Position numbers and translations under genes: made by a program. Positions 1 through 64,000 of a stretch of DNA of 64,000 bases are shown one piece after another. Source of the DNA: Chloroflexota bacterium (lineage in GTDB: Bacteria; Chloroflexota; Dehalococcoidia; Lucifugimonadales; JADFKI01). The notes beneath the pieces were generated by a model, which worked only from the letters and a program-made list of their open reading frames with translations, searched no databases and had not been told where the DNA came from. The DNA lies in contig JAQBUT010000001.1 in NCBI GenBank assembly GCA_027623195.1, positions 32,001 through 96,000 on the forward strand, given 5' to 3'. Positions within the stretch are counted from its first letter, which is position 1. Every line of letters starts with the position of its first letter.

Positions 1-2
1 AC

Positions 3-548
3 ACACTTGACGAGCTAACGGCTCAGTCCAAGAAATGGATTCAGCCTGTGTTGGATACCCGTGAGATGGTGGAGGCGGCCGGTCTGGCGGTGGAGGTAGT
101 GAGCGTTGGCGGCACGCACAACTACGAGATCGCGGCGACGATGTCTGGCGTTACAGAGGTGCCAGCAGGCAGCTACGCCCTGATGGATTACAGGTACAGC
201 GCTACACGGCCCGGACTTCGCCCTGCAGCCAAGGTGATGGCCACGGTGACGAGTCTGCCAGAGCCGGGCAGGGCAATCCTGGACACGGGAAAGAAGGCCA
301 CTGGAGACGACCTGGGCTTCCCTGCATTGGAGGATTTTCCGAATGTGCAGGTTGCCAGCCTAAGCGCCGAGCACGGCAACATCACATGGGATGAAGGCAA
401 CAACCCAAATTTATCCATTGGTCAGAAGGTTTGGTATACGCCTTTGGAGATCGGCGCTACTGTTAACGTCTACGACTACATACAGGCTGTGCGCAACGGC
501 AAACTGGAGTCGGTGTTGGGCATCTCGGCCCGCGGTCGCTATCGCTAG
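3..548 (+). CDS. DSD1/D-threonine aldolase-like PLP enzyme (alanine racemase fold), 5'-partial
   Basis: Frame open from the window start; VSVGGT...TEVPAGSYALMD and SAEHG motifs; paralog of the next gene. Confidence 0.85.
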   Translation, partial: TLDELTAQSKKWIQPVLDTREMVEAAGLAVEVVSVGGTHNYEIAATMSGVTEVPAGSYALMDYRYSATRPGLRPAAKVMATVTSLPEPGRAILDTGKKATGDDLGFPALEDFPNVQVASLSAEHGNITWDEGNNPNLSIGQKVWYTPLEIGATVNVYDYIQAVRNGKLESVLGISARGRYR

Positions 549-625
549 GCCCAACGAACTCATTCGATAAGCCATCAACCAAGAATCGACTTAAACTATG
601 CCAATCCGCACGAAGGACAAAAAAT

Positions 626-1726
626 ATGGATAACTATAGGCCCCTGATGGGAACCGGTATCGCAGATCTGGATACGCCGTGTTTGATGGTGGACCTGGAC
701 TCGCTAGAGCACAACTATGACCTAATAGCTAGGACTTACAGCGACACCGAGTGCAAGATGCGGACCCACACGAAGAACTTGAAAAGCCCATTGCTGGCCC
801 ACATGCAGATCCGGGCAGGCGGTACTGTCGGCGGCGTATGCACCGCTAAGGTCTCCGAGGCTGAGGTCATGGTGGAGGGCGGCATTGACGACATTCTCAT
901 TCCCAACCAGGTCGTGACCAGGGACAAGATTGTCCGGCTGTGCACTTTGGCCAAACGAGCCAAGATGATGGTGGCCGCCGACAACGCCGACAACATCCGG
1001 GAGATATCAGAGATAGCCCAGGAGCACGGTGTGAAGATAGGTATCGTCGTCGAGGTGGACACGCAGATGCACCGCGCCGGCATACGCAACACTCAGACCG
1101 GCGTAGACCTGGCTCGCGTGGCCACGGATGCCCCCGGCATCGACTTTCGCGGGGTGATGTGCCACCAGGCGGCCCAAGGCTCCCCGGACCGGGAGACGCG
1201 ATTCATCGAAGGACGTCGGCTTATTCAAACGGCGCTGGACGTTAGGGACGCCATAGTTGCCGACGGCATGCCTGTGGAGGTCGTTTCTGCGGGCGAGACA
1301 TGGACCTACGACCTGTGTGCAACCATGCCAGGAGTCACCGAGGTCGAGGGCGGGACGTATGCGCTGATGTCGCACGGCTACGGCTACATGGAGGACTTCG
1401 AGTACGCAGCCACGATACTCGGCACGGTCATTAGCACCCCAAGGCCCGGCGTCGCCATCGGGGACACAGGGTCGCGATGCCTGGGCTCACCCGGCGGCGT
1501 GCTACCCCAGTTGGTTGGCATTTCCAACGTAGGCGTGGACTCGCTGCAGGAGGAGCATATCGTCCTGCGCTCTGAGGGAGACATGCCGCTCAAGGTCGGC
1601 GACAAGTACCAGTTGATCTCAGGTCAGCAGGACATTATGGTCAACCGCTGGGACCAGTACATCGCCATGCGCAATAGCTCGGTGGAGGCCGTGTGGGATA
1701 TACCTGGTAGAGGTTGCCACAACTAA
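626..1726 (+). CDS. DSD1/D-threonine aldolase-like PLP-dependent enzyme
   Basis: LDTPCLMVD, RTHTKNLK (PLP Lys), CTAKVSEAEVM, VEVDTQMHRAG motifs. Confidence 0.88.
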   Translation: MDNYRPLMGTGIADLDTPCLMVDLDSLEHNYDLIARTYSDTECKMRTHTKNLKSPLLAHMQIRAGGTVGGVCTAKVSEAEVMVEGGIDDILIPNQVVTRDKIVRLCTLAKRAKMMVAADNADNIREISEIAQEHGVKIGIVVEVDTQMHRAGIRNTQTGVDLARVATDAPGIDFRGVMCHQAAQGSPDRETRFIEGRRLIQTALDVRDAIVADGMPVEVVSAGETWTYDLCATMPGVTEVEGGTYALMSHGYGYMEDFEYAATILGTVISTPRPGVAIGDTGSRCLGSPGGVLPQLVGISNVGVDSLQEEHIVLRSEGDMPLKVGDKYQLISGQQDIMVNRWDQYIAMRNSSVEAVWDIPGRGCHN

Positions 1727-1767
1727 TTCGGATTGCGGTTAATCTCATAACTCGATATGCAGAAATT

Positions 1768-1807
1768 AAAAGAAAAGGGCAGGCCAATTGGTCTGCCCTT
1801 TTCTTTT
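1768..1807. terminator. Bidirectional intrinsic terminator
   Basis: AAAAGAAAAGGGCAG..CTGCCCTTTTCTTTT inverted repeat between convergent genes. Confidence 0.85.
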
Positions 1808-1823
1808 TGGATAATGTTGAAGC

Positions 1824-2573
1824 CTAATGAAAGTACTTGCCCGAGTCGATGACCAACACCTGTCCGGTGATGCTATCAGTACGGCAGAACTCCACCACCT
1901 GACGGGCGATATCGTCCTTGTCCGCGCCTCTCTTGAGTAGCGATGCCACCCTGGAAACGGCCTGGTATTCCGGGTCCAGGTTCGAGGTGGCCCTGGTGCC
2001 GTCCAGATAACCTGGGGCAATGCAGTTGACAAGAACCTCTGGCGCAAGGGCGACGGCCATGCACTTCGTCAGATGGTTGAGGCCTGCCTTGGACACGGCA
2101 TAGGGTATGGAAGAGCCTGTAGGGCTCAGGCCTGCGATGGACGATATGTTGACGATTCGCCCAGACCCCTGTTGCTTCATGGCAGGAGCTACGGCTTTAG
2201 AGGCAAGCATCGGCCCCGTAAGGTTGATCGTGAGAATCTTGTTCCACTCCTCCAGTGTCATCGCGTCCAGGTCGTCAAAGGGGATCCACTTGTTGTAGGC
2301 CGCGTCGTTTATCAGGATGTCGATGCGCCCAAATCGCTCCAGGACCTGCGGTACCAGTGCCCCTACCGACGCAGGGTCGGAAACGTCGCAATGCATGGCC
2401 TCGGATTCGACTCCAGCCTCTTGCAGCTTGTTCGCGACCTCTTCGGCCTGGTCTTTGCTCTGGGCGTAGACCACGGCAACATTGCTACCCGCCTCCGCCA
2501 GCGCGTGACAAATTCTCTGACCTAAGCCTCCGTTACCGCCTGTAACGATTGAGACTGTTCCTTTTAATTCCAT
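1824..2573 (-). CDS. SDR family oxidoreductase (FabG-like)
   Basis: TGGNGGLG, NDAA, YAVSK motifs; start moved to MELKG after an RBS-like AAGGGGG. Confidence 0.92.
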   Translation of the reverse strand: MELKGTVSIVTGGNGGLGQRICHALAEAGSNVAVVYAQSKDQAEEVANKLQEAGVESEAMHCDVSDPASVGALVPQVLERFGRIDILINDAAYNKWIPFDDLDAMTLEEWNKILTINLTGPMLASKAVAPAMKQQGSGRIVNISSIAGLSPTGSSIPYAVSKAGLNHLTKCMAVALAPEVLVNCIAPGYLDGTRATSNLDPEYQAVSRVASLLKRGADKDDIARQVVEFCRTDSITGQVLVIDSGKYFH

Positions 2574-2706
2574 CAGTGCCCCCTTTACGTTTTTGAGACA
2601 TACACAATGATAAACGATGCGACCGCGAAACAATGGTTCGCTCTGAGATAGTATATTGATGAAGATCCAAATCAAGCCCAAGCATGCGCAAGGGAATATA
2701 TGAAGT

Positions 2707-3321
2707 ATGACCTTCAGCAAATGGCTGTTTGCCACCTGGTACGACCTCCTGAACGCCGGCGTGGAAGGCCGCGTCATCCCATACCGCAAGGAGACTGCGG
2801 GTAAGACATGGGGTGACGTTCTGGAGATCGGCGGAGGCACAGGCGCCAACATACCTTACTATCCTGACGACACCCAGCTGACTTTCATCGAGCCTGACGG
2901 ATACATGGTGAAGAAGCTGACGCGCACGGCATCGAAAATTGGCCGAGAGGTGCGGATAGTGCAAGAAGCAGGCGAGAAATTGCCCTTCGACGACGGCAGC
3001 TTCGACTGCGTTGTGACGACGCTGGTACTGTGCATGGTCCGCGACCACGATAGCGTCGTGCGAGAGGCCAGGCGTGTGCTTAAACCGGGCGGGGCATTCT
3101 TCTTCTACGAGCACGTCGTTTCTCCGCGACGTACGGGGCACTGGTGGCAGAACAAGCTTAACCCCACTTGGAAATTCCTGACCACCGGCTGCAACCTCAA
3201 CCGCGACCTGACGGCGACCATTCACAATGCTGGATTCAGCCAGGTGGAGATGCAAAGCTTCGATCTCTCGGTGGGGCTCCCGATTACCATACCCAACATC
3301 GTGGGCGTCGCCAGGGTATAA
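2707..3321 (+). CDS. Class I SAM-dependent methyltransferase
   Basis: VLEIGGGTG, LPFDDGSFD, RVLKPGG motifs. Confidence 0.9.
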   Translation: MTFSKWLFATWYDLLNAGVEGRVIPYRKETAGKTWGDVLEIGGGTGANIPYYPDDTQLTFIEPDGYMVKKLTRTASKIGREVRIVQEAGEKLPFDDGSFDCVVTTLVLCMVRDHDSVVREARRVLKPGGAFFFYEHVVSPRRTGHWWQNKLNPTWKFLTTGCNLNRDLTATIHNAGFSQVEMQSFDLSVGLPITIPNIVGVARV

Positions 3322-3370
3322 TCAGGCCGCTTGCTCCACGGCGGGCGAACCTACGGAATAGGAGCCACCA

Positions 3371-3793
3371 ATGGACTTCGAAGACGTCCGGCCATTTATG
3401 GAATCGCACCACCGGGGTGTCATCGGTACACGCCGGGCCAACGGGGCCACCCATTCGAGCATAGTGGCGTGCGGCGCGTTTCAGGGCAAAGCTGCATTTG
3501 TATCGGTCTACCCCAGATCGGTGAAGATCAGGAATATCCGACGCGACCCTACGTGCACCATCCTTTGCGTCGACGACAACTGGCGCAGCTACGCAGTGGT
3601 GGAGGGGCAGGCCCAGCTATTCGACTACAGCAACACCGATGCTGCGGAGATACGCCAGATGCTGCGAGACGTGTATAGGGCATGCAGCGCTACGGAACAT
3701 CCAAACTGGAACGAGTTCGACCAGGCCATGATCGACCAAAAAGCGGTGGTGGTCCTGGTGCCACCGGAGCAGGTGTACGGCATGCTAAGGTGA
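3371..3793 (+). CDS. PPOX-class (probable F420-dependent) split-barrel oxidoreductase
   Basis: GTRRANG..H, K.RNIRRDP, YAVVEGQA pattern; RBS AGGAG. Confidence 0.8.
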   Translation: MDFEDVRPFMESHHRGVIGTRRANGATHSSIVACGAFQGKAAFVSVYPRSVKIRNIRRDPTCTILCVDDNWRSYAVVEGQAQLFDYSNTDAAEIRQMLRDVYRACSATEHPNWNEFDQAMIDQKAVVVLVPPEQVYGMLR

Positions 3794-3856
3794 CATTTTG
3801 ATTGGTCATGACACCAGTCTAGGATGCGAAATGACAACGCCCGTTACGGAGAGAAG

Positions 3857-4210
3857 ATGGCCGACCTTATAAGCTTTGACATAGACGGTACGCTGGAGTT
3901 CGGGGACCCGCGCGGCAGCATAACCATGGATATGGTCCGCAAGGTGCAGGCCTTGGGCATCTGGGTCGGCAGTTGCTCGGACAGGCCCGTCGGTTACCAG
4001 CAGCAGTTGTGGGACAGGCACGAAATGAACGTGGACTTCACTGTGGTGAAGAACAGGTTGGATGACGTGAAGGCAGAATTCCAGGCCGACAGTTTCCTTC
4101 ACATCGGAGACACGGACATGGACGAGTACTTCGCAGGGAAGTCAGGATTCCAGTTCCTGCTCGTAGACTCCTTACCGTTCCTAAGCTGGACGGAGCAGTT
4201 GTCGCTTTAG
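3857..4210 (+). CDS. Small HAD-family hydrolase
   Basis: SFDIDGTL and HIGDTDMD motifs. Confidence 0.8.
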   Translation: MADLISFDIDGTLEFGDPRGSITMDMVRKVQALGIWVGSCSDRPVGYQQQLWDRHEMNVDFTVVKNRLDDVKAEFQADSFLHIGDTDMDEYFAGKSGFQFLLVDSLPFLSWTEQLSL

Positions 4211-4214
4211 GCCA

Positions 4215-4631
4215 TTACGCCGGCCTGAACTTCACCAGCGTTACGTCAGCCGTAACGTCATCAAAGACCGCAGTCACTGGCATATCCACATGCACGTCCG
4301 CGATGGGGCAGTCCACCACGTTGGAGATCATACGGGGCCCTTCATCCAGTTGGATGATTGCGTAAATATACGGCACATCCTTCATAAACGCGCGGTTCAC
4401 CGACTGCTCAATGACCGTGAACGAATACACCCGGCCTACGCCTCCGGATTCCGACCACGACAGGTCCGCAGAAAGACATTTAGGGCACCTCTCTCTGGGA
4501 TAAAAGAATGTCGTCGAACAGCCATTGCACCGGGGCAACACCAATTTATGGCGCTTCGCAGCATCCCAGAAGGGTTGCGTAAATTCGGCATTGGCAGCCA
4601 CAGGTAACGGCTTCGTGTATTCGGAAGTCAT
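4215..4631 (-). CDS. DUF35 Zn-ribbon/OB-fold protein (thiolase partner)
   Basis: PFWDAA, CNGC..YPRERCPKC, GRVYSFT, PY..AIIQLDEGPRM. Confidence 0.92.
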   Translation of the reverse strand: MTSEYTKPLPVAANAEFTQPFWDAAKRHKLVLPRCNGCSTTFFYPRERCPKCLSADLSWSESGGVGRVYSFTVIEQSVNRAFMKDVPYIYAIIQLDEGPRMISNVVDCPIADVHVDMPVTAVFDDVTADVTLVKFRPA

Positions 4632-4667
4632 TGCTTTGACCTTTAAGTTCTGAACGTCTTGCCTTGG

Positions 4668-5822
4668 TTAGAGTGAGTTCTCGGACCCGAGAACCAGCGA
4701 GCACATCTCGCTCGCCGTGCCGCCTCAACCATTCACCATGCATAAGTCGTTTTTAGGCACCTGCCGTCCGCCGGCCTTGCCCATGATCTGTCGAGCGCCT
4801 TCCACGACGTGACGGAACCCGCCTGCCAGTCCGGGCTGACCGCCGGAAAGCTGGCCGCCGTCAGTATTAACCGGAAAGGTCCCCTTGTATGTTGTATCGG
4901 TCGATTCGAAAAACGGACCAATCTCGCCCTTCTTAACGAACCCTGCATCTTCGAGGCACACGGCCACGAGAATGGTGTATCAGTCGTAGAATTCGGCAAA
5001 CTCTATGTCTGGGGGCGTGTAGCCTGACATCTCGAAGGCCCGGGCCGCTGATCCCGAAACCGGCGTGACGGTTATGTCGTCGCGCTGCCATATATTAGCC
5101 TCCGCCTGCTCCATTCCAACGCCCAAAACGTAAGCGGGCTTGTTTGGCAAAGACTTTGCCCTCTCAGGTGTCGTAATGATAAGCGCGGCCGCTCCGTCGC
5201 ATGGCATGACCGACTCCAAAAGCTTTAAAGGTCGATTGATGTACCGAGAGTCCAGCACGTCATCCACTGTAATGGTCTGCCCAAAGAAAACAGCATTTTC
5301 GTTAGTCAGGGCATTAAAGCGCTGGTTCACAGCCAGTTTGGCCATCTGCTCCTCGGTGGTGCCGTACTCGTGCATGTGCCGCTGGTACATCAGGCCATAG
5401 CCTGTGTTTGCCCCCGGCGCCATGCCGTACGGCTCCTCCCATTCCGAGCGCACGCCCGGCGCAGGAGTGCCCATACTGGCCCTGTATTCTCGAGAGTTGC
5501 CCATCACCACCAGAACGGTGTCGCACAGGCCGCCATTAATGGCCAGCGTAGCCGCTACGGTAGCAGTTGCCCCGCTGGCCCCTTGCATGGAAACGCCAGT
5601 TGCGAATCTCGGCTTGATGTCCAGGTATTCGGCCATAGCAGCCGGAGTCCCGTAGCCACCGTCGGTCACCAAGCCATTGATGTCGGCCTTGGTCAGCCCG
5701 GCATCCTCGATAGCCAGTTGGGCCGCCTCAGCACAAAGGCCGTACATAGTTCTGTCGGGCCGCACCCGTTTGGTTGGCACTTCGCCAATGCCGACTATTG
5801 CAGCTTTACCGCGCACTGTCAT
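4668..5822 (-). CDS. Thiolase-family (SCP2/Ltp2-like) protein, 384 aa if two in-frame TGA codons (4980-4982, 4725-4727) are read through; candidate selenoprotein
   Basis: ORFs 4980-5822 and 4725-4967 share one frame; it reads AEFYD*YTILVAVCLED...NTDGGQLSGG...CMVNG*GGTASEMCSLVLGSENSL then TAA. Confidence 0.8.
4695..4717 (-). promoter_or_regulatory. SECIS-like hairpin after the second in-frame TGA
   Basis: CGGCGAGC-[GAGATGT]-GCTCGCTG; loop starts 15 nt after the TGA and begins with G (folded by eye). Confidence 0.55.
4946..4974 (-). promoter_or_regulatory. SECIS-like hairpin after the first in-frame TGA
   Basis: CATTCTCG-T-GGC-[CGTGT]-GCC-T-CGAAGATG; loop starts 17 nt after the TGA, with G at loop position 2 (folded by eye). 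Confidence 0.55.
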
Positions 5823-5995
5823 AGTTTTGCTCTCTTATTGGATTTCAGGGGTAATTTCATGGGCGTCTTTGACATATGGCGCATTTTACTAAAATGGACG
5901 CTGATTTCAAGCCAGGGGCAACCAGGGGCCAAGGATTTCCGGGCTATGTTATCCTGTAGGCCATTCAAAAGGCCTACAAACAGGAGATTGTCACC

Positions 5996-7156
5996 ATGAG
6001 CTTCTTCCCACTAACCCAGGAGCAACAGGACTGGAAAGACCGTGCCGCCGCGATTGCAGACAAGGAGCTTGCGCCTCGCGCAGAGCAGACCGACAGAGAA
6101 CGCAAGTACCCCAGAGAATCGCTGGACGCACTAAGGGACGCCGGGTTCTGGGCGTTGCGAGTGGATAAACAGTACGGAGGCCAGGGGGCCGACCTTTTGA
6201 GCACGGTGCTGGTCGTGGAAGAGCTAGCCAAGCGGTGCCCGTCCACAGCCATGTGCTACAAGATGCACCTTGAGGCGTCAGAGGTAATCAACCGCATGCC
6301 GACGGATTACCAGGTGGAGAACTTCGTGAAGCCCATGGCCAGGGGCGAGGTCTTCACCACCGTGGCAGGCTCAGAGACCTGGAGAGACGGCGACAACTGG
6401 ACCACCAGCCGAGAGTTCTCGGTCGCCAATAAAGTACCGGGCGGCTACAAGCTTAACAACGTACGCAAGTCCTACGTCACGTCATCGGAGCACGCCACTC
6501 ATTACTTCTTCCTGTGCCGCATGAGCGAAGAGGCTACCGCTGACCAGACTAGCCTTCTATTCGTGGAGCGCGACAAGATCGAGTGGGAGCTTCTAGAGGA
6601 ATGGAACGGCCTGGGACTACGAGGTAACGCCAGCTCCCCCATGCGCTTCAACGGGGTTGTGCCGGAAGAGAACAGAATTGGCGGCGAGAACACTGGTATG
6701 GCTGAGGCCGGTGGCGTATTCGTGCCGGTGCTCGGCCTGACCTACGCGGCCGCCTATCTGGGCACGGGCTCAGGCGCATTCGACCTAGCTAAACTGGAGG
6801 GCGACCGCAGATTTGCCAGCGGCTCCCGACGCATGGACGCGCCGGTGAATCAGCGACGCATGGCAGAGCTATCAGTTCAGATCGAAGCCGCCCAGACCAT
6901 GCTGCACGCCGCAGCCGCTACGTTCGACGCGGGCAAACTGGGATCGCCGCTGCCCATAATGCAGGCCAAGGTGCTCTGCTCTGAGACGGCGGTGAACGTA
7001 ACGCAGGAACTCATGACCATGTTCGGCGGCACGGCCTTCGCAGGACGCATGCCCATGGAGCGGTACTTCCGCGACGCCCGCGCAGGCATGATTATGGCGC
7101 TGCCAAACGACGGGACCTACGACACCATCTCGAACCTGCTGTTCCCAGCGAAGTAA
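5996..7156 (+). CDS. Acyl-CoA dehydrogenase family protein
   Basis: YGGQG, EELAK, W.GLGLRGNAS, FGG...MERYFRDAR motifs. Confidence 0.92.
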   Translation: MSFFPLTQEQQDWKDRAAAIADKELAPRAEQTDRERKYPRESLDALRDAGFWALRVDKQYGGQGADLLSTVLVVEELAKRCPSTAMCYKMHLEASEVINRMPTDYQVENFVKPMARGEVFTTVAGSETWRDGDNWTTSREFSVANKVPGGYKLNNVRKSYVTSSEHATHYFFLCRMSEEATADQTSLLFVERDKIEWELLEEWNGLGLRGNASSPMRFNGVVPEENRIGGENTGMAEAGGVFVPVLGLTYAAAYLGTGSGAFDLAKLEGDRRFASGSRRMDAPVNQRRMAELSVQIEAAQTMLHAAAATFDAGKLGSPLPIMQAKVLCSETAVNVTQELMTMFGGTAFAGRMPMERYFRDARAGMIMALPNDGTYDTISNLLFPAK

Positions 7157-7259
7157 GAGTGCGCGGGAAAGGGAGATCTTCCCGCAACTCGTTTCCACGT
7201 AAGACACAGATAAGCGAACCCCTCTCAGTGTGCAAAAAGGGGTTCAGAAATTACATGTC

Positions 7260-8297
7260 TCAATGAGCCTTGAGGATCGACTTGAACGATTGGGCCGTGA
7301 ACTCCAACCACCGGGACGCATCTGTGCGGTGGTCATCTTGGCGCTCATCTGTCTTTCCAAATACCCACATGGCATTTGACAGTTGCCGGGCAGCTATAAA
7401 TATGTCCAGATATTCCAACTGTTCCACTGGAATGGGTCGATGCCTGGTGTAGCCACGAAATAGGTCGTCGACCAGGGTAGGGTGGCCGTTCTGCAAAAGG
7501 CAAACGGCTATGTCGTAAATCTTGTGGCCAAAAGCGCTGTCGTCAAAGTCAATTACCCTGGTCTCATTGGCTGAAAACAGGATATTCCCCGTGTGAAGGT
7601 CCGCGTGAATCAGCCCGAAAACATCCGGCCCGAACCCTAATTCTTCCATGGCCTGCCGGACCCTCTCTCCCATATCGTGGAAAAGTCGGGCGTAGGGCGA
7701 GGGAAGCGAAGACCATGTTTCCTGCGGACTCACGACGAATCCCGCACTATCCCCCAAAAGTCCATCCCAGTCCAGTCGGCGTCTGGTGAACGCAGGGGAG
7801 GGCGACCAGCCTTCCGCGTGGCTATGCAATTGCCCCATGACCTCTCCAATGGCCGTCAGGTGGGTGGGACTGGTTTTCTGGTACGCCCTGCCATTCATCC
7901 AGCGCAACAATGAACAAACGCGCGGCTCTGGAACATCCGGCGATGACGCGGTGGTCATAAGGTCACCCGACAAGGTGGGTACTGGCTCCGGAACGGCCAA
8001 ATCAATGTCACGACGCAATGCATCCAGCCATTCCAGCTCTGAGGCGATGGAAGCGGCAGACTGATAGCCGGGCCCGTGAAGCTTCAGCAGATACCGCCCC
8101 TGCACGAACCGACCTGCCTCAGCCTTGCCACCGGATCGGTCATTCACGCTTACCCGAAACGTTGCGTTCTCGTGAGACTTGATTAGCCTTACGCTCGCGC
8201 CCTTCAGTCCGTACGACTTCAGTGCTGTCTTGGCCAGAGTGTGCAGGCGTCGCACCTTACCGGTGTGAGTCAGGTTCTCAAAAGGTACTCTGGCCAA
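7260..8297 (-). CDS. Phosphotransferase (APH / type II homoserine kinase-like)
   Basis: HENATFRV, LIHADLHTGNIL, VIDFDD motifs. Confidence 0.88.
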   Translation of the reverse strand: MARVPFENLTHTGKVRRLHTLAKTALKSYGLKGASVRLIKSHENATFRVSVNDRSGGKAEAGRFVQGRYLLKLHGPGYQSAASIASELEWLDALRRDIDLAVPEPVPTLSGDLMTTASSPDVPEPRVCSLLRWMNGRAYQKTSPTHLTAIGEVMGQLHSHAEGWSPSPAFTRRRLDWDGLLGDSAGFVVSPQETWSSLPSPYARLFHDMGERVRQAMEELGFGPDVFGLIHADLHTGNILFSANETRVIDFDDSAFGHKIYDIAVCLLQNGHPTLVDDLFRGYTRHRPIPVEQLEYLDIFIAARQLSNAMWVFGKTDERQDDHRTDASRWLEFTAQSFKSILKAH

Positions 8298-8455
8298 ATT
8301 TCACACCACCGCCTTTGTCCGGATATCAGAATTTCTCCCGTCATTCGCCAAGAAAGGCTTCTGATGCGGGGACCAACGACCCGAACGGGTCACTATTTCA
8401 CATCACACAGGCCCAATTTGCCGTCCATCTTGCTCACGGACGCGTCACATTGCCG

Positions 8456-9034
8456 CTAAGGCTTAACCCACGTCTCCGACCATGCAAGACAAGAGGTACT
8501 GCTCTGCTTGTCGCCGCGCATTTCGGATCGGGTCACGCCCTTGGCTACCATACCGTTGAGCGTCATCTGCGCCTTGCGAGCCGGGATGAAGCAGCTGTAA
8601 ACACCATGAGGCCTGCCTTCCACTGTGCCTGCTGCGGCGGTGAGCATGTACGGTTCATAGAAGTCATACCAGGAGAGAGCGATAGACTCCTCCTCTGACT
8701 CCACTGTCTCCGTCCAGAAAGAGCGATGGTCGCCTGAATGGTTAAAGACGGCATCAGTCACCGGCACATCGTCGTCGGCGAACTCCGGATAGAGGTGAGT
8801 CTCGATCTCGCCCTGTAGCCAACGGGCCAAAGCAATATTATCGGAGTAAATGCGCACCTCGTCGTTGGTGAGATCGCTCTTCAGGTACAGGACATGTCCA
8901 GCCCCTGCGGGGCTCAAAAGTATGCGCCAGTGGCTTGAACGGGTCAACTGAGGTCCGTCCTGGCCATCGTGCAACCGTATAAATGAGTTCTCTCCGGTGA
9001 GCACGACTCTATTGGGATCAGTGGGATTTACCAT
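8456..9034 (-). CDS. Hypothetical protein
   Basis: 192-aa ORF with RBS GAGGAG and host-like codon use; no family recognised. Confidence 0.75.
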   Translation of the reverse strand: MVNPTDPNRVVLTGENSFIRLHDGQDGPQLTRSSHWRILLSPAGAGHVLYLKSDLTNDEVRIYSDNIALARWLQGEIETHLYPEFADDDVPVTDAVFNHSGDHRSFWTETVESEEESIALSWYDFYEPYMLTAAAGTVEGRPHGVYSCFIPARKAQMTLNGMVAKGVTRSEMRGDKQSSTSCLAWSETWVKP

Positions 9035-9146
9035 TTTAATCTCCTCGCTTCATTTGGGTTCAAGTGGCTCTGGCTGTCTTGTGTTGTATCATCTTAGCAG
9101 CGCACCAACGGCGAAGCCACCAGACATATTCCCGGAGGAAATCAAG

Positions 9147-9671
9147 TTGGTTAACTGGCAAAATAACCCGGACCTAAGCCACATGAGCGACAACGACTAC
9201 CATGCACAACAGGTTCTTAGCCTAACGGAGCAGATTGACGCAGAACCTGAAAATCCCCGGAACTACTTCCTGCGAGGGAACGCCTATCTGGATGGCTCAA
9301 ACTACGCCTCAGCACTCGCCGACTACTCGAAGGCCATCGAATTGGACCCGGACGACTCTGTGCTATTCAACAATCGAGGCATCGCCTTCCGTTGTCTGAT
9401 GGAAACCGATAGAGCCATCGAAGACTACTCCAAGGCTCTCGAAATGAACCCGCAATACAGGGACGCTTACAACAACCGCGGCATGGCGCTATCCGATAAG
9501 TCCGACTACGAGGCCGCTATCACCAATTACACTCAGGCCATCGAACTGGATGACAAATTCTGGTACGCCTACAACAACAGGGGAATGGCGCTGTGGGCGG
9601 TAGGCAAACGAGATGAGGCGGTGGCAGACTACGAAAAGGCCAAGGCATTGATGGGCCTCAACCCCGGCTAG
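9147..9671 (+). CDS. Tetratricopeptide repeat protein
   Basis: Repeated Y/FNNRG...A..DY.KA.E..P units; TTG start after GGAGGA (alternative ATG at 9183). Confidence 0.88.
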   Translation: MVNWQNNPDLSHMSDNDYHAQQVLSLTEQIDAEPENPRNYFLRGNAYLDGSNYASALADYSKAIELDPDDSVLFNNRGIAFRCLMETDRAIEDYSKALEMNPQYRDAYNNRGMALSDKSDYEAAITNYTQAIELDDKFWYAYNNRGMALWAVGKRDEAVADYEKAKALMGLNPG

Positions 9672-9773
9672 ACGGCTTAATCTCGTGTTAAAGACGACCA
9701 GTCGCCATTGAACTGGACGCCACCTGTAGTGTATATTTCATGCGCGTTTCCACCCTGATTTCGGCTGATATAA

Positions 9774-11366
9774 ATGACGGACTTCGCCCAGGTCTCGGTT
9801 ACCCCTGACCAACTCACCATCGTCCCAGCAGGGCAGGCCCGCTCTTCGATTTTTATCCAGAACTCCAGCACCGTTGTCGATGTATTTACCATCGAAGTGC
9901 AGGGGTTAGACGAATCGTGGGTGGAGCTTTCCGTTAACAGCGTCTCGTTGTTCCCCGGAGACAGCGCCACCAGCGACCTCACGTTGAGTGTCCCCAAGAC
10001 CAGCGGTGCCAAGGCAGGTACTTACCCCCTCACCATAAAGGTAAGCTCCCGCAAGGACCCGTCGATCAGCATGGACGTCGAATGCGCGCTGGAAGTCGAG
10101 CCTTATTATGATGTGAGCGCGGAGCTTAATCCCCAGCAATTGACAGGGGCTGGAGGTCAGTTCACGGCCTCTTTGACGAACTCCGGCAACACCGAGATGG
10201 AGATCGGCCTTAATGGCACGGACCCTCAGGCGGCGCTGCACTTTACATACTCAAGGCAAACGCCTCGATTGGCTCCCGGTGAGACGCAAGAGGCAACTGT
10301 AACCGTGACGGCACGGCAGCAGCCGTTACGCGGATTTCCGAAAACGTACCCTTTTCAGATAAGGGCCACTGGTCCACTGAACACTGCGCGACCATTAGAA
10401 CTGCATGGTTCACTGACCGTTCCCCCCAGGCTTCCAAGATGGGCATTTCCAGCGGCCATCGCCTGCGTGGTAGGACTTATCGCGATTATCGCATTGGCAA
10501 TCACATTTGGCGGCAGGAGAGATGACGCTCCGGTAGCCTCGCCTATCTTGATTACCGCTGGTTCTCCACTAGCCGGGGCCATGGATTTAAGCTCCGGACA
10601 ATTGCGGAGCTTCGAGGTGCTCGTTGAAGAGCCAGGACTCCTGATTTTGCAGGTGCAGTGGGATGTCAAAGGCAACGGACTTCGGGTTAAATTCGCCGCG
10701 TCGGAGTCGGACCAGGCGTTCATACAGACGTTACGGGCTGCGGGCCTACTCACGACTTTTGTCGATGAAGAGCTGCTGATCCCATCTGGCGAATACAGCA
10801 TTCCCCTTGGACAGGCCTACGTGTCCAAGGCGCTATCCGTGTCGTTCCAAAACAAGACTAGCAGCGATACAAGTAGTACGTTTAGCCTGTCTTTTCAACC
10901 AGCATCCGCTGTGACCCCGGAAGCAACGGCTACGGCTATCCCTGTGCTTCTGCCGTCGGCCACGTCCACACCATCACCTATTGACTCGCCCACACCATCG
11001 CCTACAGCATCTGCGACGGCCACGGCTACCGTTACGCCAACGCCCGCGCCCAGACGAACGCTGAAGATCGAGCCCGTGCTGCCAACCGCCGGGAAGATTG
11101 TCGTTTCACCGCAGGCCAACCGGGACGGCACATACGAAGACGGTACGTCTATCACCGTCTCGGCACAGCCTGCAAGAGGGTGCTCGTTTGGCGGGTGGTC
11201 CGGCTCCATGACGACACCAGATGAGAAGCTTAATTTCGTGATCGACAGCAACGTAGCGCTTAAGGCAACATTCTGGTGCCTGATTCCCATAGTCACACCC
11301 ACACCTACGCCTGGCTTAATCATATTTCCGACCTTTACGCTCCCCCCACTAAAGCTTCTGCCTTAG
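9774..11366 (+). CDS. Membrane-anchored protein: Ig-like (COG1470-type) domains, TM helix, Pro/Thr linker, InlB-B-like repeat
   Basis: SLFPG/NSGN Ig-like repeats; hydrophobic span AAIACVVGLIAIIALAI; TPSP repeats; Y..GT.ITVSAQP..G..FGGWSG. Confidence 0.7.
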   Translation: MTDFAQVSVTPDQLTIVPAGQARSSIFIQNSSTVVDVFTIEVQGLDESWVELSVNSVSLFPGDSATSDLTLSVPKTSGAKAGTYPLTIKVSSRKDPSISMDVECALEVEPYYDVSAELNPQQLTGAGGQFTASLTNSGNTEMEIGLNGTDPQAALHFTYSRQTPRLAPGETQEATVTVTARQQPLRGFPKTYPFQIRATGPLNTARPLELHGSLTVPPRLPRWAFPAAIACVVGLIAIIALAITFGGRRDDAPVASPILITAGSPLAGAMDLSSGQLRSFEVLVEEPGLLILQVQWDVKGNGLRVKFAASESDQAFIQTLRAAGLLTTFVDEELLIPSGEYSIPLGQAYVSKALSVSFQNKTSSDTSSTFSLSFQPASAVTPEATATAIPVLLPSATSTPSPIDSPTPSPTASATATATVTPTPAPRRTLKIEPVLPTAGKIVVSPQANRDGTYEDGTSITVSAQPARGCSFGGWSGSMTTPDEKLNFVIDSNVALKATFWCLIPIVTPTPTPGLIIFPTFTLPPLKLLP

Positions 11367-11445
11367 TACCAATCATCCAGAACCAACCAGACAGGCCAAT
11401 TATCGTTGTAACTGATGATTAGCGAATTTTGCCGAATATTCCACC

Positions 11446-11481
11446 TTGACAGAGACAAATGTTCTGCAATACATTTGTTCT
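11446..11481 (+). promoter_or_regulatory. Sigma70-like promoter overlapped by two LexA-like boxes
   Basis: TTGACA at 11446; GAGAC-AAAT-GTTCT (11452-65) and AATAC-ATTT-GTTCT (11468-81). Confidence 0.4.
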
Positions 11482-11523
11482 AATCCTTTTCAAATCTAAA
11501 CCACATCCTCTGAGGAGAACGTA

Positions 11524-11877
11524 ATGGCAAATCCGATAGTTCATTGGGAAATAGCAGGGAGGGACGCTGCCAAACTGCAGGAGTTTTACGGCGGCCTGTT
11601 CGATTGGAAAATAAACGCCATGGAGAATATGGGCGGATACCGGATGGTTGAATCTGGCGAGAGTGGCCTAACCGGCGGCCTCATGCAAACGGAAGGGGAC
11701 ATGCCACCAAACTACGTCATATTCTACGTTCAAGTGGACGACTTACAGGCCTCTCTGGACAGCGCCGTGGCTTTAGGAGGAACGGCAGTAATGCCTCCGA
11801 CACCAATTCCCGGGGTAGGGGCATTCGCTATATTCGCCGATCCTGAGGGCAACAACATAGGAATGTTCAAGGGTTAA
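11524..11877 (+). CDS. VOC family protein
   Basis: IVHWEI, FYGGLFDW, FYVQVDD, FADPEGN motifs. Confidence 0.92.
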   Translation: MANPIVHWEIAGRDAAKLQEFYGGLFDWKINAMENMGGYRMVESGESGLTGGLMQTEGDMPPNYVIFYVQVDDLQASLDSAVALGGTAVMPPTPIPGVGAFAIFADPEGNNIGMFKG

Positions 11878-12154
11878 TACGGCAGACGAGAACGACATCA
11901 GTTCTTGTTAACAACACTGAGGGGGAAGAGAGAATGGCGGGATGCAAGGGACCCTTGGCAAAGACAGCGTTGTACAGAGTAGAACCGGCTGCACAGCATA
12001 GGGTGAGGCACATTGGCCCTGTTGGGTCTGACGGAGCGCTACTCAAGGAAGATTGCAGGGCCAGCCGAAAAGCCAGACGTCGCCTGACCTCGCCGGCACA
12101 CAGGCGGGCGCTGCGGTGCATGCTAGGTATCTAAAGATGTTGGAAGGACAGAAC

Positions 12155-12583
12155 ATGATAAGACACGTTGCGGGTATCGCAGAAGTTGTTGAGGACGTTG
12201 GGTCTGCCGTCAGGTACTACACAGATGTCCTCGGGCTATCTGTAGAACACCAGGATGGTTCGGGCTACGCAGTGGTGGATGTGCCCGGCGTACTTCATTA
12301 CGGCTTATGGTCGCGTAGGGCAGCAGCCGAGGCCACCTTTGGCGACCCGCAGGCAGCGGACCGTATCCCCCTTGGCTTCAGCGTTGGTTTCGAGGTCGAT
12401 AATGTGGAAGATGCCAATCGAGCGATGCTAGCGGCGGGAACGGACTTTCCTCAGGCCCCAAAAGAGGAGCCATGGAAGCAGGTGACCAGTCGCTTCATTT
12501 CCAGGAGCGGCGCGCTGTGCGAAATATCCAAAACGCCGTGGGCGAGGCGGATCACCCAGCAGATGCGGGCCTCCGAAGAGTAG
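12155..12583 (+). CDS. VOC/glyoxalase family protein
   Basis: VEDV..AVRYY.DVLGL, GFEVDNV, EEPW.Q..SRF. Confidence 0.85.
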   Translation: MIRHVAGIAEVVEDVGSAVRYYTDVLGLSVEHQDGSGYAVVDVPGVLHYGLWSRRAAAEATFGDPQAADRIPLGFSVGFEVDNVEDANRAMLAAGTDFPQAPKEEPWKQVTSRFISRSGALCEISKTPWARRITQQMRASEE

Positions 12584-12631
12584 CCTTTCAATTAGGGGGC
12601 ACCCACTCTGCCGCCTAGGGCGAACTGTCGG

Positions 12632-14227
12632 TTACCAGCCCACAGCACAGCCATCATTACGTGGCTCGCTGCCGCCCCTAAGCACCCCGGTCTCCGAATC
12701 CCTTTCGATGATTTGCCCACCACCGAAATACAACGGATGCGGCTCGTGTATCTCCGTCTTGTGGCCTTTGGACCTTAGCTCGTAAGCCACCATGCCGGAC
12801 ACCATAGACTCCAGTCCTATGACGCCCTCAGATGGCCTATAGCTAAAGCGTGGCGCGTTCAGGGCTTCCTGCGGGTCAAGGCCAAAGTCGATCATGTTGA
12901 CCAGCGCCTGCAATTGACCCTGCGCCTGCTGAACCGTTCCCATTACGCCGTAGCTAAGCCACAACTCGTCGCCTTTGGTGGCCATGCCCGGAATGAGCGT
13001 GTGATACGGGCGCTTGTTGGGTTCCAACACATTTGGGTGCTGAGCATCCAGCGAGAATGAAGCCCCTCGACTCTGCAAGGCCATGCCGGTCCCTGGCACC
13101 ACCAGCCCCGAGCCAAAATCCGAGTAGACGCTGTTGATAAGGGAGCAGGCATTGCCTTCGCCGTCCACCGCCGTAATGTACACCGTGTCGCTCTTGATAT
13201 TGGGATCACCAACCTCAATATTAGCAATGGCGGCGTTCCGATGAATTAGTTTTCGCCTCTCCTCGGCGTATGCCTTGGAGATCAGCCTGCTAGTCTCAAC
13301 CTTCATTTTGGCGGGATCGGTTATGTAATGCATGCCGTCCGTCATAGCCAGGCGTATGCACTCGATCATGTGGTGGAAGGTCTCGCTCTTCTGGAAGCCT
13401 GTGCCAGCCAGGTCAAACCCCTCCGCTATGTTCAGGGCCATGAGTAGGTTGACGCCCTGGTTATTGGGCGGGCACTGCCAGCAAGTCACCCCTCGATAGT
13501 CTGTCGAAATAGGGTCCACCCAGTCGGCGGAGTGGCCTGCCATGTCGTCAGCCGTGAGCCAACCACCCAGGCCTTGCACAAAATCTGCGACCCTTTTGGC
13601 CAGCGGCCCTTTGTAGAAGGCTTCGGCTCCTCCCTCCGCGATGGCGCTGAGCGTGGTGGCAAGCTCAGGTAGTTTCAGAAGCTCACCGGCCTTGGGCGCT
13701 CTACCATTCAAAAGCAGCTCGCCGCCAGATGGCTGTGCCTTCAGCCTCGACACGCCCTCCTGCCACTGCATGCTTATTACCTCGGTTACGGGATATCCGT
13801 CCGTGGCGTAGGCTATGGCGGGCTTCAAAACCTCGGAAATAGGCATTTTGCCAAAGCGGTCCAACAGCGCCTGCCAGCCGCTAACGGCACCAGGCACCGT
13901 GACGGAGTACGGGCTGTTATCCGGAATCGAGCGCATACCCTTTTCGCGTAACTCGTCCGCCGATGCCGCCGCAGGGGAGTGGCCGCTGGCGTTGAGAGAA
14001 TAGACCTTCTTTTCCGATGAGTTGTAAACCAGCGAAAAAAGGTCCCCACCCGCGCCGGTGGAGTGAGGCTCCACCACATTGAGGGTGGCCGCTGCAGCTA
14101 CCGTCGCGTCGACAGCGGTGCCGCCGTTCATCAACATACGTAGTCCAGCCATGGCCGCCAACGGTTGACTTGTAGCAACCATACCCTTGGTAGCCATAAC
14201 TGCTGATCTTCTAGAATTGAACCTCAT
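12632..14227 (-). CDS. ggt: Gamma-glutamyltransferase
   Basis: GMVATSQPLA, GGDLF, VTVPG, nucleophile DTVY, KRPYHTLIP. Confidence 0.95.
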   Translation of the reverse strand: MRFNSRRSAVMATKGMVATSQPLAAMAGLRMLMNGGTAVDATVAAAATLNVVEPHSTGAGGDLFSLVYNSSEKKVYSLNASGHSPAAASADELREKGMRSIPDNSPYSVTVPGAVSGWQALLDRFGKMPISEVLKPAIAYATDGYPVTEVISMQWQEGVSRLKAQPSGGELLLNGRAPKAGELLKLPELATTLSAIAEGGAEAFYKGPLAKRVADFVQGLGGWLTADDMAGHSADWVDPISTDYRGVTCWQCPPNNQGVNLLMALNIAEGFDLAGTGFQKSETFHHMIECIRLAMTDGMHYITDPAKMKVETSRLISKAYAEERRKLIHRNAAIANIEVGDPNIKSDTVYITAVDGEGNACSLINSVYSDFGSGLVVPGTGMALQSRGASFSLDAQHPNVLEPNKRPYHTLIPGMATKGDELWLSYGVMGTVQQAQGQLQALVNMIDFGLDPQEALNAPRFSYRPSEGVIGLESMVSGMVAYELRSKGHKTEIHEPHPLYFGGGQIIERDSETGVLRGGSEPRNDGCAVGW

Positions 14228-15219
14228 TTATCTAATGACCTTCCTTGAAATGTTCCATTTAGCGCTGCCTCTCTAAGCGCCGAGTCTATCGACACTACCG
14301 GCGGCCCCTTATCCGTCAGGCACACCTGCACCTTCTGCCCCGGACGTATGCCGAATGTGCGCTCGCCGTCCAAGGCTACAGTGCATGGGCTTAGATCGAC
14401 GTCCGCAGTCTCGCCGAATTCCATTGTAGACCAGCGGGCGATATTTACAGTCGAAATCATACCAGGCGCTATCGGGGCCAAGACCGTTGTCCCGCCGGGG
14501 CCGATATGAATGCGAATACCGCGTTCGTCTGACATGTACGTTGGATTAAGTTGGGCGCCCACGGCCGACAGACCTATGCTAGAAGGCTCGGCCCGCGTAA
14601 GGAATAGTTCGTCCACAGTGTCCAGATTCCATATTGCTCTGGAGCCCACGAAGCGCTCTTTGGATATGGCTACGTCTACGAGAGCGATGTCCTTTATTTC
14701 GCCATCCACCGAAATCTCAAGGAGCTTGCTGGCAACAGTAGAGTTTTCCAAGGAGACCTTTCCACATGCGACGACGCCAGCGGCAAGTCCTGCTATCGTC
14801 CCTTCCACCATTTCCGGGAACACGTTGTTGGTTCCTGTAGAAACAGGCACAAGTGGTACGTTTCTCGATCCTTTGGCCACCGCCCTGTTGGTGCCGTCGC
14901 CGCCCAACGTAATCAGGCAACCGACCTCCATGTCAGCCATCATTCCGGCCGCACGGGTAGAGTCTAGCTCGTCATTGAAGACTGGCATTTCGAGGAATTC
15001 GACGGAGAGGGAAAAGTGAGTGTTATCCAGAGCGCCTCTGCCCAGGGCAGACATGTCTGGCATCATGACCACGCGCTCGACGCCCACTGCGTCAAGGCCG
15101 GCCAGGATACGTTTGAGGATGTTAATCTTTTCCTGATTGGGGACGAATCGCCCGTGAGCCACGAGCCGGCGTATGTCTTTACCAGCGGCTGGGTTTGCGA
15201 TTATGCCTACTGTGGCCAA
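14224..15219 (-). CDS. ATP-NAD kinase family, AcoX-like protein
   Basis: GIIANPAAGKDIRRLVA, LGGDGTNR, STGTNNVFP. Confidence 0.88.
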   Translation of the reverse strand: MATVGIIANPAAGKDIRRLVAHGRFVPNQEKINILKRILAGLDAVGVERVVMMPDMSALGRGALDNTHFSLSVEFLEMPVFNDELDSTRAAGMMADMEVGCLITLGGDGTNRAVAKGSRNVPLVPVSTGTNNVFPEMVEGTIAGLAAGVVACGKVSLENSTVASKLLEISVDGEIKDIALVDVAISKERFVGSRAIWNLDTVDELFLTRAEPSSIGLSAVGAQLNPTYMSDERGIRIHIGPGGTTVLAPIAPGMISTVNIARWSTMEFGETADVDLSPCTVALDGERTFGIRPGQKVQVCLTDKGPPVVSIDSALREAALNGTFQGRSLDK

Positions 15220-15338
15220 GGGTTAATTTCCTTCGCTCTCGGAGGGTTGCGTGAACCAGGACGCATCCTCCAGAACTGCGTCCAGCGCGCGGCGATCGAA
15301 AGCAAGTCTCAGGAACATCATGGAGCGAATCGCCATAA

Positions 15339-16274
15339 TTAGGCCGACCACTTCTGTATCTCAATAAGCGCCTTCGCGATACGCTGCCTAGTCTTCTCGG
15401 CTGACTCAGAATCCCAGGCGTACGTGCCTTGACCTGTTTTTACGCCCAGATTGCCCTTTTCCACGTTGTCGGTAATCGCTTTCGGCGAAGTCGTTTCGTC
15501 GTTAAGGTCTGGCAGAATATGCGAAGTAAGGGCAGCGTATATGTCCAGACCCGCCACGTCGGCTATCTCCAGCGGACCTGCCACGGAGAGTCGTCTGCCC
15601 AAGCCGTAGCGCACCACGGCGTCGATGTCCTCGGCACTGGCGATACCATTTTCCACCAGCGAAAAGCACTCGCGCACCAGCGCTGCCTGTAACCGATTAC
15701 CAATAAATCCCAGGGCCTCTTTTTGCACCCGAACAGGGCGTTTACCGATTTTCTGGAACAGGTCAAAGGCGGTATCGAATGTCTCGTCCGACGTGCCTTC
15801 GTGACGAACGACCTCAACAAGCGGCACCAGATAGGGCGGGTTGAAGTAGTGGGTCACCAGTACTTTGTCCGGCCTGCCTGTGGCAGACGCTATGCTGCTG
15901 GGCATAAACGTGGATGAATTGCTGGCAAGAATAGTGCGCGCCGGCGTCAACCTATCCAATTCAGCGAATACCCTCTGCTTCAAAGCCAGGTCTTCCGAGA
16001 CGGCCTCGATGACGAAGTCGGCGTCGCGCACTACCTCTGCCAGGTCCGTGCTGGTGCGAAGGCGATCAGGCACTGACTCTGCCAACGCTCCGTCCACCAA
16101 ACCAGCCTCGGCCAAAGTGCGCAGGTTGCGGGACATGTTGGCTTTTGCCTGCCTCAGCAAGTCTTCAGAGAGGTCGTGCAGACTTACGTCGAATCCTGCC
16201 GCCGCGAACTCCTGGGCTATGCCATGTCCGAGAAGGCCTGCGCCAATTATGGCTATGTTTCTTACTTCGATCAC
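15339..16274 (-). CDS. 3-hydroxyacyl-CoA dehydrogenase family protein
   Basis: GAGLLGHGIA, VIEAVSE, ASNSS, HYFNPP, GFIGNRLQ; GTG start after GGAGAG. Confidence 0.93.
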   Translation of the reverse strand: MIEVRNIAIIGAGLLGHGIAQEFAAAGFDVSLHDLSEDLLRQAKANMSRNLRTLAEAGLVDGALAESVPDRLRTSTDLAEVVRDADFVIEAVSEDLALKQRVFAELDRLTPARTILASNSSTFMPSSIASATGRPDKVLVTHYFNPPYLVPLVEVVRHEGTSDETFDTAFDLFQKIGKRPVRVQKEALGFIGNRLQAALVRECFSLVENGIASAEDIDAVVRYGLGRRLSVAGPLEIADVAGLDIYAALTSHILPDLNDETTSPKAITDNVEKGNLGVKTGQGTYAWDSESAEKTRQRIAKALIEIQKWSA

Positions 16275-16597
16275 AAAGCTTCTCTCCAGAAAATGCCGGG
16301 AATCTTGATTGAATTTACTCCAACCTGGCGCAGATGCCCAGGATGATCTTTTGCTTTGGGAAAACCATCTTAACCAGCGCAGGGCTGAAGGGGAAGTGGC
16401 AGTCCAGACTGGCAACCCGTTTAGTGGGCGACTGCGTTGTCCAGAAGCCCTGTCTCCCCTCCGACTTTTGGCGCATTATATCATCTCACGTGACATTTCC
16501 CGTTCACAGGACTTACCGAAAGGTTTACCTTGGAACTGTCGACCCAAAGCGATATGATTCCAGGCATAATACTTGGGAGCTGACGGGGAGCGAACAC

Positions 16598-17572
16598 ATG
16601 AGAGAACTCGCCCTATTGGCTGACGTAGGCGGCACCAATACCCGCGTGGCCCTCGTAGACGAGACCGGCGCTATGCTCATACGCCAATCAGAGAGCACCC
16701 AGGCCGAAGCTGGCAGAGACGCTGTTATGGAGCGTCTGGCTACGGCTATACGAGAGGTCGCATCCACCGCCGACGCTTCTTCCATAGTAGGCATTGGCCT
16801 GTCGGTGGCCAGCCCCGTCGACCCGGCAACAGGGGAGATGTACAACCCGCCAAACCTTCATGGAGAGGGGTGGCACCTTTTCTCCCCAAAGACGTTTTTG
16901 CAGGATAAGTTGGGCCTTCCGGTGTCGCTGGCCAACGACGCCACATTGGGGGCAATGGGCGAGCACGCCTTCGGAGCAGGTAGGGGCTCCGACAACATGA
17001 TCTACTTAACGCTTAGCACGGGCATCGGCGGCGGTGTCATAATGGACGGACGACTTTATACGGGCCACAAAGGCTTTGCTGGAGAGATCGGCCACATCAC
17101 CATCGACAGGAACGGCCCTACATGTAACTGCGGCAACGTCGGCTGCCTTGAGGCCATGGCTTCCGGAACAGCGGTGGCGCGCATGGCATACGAACGACTG
17201 TCGGCAGGGGAGTCCAGCACATTATTGGCAGCTGCTGGAGGGGACGCCTCTGCCGTGGATGCCAGAATGGTGGCGGAGGCTGCCAAGTCAGGAGATAAGT
17301 TGGCTCAGTCGCTGATGAGTGAGGTGGGCACCAACCTGGGGATCGGTATCGTTAGCCTTATGCACGTTTTCGATCCGGAGCTTATCGTAATTGGCGGGGG
17401 GATGTCCCAGAACCTAGAGATGCTGATTCCAGAGATAGACCGGGAGATTCAACGGCACGCAATGGCCCATCTGAAGGACCGGAGGCCTGTGGTGAAGTCC
17501 GAGCTTGGGGACGATGTCAGCCTGTTGGGGGCGGCAGCCCTGGTATTTTCCGACCACCGCATTTCTAAATAG
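16598..17572 (+). CDS. ROK family kinase (glucokinase-like)
   Basis: DVGGT, NDA, STGIGGG, GEIGH..CNCGNVGCLE. Confidence 0.93.
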   Translation: MRELALLADVGGTNTRVALVDETGAMLIRQSESTQAEAGRDAVMERLATAIREVASTADASSIVGIGLSVASPVDPATGEMYNPPNLHGEGWHLFSPKTFLQDKLGLPVSLANDATLGAMGEHAFGAGRGSDNMIYLTLSTGIGGGVIMDGRLYTGHKGFAGEIGHITIDRNGPTCNCGNVGCLEAMASGTAVARMAYERLSAGESSTLLAAAGGDASAVDARMVAEAAKSGDKLAQSLMSEVGTNLGIGIVSLMHVFDPELIVIGGGMSQNLEMLIPEIDREIQRHAMAHLKDRRPVVKSELGDDVSLLGAAALVFSDHRISK

Positions 17573-17628
17573 TTATTACAGGCCCCAATAGATTGCCGTT
17601 TGATTTGCACCAGAGGTATTTTTACGGC

Positions 17629-17698
17629 TTATCCTTCGACAAGCTCAGGGCCAACTTCATATTATGCATACGTTCGCGGTGAGTCCATCGAAGGATGA
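17629..17698. repeat. REP/REPIN-like palindromic element
   Basis: ATCCTTCGACAAGCTCAGGG...GTTCGCGGTGAGTCCATCGAAGGAT imperfect inverted pair between convergent genes. Confidence 0.6.
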
Positions 17699-17739
17699 AT
17701 TAACGAAGAAGGTCTTTTTGGCGCAAGACCACCGCTGGC

Positions 17740-18672
17740 CTAGCCTTGAAAACGGAATCCAAGAGGGTCTTCATCGAAGTCGATGTTGGCCAACGCCTCC
17801 TCGGCAGCTTCCTCCACAGCATCCTCGCCTGTTTTCATGGCCTGTTGCAGAGAGCGCTTTGCCAGCGCACCCCCTATATTACCGATGGCATGAACGGCCG
17901 CCACTTGCACATCCGAGTCCTCGTCCCTTATCAGTTCGACGAGTTGCGGTATGGAAGACTCCTCGCCCAGCAGTCCGCTGGCGTGGGCGGCCTCATAGCG
18001 CATGGCCGGGTCGTCGTTATCCAACTCGGCCATAACTATGGATAGCCACTGGCTGTCGGAGCTTCGTCCCATGGCATAGATGGCGCTCTGCCGCATATTG
18101 AGACTATCGCTCTTGTATGCTTCACGAATAATCTCACTGGTTTCGATGGTATTGAAGCTGCTGACGGCCTCAATGCACCGCCTGCGAACCTCCTGCTGCT
18201 CCTCTTCGTCGTCTATCACCTCCATCAAGGCATCACGAATCTTATCGCCATCCCTTGAGAGGATCTTGCCCTGCTGGAAGAGGTCTGTAAACTTGGAGAG
18301 GGAGACTGCGGACGCAGCGCGCACTTTAGCCGATGGGTCCTTTTTCAGTAGTCCTATCAGAGGGCGAATAACAACACGGTCATCGCATTCAAAAAGACCT
18401 TTGGCGGCCTGTTCCCTGACGTCTTCACTATCATCGTTTAGAAGCGCTCGAAACATAGCGGTGAAGTCCATCTCGATGTTGTCTTCACTCAACTCCGCCA
18501 GTCTGGACATTATCTGTGTCTTGCGTGGGTCCGTTAGGGAATACCAAGTGTTCTTGAATTCGAAAAGGTCTTCGCTGGCCAAGCTGGAAAGCTGTAGGAG
18601 GCCCGCGTGTTTAAGGGGCTGACTTTCGTCTTTTAGTTCAGTTACGAATTTTTCTAATGTCATGAAGCTCAC
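17740..18672 (-). CDS. HEAT repeat protein
   Basis: Repeated D....VR..AA..L units. Confidence 0.9.
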   Translation of the reverse strand: MSFMTLEKFVTELKDESQPLKHAGLLQLSSLASEDLFEFKNTWYSLTDPRKTQIMSRLAELSEDNIEMDFTAMFRALLNDDSEDVREQAAKGLFECDDRVVIRPLIGLLKKDPSAKVRAASAVSLSKFTDLFQQGKILSRDGDKIRDALMEVIDDEEEQQEVRRRCIEAVSSFNTIETSEIIREAYKSDSLNMRQSAIYAMGRSSDSQWLSIVMAELDNDDPAMRYEAAHASGLLGEESSIPQLVELIRDEDSDVQVAAVHAIGNIGGALAKRSLQQAMKTGEDAVEEAAEEALANIDFDEDPLGFRFQG

Positions 18673-19166
18673 TCACATGCGTATCGGTCTGCGAACCGTC
18701 GTTGGATAAAGGCGGCTGTGGGCTGAAATTAGCACCTGATGTGAACAGGTCTGGAGCCTCACAGGGGCTGCTCATGAGGCTTTAATCACCATAATTTTAT
18801 AACTTTTGATTCGCCACTGCGTTTTTCGAAAGTCTAAATGGTTTGTTAAGACTTTCACCAATTTTGACGTTAATGTAGGCTCAATAATTTTGTCAAGTCG
18901 AAGGCGGTCTTTCATCACATCATATTGACCAGCGGGACCCATCTTTAACCACCCATATTGTGTGCGTTCGATATTGGCTCGATATCTTCTGACGCCTCGC
19001 AGACATAGGTAAGCACACCGATTAGAAATGCGTCTCTTGACAGCGTTTGCCATCGCCCGTACTATGCGGCGCACAGGGCCATTCACCTTCGAATCCAACA
19101 CTGTTCCAGCGCGAATTTGACTGGCAAAATCAACTCTTCAATTCATTCATTTTAAGGAGACCGCAC

Positions 19167-20579
19167 ATGGCTGATTTGATTATCACCGGAGGACAGGTTG
19201 TAACGCCGTCTGGCGTGGGCCACTGGGACGTGGTTGTGAAAGGGGAGACCATAGTCGCAGTCACCGAGCCGGGCGCGATTTCGTCTGACGGGGCCAAGGT
19301 TATAGACGCTTCGGGAAAGATCGTAGTACCTGGCGGCATAGAGCCCCATGCGCACATCGGCGGTCCCCGCCAGCCGGAGCGCTCCCCAGCAGGACCCGTC
19401 TCACTGGCGGCCATATGGGGAGGCACCACCACCGTGTTGGACTTCGCCACGCAGGTTCCGGGTCATGACCTTCGGCATGCCCTTGACGAGGCTGCCGATA
19501 GGTGGCGAGGTAACGCCTACACGGACTATTCGTACCATCCAATCTTTACCAACGGCACCGGCGACGATGCCGTTAACCAGATTCCTGAGCTTATCCAAGA
19601 GGGGTACGCAAGCTTCAAGATATTTACCACCAGCATTCGACCGCCCAGCCCGCAGATGCAGAACAACAAGACGGAGTTTGGCACTCTGGCATCCATCATG
19701 GAAAAAATATCGGCTAATGGCGGCATGTTGCTGGTCCACTCCGAAGACGACGACATGGTCCACTACAACTACGACCATGCCCAGGACCGCAACCAGTGGG
19801 ACTGGTGGAACATGCACCACATCCACAACAATCTCTCGGAGGACGTCTCTTTCCACCGGGTCATTCGACTGGCGGAAAAACAGTCCTGCCCCGTTTACTT
19901 CGTGCACGTTAGCGCAGCAGAGGGCGTCAAGGCGGTTGGCTGGTCCCGCAGCCGAGGCCTGCCGATCTACGGCGAAACGCTGCATAACTATGCCTGCTTC
20001 AACGCCGAGAATTACCGCGAGGACAACGGTATGAAGTACCACACGTATCCGTCATTAAAGTCGCAGGACGATGCTAGCGAACTGTGGAAGGGCCTTATTG
20101 ACGGCAGACTGTCCACAGTCGCGACGGACCTAGTTTCCACTACGTGGGAGGAAAAGATTCGCTTCAGGACCGTGGCGGACGTTACTGGAGGGCACAACGG
20201 CATCGAGACCCGCGTGGGAGTCGCTTACGGCGAGGGCGTAGGCCGGCGGGGTTTGTCGCTTGAGCGATTCGTGGACATCACCTCCGCCAACGCCGCCAAG
20301 ATTTTCGGTATGTACCCCCGTAAGGGCGCACTGGCCGCCGGCAGCGATGCGGACATCACCATAATTGACCCGTCGGTTCGCGGCCCGCTTAGCCTGGATG
20401 ATCTGCACCTGGAGGACTACAGCATCTGGGAAGGATGGGAGGCCCAAGGCTGGCCCGTCACCACAGTGCTGCGAGGCAAGGTCATGGTGGAGGACAGGAA
20501 GCTTCTGGCCAGCGCAGGATATGGGCAGCACATCGCGCGCAAGATAGCGCCGGAGGTTACGCAGCGGCCTGTCTGCTAA
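19167..20579 (+). CDS. Dihydropyrimidinase/hydantoinase-like amidohydrolase
   Basis: PGGIEPHAH, GGTTT, SFKIF, HSED, VATD, N.AK.FG.YPRKG; RBS AAGGAG. Confidence 0.9.
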   Translation: MADLIITGGQVVTPSGVGHWDVVVKGETIVAVTEPGAISSDGAKVIDASGKIVVPGGIEPHAHIGGPRQPERSPAGPVSLAAIWGGTTTVLDFATQVPGHDLRHALDEAADRWRGNAYTDYSYHPIFTNGTGDDAVNQIPELIQEGYASFKIFTTSIRPPSPQMQNNKTEFGTLASIMEKISANGGMLLVHSEDDDMVHYNYDHAQDRNQWDWWNMHHIHNNLSEDVSFHRVIRLAEKQSCPVYFVHVSAAEGVKAVGWSRSRGLPIYGETLHNYACFNAENYREDNGMKYHTYPSLKSQDDASELWKGLIDGRLSTVATDLVSTTWEEKIRFRTVADVTGGHNGIETRVGVAYGEGVGRRGLSLERFVDITSANAAKIFGMYPRKGALAAGSDADITIIDPSVRGPLSLDDLHLEDYSIWEGWEAQGWPVTTVLRGKVMVEDRKLLASAGYGQHIARKIAPEVTQRPVC

Positions 20580-20613
20580 TTTTTTGACATCAAAAATAAA
20601 CGGAGGAAAGAAT

Positions 20614-21030
20614 TTGCCAACCATAAATCTAGCTGAGGCTGAGCAGGTCTTGGCGGGCTCCAAGGCCAAGATCTTCGAGATGGGCGTAAAGATGAGCGTC
20701 TCCGTTACCGATTCCCGCGGAGACCTCATAGCCATGATAAAGACGGACGGCGCGTCCTGGAGAACGCCGACGATATCTCGTGGCAAGGCCATCGCGTCCG
20801 CAACCTTCGGAGCGCCCAGCGTCGATCTGGAGGAGCGCTCACGAACACCTGTGTTTCAGGCGTTCACTGTAATGCAGGAGGGCCACTTCATCATGAGTCA
20901 GGGGGCTTTGCCTGTGTACAAGGATGGAGAGATCGCCGGGGCCGTGGGTGTCAGCGGAGGCAATTCCCAGCAGGACGAGGACGTCGCCAGGGCAGGCATA
21001 GTGGCCGCCGGGCTGTCCATTACGCCTTAG
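20614..21030 (+). CDS. GlcG/HbpS heme-binding family protein
   Basis: SVSVTD..G.L, KA, GALPV...GAVGVSGG...QD; TTG start after GGAGG. Confidence 0.9.
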   Translation: MPTINLAEAEQVLAGSKAKIFEMGVKMSVSVTDSRGDLIAMIKTDGASWRTPTISRGKAIASATFGAPSVDLEERSRTPVFQAFTVMQEGHFIMSQGALPVYKDGEIAGAVGVSGGNSQQDEDVARAGIVAAGLSITP

Positions 21031-21039
21031 GCCCAACGG

Positions 21040-21522
21040 CTAAGGCTGGCTTCGGTCAATTAGTTCGAACGCCCGTGAGGCCAGCAGTCTGACATCTTCA
21101 GGCGGGACGACGCTTTCGCCGCTGCCGTTTTGCATTGGCGAACCGGCCTTCAGGTCCTGCTGGCTGACCCAGCGCCAACCGTCGTTTATGGGCCCTGGGG
21201 AACTGGCCGGGCGACAGAAGTAGATCATGTCTATATGGTGGTGGAAGCCTTGCACCGGATCATCGATATCCTCGATCATAATGGTGTAGGGCGCTGCCAC
21301 CTGAGTTGGGTAGTCCATCTTTATGACGGGTCCTGTGGGAACCACCTCCGCCTGGACTCCCGTCTCCTCATCTATCTCTCGTAGAACGGCCTGCACCGGG
21401 TCCTCGTTTTCATCGATATGCCCACCGGGCGGCAGCCACATCTTCACCTTGGGATGCCAGTGCAGTAGTGTGCTGCCCTGGTGGACCACAAACCCGGTTA
21501 CCGTAAAATGCCGCTCTACCAT
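21040..21522 (-). CDS. NUDIX hydrolase
   Basis: WLPPGGHIDENE.P.QAVLREIDEETG Nudix box. Confidence 0.93.
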   Translation of the reverse strand: MVERHFTVTGFVVHQGSTLLHWHPKVKMWLPPGGHIDENEDPVQAVLREIDEETGVQAEVVPTGPVIKMDYPTQVAAPYTIMIEDIDDPVQGFHHHIDMIYFCRPASSPGPINDGWRWVSQQDLKAGSPMQNGSGESVVPPEDVRLLASRAFELIDRSQP

Positions 21523-21547
21523 TTATTCGCTCTTTGATTAATATTCA

Positions 21548-21579
21548 AGGCGGGACGGCACCGTAATGCCGTCCCGCCT
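21548..21579. terminator. Strong stem-loop, probable terminator or processing stem
   Basis: AGGCGGGACGGCA-CCGTAA-TGCCGTCCCGCCT, 13-bp perfect stem. Confidence 0.6.
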
Positions 21580-21613
21580 CGTGTTAATTTGCCTACCCAG
21601 CAGACTCGCTGAC

Positions 21614-23353
21614 TTAAGCCTGCTCCTCAACTGGCGTAGTCTCGGCTCTTGCCTGACGCCTTGCCTTTAGCTTGCGTCTGCCGAAGACCACCACCGCGCC
21701 GACTGCGAGCCAAATTGGGCTGAATATGGCCAGCCAGATAATCAGCGAACCCGTCACCTGGGCTACGCCGGACAGAGCCCGTACTGCAGTTTTACCCGTG
21801 TCGCCGGCGCTCCAGCCCGATATCACCAGTCCCCTGGATTCGGTAACATATGCGCTAATCTGGCTAACGGTCTCGATCTCGCCAGCGTCGCTCTGGGCAG
21901 TCACGGTAAGGGTAACCGTGTAAGGGTATGGCCGATAATCGGCATACACATGGGTGGCCGTGGCTCTGGTTACGCCCTGATCCGGGGTAACTACCTCCGG
22001 CTCCGTCTGGTCTCCGAAATCCCATTTGTACTCAATGTCCGTTAGGCCCTCCGGACGCGTAAAGGAGCCAACGAACTCGATCTCCTCGCCCTCCTCAGCC
22101 TGCTTGTTATCGCCGGCGAACACCTCGATGGTCGGTATCCTCGTCACAGTGGCAATAAAGGTGTCTGAGCCCTCGGCCACGCCGCCGTCGCCAGTACCGG
22201 TAATCTTTATCTCCACAATGTAAGGGGAGTCCTTATCATCATAGTAGCTGTGGTTCACAGTGGCCGTAAATCTGCGTCCCTCCTCGACGGACGGCGCGGA
22301 GCCGTAACCGTAGACGAGGGGAGTGCCATCGCCGAAGTCCCATGAGAATGAGAACTCCTCTACATCCTCGGGCGGTGCAAACGTCGCCCTGAACCTGGCG
22401 AACTGACCAAGGCTATAGGTCTGGTTCTCGCCTGCATCCACCAGCATTTCCGTGGGCGCCAGGCGCAGATTCACGTTTACCAGCGAGAAGGCGGCAGTCT
22501 CTTCCAGGAACTTGATGCGGCCCTGGCGGCTCTCTATATCCGCTTGCAATTTGGCCAATTCCCTCTGAACGTTGAGGGCATCTTCCACCGATCTGGCCTG
22601 GGCCAGCAACCCAATAAGGGCCTGCTCCGTGGCCTGCAGGCTGGTTAACCTGGACTTGTTGTCAACGTACTCATCGGTGACATCCTGGCTGGTGGAGGAC
22701 TCTGAGTCTACCTCCACGGACAGTCCCCGCAGGCTTAAGACAAAGTCGTCCAGCCCGTTAGCCGGGACACGTACCGAGATGGAACCCTGGTGCTTTGCTG
22801 CTCTGTCGGAGCTAACAACCCAACCGCCGAAATCCCGGGCCAAAGCCGAAATGTCGTCTACGGAGGTTGCCACTTCACCTACCACTAACGCCATGTTCAC
22901 TGTGCGAACGATAATGCGCTGTTGGCTTACCAGGGCTGCCTGCTGGTCGAGCCCGGTTGAGTTTTGGGCAAAGTCTTCAGACTCCTCTTTGCTTACGCCA
23001 TAAGCGCCATCGGAGCTGGCGCCAACTGTTGGCTTTGAGAAATTCGGTGATGGCTCCGGCCTCGGGGCACGCAAAGCGTCAGCGGGGGCGGCAGTCGCGG
23101 AGGCTGCAGGTGCGGTGGGCATCTGAGGGGCCGCAATACCCGCAGATGAACGATCCTCATCCCCAAATATTTCCCGTAAAGTAGTGCCAAAAGTACCCGG
23201 TGACCCCGGTGACCCGGCTGGCCCCTCCACAGCAGACGAATCTGATGAAAGTGCCGAGTACCTGATGTCTTTAGAAGAACTTGCGCAGGCCACCATCAAC
23301 ACAAGGAATATGAGGGAACCCAGTAAAGTTATGCTTTTCATAGACCGAATCAT
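21614..23353 (-). CDS. DUF4349 lipoprotein with two inserted PKD domains
   Basis: Lipobox MVAC; IIVRT...GG.V..S...RVP...DVTDEYVD core; two WDFGD motifs; C-terminal TM helix. Confidence 0.8.
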   Translation of the reverse strand: MIRSMKSITLLGSLIFLVLMVACASSSKDIRYSALSSDSSAVEGPAGSPGSPGTFGTTLREIFGDEDRSSAGIAAPQMPTAPAASATAAPADALRAPRPEPSPNFSKPTVGASSDGAYGVSKEESEDFAQNSTGLDQQAALVSQQRIIVRTVNMALVVGEVATSVDDISALARDFGGWVVSSDRAAKHQGSISVRVPANGLDDFVLSLRGLSVEVDSESSTSQDVTDEYVDNKSRLTSLQATEQALIGLLAQARSVEDALNVQRELAKLQADIESRQGRIKFLEETAAFSLVNVNLRLAPTEMLVDAGENQTYSLGQFARFRATFAPPEDVEEFSFSWDFGDGTPLVYGYGSAPSVEEGRRFTATVNHSYYDDKDSPYIVEIKITGTGDGGVAEGSDTFIATVTRIPTIEVFAGDNKQAEEGEEIEFVGSFTRPEGLTDIEYKWDFGDQTEPEVVTPDQGVTRATATHVYADYRPYPYTVTLTVTAQSDAGEIETVSQISAYVTESRGLVISGWSAGDTGKTAVRALSGVAQVTGSLIIWLAIFSPIWLAVGAVVVFGRRKLKARRQARAETTPVEEQA

Positions 23354-23573
23354 AGTAAACCAACCTTTTTGTTACAAGGTGCATAAGGCATTTTAGTTGT
23401 TACACCAAATCATCTAAATACTGCCCCGCATGTAATATAGACGACTGTTGGTCGAATTTTGTTCCCGTTATCACCCTGGGGAGGCATTCATTGCCTTTGC
23501 ATGGCTTCGTTTCGTTGACTTTTCATGGGGCGTGGGATATTCTGAGTGCACTAACAAATGAATAAAATCGCGA

Positions 23574-23668
23574 GGTAGGGGAGCTTGGAACCGCCAGGCT
23601 GAGAGGCACCGACAATTCGGTGCGACCCCTTGCACCTGACCTGGGTAATGCCAGCGCAGGGACTTACC
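23574..23668 (+). ncRNA. TPP riboswitch
   Basis: GGGGAGC...GCTGAGAG...GACCC...ACCTGA.CTGGGTAATGCCAGCGCAGGGA upstream of thiG. Confidence 0.95.
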
Positions 23669-23757
23669 ATACAAATGTTGTGTACAGACCGCTGGCATAT
23701 TGTCGGCGGTTTTTGTGTTTTAGAGACCCCGCTTTGCGGGCCCACAGGAGAGTTCAG

Positions 23758-24549
23758 ATGAGCGACCCCCTGATAATCGATGGCAAAGAGTTCAAGTCCA
23801 GACTAATGGTTGGCACAGGCCGGCACCGCAGCATGGAAGAGATGGTCTCCTCCATAGAGTCTTCGGGCGCCGAGATCATCACTGTCGCCATCCGCCGCCT
23901 GGACCTGGACAATCCAAACGAAAAGAACATCCTCGACTACTTCGATTGGAGCAAGTACACCATTCTCCCCAATACGGCAGGCTGCAAGACGGCGGAAGAG
24001 GCAATCTTCACCGCGCACCTGGCAAGGGAGGTCACGGGCTCCAACTGGCTCAAGCTGGAGGTTATACCCAACGCGTCCCACCTGTTGCCCGACCCCATAG
24101 GCACCTACGAGGCCGCCAAGCAACTGGTAAAAGAGGGCTTTGTGGTGCTGCCTTACATTCACGCTGACCCTGTGCTGGCCGAAAGGCTCGAAGAGATCGG
24201 CTGCGCTACCGTTATGCCGCTTGGCTCGCCCATAGGCTCTGGCCAGGGTATCCTAACAATCGACGAGATTCGCATCATTATCGCCAACGCCAAAGTACCG
24301 GTGGTTGTGGATGCGGGTCTGGCGGTGCCTTCCGATGCCTCTGCGGCCATGGAGGCTGGGGCTGGCGCGGTGCTTGTCAACACGGCCATCGCTCAGGCGC
24401 AGGACCCCGCTGTCATGGGAGAGGCCTTCAAGCTTGGGGTGCAGGCCGGAAGGATGGCGTACGAGGCTGGACGAATCGACCGCAAGCAGGTCGCCGCTGC
24501 CAGCAGTCCCACTGAAGGCATGGCGGCTCCCTCAAGCAGTCGGAGTTAG
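23758..24549 (+). CDS. thiG: Thiazole synthase
   Basis: [34 protein letters not shown]. Confidence 0.97.
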
Positions 24550-24557
24550 ACAACGGC

Positions 24558-25220
24558 ATGAAGTTGGTTCTGCCCTACCTTTGCCTGGTTACGGACCGAA
24601 ACCAGTGCGAGGGACGTTCTCTGGTCGATGTCGTTGAGCAAGCTGTGTCCGCGGGCGTCAACATGGTGCAGTTGCGTGAGAAGGACCTTCCAGCTAGTGC
24701 TTTGTACGAGCTTGGTTCACGCCTGCGAGAGATCACTCGGAACAGAGCCCTGCTGTTCATAAACGATAGGGTAGACGTTGCCCTAGCTTGTGGAGCTGAC
24801 GGAGTACAACTGGGGGAGGACAGTCTCCCATTGCGTGCTGCGCGAGAGGCGTCCCATAGCAGACTTCTGCTCAGCAGGTCGGTCCACAGCGTCGAAAGCG
24901 CGCAGGAGGCTCACAAGGCCGGTGCAGACCTTCTGTTACTGGGCACGATATTCCCCAGCGGCTCACATCCGAGCGGCGAGACCGGCGGCTTGGAACGAGT
25001 AAAAGGCGCAAGCTTCGCAGTAGACATTCCCGTTTTGGCCATAGGCGGCATAAACGCGAATAACATCGGCTGGGTCATAAACGCTGGAGCGTCCGGCGCT
25101 GCCGTAATCACAGCCATAACGCGAAGCCCTGACCCAGAGGGTGCGGCCTCCGCTCTGGCGAGTGAAATGAATAACGCTTGGGCTAACATCGCCTCATTAA
25201 GAGTAACGAAACAGATATGA
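24558..25220 (+). CDS. thiE: Thiamine phosphate synthase
   Basis: VQLREK, INDRVDVA, SVHS, AIGGI. Confidence 0.95.
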   Translation: MKLVLPYLCLVTDRNQCEGRSLVDVVEQAVSAGVNMVQLREKDLPASALYELGSRLREITRNRALLFINDRVDVALACGADGVQLGEDSLPLRAAREASHSRLLLSRSVHSVESAQEAHKAGADLLLLGTIFPSGSHPSGETGGLERVKGASFAVDIPVLAIGGINANNIGWVINAGASGAAVITAITRSPDPEGAASALASEMNNAWANIASLRVTKQI

Positions 25221-25420
25221 TAAATCTCACCATAAACGGAAAAACGCAGGAGCTGGAAGGCCCCACAAACCTGGTCAGCTACCTGGATTCTCTAAGCATC
25301 AACAAGCGTTTCATCGCGGTGGCCTACAACGGCACTGTGATACAGCGGAGCGAATTGGACACCATCACATTGAGCGATGGCGATCAGATTGAGATAGTCC
25401 GTGCGGTCGGCGGCGGCTAG
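25217..25420 (+). CDS. thiS: Sulfur carrier protein ThiS
   Basis: 67 aa ending in VGGG; lies in the thi operon. Confidence 0.95.
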   Translation: MINLTINGKTQELEGPTNLVSYLDSLSINKRFIAVAYNGTVIQRSELDTITLSDGDQIEIVRAVGGG

Positions 25421-25467
25421 GTTTGCACCGGTGTCGTCAGAAGCCTGCCTTGGCGGCAAACGATACC

Positions 25468-28146
25468 TTACGGCGCAAGGAGTCCAGGCGTAACGAGCGC
25501 GCCAAAGCCTTCGTCGTCAGGATGAAGCCCTAGCAAAAGCCTGCTCTTCGCAAGATCGAATATGGCGTCACGATGGGAGTTCAGCGAAATAAGCCGCTCC
25601 TGGGCGTAGCCAACTAGGCTTCCCGAAGGCAAACTCACCAGGTATTCGAAAAGCTCATCCGTGGATTCCAGTCCCAACTGTCCTGATGATTCCAGTTCGG
25701 CCCTCAGATGAATCAGGTTGGGGTCGTCCAGAACCACCAGCCACTGCAACACGAACCCCAGGTTATGCTCGTCCGATTCCATCTCGTCCAACCAGCCGTT
25801 GACGTGAGAATCGACGTAACGTTGGAAACCCTGGTGGTCGGGATACCGCATCAGAGGGGTCCCTATAAAATCCTCGATATGCAGCCAGAAGACCCTCTCG
25901 AACTGCTGGGCCTGCGCTTCCTGAATTGCGTTAACGGAGTAGAACTGTTCCATTTCACTCAGGAGCGGGTTAAAGGTGTCCTGCCTAAGATGCCCAAGCT
26001 CGTGTGCCAGCGTGGCCATGACCTCTGATACGGTGTTCTCCGCATCCACGACGAGGGCCACCTTGCCGAATCGTCTCCCCTTGAACCCACTGGTCCGCTT
26101 GAACTTCTCTCGTTCGTTAAATAGGGACTGATAGTCCTCTTCTTTGGCAACTGCGAACCGCTCTACGTAGCTGTCGTCAACCCAGGCCAGGTAGCCCTCG
26201 TGACTGAGCAGATAGATGTCTACCCTGGTATCCAGGAGGCTGTCGCCCGTGGCCAGATAAAAACCCGCGTCTGCCAGACGTAAAGCCTCTTCAGTCAGTT
26301 GGGGGCCATTACCATCCACTACAACATCCCGAGTATCCATTAGCGCCTTGAAGTCCGAAAGCATCGCCTGCAACTCTTCGTCGGTGTACGCGATGGGTTC
26401 CGGCGCTTCCGGGTCGCCCGCTTCCCAAACAAGCGTGGTCTCGTAGATGTTATCGTCTTCGTTCTCCTCCCAGACCTCATCATAAGGGTCGATGACCATC
26501 TTGAGCGTGTGCTCACCGGGGGTGATGGCAGTCTGGTTTTCCAGGTCCGCCCAATCGTTAATCTGTACAATCTGGGAAGCGTCTACCCCACCGGTTATCT
26601 CGAACACATTTACGAGGAAGCCGTCGAAATACAGCTCCACCTCGAACGACCTCAAAATATCATAGACGCTCCGATTCACAACCGACAAGTCGATGTATGG
26701 GGTCTGTTCGACCGTCAGTAGGGAATGCACTCCGGTTCTCTTTTCGTGGGACACCACGATTGGACCGTCGTAGCTGAACACCCAACCTGGAACGAGATTG
26801 GGCATAAACCCTGGATTGGGGAGGAGGTCATAAGAATCGTAGACAGGCCTGGGGTCTACAGCGCCTGAGGCCCACTCCAGGTCTAATTCCAAAGTGTTGT
26901 TGGTCTCATCGGATTCGTGGATGGCGTTGTGGGGGTCGATGACCATCGTCAGCTTGTGCACACCCTCATCGAATGCGACCACGCCTAACAGATCGCTCCA
27001 CTCGGAACTCTTTACCGACTGCCCCAGCACAAGACCAGGCCATGTGAGCTCCCTTACCATCATGCCGTCCAGGAAAAGATGCACCAGAACGTCGTCGGCA
27101 ACGCTGGCTATGCCAATGTTCTCAAGGCCGAGCTTAATGTATGAGGTTGAGTCCACGGATAACGGCCCGATCTTGGAATCGCCTTCATACGATGTAGCTA
27201 TCAGCGCCGAATCCCATCCATCAGGAGCTAAGGGCCGTAGGTCCGGCAACCTGCTGGGGACGGGCGTGGGCTCGGCAGGACTGGCGGAAGGCGACCAAAC
27301 GAAGTCCTCTTCGTAGGCGTTGTCGGTCTCGTCCGATTCGGGAAGAAGATTTGTCGGATCGACTACGATGCCGAGAGTGTGGGAACCAGGCGTCGGATGA
27401 GCTTTTTCCATTAGCTGTTGCCAATCGGGAACAGACCCCACGAATCCCGCAGGCAGTTGCGTGTTGCGCCAACGCTCCAGCACCATACCGTCCAGCGTCA
27501 GGTCTACGAAGAACAGCGTCGTCACGTCGGAAGGCCCTTCATTCGTTATGGCCCAGCTAATGTAGGTGTCCTCATCGGAGAACAGCCCTGTGTTTTCTTG
27601 CAGGCCGGCCTCGTTTGCCGCTAGCAAAGGAGCGCCCCATCCGCCAGGGGCTTTAGGCTTGAGATTGAAGTCCGGAGGCAATTCTGGGGATGGTAACACC
27701 GTCGGCACGTCGACATACGTAGCCTGAGCCTGCACGGTGGCGGTCGGGGAGGGCCTGAGCGGCCTGGGCGTTGCAGTTGGCGATGGCGTCTGAGCGGTCG
27801 GGACCAGAGTTGCTGTGGCCATCAAGGCCGTAACCGTCGCCGAAGGGACAGCTAGGGCAGTATTGGTAGGCGCTGGTGATCCGATGGCCCAGACGTTGGC
27901 CGTTGGCGAAGCTGCTGGATCAACATTGGTTACGGTTTTGTCACCCGCCAGCGATACTACGGTAGGCTGCGTAGTGGGCGACGCCGTGGGACTGGACGTA
28001 GCAGTGAAATAAGGCACCCGCGCCGTATCGCTGGATGCCGTATTCGGCACCTGAGGCACCGGCATAAAGCACGCAGTCAACAAAAACGCCAGTCCTGTTG
28101 AGACCAGCGCCTGGATGGATATTCGGTTGATTCGAGCTCTCTTCAA
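25468..28146 (-). CDS. Lipoprotein with Thr/Pro linker, three CARDB-like repeats and a C-terminal HExxH domain
   Basis: Lipobox LLTAC; three H.L..V.DP....E..E..N repeats; LAHELGH. Confidence 0.75.
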   Translation of the reverse strand: MKRARINRISIQALVSTGLAFLLTACFMPVPQVPNTASSDTARVPYFTATSSPTASPTTQPTVVSLAGDKTVTNVDPAASPTANVWAIGSPAPTNTALAVPSATVTALMATATLVPTAQTPSPTATPRPLRPSPTATVQAQATYVDVPTVLPSPELPPDFNLKPKAPGGWGAPLLAANEAGLQENTGLFSDEDTYISWAITNEGPSDVTTLFFVDLTLDGMVLERWRNTQLPAGFVGSVPDWQQLMEKAHPTPGSHTLGIVVDPTNLLPESDETDNAYEEDFVWSPSASPAEPTPVPSRLPDLRPLAPDGWDSALIATSYEGDSKIGPLSVDSTSYIKLGLENIGIASVADDVLVHLFLDGMMVRELTWPGLVLGQSVKSSEWSDLLGVVAFDEGVHKLTMVIDPHNAIHESDETNNTLELDLEWASGAVDPRPVYDSYDLLPNPGFMPNLVPGWVFSYDGPIVVSHEKRTGVHSLLTVEQTPYIDLSVVNRSVYDILRSFEVELYFDGFLVNVFEITGGVDASQIVQINDWADLENQTAITPGEHTLKMVIDPYDEVWEENEDDNIYETTLVWEAGDPEAPEPIAYTDEELQAMLSDFKALMDTRDVVVDGNGPQLTEEALRLADAGFYLATGDSLLDTRVDIYLLSHEGYLAWVDDSYVERFAVAKEEDYQSLFNEREKFKRTSGFKGRRFGKVALVVDAENTVSEVMATLAHELGHLRQDTFNPLLSEMEQFYSVNAIQEAQAQQFERVFWLHIEDFIGTPLMRYPDHQGFQRYVDSHVNGWLDEMESDEHNLGFVLQWLVVLDDPNLIHLRAELESSGQLGLESTDELFEYLVSLPSGSLVGYAQERLISLNSHRDAIFDLAKSRLLLGLHPDDEGFGALVTPGLLAP

Positions 28147-28955
28147 ATACGTTTCCGCGCCTTGTAGACTATCGAGAACGGCACCTTGCTTAGCCGCTCA
28201 TACTGGCCTTCCCAGAACGGTCCTCCGTAGGGAATGGCTCTCTTTTCCTCATCTGTCATGTCGTTGATATCGTAAGGGTAGGGCTCCCATATGCCCTCCA
28301 CCTGAAACCCCGCCGACACCAGCGTTGTGAACGTCTCCTCCACGGTCCTGAAGAAGGTAAGCCCCTGCCGGGCCGTTTCCCCCTCCAGCTCCTCCCAAAC
28401 CTCGTAGGGAGGTTTAAAGTAGTCGTTCACCACCAGAAATTGGCCTTCCGCTTCCCACTCGAATGCCGACATAGGGTGGGTCGTGCCCACGATTACCAGG
28501 CCGTCGTCGGCCAACACTCGGTGACACTCCCGCAAGCAGGCCTCCAGGTCGGGAATGAACTCCCACCCGAAACAGGAGATCACCACATCGAACGCGCCGT
28601 CTCGGAACATATTGAGAGTCTCGCCATCGGCGTTCAGCAGGCCTACGTCGACGCCCTCTTGCTGAACAAATTCCCTTGCCTTCGCTAGCTGCCCGGAAGA
28701 AATATCCAGGCCAACGCACCTGGCGCCCATCTTTGCCAGAGCGATAGAATTTTGAGCCGCGCCGCAGGCCAATTCAAGAACGGCCTTGTCGGTAACGTCC
28801 CCTAATATTTGTAACTCACGCTCTCCAGGGCAAAGTGGGGCGTAGTGCACATCGTCAAGCGAGATGTGAGTCTCGACCTGATACGCGCCGGACATCTCGT
28901 CCCAGCCAGCCTGAATTGCTCTCTTAATATGGTCAGTGGACAAGTTCGTAAGCAC
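28143..28955 (-). CDS. Class I SAM-dependent methyltransferase
   Basis: VLELACGAAQ, GLDIS, FDVV, HRVL. Confidence 0.9.
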   Translation of the reverse strand: MLTNLSTDHIKRAIQAGWDEMSGAYQVETHISLDDVHYAPLCPGERELQILGDVTDKAVLELACGAAQNSIALAKMGARCVGLDISSGQLAKAREFVQQEGVDVGLLNADGETLNMFRDGAFDVVISCFGWEFIPDLEACLRECHRVLADDGLVIVGTTHPMSAFEWEAEGQFLVVNDYFKPPYEVWEELEGETARQGLTFFRTVEETFTTLVSAGFQVEGIWEPYPYDINDMTDEEKRAIPYGGPFWEGQYERLSKVPFSIVYKARKRI

Positions 28956-29131
28956 CTAAACCCGGATTGAAGCAATTCCATCCTACCACGGCGGCGGTGA
29001 CAGGCCAGTGGGGTGCCTAAGACTAGCGCTGCCTTCACGACATCGTCTTAATAATTTGTCCCGTAAATACCGGCATTGCACTCAGCGTAAGACCTAGACA
29101 TACGCACAACACGCTCGGTTATGATAAGTGT

Positions 29132-29554
29132 GTGAAAAGCGTAATCTTCCTCCTGCCATTTATTTTCATATTGGTCTCCTGCGCACAAAATTCGTTCGAC
29201 CTTTCACGTTGCCAGCGAATTCCAGCTACGGAATCCCGCGAATTCGTCCGGCAGATGGATATCGAAGGGCTAACGGGCATTCGTTACATCATGGCAGTAA
29301 AATCGCTCAACGCCGATTTCTGGTTCGTTGCCATGGACTTGGAAGGCCCTGGCCTGGAGAGTCCAACTGACATCGCAGTGTGGGCCACTGAGCAGATAGA
29401 GCCCTTCCAGGGGCCTTTCATACCTGCTGACGAGCTTGCCGTTCGATACTCAAGGCATGGCGGCGCAGCACAAGAAACAATGTTCCCGCCTGGGACAGAC
29501 GGCATTACAGATGCCGTCCGCTGCTCCCGCTACATCGGCGCGCAACAGCCATAG
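29132..29554 (+). CDS. Hypothetical lipoprotein
   Basis: MKSVIFLLPFIFILVSC signal peptide and lipobox. Confidence 0.6.
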   Translation: MKSVIFLLPFIFILVSCAQNSFDLSRCQRIPATESREFVRQMDIEGLTGIRYIMAVKSLNADFWFVAMDLEGPGLESPTDIAVWATEQIEPFQGPFIPADELAVRYSRHGGAAQETMFPPGTDGITDAVRCSRYIGAQQP

Positions 29555-29602
29555 GCGCGAGCCCAAGGTAGAATGCGTGGCAACTTACTGAGGAGGCCCA
29601 GC

Positions 29603-30028
29603 ATGTCCGATTCCATTGAGCAGGCTAAGGCGGCCTTCCACCGATGGAACGCTGCATTCAACGCCCGGGATACGGATGCGATGGTCGCGGAGATGCACTT
29701 CCCGCACAGAAGGCTGAATGGGCAGAACCAGTTTGAGGTATGGGAGAACACTGACGACTTTCGTGCTACTCGCGGCGAGAATATGACGGCATCTCTTAAC
29801 GCCCAGGGATGGGACCACACAGCAACGACCTCCATCGAGGCCGTCCAATCCGGCCCGGACAAGGTGCACCTGGCCATCAATCAGTCCAGACGACGGGCGG
29901 ACGGCACCGAGTACAATGCATTCCCAACCCTCTGGATTTTCACGAAAATCGAAGGACGTTGGGGCGTTCAGTTCCGCTCGTCGTTCTTGTCGGAGCCTGT
30001 GCAGCCCAGTGGGGACGTGTTGGGGTAG
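29603..30028 (+). CDS. NTF2/SnoaL-like protein
   Basis: AFNARD...HFPH, W...RSS; RBS GAGGAGG. Confidence 0.75.
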   Translation: MSDSIEQAKAAFHRWNAAFNARDTDAMVAEMHFPHRRLNGQNQFEVWENTDDFRATRGENMTASLNAQGWDHTATTSIEAVQSGPDKVHLAINQSRRRADGTEYNAFPTLWIFTKIEGRWGVQFRSSFLSEPVQPSGDVLG

Positions 30029-30152
30029 GGGGAAGGCTTCTTGACTAGCATGAAGGCACGTATCGATCAGATACTAAGAGACCTCATGAACTCCAAAGTC
30101 CTAATGGCGATTGAATTACTAATCGTAGCCAAGGCAAACCAGGCAAAGGGTA

Positions 30153-30177
30153 GGGCAATCATTCAGCATGATTGCCC
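30153..30177. terminator. Stem-loop between convergent genes
   Basis: GGGCAATCAT-TCAGC-ATGATTGCCC. Confidence 0.6.
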
Positions 30178-30198
30178 CTAAAAGCTATACACCTAATA

Positions 30199-30951
30199 TC
30201 AGGACGATGTCGTTCTTGGCTGCGGAAGCAGGTGGATTCCGCATTCTTTTGGCACGGAGTCGTCCTCCCACCACCATCTGCCTGCCCGAGCATCCTCGCC
30301 GGGCTGAGTTGGCCGGGTGCAAGGGGCGCAGCCGATGCTTGTGAAGCCCTGGTCGTAAAGCGCGTTATAAGGCACATCGTTGACCCTGATGTACTCCCAC
30401 ACCTGGTCCTCAGTCCAGTCCGCCAGAGGGTTGATCTTCAATATTCCACCGTGCGCGTCATCTCGCTCAACTTTTCCCGCCCCAGACCTGTTGGCGGTAT
30501 GGGAGCGGCGAACGCCGGTAATCCAGGCATCTAAGCCCAGCAGGGCCTTGTTAAGAGGAACCACCTTGCGGGTTTCGCAACAGAGCATTCGCAGGGACTG
30601 GCTCCGGTAGAAAGGGTTGGCTCCGTGCTTGGATACGAACTGAGTCAGTTCCCCAAAATCGGGGTAGTGAACGTCTATTCGGATGCCGTAGCGGTCTCGC
30701 ACTCTATCAATGAGTTCATGAGTTTCCTTGGGCATCCTTCCGGTGTCAATAGTAAAGACTCGGACACCTGGTTCAATACGAGAGGCGATATCCAGTATGA
30801 CCATGCCCTCTGCTTGAAAGCTAGTGCAAATTGATGCGCGCGAGCCGAACCTCTCGAGCGTCCATTTAATGATGTATTCAGCGTCTCTTCCTTCAAAGTC
30901 TTGGGAAAGGTTTTGAACTCCCGCTTCATCCAGGTCCTCCCTGACGGTCAT
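30199..30951 (-). CDS. cysH: APS/PAPS reductase (Fe-S-type, CC...CxxC)
   Basis: IDTGR, CCETRK, WITGVRR, SIGCAPCT, ECGIH. Confidence 0.95.
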   Translation of the reverse strand: MTVREDLDEAGVQNLSQDFEGRDAEYIIKWTLERFGSRASICTSFQAEGMVILDIASRIEPGVRVFTIDTGRMPKETHELIDRVRDRYGIRIDVHYPDFGELTQFVSKHGANPFYRSQSLRMLCCETRKVVPLNKALLGLDAWITGVRRSHTANRSGAGKVERDDAHGGILKINPLADWTEDQVWEYIRVNDVPYNALYDQGFTSIGCAPCTRPTQPGEDARAGRWWWEDDSVPKECGIHLLPQPRTTSS

Positions 30952-30993
30952 CTAGGTCCTCCGGCTGTTATTAAGAAAGCGCAATTTCTGGGC

Positions 30994-31031
30994 AAAAGAA
31001 AAGCCCCTCAAGCGGATTTGCTTGAGGGGCT
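30994..31031 (-). terminator. Intrinsic terminator in the cysH leader (attenuator)
   Basis: AGCCCCTCAAGC-AAATCC-GCTTGAGGGGCT-TTTCTTTT, about 45 nt before the cysH start. Confidence 0.85.
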
Positions 31032-31061
31032 GATTTTCGAACTTACTGAGTCTTTAGTTAG

Positions 31062-31163
31062 CTACACCTGCACACAATGACGCACAGGGGCAACAGAGTC
31101 CGAATCGGTCCCTCCGCTGCGACAACAACATGTACATTTTGTGCTTTGCATTTCATGCATCAT
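31062..31163 (-). CDS. Putative Cys-rich leader peptide MMHEMQSTKCTCCCRSGGTDSDSVAPVRHCVQV
   Basis: 33-codon ORF between promoter and terminator upstream of cysH; an overlapping frame (31058-31156) ends LCVIVCRCS. Confidence 0.6.
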   Translation of the reverse strand: MMHEMQSTKCTCCCRSGGTDSDSVAPVRHCVQV

Positions 31164-31172
31164 ACTTCCCCT

Positions 31173-31201
31173 ATAATATCCAAGCCATAACGATGTGTCA
31201 A
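31173..31201 (-). promoter_or_regulatory. Sigma70 promoter of the cysH leader
   Basis: TTGACA (31201-31196), 17-nt spacer, TATTAT (31178-31173). Confidence 0.75.
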
Positions 31202-31392
31202 CGATTGAAAGCTCAGATTTGCGGGCTGTAGGCAGTATTCATTGACTGCTCTCTTAATTACCACTCAGATCACCCTTCAGGACACCCCATTTGCATGCTA
31301 TTCTCAACCTCGGACGCCTGAGAGTCAGAGGGAACTTCGGGATATTACAAACGACGCAAAATAGAGGACTGTAGGAAGTTGCGGGAGTGACC

Positions 31393-31468
31393 TGGTGGCC
31401 CCAACGGAATTCGAATCCGTGTTTACGGCTTGAAAGGCCGTCGTCCTAGGCCACTAGACGATGGGGCC
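31393..31468 (-). tRNA. tRNA-Glu(TTC)
   Basis: GGCCCCATCGTCTAGTGGCCTAGGAC...CTTTCAA...TTCGAAT...GGGGCCACCA; 76-nt cloverleaf with encoded CCA. Confidence 0.97.
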
Positions 31469-31471
31469 ACT

Positions 31472-31512
31472 AAAAAAGGCCGGGCGCCTCGACGGCGAAT
31501 GCCCGACCTTTT
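31472..31512 (-). terminator. Terminator-like hairpin between argC and tRNA-Glu
   Basis: AAAAGGTCGGGC...GCCCGGCCTTTTTT on the minus strand. Confidence 0.55.
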
Positions 31513-31582
31513 AATTCTACGGGTTATATCGGCTTGCCGCAACAGAACTCACGGCAAAGATTCGGGCCTATTTCGGCGATTG

Positions 31583-32617
31583 TTACGGATACAGGGCCAA
31601 CTGTTGCAGCCCCTCGTCCTCCGGCAAGCCGAACATCAGGTTCATGTTTTGCACAGCCTGTCCGGCCGCGCCCTTTACCAGGTTGTCTATGCAGCTAACG
31701 ACAATCAGGCGGTTGGTGCGAACGTCCACCGTCGGGTATATGACGCAGCTGTTGTTGCCCAGCGTGTGCTTGGTCATGGGCGGAGCATCCACTACCTTGA
31801 CGAAGGTCTCATTCTTATAAAAATCCTTGTAAAGCGCGGTAACCTCAGCCCTGGCGTCCTCGCCCATGGCGATGGCCCCCTCCTTGAGGTTGGCGTAGCA
31901 ACTGGACAGTATGCCCCTGGTCATGGGTATTAGATGCGTCAGGAACGTTATCTTTAACCTGCCGCCGTCGTGTAGCAGATCGAGCTCCTGCTGTATCTCC
32001 GGCAGGTGGCGATGGCCATCCATGGAGTAGGCCATCAGGTTTTCGTTGACCTCTGAGTAGTGGGTCTTTAGCGACAAACCACGTCCTGCTCCCGACACGC
32101 CCGACTTGGCGTCCACGATGATGTCGGGCTCTATGATCCCCGCCTTAACAGCAGGCGCCAGAGCCAGTATCGACGCGGTGGGGTAGCAGCCGGGGTTGGC
32201 CACGAGGTTGGTGGTCTTTACCTCTTCCCGGTGAAGCTCTGTCAGGCCGTAGACAGACTGCTCCATATACTCCGGGCAAGGGTGCGTGATGTTGTACCAG
32301 CTTTCGTACTCGGCCAGGTCCCGCAAGCGAAAGTCGGCGCTGATGTCGATGCCCTTCACTCCTCCGGCCAAGGCCTGCCCCAGGCGTTCGGCGCTGGCGG
32401 CATGTGGCAGGGCGGAGAAGACCACGTCAACACTCTCGGTAACCTCTTCCGTAATAGTCAGGTCTATGTCCGACAGGTGAGGAAAGGCATCGCCGAGCTT
32501 CTGTCCCGCCAAACTTCGGCCAGTAACGGAGGTGATTTCAGCATCAGGGTGTCGTCGGAGAATACGGGCCAGTTCCATGCCTGCATACCCCGTGACGTTG
32601 ATGATACCTACCTTCAA
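31583..32617 (-). CDS. argC: N-acetyl-gamma-glutamyl-phosphate reductase
   Basis: TGYAG, ANPGCYPT, SGVSGAG, DNLVKGAAGQAVQNMN; TTG start after GGAGG. Confidence 0.97.
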   Translation of the reverse strand: MKVGIINVTGYAGMELARILRRHPDAEITSVTGRSLAGQKLGDAFPHLSDIDLTITEEVTESVDVVFSALPHAASAERLGQALAGGVKGIDISADFRLRDLAEYESWYNITHPCPEYMEQSVYGLTELHREEVKTTNLVANPGCYPTASILALAPAVKAGIIEPDIIVDAKSGVSGAGRGLSLKTHYSEVNENLMAYSMDGHRHLPEIQQELDLLHDGGRLKITFLTHLIPMTRGILSSCYANLKEGAIAMGEDARAEVTALYKDFYKNETFVKVVDAPPMTKHTLGNNSCVIYPTVDVRTNRLIVVSCIDNLVKGAAGQAVQNMNLMFGLPEDEGLQQLALYP

Positions 32618-32772
32618 CTCGCTACCTCCTGAAATATTTCGATAACTTCTAGAAATTGTCATCAAGTATAGCGCGGGTCGTTAAGGTGGACAAGGATAGC
32701 TTGGAGTGGTCAAGAAGCGATCTGACATCAATGGCTCGGCGGCTAACGAAAAAACAGGTTAATTCGTCGAGT

Positions 32773-33579
32773 TTAAATACGCTCTTTGCTGGTACTTTTT
32801 GGAGATTTCTTCTTCGCGGCAGGCCTTTTCCTGGCCTTTTGCTTGGCGGCATTGGTGGCGGCACGCTCCATCACCCGTTTGGCGGGGCAGCCCCAGCCCA
32901 TGAGGCACTCGCTGCATTTTGGGCGTTGGGCCCTGCAGATCTGCCGGCCGTGGCGAATGAGGTACATATGGAAGGGGAATACCTCTTCAGGGGCGACCAT
33001 GGGCTCCAAGATATCGTGAGCCCTTTCAGCATTTATCTTTGGGCCGATCAGACCCAGGCGTTGCGACACTCTAAAGATGTGCGTGTCCACCGGCATGGCG
33101 GGCATGCCTAACGAAAAGCATAGGATGATGGCGGCGGTCTTGGGCCCGATGCCGTTGAGCCGTTTCAGCCAGCTCTTGGCATCCTCTAGAGGCATCTCGG
33201 CCAAGAATGACAGGTCGAAATTGCCGAGCTCAGCCTTCAATTGCGTCAAGATATCCTTTATGCGCGGGGCCTTCTGCTTGGCTAGCCCGCCCCTGAGGAT
33301 CGCCTTCTCGATCTCCTCCACGGAGGCGTCGGCCACACCTTCGACGGACTTGAATGTCTTCATCAGGTTGAGGAAGGCCCGCTCGGAGTTCAGGTCCGAG
33401 GTATGCTGCGACAGTATGGTGTATACCAGTTCCTCCGCAGGGCTATAGCGTGGCTGCCACTCCGCCGGCCCGTACTCCGGTGCCATGTACTCCATAACGT
33501 CGTGTGCCGTTATTTTCGGCCTTTTCGCCCGTGGGGTGGAAGGCGGAGCTTCGTCGCCGGTAGACTTGGTAGTGGTCAT
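32773..33579 (-). CDS. nth: Endonuclease III family HhH-GPD glycosylase
   Basis: LSQHT, GIGPKTA, PVDTH, C.AQRPKC..C....C Fe-S motif. Confidence 0.88.
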   Translation of the reverse strand: MTTTKSTGDEAPPSTPRAKRPKITAHDVMEYMAPEYGPAEWQPRYSPAEELVYTILSQHTSDLNSERAFLNLMKTFKSVEGVADASVEEIEKAILRGGLAKQKAPRIKDILTQLKAELGNFDLSFLAEMPLEDAKSWLKRLNGIGPKTAAIILCFSLGMPAMPVDTHIFRVSQRLGLIGPKINAERAHDILEPMVAPEEVFPFHMYLIRHGRQICRAQRPKCSECLMGWGCPAKRVMERAATNAAKQKARKRPAAKKKSPKSTSKERI

Positions 33580-33588
33580 GAACGCGTT

Positions 33589-34659
33589 CTATCCCTTGCC
33601 CAGAGCGCTGATGATGGCATTACTTACCTGCGACGTGCTGGACGAGCCACCCAGATCCGGAGTTGTTATCTCCCCCTGCTCAAGGATAAATAGTACCGCC
33701 TTATCTATTGTCGCTGCGGCGTCATCGTGACCCAGGTGGCGCAGCATCATCGCCGCCGAAAGCACAGCCGCCATGGGATTGGCGATTCCTTTGCCTGCTA
33801 TATCAGGGGCGGTGCCGTGCACAGGCTCGAACATGGACGGGAAGCGACGTTCGGGGTCGATGTTGGCGCTGGCGGCAAGCCCTATGCTGCCCGTGATTAT
33901 CGCGCCGATGTCCGTGAGGATGTCTCCGAACAGGTTGCTGCCTACCACAACATCGAAGCTCTCGGGGCGTCGCACGAAGTCCATGCAGGCGGCGTCGATG
34001 AGCAGTGAATTGGTTGTGACGTCGGGGTAGTTCTTGGCAACGCTCTGGAAGGTCCGGTCCCACAACACCATGCCGTATCCCAGCGCGTTGGACTTGGTGA
34101 TGGAGGTCAGGTGCTTCCGCTTGTTACGCTTGCGGGCGGTCTCGAAGGCATAGGTGATGACGCGTTCGCAGCCCTTACGGGTGAATACGCCGGACTGCAC
34201 CGCAATCTCGTCCGAGGTGCCAGGATAAAGGAAGCCGCCTACGTCAGCGTATTCGCCTTCGGTGTTTTCACGGATGCACATCATGTCGATGTCATAAGGC
34301 TTCTTGCCGCTCAGGGGTGAGGTGATGCCCGGGTATAGCACGCTGGGGCGCTCGTTGACGTACTGGTCGAAGGAGCGTCGGATGGGCAGGAGCAGACCGC
34401 TCAACGTAATGTGGTCCTGAACGTCTGGGTGTCCCACGGCCCCTAAGAACACTGCCTCGTGCTCAGCCATCAGGTCCAGACCGTCGGACGGCATCATCTC
34501 GCCATGTTCGAAGTAGTAGTCAGTTCCCCACGGGTATTCGGTGAAATTCAAGGTAAAGTCATGCTCTTGCGCCACGGCTTCCAACACTCGAATAGCCTCT
34601 TCGATAACCTCTATGCCTATGCCATCGCCACGTATTACGGCCACCTTATGTTCGGGCAT
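33589..34659 (-). CDS. Tartrate/D-malate dehydrogenase (IDH/IPMDH family)
   Basis: GDGIG.EV, RENTEGEY, TKSN, SNLFGDILTD, FEPVHG. Confidence 0.88.
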   Translation of the reverse strand: MPEHKVAVIRGDGIGIEVIEEAIRVLEAVAQEHDFTLNFTEYPWGTDYYFEHGEMMPSDGLDLMAEHEAVFLGAVGHPDVQDHITLSGLLLPIRRSFDQYVNERPSVLYPGITSPLSGKKPYDIDMMCIRENTEGEYADVGGFLYPGTSDEIAVQSGVFTRKGCERVITYAFETARKRNKRKHLTSITKSNALGYGMVLWDRTFQSVAKNYPDVTTNSLLIDAACMDFVRRPESFDVVVGSNLFGDILTDIGAIITGSIGLAASANIDPERRFPSMFEPVHGTAPDIAGKGIANPMAAVLSAAMMLRHLGHDDAAATIDKAVLFILEQGEITTPDLGGSSSTSQVSNAIISALGKG

Positions 34660-34701
34660 TCCTTACTCTAATCCTCCGTAAACAAGTTGATCGATATGAT
34701 A

Positions 34702-35283
34702 CTACAAACCACCGGATATCATCTCCGCCAGCCATCTCTTGGTAGCCCTTGGAGACTTGAATCTAAGTACGTTCAAGTGAGCGTATTCAGGCTGAGCCAG
34801 GGCAACTGGAATACTCTCGCGCCGCTTCCAATGAGTCTGGATTACCCAGAGGAGCAGCGAATCTTTCCTGAAGAATTGCCGCCAAAGCTTCTCGCGGTTT
34901 CCGTTCCAAAGCTCCTGTCGCAAGATCGCCCTGAGCATGGTGCGCCGGAATACTCGCCAGAAGACGAGATGGAACGAATAATCCAGCCACACCAACGTTG
35001 TGGCCTTTGACCACAAGATATCTCGCGCTACGTGGTAGTTGCCGTCAACGACCCACGCCTCGACCCGCAAAGATTTTTTGACCATTTCCCTGAAGAGGTC
35101 GTCGGGGGTTTGAGTCCAGTTGGGCCCATGATAAAGAGCGTCTAGTTCCAGGTAAAGGATTCCTAGGCCGCCTGCCAGAAATTTCGCAAGCGTGGTCTTT
35201 CCCGCCCCTGATGTGCCGACGACGACAATGCGCCAGGACGAGAGGGAAATGGGGCTGGATTCCTGGGGACCAACATCATGCAT
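34702..35283 (-). CDS. Adenylate kinase-related P-loop protein (FlaR-like)
   Basis: GTSGAGKTT, ELDAL, WVVDGNY, VWLD. Confidence 0.85.
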   Translation of the reverse strand: MHDVGPQESSPISLSSWRIVVVGTSGAGKTTLAKFLAGGLGILYLELDALYHGPNWTQTPDDLFREMVKKSLRVEAWVVDGNYHVARDILWSKATTLVWLDYSFHLVFWRVFRRTMLRAILRQELWNGNREKLWRQFFRKDSLLLWVIQTHWKRRESIPVALAQPEYAHLNVLRFKSPRATKRWLAEMISGGL

Positions 35284-35347
35284 GCGTCAGTTATGCCTTA
35301 ATGGGAACGGGATAACCAATAAGCGCACCACTGACGAGTCTACGCCC

Positions 35348-36817
35348 TCAATCATCAGCTTGCAGCTTGTCGAAGAAGGATGCCAACGCCGCCTCGGCAC
35401 GCGAGTAGTTGTAGGAGGCGAACCGCCGCTGGCGCAACTGCACGATGTCACCGTTGAAGTAACGCTCGTACAGCGTCTGGCGAGAGCCGAACTCCGTTCC
35501 AATAAGGTCCCACGCCAGGCGAAAAAGCTGAATGCGGTCCTTCGCCGCCAGGTCCGCTCCCTGGTAGAACTTTTCAATATCGGCAGACAGCGGCCCCTTT
35601 ACGTCAGCCTCGGAGGGAGTCAGCATCAGGCCGCCAGCGCATAGTTGTTGGATGATTTGCGTCACCCGCTGGTAGGCGTCCGGGTACCAGTGACGCATGG
35701 CGATTAGCGGCTCCGAAGCCAGCCATATGCCCTCACCTAAGCCGCCATCAACCGGCTCCGCGTCGGCCTCAGCGGCCCGGAGAAAGGCGTTGTTGGTAGC
35801 AAGAATATCGATAATTTCCGAAATCTTCTCCCGCACCTGATCGAACCGGCTGATGCCTATGCCTTCGGTAATGCGGCGCACCATGCCCAGAATAAGCTCC
35901 AGCTTCGCCACGTTCTTGACGGCCACCTGCTGCGCGTACTGCCTCCACAGCGTCACCTTCTGAACGGCTTCGTTGCTCAAAGCCACGTCTCGGAATGAAA
36001 ACACCCGGTCCCACGGAATCAGCACGTCATCGAATATGGCCAGGCAGTCCATCTCGTCGTACCGGCCCGACAAGGGGTAATCGTAGAGCGACTTTCCATC
36101 GTCGTAAGCCTGACGGCAAATGAACTTGAGACCAGGCGTGTTCACCGGAATGGAGAAGCCAATGCAGTACGGCTCGTCCTCTGGAGCGTCCTCACGCAAT
36201 GGCCGGTATACGGGAGCGAAGATCTCATCGGAGAAGGGGGCCAGCGTAGCCAAAAGCTTGGCGCCCCGCACGATAACGCCCTCATCGGTAGTATCGACGA
36301 TGCCAACCGCTATGTACGGGTCGGGCAGCTCGCTGATGGCGACGGAGCGGTTGACCTGCGGGTGTCCGAAGGTATGCGTAAGGCACAGGTCGTTCTCGCG
36401 GACGTACTCGTGGTAGGCGACCATGTTGTCACCGAAACGGCTATCGTTTCTGCCATAAAGGTGCGCCATCTGCCGGGCGGCGACCACACATATGTTCACG
36501 TAGTCAGGAGTGCGGCCAAGCATGCCATTGACTGACCCCGCGATGATTTCCAGCGCGTGCTTGCGACGGGCCAGGTCCTCTTGCGAATGAGGGACCATAT
36601 AGGAGAGAGAAACAGGCTCGCCGCTGGTGGGCGAGGTGAAAGTCATCTGGTCGCGCAGGTCGGGGTCGTGCTGCAGGTCGTAAATGGCCGCCACGGTCTG
36701 GGCCATGCGCGCCAGCTTGGGGTGTGTCGTTACGTCATCGACCCGTTCGCCGTCCAGCCACACCTCACGGTCGTCGCGGATGCCTGCCAGGTATTCTTGT
36801 CCTGTGCGAATCGCCAT
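35348..36817 (-). CDS. 4-hydroxyphenylacetate 3-hydroxylase family monooxygenase component
   Basis: RTG.EYL..IRD.REVW, GRTPDY, PQVNRS, GAKLLAT, FGSRQ.LYERY. Confidence 0.92.
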   Translation of the reverse strand: MAIRTGQEYLAGIRDDREVWLDGERVDDVTTHPKLARMAQTVAAIYDLQHDPDLRDQMTFTSPTSGEPVSLSYMVPHSQEDLARRKHALEIIAGSVNGMLGRTPDYVNICVVAARQMAHLYGRNDSRFGDNMVAYHEYVRENDLCLTHTFGHPQVNRSVAISELPDPYIAVGIVDTTDEGVIVRGAKLLATLAPFSDEIFAPVYRPLREDAPEDEPYCIGFSIPVNTPGLKFICRQAYDDGKSLYDYPLSGRYDEMDCLAIFDDVLIPWDRVFSFRDVALSNEAVQKVTLWRQYAQQVAVKNVAKLELILGMVRRITEGIGISRFDQVREKISEIIDILATNNAFLRAAEADAEPVDGGLGEGIWLASEPLIAMRHWYPDAYQRVTQIIQQLCAGGLMLTPSEADVKGPLSADIEKFYQGADLAAKDRIQLFRLAWDLIGTEFGSRQTLYERYFNGDIVQLRQRRFASYNYSRAEAALASFFDKLQADD

Positions 36818-36989
36818 GCTGCGCCCCCTGTCATAGGAATGGCCGCATCGTAGCACGTGGTTTTTTGGATAAGCAATTATTGGCCGATTTGATACGAAAC
36901 GATGCTGCCGTCACCAGGCAGGTGTCACTTCTATTGACTACCCCTGCACCCCGTGATAGCGTAATTTCATAGCTAAACAAGATATTAGA

Positions 36990-37300
36990 AATGCAGTGAA
37001 GGGGAGTAGTAGCGGGCCCGTCGGCTATAGAGAGTCGGGAACTGGTGGAAGCCCGGCGCACGAAATCCCGCGAACTCGCCCTGGAGCAGACGGCCGGAAA
37101 AGCGGTCGGCTATCAGGAATCGGCTATCAGCACACATGCTGACGGCTAGGGGCTGGTAGCTGAAGGCTAAAGTATGGCCCTCCGGTTGGCACCGTTACAG
37201 CTTCCGAGTGCTTCCGACTCGTCGGAAGAACAAGGGTGGTACCGCGGGTCCGCTCTGAATTGAATTTCAGGCCCGTCCCTTATTTGGGGGCGGGCCTTTT
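36990..37300 (+). ncRNA. T-box riboswitch (Leu, specifier CUC)
   Basis: AGAGA and GGTGGAA stem-I motifs; GAA-CTC at 37072-77; T-box AAGGGTGGTACCGCG 37232-46; terminator 37269-37300; upstream of leuS. Confidence 0.93.
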
Positions 37301-37386
37301 GTCGTCCTAGACAGGGGATTTCTGGCCTACATTCAAATCACCAAGAACTAATTACTAAAAACCAATAACTGATTCCGGAGGAATAC

Positions 37387-39855
37387 ATGCTCAGGACTAC
37401 GGAGCAGAGGTTCGACAACCAGACCATTGATGTTAAGTGGCAAAAGCGATGGACGGACGCCGGCATGCTAAGCGTGAAGGACGATGACCCGCGCCCGAAA
37501 TGGTACGAGCTCACCATGTACCCATACCCCTCCGGAGACCTGCACATCGGCCACTGGTACGCCATGTCGCCCTCCGACGCGCACGCACGGTTCCAGGCCA
37601 TGAAGGGCTATAACGTGCTTCACCCTATGGGCTTCGACGCATTTGGCCTCCCCGCTGAGAACGCCGCAATTCAGCGGGGCATCCACCCGTACACGTGGAC
37701 TATGGACAACATGGCCAACATGCGACGGCAACTGCGCAGCATGGGCACCATCTACGACTGGGACCGCGAGGTGGTAACCTGCATCCCCGAATACTATCAG
37801 TGGAACCAGTGGATTTTCCTGCAGTTCTACAAGGCAGGGCTTGCATATAGAAACTTCGCGCCTGCCAACTGGTGCCCGCAAGATAACACCGTGCTGGCCA
37901 ACGAACAGGTACTGCCCGACGGAACCTGCGAGCGCTGCGGCACCACCGTGGTACGTCGCGAACTGAACCAGTGGTTCTTCCGCATAACCAAATACGCCGA
38001 CGAGCTGTTGGACCACTCGAAAAAGGAGTGGCCCGAGCGCATCGATACCATGCAGACCAACTGGATCGGGCGCAGCGAGGGCGTGGAGATCGAGTTCGAC
38101 ATTTCAGAATATGGTCTGGACGTCGACACGATACGCACGTTCACCACCCGCATCGACACCATCTACGGAGTGACCTTTGTTGTCATGGCCCCCGAGCACC
38201 CGCTGGTCGAAAGGCTGACGACGCCGGATCAGAAGGCTGAGGTCGAGGCGTACATAGAGCAGACGCGGCGACAGTCTGAGATCGAGCGGATGTCCACGGA
38301 GAAGGAAAAGACCGGCGTCTACACAGGAGCCTACTGCATCAACAGGCTCAACGGCGAGAGGGTACCGCTTCTCATCGGCGACTACGTTCTTGGCACCTAT
38401 GGCACAGGCATCGTCATGGGAGTGCCTGCCCACGACCAGCGCGACTTCGAGTTCGCCACCAAGTACGACCTGCCAATTCGCGTTGTCGTTTCGCCCGAGG
38501 ACTGGGACGGCGGCGACCTGACCGAGGCATACCTGGAGGTTGGCAAGCAGGTCAACTCCGCGCAGTTCGATGGCATACCCAGCGACCAGGGCTGGCAGAA
38601 GATCGCAGACTACATAGAGGAGAACGGCTGGGGCAATCGCACGGTGCAGTACCGCATGCGCGACTGGCTGATATCCCGCCAGCGTTACTGGGGCACGCCA
38701 ATCCCGGTCATCTACTGCGACGATTGCGGCACTGTGCCTGTCCCCGAGGCCGACCTGCCGGTGGTGCTGCCTCAGGACGCAGAGTTCCGGCCCACGGGGG
38801 AGTCTCCACTGGCATCCCACCAGGGTTTTGTGAACACGCCATGTCCCACCTGCGGCAAGGCGGCGAAGCGCGAGACCGACACAATGGACACCTTCGTGGA
38901 CTCGTCCTGGTACTACCTGAGATACCCGAACAACCATTACGCGGAAGGCCCCTTTGACCCGGTGGCCCTAAAGAAGTGGAACCCCGTCGACCAGTACACG
39001 GGCGGCGCGGAGCACGCGGTAATGCACCTGCTGTACTCTCGCTTCTTCGTGAAGGCACTGCGCGACCTGGGGCTACTGGACTTTGATGAGCCCTTTACCC
39101 GGCTGTTCAACCAGGGCATCATCCTGGGGGCCGACCACGAGAAGATGAGCAAGTCCAGGGGCAACGTCGTCGCGCCCGACGAATACGTTGAGTCTTTTGG
39201 CGCTGATGTTGTGCGCTGCTTCCTGATGTTCCTGGGGCCGTGGGACCAGGGGGGAAGCTGGAGCGACTCCGGCATCAACGGCACGGCCCGCTGGATGAAT
39301 CGCGTCTGGGATATTTCTACAAGGGACGCTAGAACGCTGGACAACTTCCCGGCCAACGACGAGGCGATACGTGAGCTTCAGCGTCTGCAGCACAAGACGA
39401 TACGTCGCGTGGGCGAGGACCTGGAGCGGTTCAAGTTCAACACTGCTCTGGCCGGTCTGATGGAGTACAGCAACGGCATGAACCAGGCGTGGGAGAGCAA
39501 GGGCGTGCGCTCCAAGCAGTGGGTATCAGCGGTGGAGAGCCTGCTTACGCTGTTGGCGCCTATGGCCCCCCACATCACGGACGAGCTATGGGAGCGGATG
39601 GGTCACACCGAGAGCATTCACAAGCAGCCGTGGCCGTCGTGGGACGAGGAGCTAGCGGCCGACGATGTGATAACGCTGGTGGTGCAGGTCAACGGCCGCG
39701 TGCGGGACAAGATAGAGGTATCGGCGTCCATATCCGAGGAGGACGCGACCGAGACAGCCCTGGCCAGCCCCCGCCTAACCCCTTACCTGGACGGCAAGCA
39801 AGTCCGCAAAGTGATTTATGTGCCAGGGAAATTGGTCAACGTGGTTGTGGGGTAG
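37387..39855 (+). CDS. leuS: Leucine--tRNA ligase
   Basis: PYPSGDLHIGH, GFDAFGLPAENAA, KMSKS. Confidence 0.98.
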   Translation: MLRTTEQRFDNQTIDVKWQKRWTDAGMLSVKDDDPRPKWYELTMYPYPSGDLHIGHWYAMSPSDAHARFQAMKGYNVLHPMGFDAFGLPAENAAIQRGIHPYTWTMDNMANMRRQLRSMGTIYDWDREVVTCIPEYYQWNQWIFLQFYKAGLAYRNFAPANWCPQDNTVLANEQVLPDGTCERCGTTVVRRELNQWFFRITKYADELLDHSKKEWPERIDTMQTNWIGRSEGVEIEFDISEYGLDVDTIRTFTTRIDTIYGVTFVVMAPEHPLVERLTTPDQKAEVEAYIEQTRRQSEIERMSTEKEKTGVYTGAYCINRLNGERVPLLIGDYVLGTYGTGIVMGVPAHDQRDFEFATKYDLPIRVVVSPEDWDGGDLTEAYLEVGKQVNSAQFDGIPSDQGWQKIADYIEENGWGNRTVQYRMRDWLISRQRYWGTPIPVIYCDDCGTVPVPEADLPVVLPQDAEFRPTGESPLASHQGFVNTPCPTCGKAAKRETDTMDTFVDSSWYYLRYPNNHYAEGPFDPVALKKWNPVDQYTGGAEHAVMHLLYSRFFVKALRDLGLLDFDEPFTRLFNQGIILGADHEKMSKSRGNVVAPDEYVESFGADVVRCFLMFLGPWDQGGSWSDSGINGTARWMNRVWDISTRDARTLDNFPANDEAIRELQRLQHKTIRRVGEDLERFKFNTALAGLMEYSNGMNQAWESKGVRSKQWVSAVESLLTLLAPMAPHITDELWERMGHTESIHKQPWPSWDEELAADDVITLVVQVNGRVRDKIEVSASISEEDATETALASPRLTPYLDGKQVRKVIYVPGKLVNVVVG

Positions 39856-39872
39856 GGGGTAGGGGAAGATCC

Positions 39873-40421
39873 TTAGATGATCTCAAACAGGTCATTCTTC
39901 TCAAGAAAATAGCGGAACGACGGATTATTGTCAGCAGCTAATTTGACGTCGTAATCTTTTAAAACTTCCTGCATGAAGTCTATTCTAGATTGGAATCTTC
40001 TAGGAATTAAATCGTTGAACTGCTCTTTCGTCCTGTTCTCGCAGGCGCTCCCGATTTCTGCAGGCGCACCAATTGCGGACAAAAATCTTCCCGATGCGCC
40101 CGCAATATACCAGCCTTCAATTTCTCTCTTTACAACGTATATTCTCTCGGACCTTAATCGACTTTGAGCAGACATTAGCGATTCTTTTTTTCTGGTGACA
40201 CAAGGGAAACTGTCAATATCTCCGACATAAACATAGTCGGCACCCATTGCGTCAATTGCCTTTATGAATTTCTGTATATGTCGTCGCGAGCGCTGTCTAT
40301 AGGGCCATGATATAACTGAATCATACAGGCGTTCGAATAGTGGCTTAACGATTGAATGAAAGAAAGTAATGTCATCATTACCTTCGAGAAACAGATATAT
40401 CGCCTTATAAGGCACGGCCAT
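39873..40421 (-). CDS. Hypothetical ATPase-partner protein (TOPRIM-like EG..D / DxD)
   Basis: LFLEGNDD, VGDID, REIEGWY; start overlaps the ATPase stop; AT-rich. Confidence 0.65.
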   Translation of the reverse strand: MAVPYKAIYLFLEGNDDITFFHSIVKPLFERLYDSVISWPYRQRSRRHIQKFIKAIDAMGADYVYVGDIDSFPCVTRKKESLMSAQSRLRSERIYVVKREIEGWYIAGASGRFLSAIGAPAEIGSACENRTKEQFNDLIPRRFQSRIDFMQEVLKDYDVKLAADNNPSFRYFLEKNDLFEII

Positions 40422-41694
40422 TAAACCTCGAGCAAATTATCAACAAACAAATCGCTGATTTGAAAGTCATTCTCCAAAAAAGTCTGTACGTCTTCGCTTT
40501 GTGCTGGTCGAATCACTACTGACCGGCCACTTTCATCTCTGCAGACCAACAAGATATCCTCCAGGTCCACATGCCGGATTAGTTCTGGATTATGAGTAGT
40601 TGCAATTATTTGCTTCTTTTGGGCGGCCTCTTTCATCATTTCCACTGTCTTGGACATCAGAGCCGGATGTACATTCCTCTCCGGTTCTTCTATTACGACA
40701 AGTTTATTTTTTTCGAAGTAAAGTGCCACTATAAGGGCCGTTATGTTCACGGTTCCATCAGACAGTAGGGATGCTGGCAATTCAAAATTTCTCGCGTAAG
40801 TCTCCCTCAAAGTGAAGTACATCGATTTGTCCGCTACTTTTGATACGTCCATCCTGTGAACAAACGGGAGCATATAGCGCATCAAGTTCAAGAAGGCTCT
40901 TTTCGATTCGCCATCGGTGGATATTCTATTGAGTACCAAGGCTAGATTGGCGCCGTCCGAGGCCAACTCAGTGACACCAGTGATCGGAGCGGTCTTCTTG
41001 GGCAATTTAGGATCGAAATCGAAGATGCCTATTTCACTTAACGACGATATTATGGGGGAAAGATAGAGCTGTGCGATTGGCGACTCCAGCAATAAGGTCT
41101 TCTTCTGCATAGGATACCCATCGAATATATGTTCAATCTCATCTTCACCTTCGGAACTATCGATTCGTACCTTTCCATTCACACTGGAGAATTGGTAATA
41201 TCGCAGCCGCTTTTCATTGAGTTCTGATCCACCCCCCTTCCCTTCTCTCTACTGTCGTCCGCAGAATAAATGATCTTTACCATGTCTTCGACAACGTTGT
41301 ATCCGTTGCCCCGTTGGTTGAACTTTATCGAAAATCGGCATTCCGCATTGTGGATGCGCATTCTGTTATAGGCTCGCTCCCGTCTCCCGGAAGGTCGACT
41401 GCCGAATGATACTCTCGGGATTACCCAAAACTCATCCAAATCCATCGCAAACTTGAAAGTACAATTTGCACTGGATTTAACTACGACATTCTTTATGTAC
41501 TCAACTCCGCCCTGTACAGAAATTGCGTACTCCAATCCATGAGTCGCCACGTCGCGAAGGAACTGAAATAGCTGAACAAAATTAGATTTCCCTGAGGCGT
41601 TGGCGCCCAGAAGAAGGTTTAGCTTCCCAAGCTCGATTTCTTGCGTATCTTGGAAGCTCTTGAAATTTGATATGCTGATTTTCGTTATTGCCAT
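40421..41694 (-). pseudogene. AAA_21/ABC-type ATPase split into two ORFs (41179-41694 and 40421-41182)
   Basis: NFKSF and Walker A GANASGKSN in the first ORF; LSDGT, IEEPERNVHP and TTHNP in the second; frame change near 41180. Confidence 0.7.
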
Positions 41695-41847
41695 AATTCA
41701 ATAATCTATCTCTGGCTTCCCGTAGGACGCCCAAATAACCTTCGACATCCATGATTCTGTTTCGAATTAAGACTATTGTAGCACCTGTGAGGCCAGTTTC
41801 CTCAGTGGCCTGTTAGCCTTGTGGGGTCGGGAAGCTTACCCATTGGC

Positions 41848-41928
41848 CTACGCAAACCATCCCAGCCGGAACGTCCCCACGTCGTGGCGCGTATCGCCGT
41901 CGATGGCCATGTCCGAGAGGATTTCGCC
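41848..41928 (-). repeat. Diverged duplicate of the last 81 bp of solA (partner copy 42474-42554)
   Basis: 69/81 nt identical by manual alignment; encodes GEILSDMAIDGDTRHDVGTFRLGWFA*. Confidence 0.9.
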
Positions 41929-42392
41929 TTTGCTGGCACCTGCTGAAGCATAGGAATGCGCCGCTCAGCCCAATGCTGATTTTCTACGGACACCCCAATC
42001 CAAACGTTCTCAGGCCAGTCAAAAAATTCAGGGCTGTTTATGTAATTAAACATTTGTTCTGGCCGTTTTGTCAAAAGTTGAAAAGTATGTCTGGGATTAT
42101 CCCTCATAACATCGAATATTTCCGAGATGAAGGGGAACGGGACTTCTTCATGAAAAACATCGCTCATGCTGTTCACGAAGATACGTTTTGGCTTCTTCCA
42201 TTTTGTAGGAGCCTCAAGCCTATCGGGGTGAAGAACTATGGAGGTCTTGCCCGGAAGGTATGGTCCTCCACGCTTGAAACGAAGTGTTATGGATTCAGCA
42301 TAGCAGTGGGCGCAGCCAGGACTGACCTTGGTGCACCCTGTAACCGGATTCCACGTCGCGTCCGTCCATTCGATTGCGGTTTTGTCAGGCAT
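41929..42392 (-). pseudogene. DUF5131 (phage Gp37/Gp68 family) gene, 3'-truncated
   Basis: IEWTDATWNPVTGC.KVSPGC.HCYA, FVNSMSD.FH, LTKRP, GVSVE; family-like sequence stops at the solA duplicate. Confidence 0.85.
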
Positions 42393-42473
42393 GAAACTTC
42401 CTAAACTTAGATTATTCTAAGATTAGTTTGGAACATTCGTGCGAATACGTCAATTATACCCGAGGTCACATCG

Positions 42474-43610
42474 TTACGCAAACCGCGCCAGCCGGAACAT
42501 CCCCACATCGTGCCTAGTCTCGCCGTCGATGGCCATGTCCGAAAGAATTTCGCCGACGACGCTGCAGAACTTGAAGCCGTGCCCGGTGAATCCCGCCGCT
42601 ACGACGATTGGTGAATCGGGCGTTAATCGATCTATCAAAAAATGCTCGTCGGGGGTGTTGGTGAACATGCAGGCCTTCATGGAGAGGGTAGGGCCGGCGG
42701 CATCGGGGAAGTACCTCTCGACGGCCTGACGCAGCATGGCCTCGTCGCGGGCGTTGGGCTCGCGGTCGATGGTGTCGGGGTCCACAACCTCCTCCAGATG
42801 ATGGAAGCGGCCTATCTTGAAGCCCGGCACCTGGAAGGCGGGGAAGCCGTAAAAATGGCCCTCCTCCACCATTAGCAGGAAGATGGGGAATGTCTCGGGT
42901 GTGTACGACTCCGGCTTCAGAGGCTCAGTCCAGATCAGCACTTGCCTCTCAGGCACGGCGTTGGATGCGAGTTCAGGCAGCAGCTTTCCTGTCCAGGCCC
43001 CGGCGCACACGACTACTGTGTCGGCCTCGTACTGGCCCTGGTCGGTAGTCACCCGCGCGCCGTTAGAGGTCTCGGCAATATCCAGCACCTGCTCATCCGT
43101 TTGCAGCGTCGCGCCGTGGTCCAACGCGCCCGCCACGTGCAGCTCGATGCAGCGTTCCGGGGTCAGGAAGCCCGCGTCGGCCTGGTATATGGCCTGCAGG
43201 TCGCTCGGCAGACTGAAGCCGGGGTAGCGGCGGCTTAGCTCCGCGCTGCTCATCACCTCGTGTTCCAGCTCATGCTCCAAACAGGATCGCAGAGCGCCCT
43301 CCAGCAAACGGCTGTCTGGCAGCCCGGCGTCGATTCCCCCCGTAATGTGCATGATCTGCTCACCGGCCGAGGCTTCTAACTCCCGCCAAAGCTCGTACGA
43401 CCGCCGCAACAAGGGTACGTAGCCGGGAGCCTCGTAGTAGGCCAAGCGGATAATGCGGGTCACGCCGTGGGAAGAGCCCAGGTCGTGTGCAACCCCGAAG
43501 CGTTCGATTCCCAGCACGCGTTTGCCGCGTTTCGCCAGGTGATACAGCGCCGCGCTGCCCATACCTCCTACGCCAACCACGATTGCGTCATACTTGCCGG
43601 TCTGCGCCAT
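42474..43610 (-). CDS. solA: N-methyl-L-tryptophan / monomeric sarcosine oxidase family
   Basis: VGVGGMGS, GSSHG.TRIIR, C..TNTPDEHF, GHGFKF. Confidence 0.9.
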   Translation of the reverse strand: MAQTGKYDAIVVGVGGMGSAALYHLAKRGKRVLGIERFGVAHDLGSSHGVTRIIRLAYYEAPGYVPLLRRSYELWRELEASAGEQIMHITGGIDAGLPDSRLLEGALRSCLEHELEHEVMSSAELSRRYPGFSLPSDLQAIYQADAGFLTPERCIELHVAGALDHGATLQTDEQVLDIAETSNGARVTTDQGQYEADTVVVCAGAWTGKLLPELASNAVPERQVLIWTEPLKPESYTPETFPIFLLMVEEGHFYGFPAFQVPGFKIGRFHHLEEVVDPDTIDREPNARDEAMLRQAVERYFPDAAGPTLSMKACMFTNTPDEHFLIDRLTPDSPIVVAAGFTGHGFKFCSVVGEILSDMAIDGETRHDVGMFRLARFA

Positions 43611-43749
43611 CAGGTACCTCCACTAGCCTTCGAGCCGTTCGTTGAACCCAGGAAAATTTAGGAATTTCTTGTCGTATGGCATATAATAGGCTCCGCGAAA
43701 TTTTCCCACCACATGAACTACAACAATTCGTTCTTTTAAGGAGCACATA

Positions 43750-44847
43750 ATGAAATACTCAATCGCGGTGCTGCCGGGCGACGGCATAGGGCCGGAGGTC
43801 ATCGGCGAGGCCGTCAAAGTCATGGAGGCCGTGGGACGACGCTTCGGTCACCAGTTCGACACGGAGGAGGGCCGGGTAGGGGGCAACGCCATCGACGAGT
43901 TCGGCACGCCGCTGCCCGAGGCCACTGAGGCCCTTATCACGGACACAGACGCCGTGCTGTTCGGAGCGGTGGGCGGTCCCAAGTGGGACGACCCTCGCGC
44001 GAAGACGCGCCCCGAGGACGGCATCCTGGCCATGCGCAAGATGCTGGGCCTGTACGGCAACATGCGCCCGGTGAAGGTCTACCCTCAGCTAATCAACACG
44101 AGTCCCATAAAGCCCGAGTACCTGAAGGGCGTGGACATGATTATCCTGCGGGAGCTTACCGGCGGCCTGTACTTCGCCAAGCCCAAACGCCGCTGGGAGA
44201 CCTCCCGTGGCCGCAGGGGCGTGGATACGTTGAAGTACACGGAGCAGGAGATCGAACGTATTGTGCGCATGGCTTTCGAGATGGCTATGGGCCGCCGCAA
44301 GCGCGTTACGTCTGTGGACAAGGCTAACGTGCTGGAGACGGGCAGGCTCTGGCGGGAGATCGCAACAGAGGTCGGCCAGGATTACCCCGAGGTGGAGTTG
44401 GAGCACGTACTGGTGGACGCTGCGGCCATGCAGTTGATCAAAAACCCGGTGCATTACGACATCATCGTGGCGGAGAATACCTTCGGGGACATCCTCACGG
44501 ACGAGGCGTCGGTGCTGTCCGGTTCCATGGGCATGCAGCCTTCGGCCAGCCTGGCGGGTCTGCCCAAGAAGGGCGGGCGTGGAAAGCGGGCCATTAGCCT
44601 TTACGAGCCCATCCACGGCAGCGCCCCGGACATCGCGGGGCAGGGCATCGCCAATCCCATCGGCACCATACTGAGCATGGCAATGCTGCTTCGTTACTCG
44701 CTGAGCCTAGAGGAAGAGGCCGTCGCCGTTGAGCGGTCGGTGGAGGGAGCGTTGGCCGAGGGCTATCGCACGCCGGATATCGCGTCGGACGGAGGCGAGG
44801 TCGTTAAGACGTCGGAGCTAGGAGACATCATCGCCGGCGGGGTCTAA
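43750..44847 (+). CDS. leuB: 3-isopropylmalate dehydrogenase
   Basis: GDGIGPEV, GAVGGPKW, RELTGGLYF, VDKANVL, EPIHGSAPDIAG. Confidence 0.96.
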   Translation: MKYSIAVLPGDGIGPEVIGEAVKVMEAVGRRFGHQFDTEEGRVGGNAIDEFGTPLPEATEALITDTDAVLFGAVGGPKWDDPRAKTRPEDGILAMRKMLGLYGNMRPVKVYPQLINTSPIKPEYLKGVDMIILRELTGGLYFAKPKRRWETSRGRRGVDTLKYTEQEIERIVRMAFEMAMGRRKRVTSVDKANVLETGRLWREIATEVGQDYPEVELEHVLVDAAAMQLIKNPVHYDIIVAENTFGDILTDEASVLSGSMGMQPSASLAGLPKKGGRGKRAISLYEPIHGSAPDIAGQGIANPIGTILSMAMLLRYSLSLEEEAVAVERSVEGALAEGYRTPDIASDGGEVVKTSELGDIIAGGV

Positions 44848-44912
44848 TTTCCTTTGGATTCACGGCGGGGCGGCCAGGATGCTTGGCTGACGTCGTGAGT
44901 GAACAGTTAATT

Positions 44913-44947
44913 TAAAAGGGGGAGGCCAATATGGCCTCCCCTTTTTA
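44913..44947. terminator. Bidirectional intrinsic terminator
   Basis: TAAAAGGGGGAGGCCA-ATA-TGGCCTCCCCTTTTTA between convergent genes. Confidence 0.85.
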
Positions 44948-44960
44948 TTACTACAAATGC

Positions 44961-46313
44961 CTAGTGGTGATGACCGGTTACTGCGGCTCGGTCCGTCTTG
45001 GTCACCGGGACGAATATCAGAACCACTGCGCCTATTGCAAAGAGCACAGCAACGTATATAAAGGCTGCCCCGGCTCCTCGACTATCGTAGATGAACCCCG
45101 CGATTAAGGGTGAAGATGCGGCGAACAGGAATCTTGCGAACGACAGCACCCCCAGCACCGTCGTAGCAACGCCTTCTCCTGCCACATCCAGTGCCAGAGC
45201 CGTCAGCACTGGTTGATCGCCGAAGAGGAACGTCCCCAACAAGGCGATTATCACGATCAACAGGATACCGCCAGTAGATATGCCCAGGAAGAGCGACATA
45301 AGGGCGAGGAAAAGCATTCCAGGGACCAGGACTACTTTTCGTCCAAACAGGTCTGACAGGTAGCCAACCACGGGCGTGGACACGATACCTACTGCCATCA
45401 ATAGGCCCAGGTGAAGGTTGCGCACTAGCGGAGTCATCCCCAAGTCGTTCAGGTATATGGGCAGGAACGTGGTGAGCGCCAGAAACGCCATCCCTCTGAC
45501 TCCCCCGACGAATGCCACAAACCATAACACCGGGTTACGCAAAACATGTTTCGTTGTTTGCCACTGTTCGTTGCGGGTCGGAGCCACCTGCTGTCCCTGG
45601 CTATCCCGGCCGATGTGCCTGAATGACCAGTAGACCACAAATGCCAGGAATATCGGCAATGCTGCGTAGATGCTTATTATCTCTGTCCACGCCAAAACTC
45701 CCAACAACACGCCCGTCACAGGAGGGGCGAGAGCATCACCTAACTGCCCTCCAACGCCATGAAAGGATAGGGCGGCTCCCCTTCGATGGGAGAAGTGATG
45801 CGAGAGGGAGGCCATAGCCGGCAGGTGCCATATGGACGCCGCGACTGCGACAACTCCCATGCCGAACAGCAGCAAAGGGTAGGACGGAGAGAAGCCAATG
45901 ATAAGCCACCCAATCCCAAAGGTTGCCATGCACAGGGCTAGTATCAGGCCCCAGTACCTCCTCAAGGCATCGGCAATAACCCCGCCGGGAAGAGTAACTA
46001 TGCCGGAAACGAACTCTCTGGTTGCAGTTATCCCACCCACGCCTACCGCGCTCAAAGCAAAGGCCGCCTGCACCTCTGGAAGCATCGCGATAAAGCTCTG
46101 TGTGAACCAGTGAAAAACGCCGTGCCCGCTTGTGAGGGCGGTAATAATGAAGCCGCCGCGACGCCTTATGTCGGTCTGCTGTTCGTGGCCCTGTTCGTGG
46201 CCGTGATGATGTTCTCCGTGGTCTTCGTGGTGGTCAGAATGGTGGTCATCGTGGTCGTGATGACCTTCGTGTGGGTTCTCTGTATGGCCACTATCTGACG
46301 GCTGTTCTTCCAT
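44961..46313 (-). CDS. MFS transporter with a His-rich N-terminus
   Basis: About 12 hydrophobic spans; GYLSDLFGRK motif A. Confidence 0.9.
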   Translation of the reverse strand: MEEQPSDSGHTENPHEGHHDHDDHHSDHHEDHGEHHHGHEQGHEQQTDIRRRGGFIITALTSGHGVFHWFTQSFIAMLPEVQAAFALSAVGVGGITATREFVSGIVTLPGGVIADALRRYWGLILALCMATFGIGWLIIGFSPSYPLLLFGMGVVAVAASIWHLPAMASLSHHFSHRRGAALSFHGVGGQLGDALAPPVTGVLLGVLAWTEIISIYAALPIFLAFVVYWSFRHIGRDSQGQQVAPTRNEQWQTTKHVLRNPVLWFVAFVGGVRGMAFLALTTFLPIYLNDLGMTPLVRNLHLGLLMAVGIVSTPVVGYLSDLFGRKVVLVPGMLFLALMSLFLGISTGGILLIVIIALLGTFLFGDQPVLTALALDVAGEGVATTVLGVLSFARFLFAASSPLIAGFIYDSRGAGAAFIYVAVLFAIGAVVLIFVPVTKTDRAAVTGHHH

Positions 46314-46617
46314 TCATTCATGTCCTTCCCAATAGTTCGTGCGGTCTTCTTGTTTGTGGCATATTCCGCACATTAAGCTCGCTGCTACTTTTATATTGCT
46401 TTCGAAAATTTGTCAACCAGACAAATTGCAGAAAAAGCCTTCGTCATTTCTCACAATTTCCTCACCAGCGCCTCTTTTATCTTCATACCTTCCTCACGTA
46501 CTGGGCAGCATACTGAGGATGAAAATTGAAAGACAGGTACGCACAATTTGTAGGTCATCTCGAAGCTCTTACTTCAGTGAAGGAGTCCGAGACATTCTGT
46601 TGCAGGAGGCACGTCAA

Positions 46618-47652
46618 ATGTTCCGAAAAGTTATCGTCCCACTGGACGGCACAGAATTGGCAGAAGGCATACTGCCGTATATTACGGACGTGGCGGCGGG
46701 CCTCGGTACGTCTGTGGTCCTACTGTCCGTGATTGATCCCGATGCCATCGACCTTCCCGAGCGCATTGGGGATAGCCGTGGAACCGGCGCCGCTCACGTG
46801 GAGGCTGTTGGAACTACATCAGGCATCGTGGACGTTAATGTCCGAACGGATACCGGGGATGCGGCTAGAGCGGGCGTACACCCACACGAGAGGGGCGGCC
46901 CGTACGTCTCCCAACTGTTCGACCGCGCGGAGGAGATCACGAAAACTCGACTGGATGAGGTCGCCAAGGGCCTGGAGTCCAAGATATCCAAGGTGGAGAC
47001 CAGAGTGGTCTTCGGAAGGCCGGCCGAGATGATTATAGAGGTCGCAGAGGCCGAGGGCGCGGACCTTATCGCCATGTCTACCCACGGGCGCAATATGATA
47101 GGCAGAGGCCTGATGGGCAGCGTAACGGACAAGGTCCTGCACGCAACCAGCATTCCGATGGTGACCATTTCGCCCGACAAGGCCAAGATATATGGGGACG
47201 GCGGGAACGGCATCAGCAACCTCATTGTGCCGCTGGACGGCTCCGAACAAGCAGAAGCCGTGCTGCCCTACGTTGAGGAAATGGCCGTCAAAATGTCTCT
47301 GGATGTTTTGCTGGTCAGAGTTCTGAGGCTCGGTGGAGCATACGCCGCATACTCCGAAGGCATGGCGTATTGGGGCGATTCTGCCGTAGATGAGGCTCTG
47401 GAAGCAGAAATCAAGGACTACCTAGAAGTTATTGCTGGGAGGTTAAGGGCCAAGGAAATTAAGGTGGCTTGGAAGATCATGCGGGGGGCTCCTGCCATAT
47501 GCATTACAGACCTCGCCAGGGATACGTCTAACGACATGATCGCGATGACGACTCACGGCCGGTCTGGTCTAACCCGCTGGATGCTAGGCAGCGTGGCGGA
47601 GGGCGTGATTAGGGCAACGGGCGACCCGGTGATGGTGATTCCACCACATTAG
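46618..47652 (+). CDS. Tandem-domain universal stress protein
   Basis: Two VPLDG...IAM.THGR...GSV domains; RBS AGGAGG. Confidence 0.92.
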   Translation: MFRKVIVPLDGTELAEGILPYITDVAAGLGTSVVLLSVIDPDAIDLPERIGDSRGTGAAHVEAVGTTSGIVDVNVRTDTGDAARAGVHPHERGGPYVSQLFDRAEEITKTRLDEVAKGLESKISKVETRVVFGRPAEMIIEVAEAEGADLIAMSTHGRNMIGRGLMGSVTDKVLHATSIPMVTISPDKAKIYGDGGNGISNLIVPLDGSEQAEAVLPYVEEMAVKMSLDVLLVRVLRLGGAYAAYSEGMAYWGDSAVDEALEAEIKDYLEVIAGRLRAKEIKVAWKIMRGAPAICITDLARDTSNDMIAMTTHGRSGLTRWMLGSVAEGVIRATGDPVMVIPPH

Positions 47653-47664
47653 GAGGTGATCAGA

Positions 47665-48258
47665 ATGGTGGTTAAGACTACATATCCCATTCTCGGCTAT
47701 CCGACCGTTCACCTGACTAACGGTGGCGTTCAGGTAATCATTAGACCTATGGTTCCGGAGGACCGAAACGATCTGCTGGACTTCTTCCAGCGCATCCCGG
47801 CCGAGGACAGGTTTTACCTGAAAGAGGACGTTACCGATCCCAGGGTGATTGAACGGTGGGCCGAGACAGTGGATTACAATCGAACCCTCCCACTGCTGGC
47901 CATTATGGACAAAAAGATCGTGGCCGACGCAACGCTCCACAGAAGCAGAGCTGGAGCAAGGAGGCACGTGGGGGAAATCAGAATCGTTGTGGACCCTGAG
48001 TACCGCAACGCTGGAATCGGAAGGGGACTTCTACACAAGATCGCGGAGCTAGCAATGGACAAGGGCATAAACAAGCTCATGTTCGAGGTGATAGCGGATA
48101 CGGAAGAGGCTGCAAGGCGCACGGCCATCATACAGGGCTTCTACCCGGCAGCAGTGCTTCGCGACCATGTGCAGGACATGGATGGCAGGCCCCATGACCT
48201 CATCATCATGGAGATGATGGTTACGGAGACTCTGCCAGGACCGCTAGACATCTACTAG
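47665..48258 (+). CDS. GNAT N-acetyltransferase
   Basis: IRPM, VADATLHR, VDPEYRNAGIG. Confidence 0.88.
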   Translation: MVVKTTYPILGYPTVHLTNGGVQVIIRPMVPEDRNDLLDFFQRIPAEDRFYLKEDVTDPRVIERWAETVDYNRTLPLLAIMDKKIVADATLHRSRAGARRHVGEIRIVVDPEYRNAGIGRGLLHKIAELAMDKGINKLMFEVIADTEEAARRTAIIQGFYPAAVLRDHVQDMDGRPHDLIIMEMMVTETLPGPLDIY

Positions 48259-48360
48259 CGTCGGCCACAAAAGCTGGGGTCGGGCTTTCATCCATAGCTG
48301 CAAGAGCCCGATCCGACATTCCAAGAATGCTGGATATCCTGTGTTAGGTGGGAACGTACC

Positions 48361-48939
48361 ATGACTGTCTTTAAAATGACCGCATATCCTAAAGAGGTCG
48401 AAGTTCCCAACAAGCGCACCTTTATCATCAGACCAATGCGTGCTGAAGACGATGGCGCCCTGTTGGACTTTTTCCTACGAATCCCTGAAGACGAGCGCTT
48501 CTACCTTAAAGAGGACGTGACATCCCCAGGAGTGATTCGTCAGTGGGTCGAGAACCTGAACTACTCCAGGGCCCTGCCCTTGCTGGCCTTCGTTGGCGAT
48601 CGTATTGTCGCTGACGGGACCCTGCACAGACGACGGGCCGGAGCGACCAAGCACAGGGGAGAGATCCGGGTGGTGGTGGATCCCGAGTTCAGAAACATGG
48701 GCGTCGGCACGGAGCTGATGAGAGAGTTGATTGACATAGCTCGGGACTCGGACCTGGAGCGCATTACCCTGGAACTGGTGGCGCAGGAACAGGAATCCGC
48801 ATTGCTAACGGCAGAGGCGTTGGGCTTTGTGAGGCTGGCCACCGTGCCCAATTACTATAGGGACGCCAATGGCAAACCACACGACATGCTCATGATGGAA
48901 CTTCCACTTGGTAAGTGGCAAGAATGGTGGGACTTCTAA
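48361..48939 (+). CDS. GNAT N-acetyltransferase (paralog 2)
   Basis: IRPM, FYLKEDVT, VDPEFRNMGVG. Confidence 0.88.
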   Translation: MTVFKMTAYPKEVEVPNKRTFIIRPMRAEDDGALLDFFLRIPEDERFYLKEDVTSPGVIRQWVENLNYSRALPLLAFVGDRIVADGTLHRRRAGATKHRGEIRVVVDPEFRNMGVGTELMRELIDIARDSDLERITLELVAQEQESALLTAEALGFVRLATVPNYYRDANGKPHDMLMMELPLGKWQEWWDF

Positions 48940-49379
48940 TGCGATACGAAAAAATACTGGTACCGCTAGACGGCTCAAGGCAAGCCGAGTACATCCTGCC
49001 TCAACTGGAGGCGATGGTTAAGGCGTTCGACGCAGACGTAACTTTGTTACACGTGGTGGCTGATAAGCACACCAACGGACCGGAGCCCACGCGATCGCAA
49101 AAGGACGCTGGCACTGACATCACCGGGTATATGGAACACATTGCGGAAGCGCTTAGAGGGAAAAAGGTCCGTTGCGAGTGGCAACTAACTCACGGCGATC
49201 CTGCGGAGGAGATCGCCAAATTCGCGGCGACGGATATGGCAGACCTGATAATCATGACGACGCATGGCCAAGGCACTACAAAGAAGGTCAGAACCGGCAG
49301 CGTAGCGATGGAGATTATCTCGTCTAACCAAATACCCGTCATGCTGGTGCGGCCCCCGATATCGATTCTGGATCGATAG
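48939..49379 (+). CDS. Universal stress protein
   Basis: ILVPLDGS, GDPAEEI, IMTTHG, GSVA. Confidence 0.9.
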   Translation: MRYEKILVPLDGSRQAEYILPQLEAMVKAFDADVTLLHVVADKHTNGPEPTRSQKDAGTDITGYMEHIAEALRGKKVRCEWQLTHGDPAEEIAKFAATDMADLIIMTTHGQGTTKKVRTGSVAMEIISSNQIPVMLVRPPISILDR

Positions 49380-49458
49380 GCCGAACCGATACGGCGACCT
49401 GAAGGCTACCCAGAGAGGGGCCTGCGAGCATCTAGAATCACGAACAGGGGAGGTCATC

Positions 49459-50040
49459 ATGGACGTTAACATCGTACTCCAGAGATACCCATTCGACGTC
49501 AAGTTGGAGGACGGTTCGGAATTCACCATCCGGCCGCTGGCGAAGGAAGACAAAATCAGGCTGGCGAGGTTCTTCCAGACTGTTTCTGAAGAGGACCGAT
49601 TCTACCTCAAGGAAAACGTAACGGCGCCAGAGATAATTCACGGGTGGATCGACAACATGAACTACGAGCGGGCCGTACCTATTCTGGCCATTGTAGACGG
49701 AAATATTGTTGCCGACGCCACCCTGCACAGAAGCCGAACTCCTGCCAGAATGCACGTAGGGGAGCTTCGAGTTGTCGTTCATCCGAACTACCGGGGTGTA
49801 GGTTTAGGAGCCCGCCTGATTCAAGAGCTGATTGATCTCGGCAGGGCTTTGGAATTGGAGATACTCTTCTTCGAGTTGGTGGACAGGCGGGAAATGGGCG
49901 CTATCCACGCTGCGGCCACAGCAGGATTCGAGGAAGTGGCCGTTCTCAGAAATCGTGTTAAGGACGTTTACGGCAGCCTGCAAGACCTGGTTATAATGGA
50001 AAGGTCCCTGGAGAGCGAAATGGCGTACGGTCACTTCTGA
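49459..50040 (+). CDS. GNAT N-acetyltransferase (paralog 3)
   Basis: IRPL, FYLKENVT, VHPNYRGVGLG. Confidence 0.88.
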   Translation: MDVNIVLQRYPFDVKLEDGSEFTIRPLAKEDKIRLARFFQTVSEEDRFYLKENVTAPEIIHGWIDNMNYERAVPILAIVDGNIVADATLHRSRTPARMHVGELRVVVHPNYRGVGLGARLIQELIDLGRALELEILFFELVDRREMGAIHAAATAGFEEVAVLRNRVKDVYGSLQDLVIMERSLESEMAYGHF

Positions 50041-50049
50041 GGCAAATAG

Positions 50050-51432
50050 ATGTTCAACAGGCGCGATGCACCGGTTGCGGGAGTCGACACCAGTCTTAAA
50101 CGAGAACTTGGGCTGTTCGAGCTTACCGCAACCGGTGTTGGCGTTATCCTGGGCGCCGGCATATACGTCATCATCGGCAAGGCAGCAGGCCTGGCAGGCA
50201 GCGCGATCTGGATTCCCTTCCTACTGGGTGCGCTGGCCGCCTCTCTTACAGGCCTTAGCTACGCCGAACTATCCTCCATGTTTCCCAAATCTGCCGCATC
50301 CTTCGAATTCACCCGCCGGGCCTTTGGGCTCCGCGTGGCCTTCGTCGTTGGTTGGCTTATGCTACTCTCACACATCATATCGTCTGCCGCAGTAGCGCTG
50401 GGCTTCGGCGGATACCTCTCCTCATTCATAGGATTCCCCATTGTGCCGATGGCTGTTGGGCTCATCGTGGTGAGTTCCTTCGTGCTTATAATGGGCATTA
50501 AGCAGACGGTATGGATAGGAGTCCTGTTCACGGCCTTCGAGATTGGCGGACTGCTGCTGGTAATCTTCGTATCCACCAGGTTCATTGGCACCGTGAGCTA
50601 CCTGGAAATGCCGGAGGGCATTTTCGGACTCTTCAAAGCCACCACGCTGCTGTTCTTCGCTTATCTGGGCTTTGAGCAGGTTGCCAACCTTGGCGAAGAG
50701 GTACGCAACGCCAAAAAGACAGTTCCAATGGCCATATTGCTGGCCATCGGAATAACGTCTGCCTTCTACATTGCGATTTCGGTAGCCAGCGTCAGCGCGT
50801 TGGACTGGCGTGAGTTGAGCCAGTCCGACGCTCCGTTGGCCGACGTCGTGCAGGCTGCCACCGGTGCCAAGACGTCGTTCGTCATCGGAATCATTGCGCT
50901 TTTTGCAACAGCCAACACAGTGCTGTTCCTGCTGCTGACGTCTACGAGAACCATGTACGGAATGTCCAACTCCAACACGCTGCCAAAGCTGCTGGCCATA
51001 GTCCATCCACGCAGGAAGACGCCCTGGGTGGCGACGCTAGTGGCTGCTGTTGTAGCGTCCTCATTCGCTCTGCTCGGCGATATCGCGGTGGTTGCCCAGC
51101 TCTCGAACTTCGCCGTGCTGGTGGCCTTCGTCATGGTAAACGCATCGCTCATATGGCTACGGCGGACCAAGCCGGAAATCGAGAGAGGCTTCCGCGCTCC
51201 CCTTAACGTGGGGAACCTACCGATTACGGCGGTGCTAGGCATAGGCTTCTCACTGTCCATGCTGGCTAACGTCGCCATTGCAGCACTGCTGGTGGGCCTG
51301 GTAGTGGCCGCTGCCGGAATACTGCTGCCCCTTGTGCTTCCGGACTTCGGCAAGGACCCTGAAGACGTCGGCGGGACCAAAGTGGGCATTGCAGCGGAGG
51401 CGACAACTGGCCCTGCCAAATACGACGCATAA
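50050..51432 (+). CDS. APC family amino acid permease
   Basis: LKRELG, GAGIY, SYAELSS.FP, FFAYLGFE. Confidence 0.93.
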   Translation: MFNRRDAPVAGVDTSLKRELGLFELTATGVGVILGAGIYVIIGKAAGLAGSAIWIPFLLGALAASLTGLSYAELSSMFPKSAASFEFTRRAFGLRVAFVVGWLMLLSHIISSAAVALGFGGYLSSFIGFPIVPMAVGLIVVSSFVLIMGIKQTVWIGVLFTAFEIGGLLLVIFVSTRFIGTVSYLEMPEGIFGLFKATTLLFFAYLGFEQVANLGEEVRNAKKTVPMAILLAIGITSAFYIAISVASVSALDWRELSQSDAPLADVVQAATGAKTSFVIGIIALFATANTVLFLLLTSTRTMYGMSNSNTLPKLLAIVHPRRKTPWVATLVAAVVASSFALLGDIAVVAQLSNFAVLVAFVMVNASLIWLRRTKPEIERGFRAPLNVGNLPITAVLGIGFSLSMLANVAIAALLVGLVVAAAGILLPLVLPDFGKDPEDVGGTKVGIAAEATTGPAKYDA

Positions 51433-51559
51433 TCACGATTTCCTCATACTGCGAGGTCTCTGCCTCACGCGTTCTTCACACTGACACTGATTAAATGCCA
51501 GTGTAGGAACAAATAAGGCACTCCGAAGCTATTTCCAGGCTTTGGGAAAGGAGTCGATC

Positions 51560-51790
51560 ATGGAAGCAATGACTCTGGTACGCGAAAAACCCGACACGCG
51601 AATCACTACCACCAAGCGTGTAAACCGGATATATCTCGGCAGCTACATGCCCTTTGCGGGGGTCAAATACTACGGCATTTTCACGGACCGCGACATCATA
51701 GAAGGCCGCACAGACATTGGACCCGTAGGGTGGCATTCCAAGGCACCTGCCCCTGACGACGAACCTGCCAAAGTACTACTAGCAGCCTGA
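51560..51790 (+). CDS. Small hypothetical protein
   Basis: RBS AAGGAG; 76 aa, ends 11 nt before the next gene. Confidence 0.5.
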   Translation: MEAMTLVREKPDTRITTTKRVNRIYLGSYMPFAGVKYYGIFTDRDIIEGRTDIGPVGWHSKAPAPDDEPAKVLLAA

Positions 51791-51801
51791 GAGATGTTGT
51801 T

Positions 51802-53490
51802 ATGCCTACTCTTGTTGAACGGCGCTACACTTTAGTGGACGCGCTGCTTCGTCCGGAAGCGTATCCAGATGAGCCTACGAAAGTGACTCTACTTGAGACC
51901 CACGTATCATACCTTTTCTTCGTAGACGATGTGGTGTACAAGGTTAAGAAGCCAGTGGACTACGGTTTCCTGGATTTTACCAATCTGGGAAAACGGCGCT
52001 TCTACTGCGATCGTGAAGTAGCACTCAACAGCCGAATGTCCCCGGATGTGTACATGGGCGTCGTGCCAATTCGCCAAGACGGAAACGACATACGTGTTGA
52101 AGGTCCGGGCAAGACTATTGAGTACGCCGTGAAGATGCACCGGCTGGACGCCGACAAGGCGGTGTCTGAACTGCTGAGACGTGGCTTGCTTACCAGCGGA
52201 GACGTGCGCGCAATAGCCCGAAAGGTCGCTCGATTTCACGAGACAGCCGCCACAGGCACAGAGGTAAACGATCTGGGCGATCTTTCCTCAATACGGCGAA
52301 ACATTGAAGAAAACTTTGAGCAAACCGAACGGTTCATTGGTAAAACGATTACCTCTGACGAGTACGAAGACCTGGTGGAGTACAGCCGGGCCTTTATGCG
52401 CAAAAATGCAACGATGTTCCGACTGCGCACACGCCAAGGTCGAATCAGAGACGGCCACGGTGACCTCCACGCATCCAACATTTTTTTGGGTGGAGAGCCA
52501 GAGGCCATGCCAAAAGACGGCCTTGGGGCAGTGGCGGACGCCGAACGAGAGGGCCTGCTAAGGATTGAGCCCGTCAGTATATTGCCCGAAAAAATCCACA
52601 TCATAGACTGCATAGAGTTCAACGACCGGTTCCGCTGCGCAGACGTTGCCGAAGATATAGCATTCCTGGCCATGGACCTGGACTATTTCGGCCGACCCGA
52701 CCTTTCTCGCGAATTCGTGGAGGCCTACGTAGAGGCGTCGGGAGACACCGGTGTTATGGCGTTGATGGATTTCTTCAAGACGTACAGGGCCTACGTTCGT
52801 GGGAAGGTGACAAGTTTCCGGCTGGATAATCCCGACCTCACAAACGAAGAGAGGCTAAGCGTCGCGGGGGAGGCGGAGGCGTACTTCCGGCTGGCCCGAA
52901 GCTACGCGCTGCTGTCCGTTCCCAGGCCCGCACTGTTCATAGTGGGAGGCCTCATGGGAACGGGCAAGAGTTCCATCGCCGAGGAGTTGGCCAACCGCTG
53001 GGATCTGCATTACATTTCGTCCGACCTGACAAGGAAGCGTCTGGCGGATGTGGCCGCGACGCAACATCGGTACGAGGAGTACGGAGAGGGCATCTACTCC
53101 GCCGAGTACACACGGATGACGTACGAAGTCATGCTGGATGAGGCGCGAGGCAGGCTGGCAAGTGGTGAGCCTGTGGTGGTGGATGCGACGTTTCGCGCGG
53201 TTGAAGAACGCCAAAGATTCTCGGATGCAGCGGCATCACTGCGACTGGAGACTTTCGTAGTAGAGTGCACTGCTGCCGAGGGGGAAATCAAACGCCGCCT
53301 GGAGGCCAGAATAACGCACGCCGAAGAGACCATCTCCGACGGCAGATGGGAGCTTTACCGCAGGCAACAAGCCGACTGGGAGCCCATCACAGAGGTCCGC
53401 GCCAATCGCCTGGTGCAACTGGACACCACAGGTCCACGAAGCGAGAATCTTCGCAAGCTTGTCGGGGAGATTTTCTTCAGGGTAATGTAG
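51802..53490 (+). CDS. APH-like kinase / P-loop kinase fusion (Rv2004c-like)
   Basis: ETHVS, KVKKPV..GFLDF, DGHGDLH, IDCIEFN, GLMGTGKS. Confidence 0.9.
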   Translation: MPTLVERRYTLVDALLRPEAYPDEPTKVTLLETHVSYLFFVDDVVYKVKKPVDYGFLDFTNLGKRRFYCDREVALNSRMSPDVYMGVVPIRQDGNDIRVEGPGKTIEYAVKMHRLDADKAVSELLRRGLLTSGDVRAIARKVARFHETAATGTEVNDLGDLSSIRRNIEENFEQTERFIGKTITSDEYEDLVEYSRAFMRKNATMFRLRTRQGRIRDGHGDLHASNIFLGGEPEAMPKDGLGAVADAEREGLLRIEPVSILPEKIHIIDCIEFNDRFRCADVAEDIAFLAMDLDYFGRPDLSREFVEAYVEASGDTGVMALMDFFKTYRAYVRGKVTSFRLDNPDLTNEERLSVAGEAEAYFRLARSYALLSVPRPALFIVGGLMGTGKSSIAEELANRWDLHYISSDLTRKRLADVAATQHRYEEYGEGIYSAEYTRMTYEVMLDEARGRLASGEPVVVDATFRAVEERQRFSDAAASLRLETFVVECTAAEGEIKRRLEARITHAEETISDGRWELYRRQQADWEPITEVRANRLVQLDTTGPRSENLRKLVGEIFFRVM

Positions 53491-53493
53491 GGG

Positions 53494-54456
53494 TTAGGCG
53501 GTTACGTACCTATTAACACCTGCCAACAAGCGATAGCATGTTTCCAAGGTCGGCGTCGCTATGCCCAATTTCCCTGCCTCTTTAAGAGCATACCCCAATG
53601 TCTCCTCTACCTCAATACGACGTCCGCGCTCCAAGTCCTGAAGGGTCGATAACTTGTGGGTTGGAGCGACTGATTCAAAATACCGGCCCATGGCCTGGAT
53701 CTGCTCTACCGTCTCGTCAAACGGCACAGAACAAAGAGTTTTTGCCGGCAAGGGCGGGATATCCTCAAGAACGATACCCAGTTTTTCCGGGATGCGAGCA
53801 ATCTCCCGCAGTAAACCTGCCATTAAGTGAGAGTGATCAGGGTCGGAAAGAAATTTGTACGTTTCCAAACGGGTGAGTGCTGACATAGCTACAATGGCCA
53901 TCCAGGGCACAAACTTGGACCATTCCATGCTGACTATGTGGTCGCTGACTTGCGCTCCGACCCCAGATTTTACTAACGCATCAACTATCTCATGGACGCG
54001 CTGAGTCTTCTCTCCCAGGAGTTCCCCGATATATATACTCTCATTTATTGTGAATTCTACTTCTCCGTTAGGCCGTAGCTCCCCGCTTGCAGCGGTCGCA
54101 ACCCCTAGGGTGGCCTGCTGGCCAAATACCTCAGAAATCTGCTCATCCTTCATCACTCCGTTTTGAACAGACAGCACGCTCCGCGCGTTGACGTGCGCAA
54201 CGCTGGCTAATGCTTCATCCATGTCATATGTCTTGACCGTAATGATGAGAACATCGACATCCGTTAGCAGCATGGGATCGGTAACAACAGTGCAGGGGAC
54301 ATTGATGTCGGATAGACCGGTGATGGTGAATCCGTGTCCCTTCAGGTGTGCGGCGCGGCTCCCACGAGCGATTACCTGAACATCATACCCAGCCTTGATC
54401 AGATGCGCAGCTATGATAGAGCCCAGTGCTCCAACTCCCAGAACAGCGAATTTCAC
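53494..54456 (-). CDS. panE: 2-dehydropantoate 2-reductase family protein
   Basis: GVGALG, TVKTY, QNG, WSK, S.LQD...GR..E. Confidence 0.8.
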   Translation of the reverse strand: MKFAVLGVGALGSIIAAHLIKAGYDVQVIARGSRAAHLKGHGFTITGLSDINVPCTVVTDPMLLTDVDVLIITVKTYDMDEALASVAHVNARSVLSVQNGVMKDEQISEVFGQQATLGVATAASGELRPNGEVEFTINESIYIGELLGEKTQRVHEIVDALVKSGVGAQVSDHIVSMEWSKFVPWMAIVAMSALTRLETYKFLSDPDHSHLMAGLLREIARIPEKLGIVLEDIPPLPAKTLCSVPFDETVEQIQAMGRYFESVAPTHKLSTLQDLERGRRIEVEETLGYALKEAGKLGIATPTLETCYRLLAGVNRYVTA

Positions 54457-54523
54457 AGGAAATTACTCCTCATTAAGTCCGTTGGTAAAAACCTATCAGA
54501 TTGCCGTCGGTTCAAATCAACTG

Positions 54524-55000
54524 CTAACTCTGCTCCATTCCCATTTTCAGTATCCTGTCCCACTGCTTCTTCGTAACCGACTGGATGGACAGGCGGGAGT
54601 TGTTGACCAGCACCATGTCCTCCAAGCCTTTGGTGTTCCTGATCTCCTGAAGGGTTACGGGGCGCTTGAGTTCGATGCCTGCCTTGATGTCCACCATGTA
54701 CCAGATGGGAGCGTCCGGCGTGCTCTTTGGGTCAGGGTGCTCCGAGTCCGGGTCCCAGGCCGTGTCGTCGGGGTAGCCCTCCTGAACGACCACAGCTGTG
54801 CCGACTATGGCATTGGGCTTGGCGTTGGAGTGGTAGAACAGCACACCGTCGCCGATCTTCATCTCATCTCGCATGTAGTTCCGCCCGGTGTAGCTGCGAA
54901 CGCCGTCCCACTCTGCCGTCTGGTCTTCCTCTTTCTGAAGGTGGGAGTATGAATAGGCGCCGGGCTCCGACTTCATAAGCCAATATCGTTTTGCTGCCAT
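54524..55000 (-). CDS. EVE domain protein
   Basis: YWLMKSEP, WDGVR.Y, FYHS, SRLS. Confidence 0.95.
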   Translation of the reverse strand: MAAKRYWLMKSEPGAYSYSHLQKEEDQTAEWDGVRSYTGRNYMRDEMKIGDGVLFYHSNAKPNAIVGTAVVVQEGYPDDTAWDPDSEHPDPKSTPDAPIWYMVDIKAGIELKRPVTLQEIRNTKGLEDMVLVNNSRLSIQSVTKKQWDRILKMGMEQS

Positions 55001-55250
55001 AGTGTTCCTTATTCACATTTATTTAGGGTTTGGAGTCCCTATCATGAGTCTGATTATAACGAACCTACGGAAGGGATAATAACAAGCTGCCGCTTCAACC
55101 ATAAAGGAGGGCCGGCAGAGCGGTTGATGGTAATGTAATAAGGGGGAAATCTCAAGGCATGTTGTTAAATTCAACAAACGTCCGCACCATGACCTTGTAT
55201 AGTAGCCCACCATGGCATTTATGCCTGATAAATATACACGGAGGCAAAAG

Positions 55251-55733
55251 GTGGCCAAATTCGCCGTAGAATCCCGAATCGATGTCCCCAAGGCCCGGGT
55301 GTGGGAGGTGTTATCCAACCTGGGGAGTATATACAAGTGGAACCCTGGCGTTACCAGTTCCCATTCAACGTCGGAGTCCGGCAGCGGCGAGGGCGCGACT
55401 CGCCACTGTGACATCAGCAACGGCCCCATTAAGGGCTACCTTGAAGAGCGCGCTCTTGACTGGCGCGAGGGCGAAGGCTTCAAGATTGACATTTATGATA
55501 CAAACCTCCCTCTCAAAAGCAACGTGGTGGAGTTCTCGGTGAGGGCCGACGGCGAAAGCACGGTAGTTACTGTTTCGCCGGAATATACGATCAAGTTCGG
55601 CATTGTGGGAAAGCTTATGGACGCTCTGATGATGCGGCGGCAGATGAGGAAGGGCATGGAGGGGCTATTGGCGGGCCTAAAATACCACGTCGAAACGGGC
55701 AACGAGGTGGGGAATAAGGTTCCGGCGGTGTAA
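55251..55733 (+). CDS. SRPBCC family protein
   Basis: VWEVL...KWNP, GATRHC, LKYHVE; GTG start after GGAGG. Confidence 0.88.
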   Translation: MAKFAVESRIDVPKARVWEVLSNLGSIYKWNPGVTSSHSTSESGSGEGATRHCDISNGPIKGYLEERALDWREGEGFKIDIYDTNLPLKSNVVEFSVRADGESTVVTVSPEYTIKFGIVGKLMDALMMRRQMRKGMEGLLAGLKYHVETGNEVGNKVPAV

Positions 55734-55848
55734 GGCGCAAAGGTCTCGTAATATCCCTCGACTGTCATTTACTGTAAAATCCAACAGAACCTACGAATTG
55801 ACGGAAGTTTAACGCACTCGTACGCCAGATGAGAATACGTGGGTACAT

Positions 55849-58365
55849 TTGACAGCCTCAGACGTCGATGCAGCAAATAAAATATACACTCCCGGGGAGT
55901 TCCTTGGATTCGAGCCGGGTGAGGACCGTCGATTAGCCGACTGGCCTCAGATCGTCGACTACTTCCACATGCTGGGCCGCCTGTCGGACAGGGTCATCAC
56001 CGAGGACGTCGGCAAGACCACCGAAGGCAATCCTTTCCTCATAGCCACCATCTCCTCCCCCGATAACCTGGCGAATCTCGAAATGTACCGCGCCATCCAG
56101 AAGAGGCTGGCCGACCCACGGACTATCGGGGATGACGCCGAGGCCGACCGATTCATCTCGCAGGGCAAGGCCATTGTCGCCGTTACGTGCAGCATACACG
56201 CCACGGAGGTGGGCGCGACCCAGATGTCGCCACTGCTGGCGCACCACCTGGCCACCAGCGACGACGAAGAAGTGCGACGCATCCTGGATGAAGTAATACT
56301 GCTGCTAATCCCCTCCCTCAATCCCGATGGTCTGATATCCGTCAAGAAGTGGTACGACAGCACAATCGGCACGTCCTACGAAGGGGTCATGCCGCCGTTC
56401 CTCTACCACAAGTACACGGGCCACGACAATAATCGGGACTGGTTCATGTTCACGCAGGCGGAGACCAGGCTGGTCCTGAAGCACTGCCTAAACGCCTGGC
56501 ACCCGCAGATTCTTTACGACCTTCACCAGACGCGGTCGACCGGTATGCGCATGATTTTGCCTCCCTTCGTGGACCCTGTCGGGCCTAACGTTGATCCTAT
56601 ATTGCAGAGCGAACTGGCCATGCTGGGCTCCTCAATCGCCTCCGAGCTTACGGCTCAGGGCAAGGCTGGCGTTGCCATTAACGTCGTGTACGACGCTTAC
56701 AGCCCCAATCGAACTTATCAGCATTACCACGGTGGCATACGCCTTCTGTCAGAGGCTGCCAGCGTCAAAATTGCATCGCCGATAGAGCTTCAAAGTAATC
56801 AAATCAGTTCGGACCGAGGAGAGTCACCATCCGCGAAGTCTTGGAACCATCCCATGCCGTGGAATGCAGGCACCTGGCGGCTTCGAGACATCGTGGACTA
56901 CGACTTCGCGGCGGTGATGGCATGCCTGAATAACGCCGCCCGAAACAGAGACACCTGGTTGCGGAACTTCTACAGGGTAGGCAGAGCGGCCATGGCTGCC
57001 AATGGAAGCCCTTTCGCATTCCTAATACCGGAAAAGCAGCGGGATGCCCACGCGGCTTCGGAGTTACTCAACGTTATGAAGATGGGCCTGGTGGAGATTC
57101 AGGAGGCCGTACAGCCATTTCAGGCGGACGGCATCACATACTCTCCAGGCACCAAGGTTATTCTGACCTCGCAACCGTATGGAGCCTTTGCCAAGACTCT
57201 TCTGGGCCCACACATTTACCCGGATTCGCGGGCTGAGTCTGACGGCTCTCCCATAACGCCGTACGACGTTACCGCTCACTGCTTGCCTATCAAGATGGGC
57301 GTGGACGTCTACGAGGCGAAGTCACCGTTTATTGCGGAGTTGAAAAGACTGGGGAGTGTTCAGCCGCCCAAAGGCCGCGTGCTGGTGAACGGCCACGACA
57401 AGGTGGAGGCCTACCTCCTTCGGCCAGAGACAAACGCCAGCTTCCGAGCAATCAATCGCATACTGGAAACCGGCGCCAAGGTTTCGTGGGCCAGAGAGCC
57501 CATCCGCATGAATGGCAGCCACTTTCCGCCGGGCACCTTCGTGGTTCATGGCGGCAACGGTATGAGCAAACTCGCGGAGTCCATAGCAGCCGAAGAGTCG
57601 TTGGACCTCACGGCAGCGCCGGAGGTTCCATACATGGTCGCGTTCGGTCTATCCATGCCTCGAATTGGTCTGTACAGGAGCTACGTGCCTGCCGTGGAAG
57701 AGGGCTGGACCCGATACATATTAGACGACTACGAATTTGGCTACCAGTCGATCAACGACAGCGATATTCAGCAGGGCGACCTCCACCAGCGGTTCGATGC
57801 AATAGTGCTGCCCCATCAGCACACCCGCCAAATGCACCAAGGCCATAGCGCTAGCTACTACCACCCGGACTACACAGGGGGGTTGGGAGATAAGGGCGCG
57901 GAGAAGCTGAAGACATTCGTAGAGGAGGGCGGTACACTAGTCACGTGGGATAGTTCCTCCAGATACGCAATCAGGCACCTGGAGTTGCCCATTAAAAACA
58001 TGCTGGCTGGCTTCTCCCGCAGCGAGTTCTTCGCGCCGGGCACTCTGGTGCGCATGCTTCTTGATACCAACCACCCCCTGGCATACGGCATGCCGGACAG
58101 GGCTGCGGCAATGTTCTTCAATGGCCCGGCCTTCGACGTGAGTGAGGGTAGGGTGGTCGGCAAGTATCCCCTCAGAAATCCGTTGTTAAGCGGCTTGCTC
58201 ATCGGCCCGGAGAAGCTTTACGGTCGCACGGCTCTGGCCACAGTGCCCCTGGGCAAAGGCCAGGTTGTTCTCATGAGTTTCAGGGTCCACTTCCGGGCGC
58301 AGGTCCGCAACACATACAAGATACTGTTCAACTCGCTGTACCACAGCGCGGTAGCTCCAGAGTAA
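55849..58365 (+). CDS. M14 zinc carboxypeptidase family protein
   Basis: SIHATE, NPDG, DNNRDW, DLHQ; EGWTRY C-terminal domain. Confidence 0.9.
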   Translation: MTASDVDAANKIYTPGEFLGFEPGEDRRLADWPQIVDYFHMLGRLSDRVITEDVGKTTEGNPFLIATISSPDNLANLEMYRAIQKRLADPRTIGDDAEADRFISQGKAIVAVTCSIHATEVGATQMSPLLAHHLATSDDEEVRRILDEVILLLIPSLNPDGLISVKKWYDSTIGTSYEGVMPPFLYHKYTGHDNNRDWFMFTQAETRLVLKHCLNAWHPQILYDLHQTRSTGMRMILPPFVDPVGPNVDPILQSELAMLGSSIASELTAQGKAGVAINVVYDAYSPNRTYQHYHGGIRLLSEAASVKIASPIELQSNQISSDRGESPSAKSWNHPMPWNAGTWRLRDIVDYDFAAVMACLNNAARNRDTWLRNFYRVGRAAMAANGSPFAFLIPEKQRDAHAASELLNVMKMGLVEIQEAVQPFQADGITYSPGTKVILTSQPYGAFAKTLLGPHIYPDSRAESDGSPITPYDVTAHCLPIKMGVDVYEAKSPFIAELKRLGSVQPPKGRVLVNGHDKVEAYLLRPETNASFRAINRILETGAKVSWAREPIRMNGSHFPPGTFVVHGGNGMSKLAESIAAEESLDLTAAPEVPYMVAFGLSMPRIGLYRSYVPAVEEGWTRYILDDYEFGYQSINDSDIQQGDLHQRFDAIVLPHQHTRQMHQGHSASYYHPDYTGGLGDKGAEKLKTFVEEGGTLVTWDSSSRYAIRHLELPIKNMLAGFSRSEFFAPGTLVRMLLDTNHPLAYGMPDRAAAMFFNGPAFDVSEGRVVGKYPLRNPLLSGLLIGPEKLYGRTALATVPLGKGQVVLMSFRVHFRAQVRNTYKILFNSLYHSAVAPE

Positions 58366-58507
58366 CAGCTTTTCAATATTCAACGAAGCTCACTCCAATT
58401 ATTTTCACATTTCGGTGGCTGGTTGCCCTTTTCGATTCGCCCCATTAAAGTAGCCCCATTATCTGGCCTAACATCATTTACGCAGTCCATTACTCAGGAG
58501 GTTTCCG

Positions 58508-60043
58508 ATGCCGTCTTCACTGGTTCGAGGCAAGTACGTAGTTTGCAAGGTCAACGACGATAGCAGCAGTCATGTCATTGAGGACGGGGCAGTATACCAG
58601 CGGGACGGGGAGATACTGGACATTGGGTCCTACGCCGACCTCAAGGCTAGGCACAACGCCGATGAGGAGATAGGTTCGTCCAACTTCGCCGTCATCCCTG
58701 GCCTGATCAACGCCCACCACCACGTTGGCCTGACGCCGTTTCAACTAGGCGCGCTGGACGCACCACTGGAGACCTGGATCGTCGCTCGCTGGGCCTTGCG
58801 GGATGTGGACCCGTACCTGGACACGCTCTACTGCGCCATGCAGATGATCGAGTCGGGCATCACCACCGTCATGCACAACCAGATGATGGCCCGCCTTCCC
58901 AACGACGAGGGCCTGTTCGATTCCAGCGCCCGCATTATCGACGCATACCAGGACTCCGGCATGCGAGTGGCCTTCTCGCTATCGCACCGCGATCAGAACC
59001 ATCTGGTCTACGAGGACGACGAGCGATTCTTCAATACGCTGCCCGAATCCCTGGCATCCGGCGTACGCGATTACCTGGGCGGACGACCGATCTCCATGGA
59101 AGACCACCTGTCCGTCACAGCCGAGCTTCTGGATAAGAAGCAGTCGGACCGAACCCGAGTCTTTATCAGTCCCCATAACGTGCACTGGTGCTCAGACTCC
59201 ATGTTGCGGGAGATCAAGAACTTCGCCACGCGACACTCCACGGGAATTCACATACACCTGCAAGAGACGGTCTACCAGAAGATGTACGGCACCCGCAACT
59301 GGCAGAAGACCCCGCTTGCGCATCTATACGACCTTGGGTTCCTCGGGCCTGAGGTTTCCTGCGCTCACGGAGTGTGGGTGACGGAGTCGGACATGGACAT
59401 CCTGGCGGAGACAGGGACGGCCATCTGTCACAACCCAAGCTCCAACCTGCGTCTGAAGAGCGGGGTAGCCCCGGTGAACCGCATGCTGGAAAAGGGCGTC
59501 ACAGTGGCGCTCGGAATAGATGAGGCGGGCCTCAACGACGACAACGATATCCTGCAAGAGATGCGGGTGGCGCAGAAGGTGCACCGCGTCCCAGGCGTGA
59601 CCAGCGCAAGCCCAAGCTCCCACCGCATCCTGGACATGACCACGGTGAACGGTGCCAAAGTAACCTTCTTCGGTAACGAGGTTGGCACGCTGGAAATAGG
59701 CAAGCGTGCAGATATAGTGCTGGTGGACCTGGAACGAATTCAAGAGCCCTATCTGGATCCGGGCACAAACATCGTCGACGCTCTGGTATACAGGGGCAAA
59801 GGCATCGACGTGAACACAGTCATTGTGGATGGCGAGGTGATTATGCGAGACCGAAAGATAACCCGCGTGAAAAAGGAAGAGATTTCGGCCAAGCTAAAGG
59901 AATCTCTAAGCAGACCCCTCACTGCGGGCGAGCTAAATCGTACCGGCCTCAGCAAGGAACTCCTGCCTCACATTCAGCGCTGGTTCGAAGGCTGGGAGCT
60001 GGAGGTCGGTGCGCCCCACTACCACTACAACGAGCGAGGGTGA
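58508..60043 (+). CDS. Amidohydrolase (SAH deaminase/chlorohydrolase family)
   Basis: PGLINAHHH, HIHLQE, AHGVW, HNPSSNLRL, GID. Confidence 0.9.
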   Translation: MPSSLVRGKYVVCKVNDDSSSHVIEDGAVYQRDGEILDIGSYADLKARHNADEEIGSSNFAVIPGLINAHHHVGLTPFQLGALDAPLETWIVARWALRDVDPYLDTLYCAMQMIESGITTVMHNQMMARLPNDEGLFDSSARIIDAYQDSGMRVAFSLSHRDQNHLVYEDDERFFNTLPESLASGVRDYLGGRPISMEDHLSVTAELLDKKQSDRTRVFISPHNVHWCSDSMLREIKNFATRHSTGIHIHLQETVYQKMYGTRNWQKTPLAHLYDLGFLGPEVSCAHGVWVTESDMDILAETGTAICHNPSSNLRLKSGVAPVNRMLEKGVTVALGIDEAGLNDDNDILQEMRVAQKVHRVPGVTSASPSSHRILDMTTVNGAKVTFFGNEVGTLEIGKRADIVLVDLERIQEPYLDPGTNIVDALVYRGKGIDVNTVIVDGEVIMRDRKITRVKKEEISAKLKESLSRPLTAGELNRTGLSKELLPHIQRWFEGWELEVGAPHYHYNERG

Positions 60044-60168
60044 ACCTTGCTACGTCACTGCTGCTTGACGCACCGCTGGTAACATTCGATAATCGCCTCC
60101 AACGAGCATACGAAGCCATGGCTTGATCACTTCTTAACTACACCACTCATGCAAATCGGGAGGCGTTT

Positions 60169-61380
60169 ATGACACAGCAGGCAGACGCAAAAAACATCAG
60201 GCTGATATCCCAGCACCAGCTGGACGGATTCGGCAACGGCGGCGAGGGCCTGGCCCTACAAAAGACCGCCGATGGCCGGCGCATCATGTACGTTGCACAC
60301 GAGTGCGCTCCCAAGGACTTCACGGCGGTGGACGTCACCGACCCCAAGAACCCGTTCACGGTTGTGCAGACAGACCTCCCCCACAGCGACGTCCGGTCCA
60401 ATTCTCTGGACCTCGTTGGCGACATACTGCTGGTGGCGTATCAGACGGTCCGGCCCGGCCTTAAACCGGCAGGCATGGGAATCTACGATGTCAGCGACCC
60501 GGCCAATCCCAAGCAGATTTCCTTCTTCGACACGTCGGGGCCACACTCACGTGGCGCGCACTGCCTGTGGTACGTTGACGGCCACTACGCCCACCTGACC
60601 ACCGGCGCAGCAGACTTCGAGCCCCACAACCAGCTAGATGACCAGTTCCACATGATCGTGGACGTTAGCGATCCCGCCAATCCTCGGGAGGTCGGCCGCT
60701 GGTGGCTGCCAGGAACCCGCAAGGGCGATGCCGAGGCCCCGCCCGTAAGGCACACGCTCAAGGACACCGGCTTCCGTTTGCATAACGTCAACATCTACCC
60801 GGACCATCCTGACAGGGCTTACCTGGGGTACATAGACGGCGGAGCGATCATCCTGGACACGTCCGACTTCAGCAACATCAAGATGATCAGCCGTCTGGAC
60901 TACCATCCTCCAATGCCGGGGTTCAGCCACACTATGCTGCCGCTGTTCGAACGAGGACTCGCTATTGTCAGTGATGAGGCTATTACAGAGGACCTGAGCG
61001 ATCACCCCAAGCTCAGTTGGGTTTTGGACATTCGCGACGAGACCAATCCCATTATCATCAGCACGTTACCTATGCCTCCTGTAGAGGATTTTGGTCATCG
61101 GCCAGGACGCTTCGGCGCGCACAATCTTCACGAGAACCGACCTGGAGACAATTCCTGGTTCTCGGACACCATCATCGTAGGAGCCTACTTCAACGCGGGC
61201 ATCCGAGTCCACGACATCACCGACCCGTTCCGACCAGAGGAGATTGCCTACTACGTACCGCCTGCGTCCGACCCAGAGAAGGGCATCAATATCAACGACG
61301 TTTTCATAGACGAGAACAGGCTGCTTTATGCCATCGACAGGTTCAAGGGCGGCCTCTACATCCTCGAAATGGATATTTAA
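60169..61380 (+). CDS. LVIVD-repeat beta-propeller protein
   Basis: Repeated VDV[ST]DP.NP units; FGAHN. Confidence 0.85.
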   Translation: MTQQADAKNIRLISQHQLDGFGNGGEGLALQKTADGRRIMYVAHECAPKDFTAVDVTDPKNPFTVVQTDLPHSDVRSNSLDLVGDILLVAYQTVRPGLKPAGMGIYDVSDPANPKQISFFDTSGPHSRGAHCLWYVDGHYAHLTTGAADFEPHNQLDDQFHMIVDVSDPANPREVGRWWLPGTRKGDAEAPPVRHTLKDTGFRLHNVNIYPDHPDRAYLGYIDGGAIILDTSDFSNIKMISRLDYHPPMPGFSHTMLPLFERGLAIVSDEAITEDLSDHPKLSWVLDIRDETNPIIISTLPMPPVEDFGHRPGRFGAHNLHENRPGDNSWFSDTIIVGAYFNAGIRVHDITDPFRPEEIAYYVPPASDPEKGININDVFIDENRLLYAIDRFKGGLYILEMDI

Positions 61381-61409
61381 GAACCAGGCTAGGGGATACT
61401 GCAAAGCAA

Positions 61410-61447
61410 AAGAGCCGGACCGCTTTCTAATTTGCGGTCCGGCTCTT
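61410..61447. terminator. Bidirectional intrinsic terminator
   Basis: AAGAGCCGGACCGC-loop-GCGGTCCGGCTCTT, 14-bp stem between convergent genes. Confidence 0.85.
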
Positions 61448-61470
61448 GTCTTCCTAACTAGATACAGAAA

Positions 61471-62520
61471 CTAAAGGGCCAATTTCTCCGCTAGCCCGTA
61501 CTCATCCGCCAACGCCTTCAGCTTGTCCCACGTCGAGTCCTCCACGGCTATGCCTTCCTGAAGCAACCTCTTCTCCTTCAGGTGCTCCAGCTCTCCTGGA
61601 TAGAAGACCTCAGAAAAGCCCTTTGCAGTCGGCGTCTCCTTGAGGTACTGGGCAAACTCGGTGACCTCTTTCTTGAAGTCTGCCAGGTCCCTGAACGCGT
61701 CCACTTTGAAGGCAGCCATGAAGCAGCCGTCGTTATGCCTTCCTGAGGGATCGTGTCCAAAACCCAGGCCGGTGAGTATGCCCGAAAATATCTCGATCAT
61801 CACGGCCAGACCGTAGCCCTTGTGGCCCTCTGCGCCTCCCAACGGCAGCACCGCACCGCCGTTTCGCAGGTCGCTGGGGTCAGTAGACGGGTTGCCGTCC
61901 TTATCGATGATCCATCCTTCTGGGACTGACGTACCTCTGGCAACGGCTACGCCTAATTTGCCTGCTGCCACAGCGCTGGTGGCCATATCGATGAACATTG
62001 GCCCTTCCAGGTTACTGGGCATGGATATGCAGATTGGGTTTGTGCCCAGTCTGGCCTCGCGGCCCCCAAAAGGCACTACGCCTTTGGCAGAGCGACCCGA
62101 GTCTGCGGTCATCATGCCAATCAATCCCTCGCTGGAGGCCATGATGGGGTAGTCTGCCACACGGCCTACGTGGCTCTGCCTGAAGACAGTAGCGGCCGCA
62201 ACGCCGTGTTCCTGGGCCTTTGCCATTGTTGTCTTCATTGCCCGCTCGGAAACGACGTAGCCGTAGCCCCAGTGCCCGTCAACGACAGTCGTTGTGGAGC
62301 TCTCCCTGACGACTTCGTACTCGGCTCCGGGCACGATATGACCACGCTTCACCCGGTCTATGTATGTGGGAATCTGGATTATGCCGTGGGAGTCGTGTCC
62401 CGCGAGGTTCGCACCGATTGAGTGGCGAGCTACTATAGCTGCCTCTTCTTCAGTGGCGCCCGCTCCCATTAGTAGTTGGGCTGCAATCTCTTTTAGCCTA
62501 TCTGCCTGAACTGTGGGCAT
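61471..62520 (-). CDS. Ldh_2 family (malate/L-lactate/ureidoglycolate dehydrogenase-like) oxidoreductase
   Basis: GHDSHG, HVGR, GTNPI, DMATS, GHKGYGL, YPGE. Confidence 0.92.
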   Translation of the reverse strand: MPTVQADRLKEIAAQLLMGAGATEEEAAIVARHSIGANLAGHDSHGIIQIPTYIDRVKRGHIVPGAEYEVVRESSTTTVVDGHWGYGYVVSERAMKTTMAKAQEHGVAAATVFRQSHVGRVADYPIMASSEGLIGMMTADSGRSAKGVVPFGGREARLGTNPICISMPSNLEGPMFIDMATSAVAAGKLGVAVARGTSVPEGWIIDKDGNPSTDPSDLRNGGAVLPLGGAEGHKGYGLAVMIEIFSGILTGLGFGHDPSGRHNDGCFMAAFKVDAFRDLADFKKEVTEFAQYLKETPTAKGFSEVFYPGELEHLKEKRLLQEGIAVEDSTWDKLKALADEYGLAEKLAL

Positions 62521-62589
62521 TGCTTCCTCCTGAATTTTGCGATTTCTGAAACGCTCCGGAAAAGTAATCGATTATTAGACCGGACAATC

Positions 62590-64000
62590 CTACTCGTCGT
62601 CCCAATCCATGGCCCTATCCACTGCGCGAGACCACCTTCTGCAAAGGCCGTCTCGTATTTCGTCCGTCATCTCTGGCTCGTAGCGCATGCCGGCCGACCA
62701 CAGGCTTTCAATCTCCTTCTGGCTGTGCCAAAAGCCGACGGCGAGTCCAGCCAGAAAGGCCGCGCCCAAGGCTGTGGTCTCCATCACTTGAGAGCGTTCC
62801 AAGGGCATTTCCAAGATATCGGCCTGGAACTGCATCATTAGATCGTTTGCCGTGCCGCCGCCGTCCACCCGAAGCAGAGCGATATCCAATCCCGCATCGC
62901 TCTTCATGGCCTCTACAACATCGCGAACCTGATACGCCGTAGACTCCAGCGCGGCGCGGGCGAAGTGGCCTTGATTTGTGCCTCTGGTGATTCCCAGGAT
63001 GGCCCCGCGAGCGTACATATCCCAGTGGGGCGCGCCCAACCCCGTAAAGGCGGGAACGATGTATAGGCCGCCATTGTCTTCTACAGACCGTGCCAGTTTC
63101 TCCACTTCAGATGCTGAATCAATCATGTGAAGCTCATCTCGCAGCCACTGTACCGTGGCTCCGGTGGAGAAGATACTCCCCTCCAGGGCATATGTCACCT
63201 TACCGTCAATGCTCCACGCAGGCGTGGTGATTAACCCGTGCTCGGAGACGGTACGCCTGTCGCCCGTGTTCATCAGCACGAACGACCCTGTGCCATAGGT
63301 GTTCTTCGTCATCCCTGGACGGAAGCAGGCCTGACCGAACAGAGCCGCATGCTGGTCGCCCGCCATGCCCGCGATTGGTATGCTCTGACCACCAAAGTAG
63401 TTTCCACTAGCGTGTCCAAATATCTCACTGGAGGAGCGTACCTCCGGCAGCACCGCCCTGGGAATGTCCAGCTCCGAAAGAAGGTCGTCGTCCCATTCCA
63501 GCGTGTTGATGTTGTAGAGCATGGTACGTGCGGCATTGGTAACGTCAGTGGCGTGTACCGTGCCGTTGGTCAGGTTCCAAAGCAACCAGCTATCCACGGT
63601 GCCAAAGGCCAACTCTCCGGCCTCAGCCCTGCGCTGGCCCTCCGGAATGTTGTCTAGAATCCAACGGACTTTGGTGCCGGAGAAGTACGCGTCGATTGGT
63701 AGTCCTGTCTTGTCACGAACATCTTCCTCCAGGCCTTGTGCCTTTAGCGCGTCGCAAAGAGGGGCCGTCCGGCGGCACTGCCACACAACCGCATTGGATA
63801 AAGCCGTTCCTGTACGACGGTCCCAAACAAGAGCCGTCTCTCTCTGATTAGTAATTCCGATGCCCTGTATCTGGCCAACAGAGACTTCGGTCTCCTCAAG
63901 AAGCTCCTCTACGACAGCCATACACGACCCGAAAAGCTCCTCAGGATTGTGCTCCACCCAACCAGGGTGGGGGTAAATCTGCTCGATTTCCTGGTACGTG
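62590..64000 (-). CDS. glpK: Glycerol kinase, 5'-partial
   Basis: PGWVEH, GITNQRET, YFSGTK, GDQHAALFGQ, KNTYGTG, GLGAPHWD. Confidence 0.96.
   Translation of the reverse strand, partial: TYQEIEQIYPHPGWVEHNPEELFGSCMAVVEELLEETEVSVGQIQGIGITNQRETALVWDRRTGTALSNAVVWQCRRTAPLCDALKAQGLEEDVRDKTGLPIDAYFSGTKVRWILDNIPEGQRRAEAGELAFGTVDSWLLWNLTNGTVHATDVTNAARTMLYNINTLEWDDDLLSELDIPRAVLPEVRSSSEIFGHASGNYFGGQSIPIAGMAGDQHAALFGQACFRPGMTKNTYGTGSFVLMNTGDRRTVSEHGLITTPAWSIDGKVTYALEGSIFSTGATVQWLRDELHMIDSASEVEKLARSVEDNGGLYIVPAFTGLGAPHWDMYARGAILGITRGTNQGHFARAALESTAYQVRDVVEAMKSDAGLDIALLRVDGGGTANDLMMQFQADILEMPLERSQVMETTALGAAFLAGLAVGFWHSQKEIESLWSAGMRYEPEMTDEIRDGLCRRWSRAVDRAMDWDDE

Follow-up and report, generated by a model that had tools for sequence, protein, structure and literature searches.

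Can a thiolase-like gene that is interrupted twice by TGA encode one functional selenoprotein? This question is raised by a minus-strand locus at positions 4668–5822 of a 64,000-nucleotide stretch of DNA from a Chloroflexota bacterium (assembly GCA_027623195.1, contig JAQBUT010000001.1), the whole of which is referred to here as the window. The initial annotation described the locus as a thiolase-fold gene with TGA codons in two active-site loops and suggested that both are read as selenocysteine (Sec). Our analysis indicates with good confidence that it is a single functional selenoprotein gene of the thiolase superfamily, in which both UGAs are read as Sec and which encodes a Sal-like protein with a probable DUF35 partner.

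One reading frame and two conserved TGA codons

An ORF listing splits the gene into two fragments (4980–5822 and 4725–4967), and re-translation agrees with the earlier view that these belong together. The minus-strand frame runs from an ATG at 5822 to a TAA at 4668–4670 and comprises 384 sense codons without a frameshift; the only stops that interrupt it are a TGA at codon 281 and another at codon 366. The first (4980–4982, minus strand) lies in the context AEFYD-TGA-YTILVAV and gives the motif Y279-D280-U281-Y282, while the second (4725–4727, minus strand) lies in CMVNG-TGA-GGTASEM and gives N364-G365-U366-G367-G368. Frame, Pfam match and fold together mark the whole of 4668–5822 as the predicted gene of a Sal-like, aldolase-type protein of the thiolase fold with two Sec codons. 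TGA is also an ordinary terminator in the window, where it ends 12 of the 46 ORFs of at least 200 amino acids (TAA 18, TAG 16), in keeping with the earlier statement that the code is not globally reassigned. Both TGA codons are covered by Logan contigs from 4 runs of 2 studies, with no difference listed there, and the one variant contig carries a synonymous change at 4977, in the codon right after TGA281, while keeping the TGA itself. No RNA run is listed among the sequencing runs that contain the locus. A separate candidate for TGA read-through in the window (38104–38937, minus strand, 211 more codons) was rejected because its translation is rich in Arg, Val, Leu, Gly and His, as is usual when the opposite strand of a genuine gene is translated.

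Conservation of the two codons was followed in 47 related loci; L074 and L075, which were matched in pieces without a single readable frame, are left out of all counts, and L072 stops short of column 366. TGA occupies column 366 in 38 of these 47 readable loci. At column 281 it is found in 13, and the other loci have Cys (30), Ser (3) or Ala (1). When columns 281 and 366 are read together, Cys/Sec is found in 25 loci, Sec/Sec in 13, Ser/Ser in 3, Cys/Asn in 2 and Ala/Asn in 1, the remainder being two loop variants and one contig end. Throughout the 47 loci, every in-frame stop at either column is a TGA, whereas TAA and TAG serve without exception as the terminators of the Sec forms. The TGA loci span several families of Dehalococcoidia, and the codons are kept across genera. 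In the genomes of 41 relatives, the seven top-scoring places (423–858 bits) all contain in-frame TGA, and the weaker paralogues (at most 41% identity) are all free of it; the genome studied here (G000), G001, G002, G003 and G004 have two TGAs each, and each of the two copies in G032 has one. Among the best 120 of 1192 database proteins, 112 terminate exactly at one of the TGA columns: 35 stop after ...YD (column 280), and the other 77, which without exception have Cys281, stop after ...VNG (column 365). This means that the family is systematically mis-annotated. The database entries of the carriers come from SAR202/Dehalococcoidia MAGs, and the proteins are named plainly 'thiolase family protein'.

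The initial annotation had proposed to check whether TGA or Cys is conserved at both columns. Within the clade, column 281 alternates between TGA and Cys only, with at least five switches on the tree, and Cys occupies it in 49 of 130 representatives. At column 366, in contrast, proteins without Sec mostly have Asn, Thr or Ser: Cys occurs in 2 of the 130 representatives (P0135 and P0251, both with Ala at 281), the others having Asn, Thr, Gln or Ser, and the close non-Sec relatives carry Asn, Ser, Thr or Gly, without Cys. Such a near-absence of Cys counterparts is unusual for a Sec site. By mutual information, columns 281 and 366 are coupled more strongly to each other than to any other column (rank 1 of 368 in both directions).

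Purifying selection was found downstream of each TGA. In the 84 codons between the two TGAs, the gene differs from that of its closest relative (G001) by 38 synonymous and 0 non-synonymous changes, and in six further pairs the dN/dS of this segment is 0.03–0.11. Past TGA366, 18 codons stay in frame in all 38 TGA366 loci, with a dN/dS of 0.12–0.17 in five of seven pairs; of the other two pairs, one was not computable and one gave 1.09 on 6 differences. These results bear on the idea that the locus is a dead thiolase-like gene in which the TGAs are two independent nonsense mutations or miscalled bases. Gene callers do split or shorten the gene, and the plain automated names of its relatives would suit such a history. 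On the other hand, the recurrence of TGA at the same columns in 38 and 13 of 47 loci from several families, never as TAA or TAG, the lack of non-synonymous change after the first TGA and the agreement of contigs from 4 runs of 2 studies at both codons leave this idea with practically no probability. The earlier argument that two independent nonsense mutations are unlikely is thereby upheld, and assembly error and decay are refuted as far as sequence data can refute them.

The same stretch of codons past TGA366 informs on whether this UGA might act as a leaky stop, so that genes of the Cys281/UGA366 type would mainly yield a 365-residue product and selenium would switch between an inactive and an active form. 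Bacterial Sec insertion competes with release factor 2, and databases list the 365-residue form, both of which speak for a leaky stop. The shortened protein, however, would end before the oxyanion-hole Gly368 and before the final beta-strand of the model (372–379), and the constraint on the tail, which is in frame in every TGA366 locus, also argues against it, which makes a regulated short product improbable.

Selenocysteine machinery and SECIS-like hairpins

The initial annotation had made its reading depend on a Sec machinery, and the genome indeed holds selA (554 bits), selB (311 bits), selD (385 bits) and a tRNA-Sec with the anticodon UCA (63.4 bits), each over its family cut-off. The selD gene itself carries one in-frame TGA and a 9-bp hairpin with the loop GUG, and GUG is also present in both hairpin loops of the thiolase-fold gene. 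Co-occurrence over 11 other genomes gave a consistent picture: the six genomes with TGA forms have tRNA-Sec in 6/6 and selA in 5/6 cases, the exception being G001 (86% complete), where a search for selA found none. Two further genomes, G268 and G412 (97–98% complete), have neither selA nor tRNA-Sec and carry Cys/Asn forms.

Each TGA is followed by its own SECIS-like hairpin that starts 10–12 nt downstream. The one after TGA281 (4946–4974, minus strand) has three short helices, which together make 10 pairs, and is capped by the 5-nt loop CGUGU; its upper helices begin 10 nt past the TGA. Across the alignment, 91.7% of cells are paired as compared to 41–53% when the structure is slid, and pair 16-30 is found as GC, GU and CG. 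The Sec forms keep 9.27 of the 10 pairs versus 6.58 expected under synonymous recoding (7/11 sequences at a fraction of 0.05 or less), whereas the Cys forms keep 6.17 versus 6.15 expected (0/23 at this level), and synonymous codon identity in the region is 0.61 in the former versus 0.415 in the latter. The selection is seen only by this position-specific pair count against synonymous recoding; by plain minimum free energy (MFE), the hairpin is not more stable than synonymous shuffles in 6 Sec forms (z from -0.95 to +0.90).

The hairpin after TGA366 (4695–4717, minus strand) can be drawn in two registers, one of 9 bp with the loop AGAUG and one of 6 bp with the loop AUGUG, the latter being common to the whole family. 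In register 48, which all clades have in common, the covariation score and the 14 double-change cells were reached by 0 of 500 shuffles, and the covarying pairs include 20-28 (AU 20, UA 8) and 21-27 (GC 12, CG 3); register 44 showed no covariation above shuffles (256/500). The MFE lies below that of synonymous shuffles in 8 of 10 U366 sequences (fraction of 0.07 or less), and dS drops to 0.16 in the hairpin region as compared to 1.3–1.6 elsewhere. RNAalifold on 32 U366 sequences did not recover this hairpin and returned a weak, different structure (-0.96 kcal/mol). A few sequences (L045, L081, L051 and L073) have shifted registers, and some non-Sec homologues fold well at the same place (G189, fraction 0.004; G412, 0.072). 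Just downstream of the TGA366 hairpin lies a second one (4677–4694, minus strand; GUUCUCG-GGUC-CGAGAAC, 7 bp, loop GGUC), which is kept only in the G000-like clade. Overall, the hairpins after both TGAs are kept by selection on synonymous sites and are candidate SECIS elements.

These observations also weigh on the possibility that the TGAs are translated as Trp, Cys or Gly, whether through a suppressor tRNA, through near-cognate decoding or because the code has changed in the whole lineage. The non-Sec relatives without Cys at column 366 could be taken to favour another amino acid. Such decoding is nonetheless very improbable given that TGA terminates 12 of the 46 long ORFs of the window, that each in-frame TGA has a selected hairpin at SECIS distance, that every genome with a TGA form also has tRNA-Sec, and that column 281 switches repeatedly between TGA and nothing other than Cys. 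Both in-frame TGAs of 4668–5822 are thus very probably Sec codons, and we infer selenium insertion at codons 281 and 366 from the nucleotide and protein comparisons. Both UGAs would be decoded by the SelA, SelB, SelD and tRNA-Sec of the genome, each by means of its own in-ORF SECIS hairpin.

The arrangement resembles that of known selenoprotein genes with an in-ORF SECIS, such as fdhF and selD, in which the UGA is followed at approximately 16–37 nt by a hairpin with a G/U-containing apical loop, Cys replaces Sec in homologues, and expression depends on selABCD. It differs from them in that a second Sec codon follows the first at a distance of 255 nt and both have a hairpin of their own, in a scaffold that is not redox, and in a Sec366 almost without Cys counterparts. 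A thiolase-fold selenoprotein was not found in the selenoprotein catalogues searched (a 2026 catalogue and BSepDB), which accords with the earlier remark that thiolases lie outside the classical bacterial selenoprotein families. Selenium has been linked to a thiolase before: in 1982, Hartmanis and Stadtman reportedly described a Clostridium kluyveri thiolase that contained selenium as selenomethionine, incorporated non-specifically, unlike the UGA-encoded Sec proposed here.

A Sal-like scaffold with a presumed DUF35 partner

The protein matches Pfam Thiolase_C_1 (155.8 bits), and its best NCBIfam thiolase model scores 295.8 bits, below the cut-off of 421. Its best solved relative is chain A of CtSal (9myr_A; E 1.2e-80, 39% identity), and the AF2 model (pLDDT 89.1) gave Foldseek TMq values of 0.91 to 9myr_A and 0.89 to 6ok1. 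As the initial annotation had seen in the translation, hallmarks of thiolases proper are absent, GQP replacing GHP and CxS reading GAS in the motif SMQGASG. The position of the thiolase nucleophilic Cys is taken by Gly81 (codon 5580–5582, minus strand), which is Gly in 119 of 130 representatives and in CtSal as well.

CtSal-Shy(DUF35) is a bile-acid side-chain retro-aldolase of Comamonas testosteroni (PDB 9MYR), in which Tyr302 acts as the base, the catalytic acid Cys304 is held by Gln347 and Gln352, and the oxyanion hole is formed by the Gly391 backbone and Gln161 (PMC12329534). Most of this set is found in the present protein: Y279, U281, Y282, the glutamines of GGQ and GQP, and G368 correspond to CtSal Tyr302, Cys304, Tyr305, Gln347, Gln352 and Gly391, respectively, when a 24-residue chain offset is applied to the CtSal numbering. 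Tyr279 (codon 4986–4988, minus strand), which also aligns with Tyr294 of TcLtp2, is invariant in alignment A3 and is Tyr in 118 of 130 representatives, and GGQ and GQP are kept in 16 of 16 aligned orthologues. The likeness to CtSal thus extends to the Gly at the nucleophile site, the YDxY motif, both glutamines, the oxyanion-hole Gly and the DUF35 association. The differences are Sec for Cys304, Sec for Thr389, Ala for Gln161 (motif GANTGY), and a host of the marine SAR202-type Dehalococcoidia instead of Comamonas testosteroni. A second relative, the steroid side-chain aldolase TcLtp2-ChsH2(DUF35) (PDB 6OK1), shares the fold, the missing nucleophilic Cys, the aligned Tyr and a DUF35 partner; it differs in its YDHF motif, which puts His at the Sec281 position, and in its second Tyr (Tyr344), an acid that is Leu here (GQPGLAGG).

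The proposed correspondence of the two TGAs with catalytic loops of thiolases was confirmed by alignment. Column 281 corresponds to the cysteine in the HDCF/YDCY motif, HDCF being known from SCP2-type thiolases. Column 366, which aligns with CtSal Thr389 two residues before the oxyanion-hole Gly, falls in the loop that joins the last two strands and coincides there with Cys378 of the classical CxG motif; the MsTLP1 counterpart reads NGG. The HDCF and CxG cysteines are said to have been recognised as spatially equivalent by Harijan et al. in 2013. We know of no thiolase in which both positions are filled and of none with Sec, and to our knowledge all true thiolases retain the N-terminal nucleophilic Cys, which is Gly in the present protein.

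The DUF35 partner gene (4215–4631, minus strand; Pfam zf-ChsH2 and OB_ChsH2_C) lies 36 nt downstream on the same strand. It encodes a protein with a C-x2-C-x10-C-x2-C zinc ribbon and an OB fold, presumably a scaffold subunit, and a homologue directly follows in 47 of 49 related loci. In CtSal, by contrast, the DUF35 is the C3H1 domain of a MaoC hydratase, while here it is a free-standing 138-aa C4 zinc-ribbon protein with no adjacent hydratase; no MaoC hydratase was found among the ORFs of at least 110 amino acids in positions 1–16000 of the window. The small recurrent neighbour at 3824–4210 (plus strand) was considered for this role and rejected, since it matches only DUF7124 below threshold, with an Atlas lead to small HAD-like hydrolases, and is therefore not a hydratase. 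The other neighbours (an acyl-CoA dehydrogenase, an APH-type kinase and an SDR) are not conserved across loci, and no steroid-catabolic neighbours were found at the locus.

On alignment and model, the scaffold is that of a Sal/Ltp2-type, DUF35-associated retro-aldolase without a nucleophilic Cys and not that of a thiolase proper. Of the earlier suggestion that two Sec residues supply non-canonical thiolase chemistry, the Sec reading stands and the family assignment has to be changed; in a scaffold that lacks the nucleophilic Cys, the non-canonical chemistry would most likely be acid/base C–C cleavage and not thiolysis. It could still be argued that the protein works as a genuine (retro-)Claisen thiolase, with Sec366 (or Sec281) standing in for the lost N-terminal Cys as covalent nucleophile and forming an acyl-selenoester. 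In favour of this, Sec is highly effective both as a nucleophile and as a leaving group, and residue 366 lies beside the oxyanion hole. Such a thiolase is unlikely, as the catalytic residues of Sal (Tyr, Cys/Sec, two Gln and the Gly at the nucleophile site) are all kept, and the 366 position of thiolases serves as acid/base and not as nucleophile. Moreover, close Sec-free relatives have Asn366 and yet keep Tyr279 and Cys281, which implies that residue 366 is not indispensable for the core reaction of the family.

Possible roles of the two selenocysteines

In the acid/base scheme favoured here, the protein would most likely form a complex with the product of the adjoining DUF35 gene and would probably cleave (or form) the C–C bond of a 3-hydroxyacyl-CoA. 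Tyr279 would act as the base on the beta-hydroxyl, and Sec281, the counterpart of CtSal Cys304, would donate or accept a proton at the alpha-carbon. Sec366 would sit at the classical CxG acid/base Cys position next to the oxyanion-hole Gly368, where it may share a proton relay with residue 281 or form a reversible Se–Se (or Se–S) bond with it.

The covariation of columns 281 and 366 can also be explained if Sec366 and Cys/Sec281 are mainly a redox switch or protective pair, whose reversible selenenylsulfide or diselenide would shut the active site in oxidising seawater and resist over-oxidation; such a function would be compatible with an acid/base role. In thiolases, the two loops line one shared catalytic pocket, and the carriers are MAGs of SAR202, which inhabit oxic ocean water; most known selenoproteins, furthermore, are redox proteins. 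Against this, the protein has no CxxU or UxxC motif, and no thioredoxin-like partner is present in the neighbourhood. A primarily redox function is accordingly rather doubtful, without being far-fetched.

With few exceptions, the bacterial selenoproteins catalogued so far have redox functions and motifs of the CxxU or UxxC type (PMC13188914). The acid/base scheme would depart from this pattern. As a tentative proposal, which we regard as possible and not as the expected outcome, the present enzyme may represent acid/base (non-redox) selenium catalysis in the C–C chemistry of CoA thioesters. A Sec-Sec or Cys-Sec pair facing the alpha-carbon would fill both the HDCF and the CxG loop, each of which provides the acid/base Cys in one of the two known lineages of thiolases. 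This pair would relay protons at a low pKa or else act catalytically as a diselenide/selenenylsulfide, and it may provide a selenium-dependent step by which the abundant deep-ocean SAR202 bacteria break down recalcitrant organic acids.

To conclude, a Sal-like family with very probable Sec codons is common in ocean SAR202 bacteria and is called too short by gene callers. If the proposed function is true, a thiolase-fold C–C lyase with Sec at its acid/base positions, with two Sec residues in some members, and with Sec where relatives have Asn or Thr, would broaden the known uses of selenium. The natural series Sec/Sec, Cys/Sec, Cys/Asn and Ala/Cys is well suited to asking what Sec adds to proton transfer. 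SAR202 bacteria have been linked to the degradation of dissolved organic carbon of the refractory kind, and if the protein is a selenium-dependent catabolic enzyme, their turnover of refractory carbon would be tied to a trace element.

Two conserved in-frame TGA codons

The thiolase-fold gene (5822 to 4668, minus strand) can be read in one frame through 384 sense codons to a TAA stop, interrupted only by TGA codons 281 (4980-4982, minus; AEFYD-TGA-YTIL) and 366 (4725-4727, minus; CMVNG-TGA-GGTASEM). The two apparent fragments joined by the initial annotation are both present in the ORF list, and its view that TGA is not globally reassigned holds, as TGA terminates 12 of the 46 window ORFs of ≥200 aa, most of which run on for just 0-30 codons beyond it. 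TGA is not reassigned in the source genome (G000). An assembly error is contradicted by Logan contigs from four runs in two studies, which span both codons with no difference listed at either; in one variant contig the codon adjoining TGA281 is altered synonymously, with the TGA itself retained.

A six-frame search over the genomes of 41 relatives returned seven top places (423-858 bits), each of which contains in-frame TGA. G000, G001 (94% identity), G003 (77%), and G002 and G004 (60%) have two such codons apiece; the two copies in G032 have a single one each and carry Cys at column 281. Paralogues at ≤41% identity in this search lack in-frame TGA. In the translated relatives the TGAs occupy the same two columns, 281 and 366, and because of this conservation a dead gene, in which both codons would be mere nonsense mutations, is ruled out. 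A phylum-wide search of 401 genomes added four copies in G085 (Cys/Sec, Sec/Sec, Ala/Asn and Cys/Sec at columns 281/366) and Sec-free forms, Cys/Asn in G268 and G412 and Ser/Ser in G180, G387 and G189. A contig scan gave 33 further loci, all in MAGs titled SAR202, Dehalococcoidia or Chloroflexota. The 47 pooled loci (L074 and L075, unreadable in one frame, were left out; L025 and L054 are apparently one and the same stretch) comprise 25 Cys/Sec, 13 Sec/Sec, three Ser/Ser, two Cys/Asn and one Ala/Asn form, plus L083 and L086 with a variant loop and L072, whose contig ends early. The internal stop is TGA in every case, and all Sec forms terminate in TAA or TAG. The Sec-free Cys/Asn orthologues L046 (G268) and L048 (G412) terminate in TGA. 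Cys is frequent at 281, but at 366 it occurs in only two of 130 full-length representatives (50% clustering), both with Ala at 281.

Substitution patterns argue that translation continues past both TGAs. Between the two codons, all 38 differences separating G000 from G001 are synonymous (dS 1.30), and for another six pairs dN/dS lies at 0.03-0.11, which indicates purifying selection. After TGA366, five of seven pairs have a ratio of 0.12-0.17, the remaining two being not computable and 1.09 on 6 differences. In this last segment dS drops to about 0.15-0.66 versus 1.0-2.9 elsewhere in the gene, as expected for an RNA element overlapping the codons. Among the best 120 of 1192 matches in the protein collection, 77 stop exactly at ...VNG, all with Cys281, 35 stop exactly at ...YD and only about four are full length; those with a name are called 'acetyl-CoA acetyltransferase' or 'thiolase family protein'. 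An unlikely rival is that selenium supply decides between stop and read-through at codon 366, so that a product ending at VNG would also be made; the constraint beyond that codon speaks against it.

Selenocysteine machinery and RNA hairpins

The machinery on which the initial annotation made its proposal depend is complete in G000: a tRNA-Sec with anticodon UCA (63.4 bits), selB (311 bits), selA (554 bits) and selD (385 bits). The latter (L019; G000:C46:6726-7649, minus) encodes a selenoprotein with one in-frame TGA of its own (SCAG-U-ASKF), and a 9-bp hairpin with loop GUG starts about 25 nt past its UGA. Six other genomes with TGA forms have tRNA-Sec (6/6) and selA (5/6), the exception for selA being G001 (86% complete), where a search did not detect it. 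Neither gene was found in G268 and G412 (97-98% complete), the carriers of the Cys/Asn orthologues; G180, G387 and G189 possess Sec machinery, yet carry distant Ser/Ser forms. TGA read-through inserting another residue is an unlikely rival; the decoding genes together with the frequent Cys at 281 favour Sec over it. Two Dehalococcoidia MAGs are among the ten most selenoprotein-rich bacteria (BSepDB paper). The initial annotation did not count thiolases among the classical bacterial selenoprotein families, in agreement with the deep-Sep paper and the BSepDB paper with one supplement, which do not mention them, and with a literature search that found no Sec-containing thiolase among the matches listed, judged mostly by titles.

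After TGA366, a hairpin with an invariant ATG codon at its centre occurs in 32/32 distinct sequences. In a cross-clade register that pairs columns 15-21 with 27-33 around the loop AUGUG, 75.4% of cells are paired versus 26-54% with the register slid. At pair 20-28, 20 sequences have A-U and 8 have U-A; at pair 21-27, 12 have G-C and 3 have C-G; and the covariation score and 14 double-change cells were reached by 0/500 shuffles. Folding of the region is more stable than that of synonymous recodings in 8/10 sequences (fraction ≤0.07). A 9-bp alternative register is also possible in G000 and shows no excess covariation as a family-wide model, RNAalifold recovered neither register, and some Sec-free homologues likewise fold well at this site.

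The hairpin after TGA281 (10 pairs in three short helices, loop CGUGU) is weaker, and a plain MFE test gave no signal for it. Across 12 distinct Sec forms 91.7% of cells are paired versus 41-53% when slid, and pair 16-30 occurs as G-C, G-U and C-G. When pair counts were compared with synonymous recodings that follow the codon usage of the gene concerned, Sec forms had 9.27 of 10 pairs formed versus 6.58 expected, with a fraction ≤0.05 in 7/11, including lineages besides the one that supplied the structure, whereas 23 Cys forms had 6.17 pairs versus 6.15 expected and 0/23 at that level. Over the 12 codons after column 281, synonymous codon identity is 0.61 in Sec forms and 0.415 in Cys forms. 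Each hairpin begins 10-12 nt past its UGA, with G-U present in the loop. A second hairpin after TGA366 (4677-4694, minus; GUUCUCG-GGUC-CGAGAAC, 7 bp, loop GGUC) is preserved in the G000-like clade. It is disrupted in L052, the tandem copy that lacks Sec, and in the G002-like clade a different sequence stands in its place; it may belong to the SECIS or couple translation to the DUF35 gene.

Active site and probable reaction

Pfam detects only Thiolase_C_1 in the protein, and no NCBIfam model reaches its cut-off (best 295.8 bits versus 421). With an AF2 model of pLDDT 89.1 and pTM 0.91, the best solved relative is 9MYR (sequence E 1.2e-80, Foldseek TMq 0.91), then 4U4E and 6OK1 (TcLtp2-ChsH2 steroid side-chain aldolase). 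The 9MYR structure shows CtSal, which in Comamonas testosteroni is the retro-aldolase for bile-acid side chains, in complex with the Shy DUF35 domain. As described in PMC12329534, Tyr302 and Cys304 of its YDCY motif are catalytic, the C304A, C304S and C304H variants are inactive, stabilisation of the Cys thiolate by Gln347 and Gln352 is proposed, the oxyanion hole is made up of the Gly391 backbone and the side chain of Gln161, and Gly stands at the nucleophilic Cys position of thiolases.

In a HMMER alignment to 9MYR, whose deposited chain is shifted 24 residues relative to the paper's numbering, Tyr279 falls on Tyr302, Sec281 on Cys304, Tyr282 on Tyr305, the GGQ and GQP glutamines on Gln347 and Gln352, Sec366 on Thr389 and Gly368 on Gly391, while the Gln161 counterpart is Ala. 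The likeness of YD-TGA-Y to HDCF, noted earlier from sequence, extends to the catalytic Cys304 of CtSal. Sec366 lies where the penultimate strand ends (last two model strands 360-367 and 372-379), two residues before the Gly of the oxyanion hole, and its proposed location in the CxGGG loop is matched by the CxG motif of classical thiolases. This motif occupies the Cbeta4-Cbeta5 loop, where its Cys is described as acid/base and its main-chain N as contributing to oxyanion hole 2 (PMC6790690). The structure-based counterpart in MsTLP1 is NGG (PMC3406046), the same as in Sec-free relatives of the Sec366 clade (VNG-N-GG), and in SCP2-type thiolases HDCF is described as supplying the acid/base Cys (PMC7682436). 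Because Sec281 and Sec366 align to the HDCF and CxG places, Sec, as judged from the alignment, fills both acid/base Cys positions of the thiolase lineages. Among the 130 representatives, the top mutual-information partner of column 281 is column 366 and vice versa (rank 1/368, not corrected for phylogeny). The HDCF and CxG cysteines are reportedly spatially equivalent. A redox switch between the two residues is a less likely rival, for which this coupling counts.

By analogy to CtSal, the protein is most likely a Sal-type retro-aldolase, or works in the reverse direction, on a 3-hydroxyacyl-CoA as a heteromer with the DUF35 protein. Tyr279 would be the base and Sec281 would give or take the proton at the alpha-carbon, while Sec366 might prolong this proton relay or bond covalently with residue 281. 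The results as far as the residue alignment are observed directly; we infer the insertion of selenium itself, the reaction, the substrate, the DUF35 complex and the proximity of the two selenium atoms. A thiolase with a relocated Sec nucleophile is a less likely rival; the match of Sec281 to Cys304 favours the aldolase.

Neighbourhood and evolution

The DUF35 gene (4215-4631, minus; 138 aa, C4 zinc ribbon and OB fold) begins 36 nt downstream, and a homologue lies directly downstream in 47/49 related loci, with no other neighbour conserved. Also nearby are an SDR and a small HAD-like ORF (3824-4210, plus; 128 aa, convergent with the DUF35 gene), which recurs beside the aldolase/DUF35 pair in at least 8/49 related loci and has only a sub-threshold DUF7124 match plus an Atlas lead to small Chloroflexota HAD-like hydrolases. 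The divergent acyl-CoA dehydrogenase gene next to the pair (5996-7156, plus) is convergent with an APH-type phosphotransferase (7260-8297, minus), and is common to the closest relative only; the arrangement is not kept past that relative among the 49 loci. The pairing is reminiscent of the kinase-plus-ACAD systems of 4-hydroxyacyl-CoA catabolism, LvaA/LvaC and ACAD10/11. Tandem genes of the Ala_racemase_N/D-serine-dehydratase-like type occupy 3-548 and 626-1726 (both plus).

In a quick ML tree with both columns masked, a clade of 40 rows has Sec366 as its ancestral state, with losses in L052 and the L083/L086 pair, and the Sec/Cys state at 281 changed at least five times. The L083/L086 sub-clade has VNG-GSPS instead of VNG-U-GGT, the UGG/CxG-like motif being wholly lost. 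G085 (100% complete) carries four paralogues: L051 and L052, which together span G085:C6:336594-339510, and L045 and L053. Its Sec/Sec and Ala/Asn copies are in tandem, about 600 nt apart, and the latter apparently arose by recent duplication and lost both Sec, a natural experiment on the contribution of Sec.
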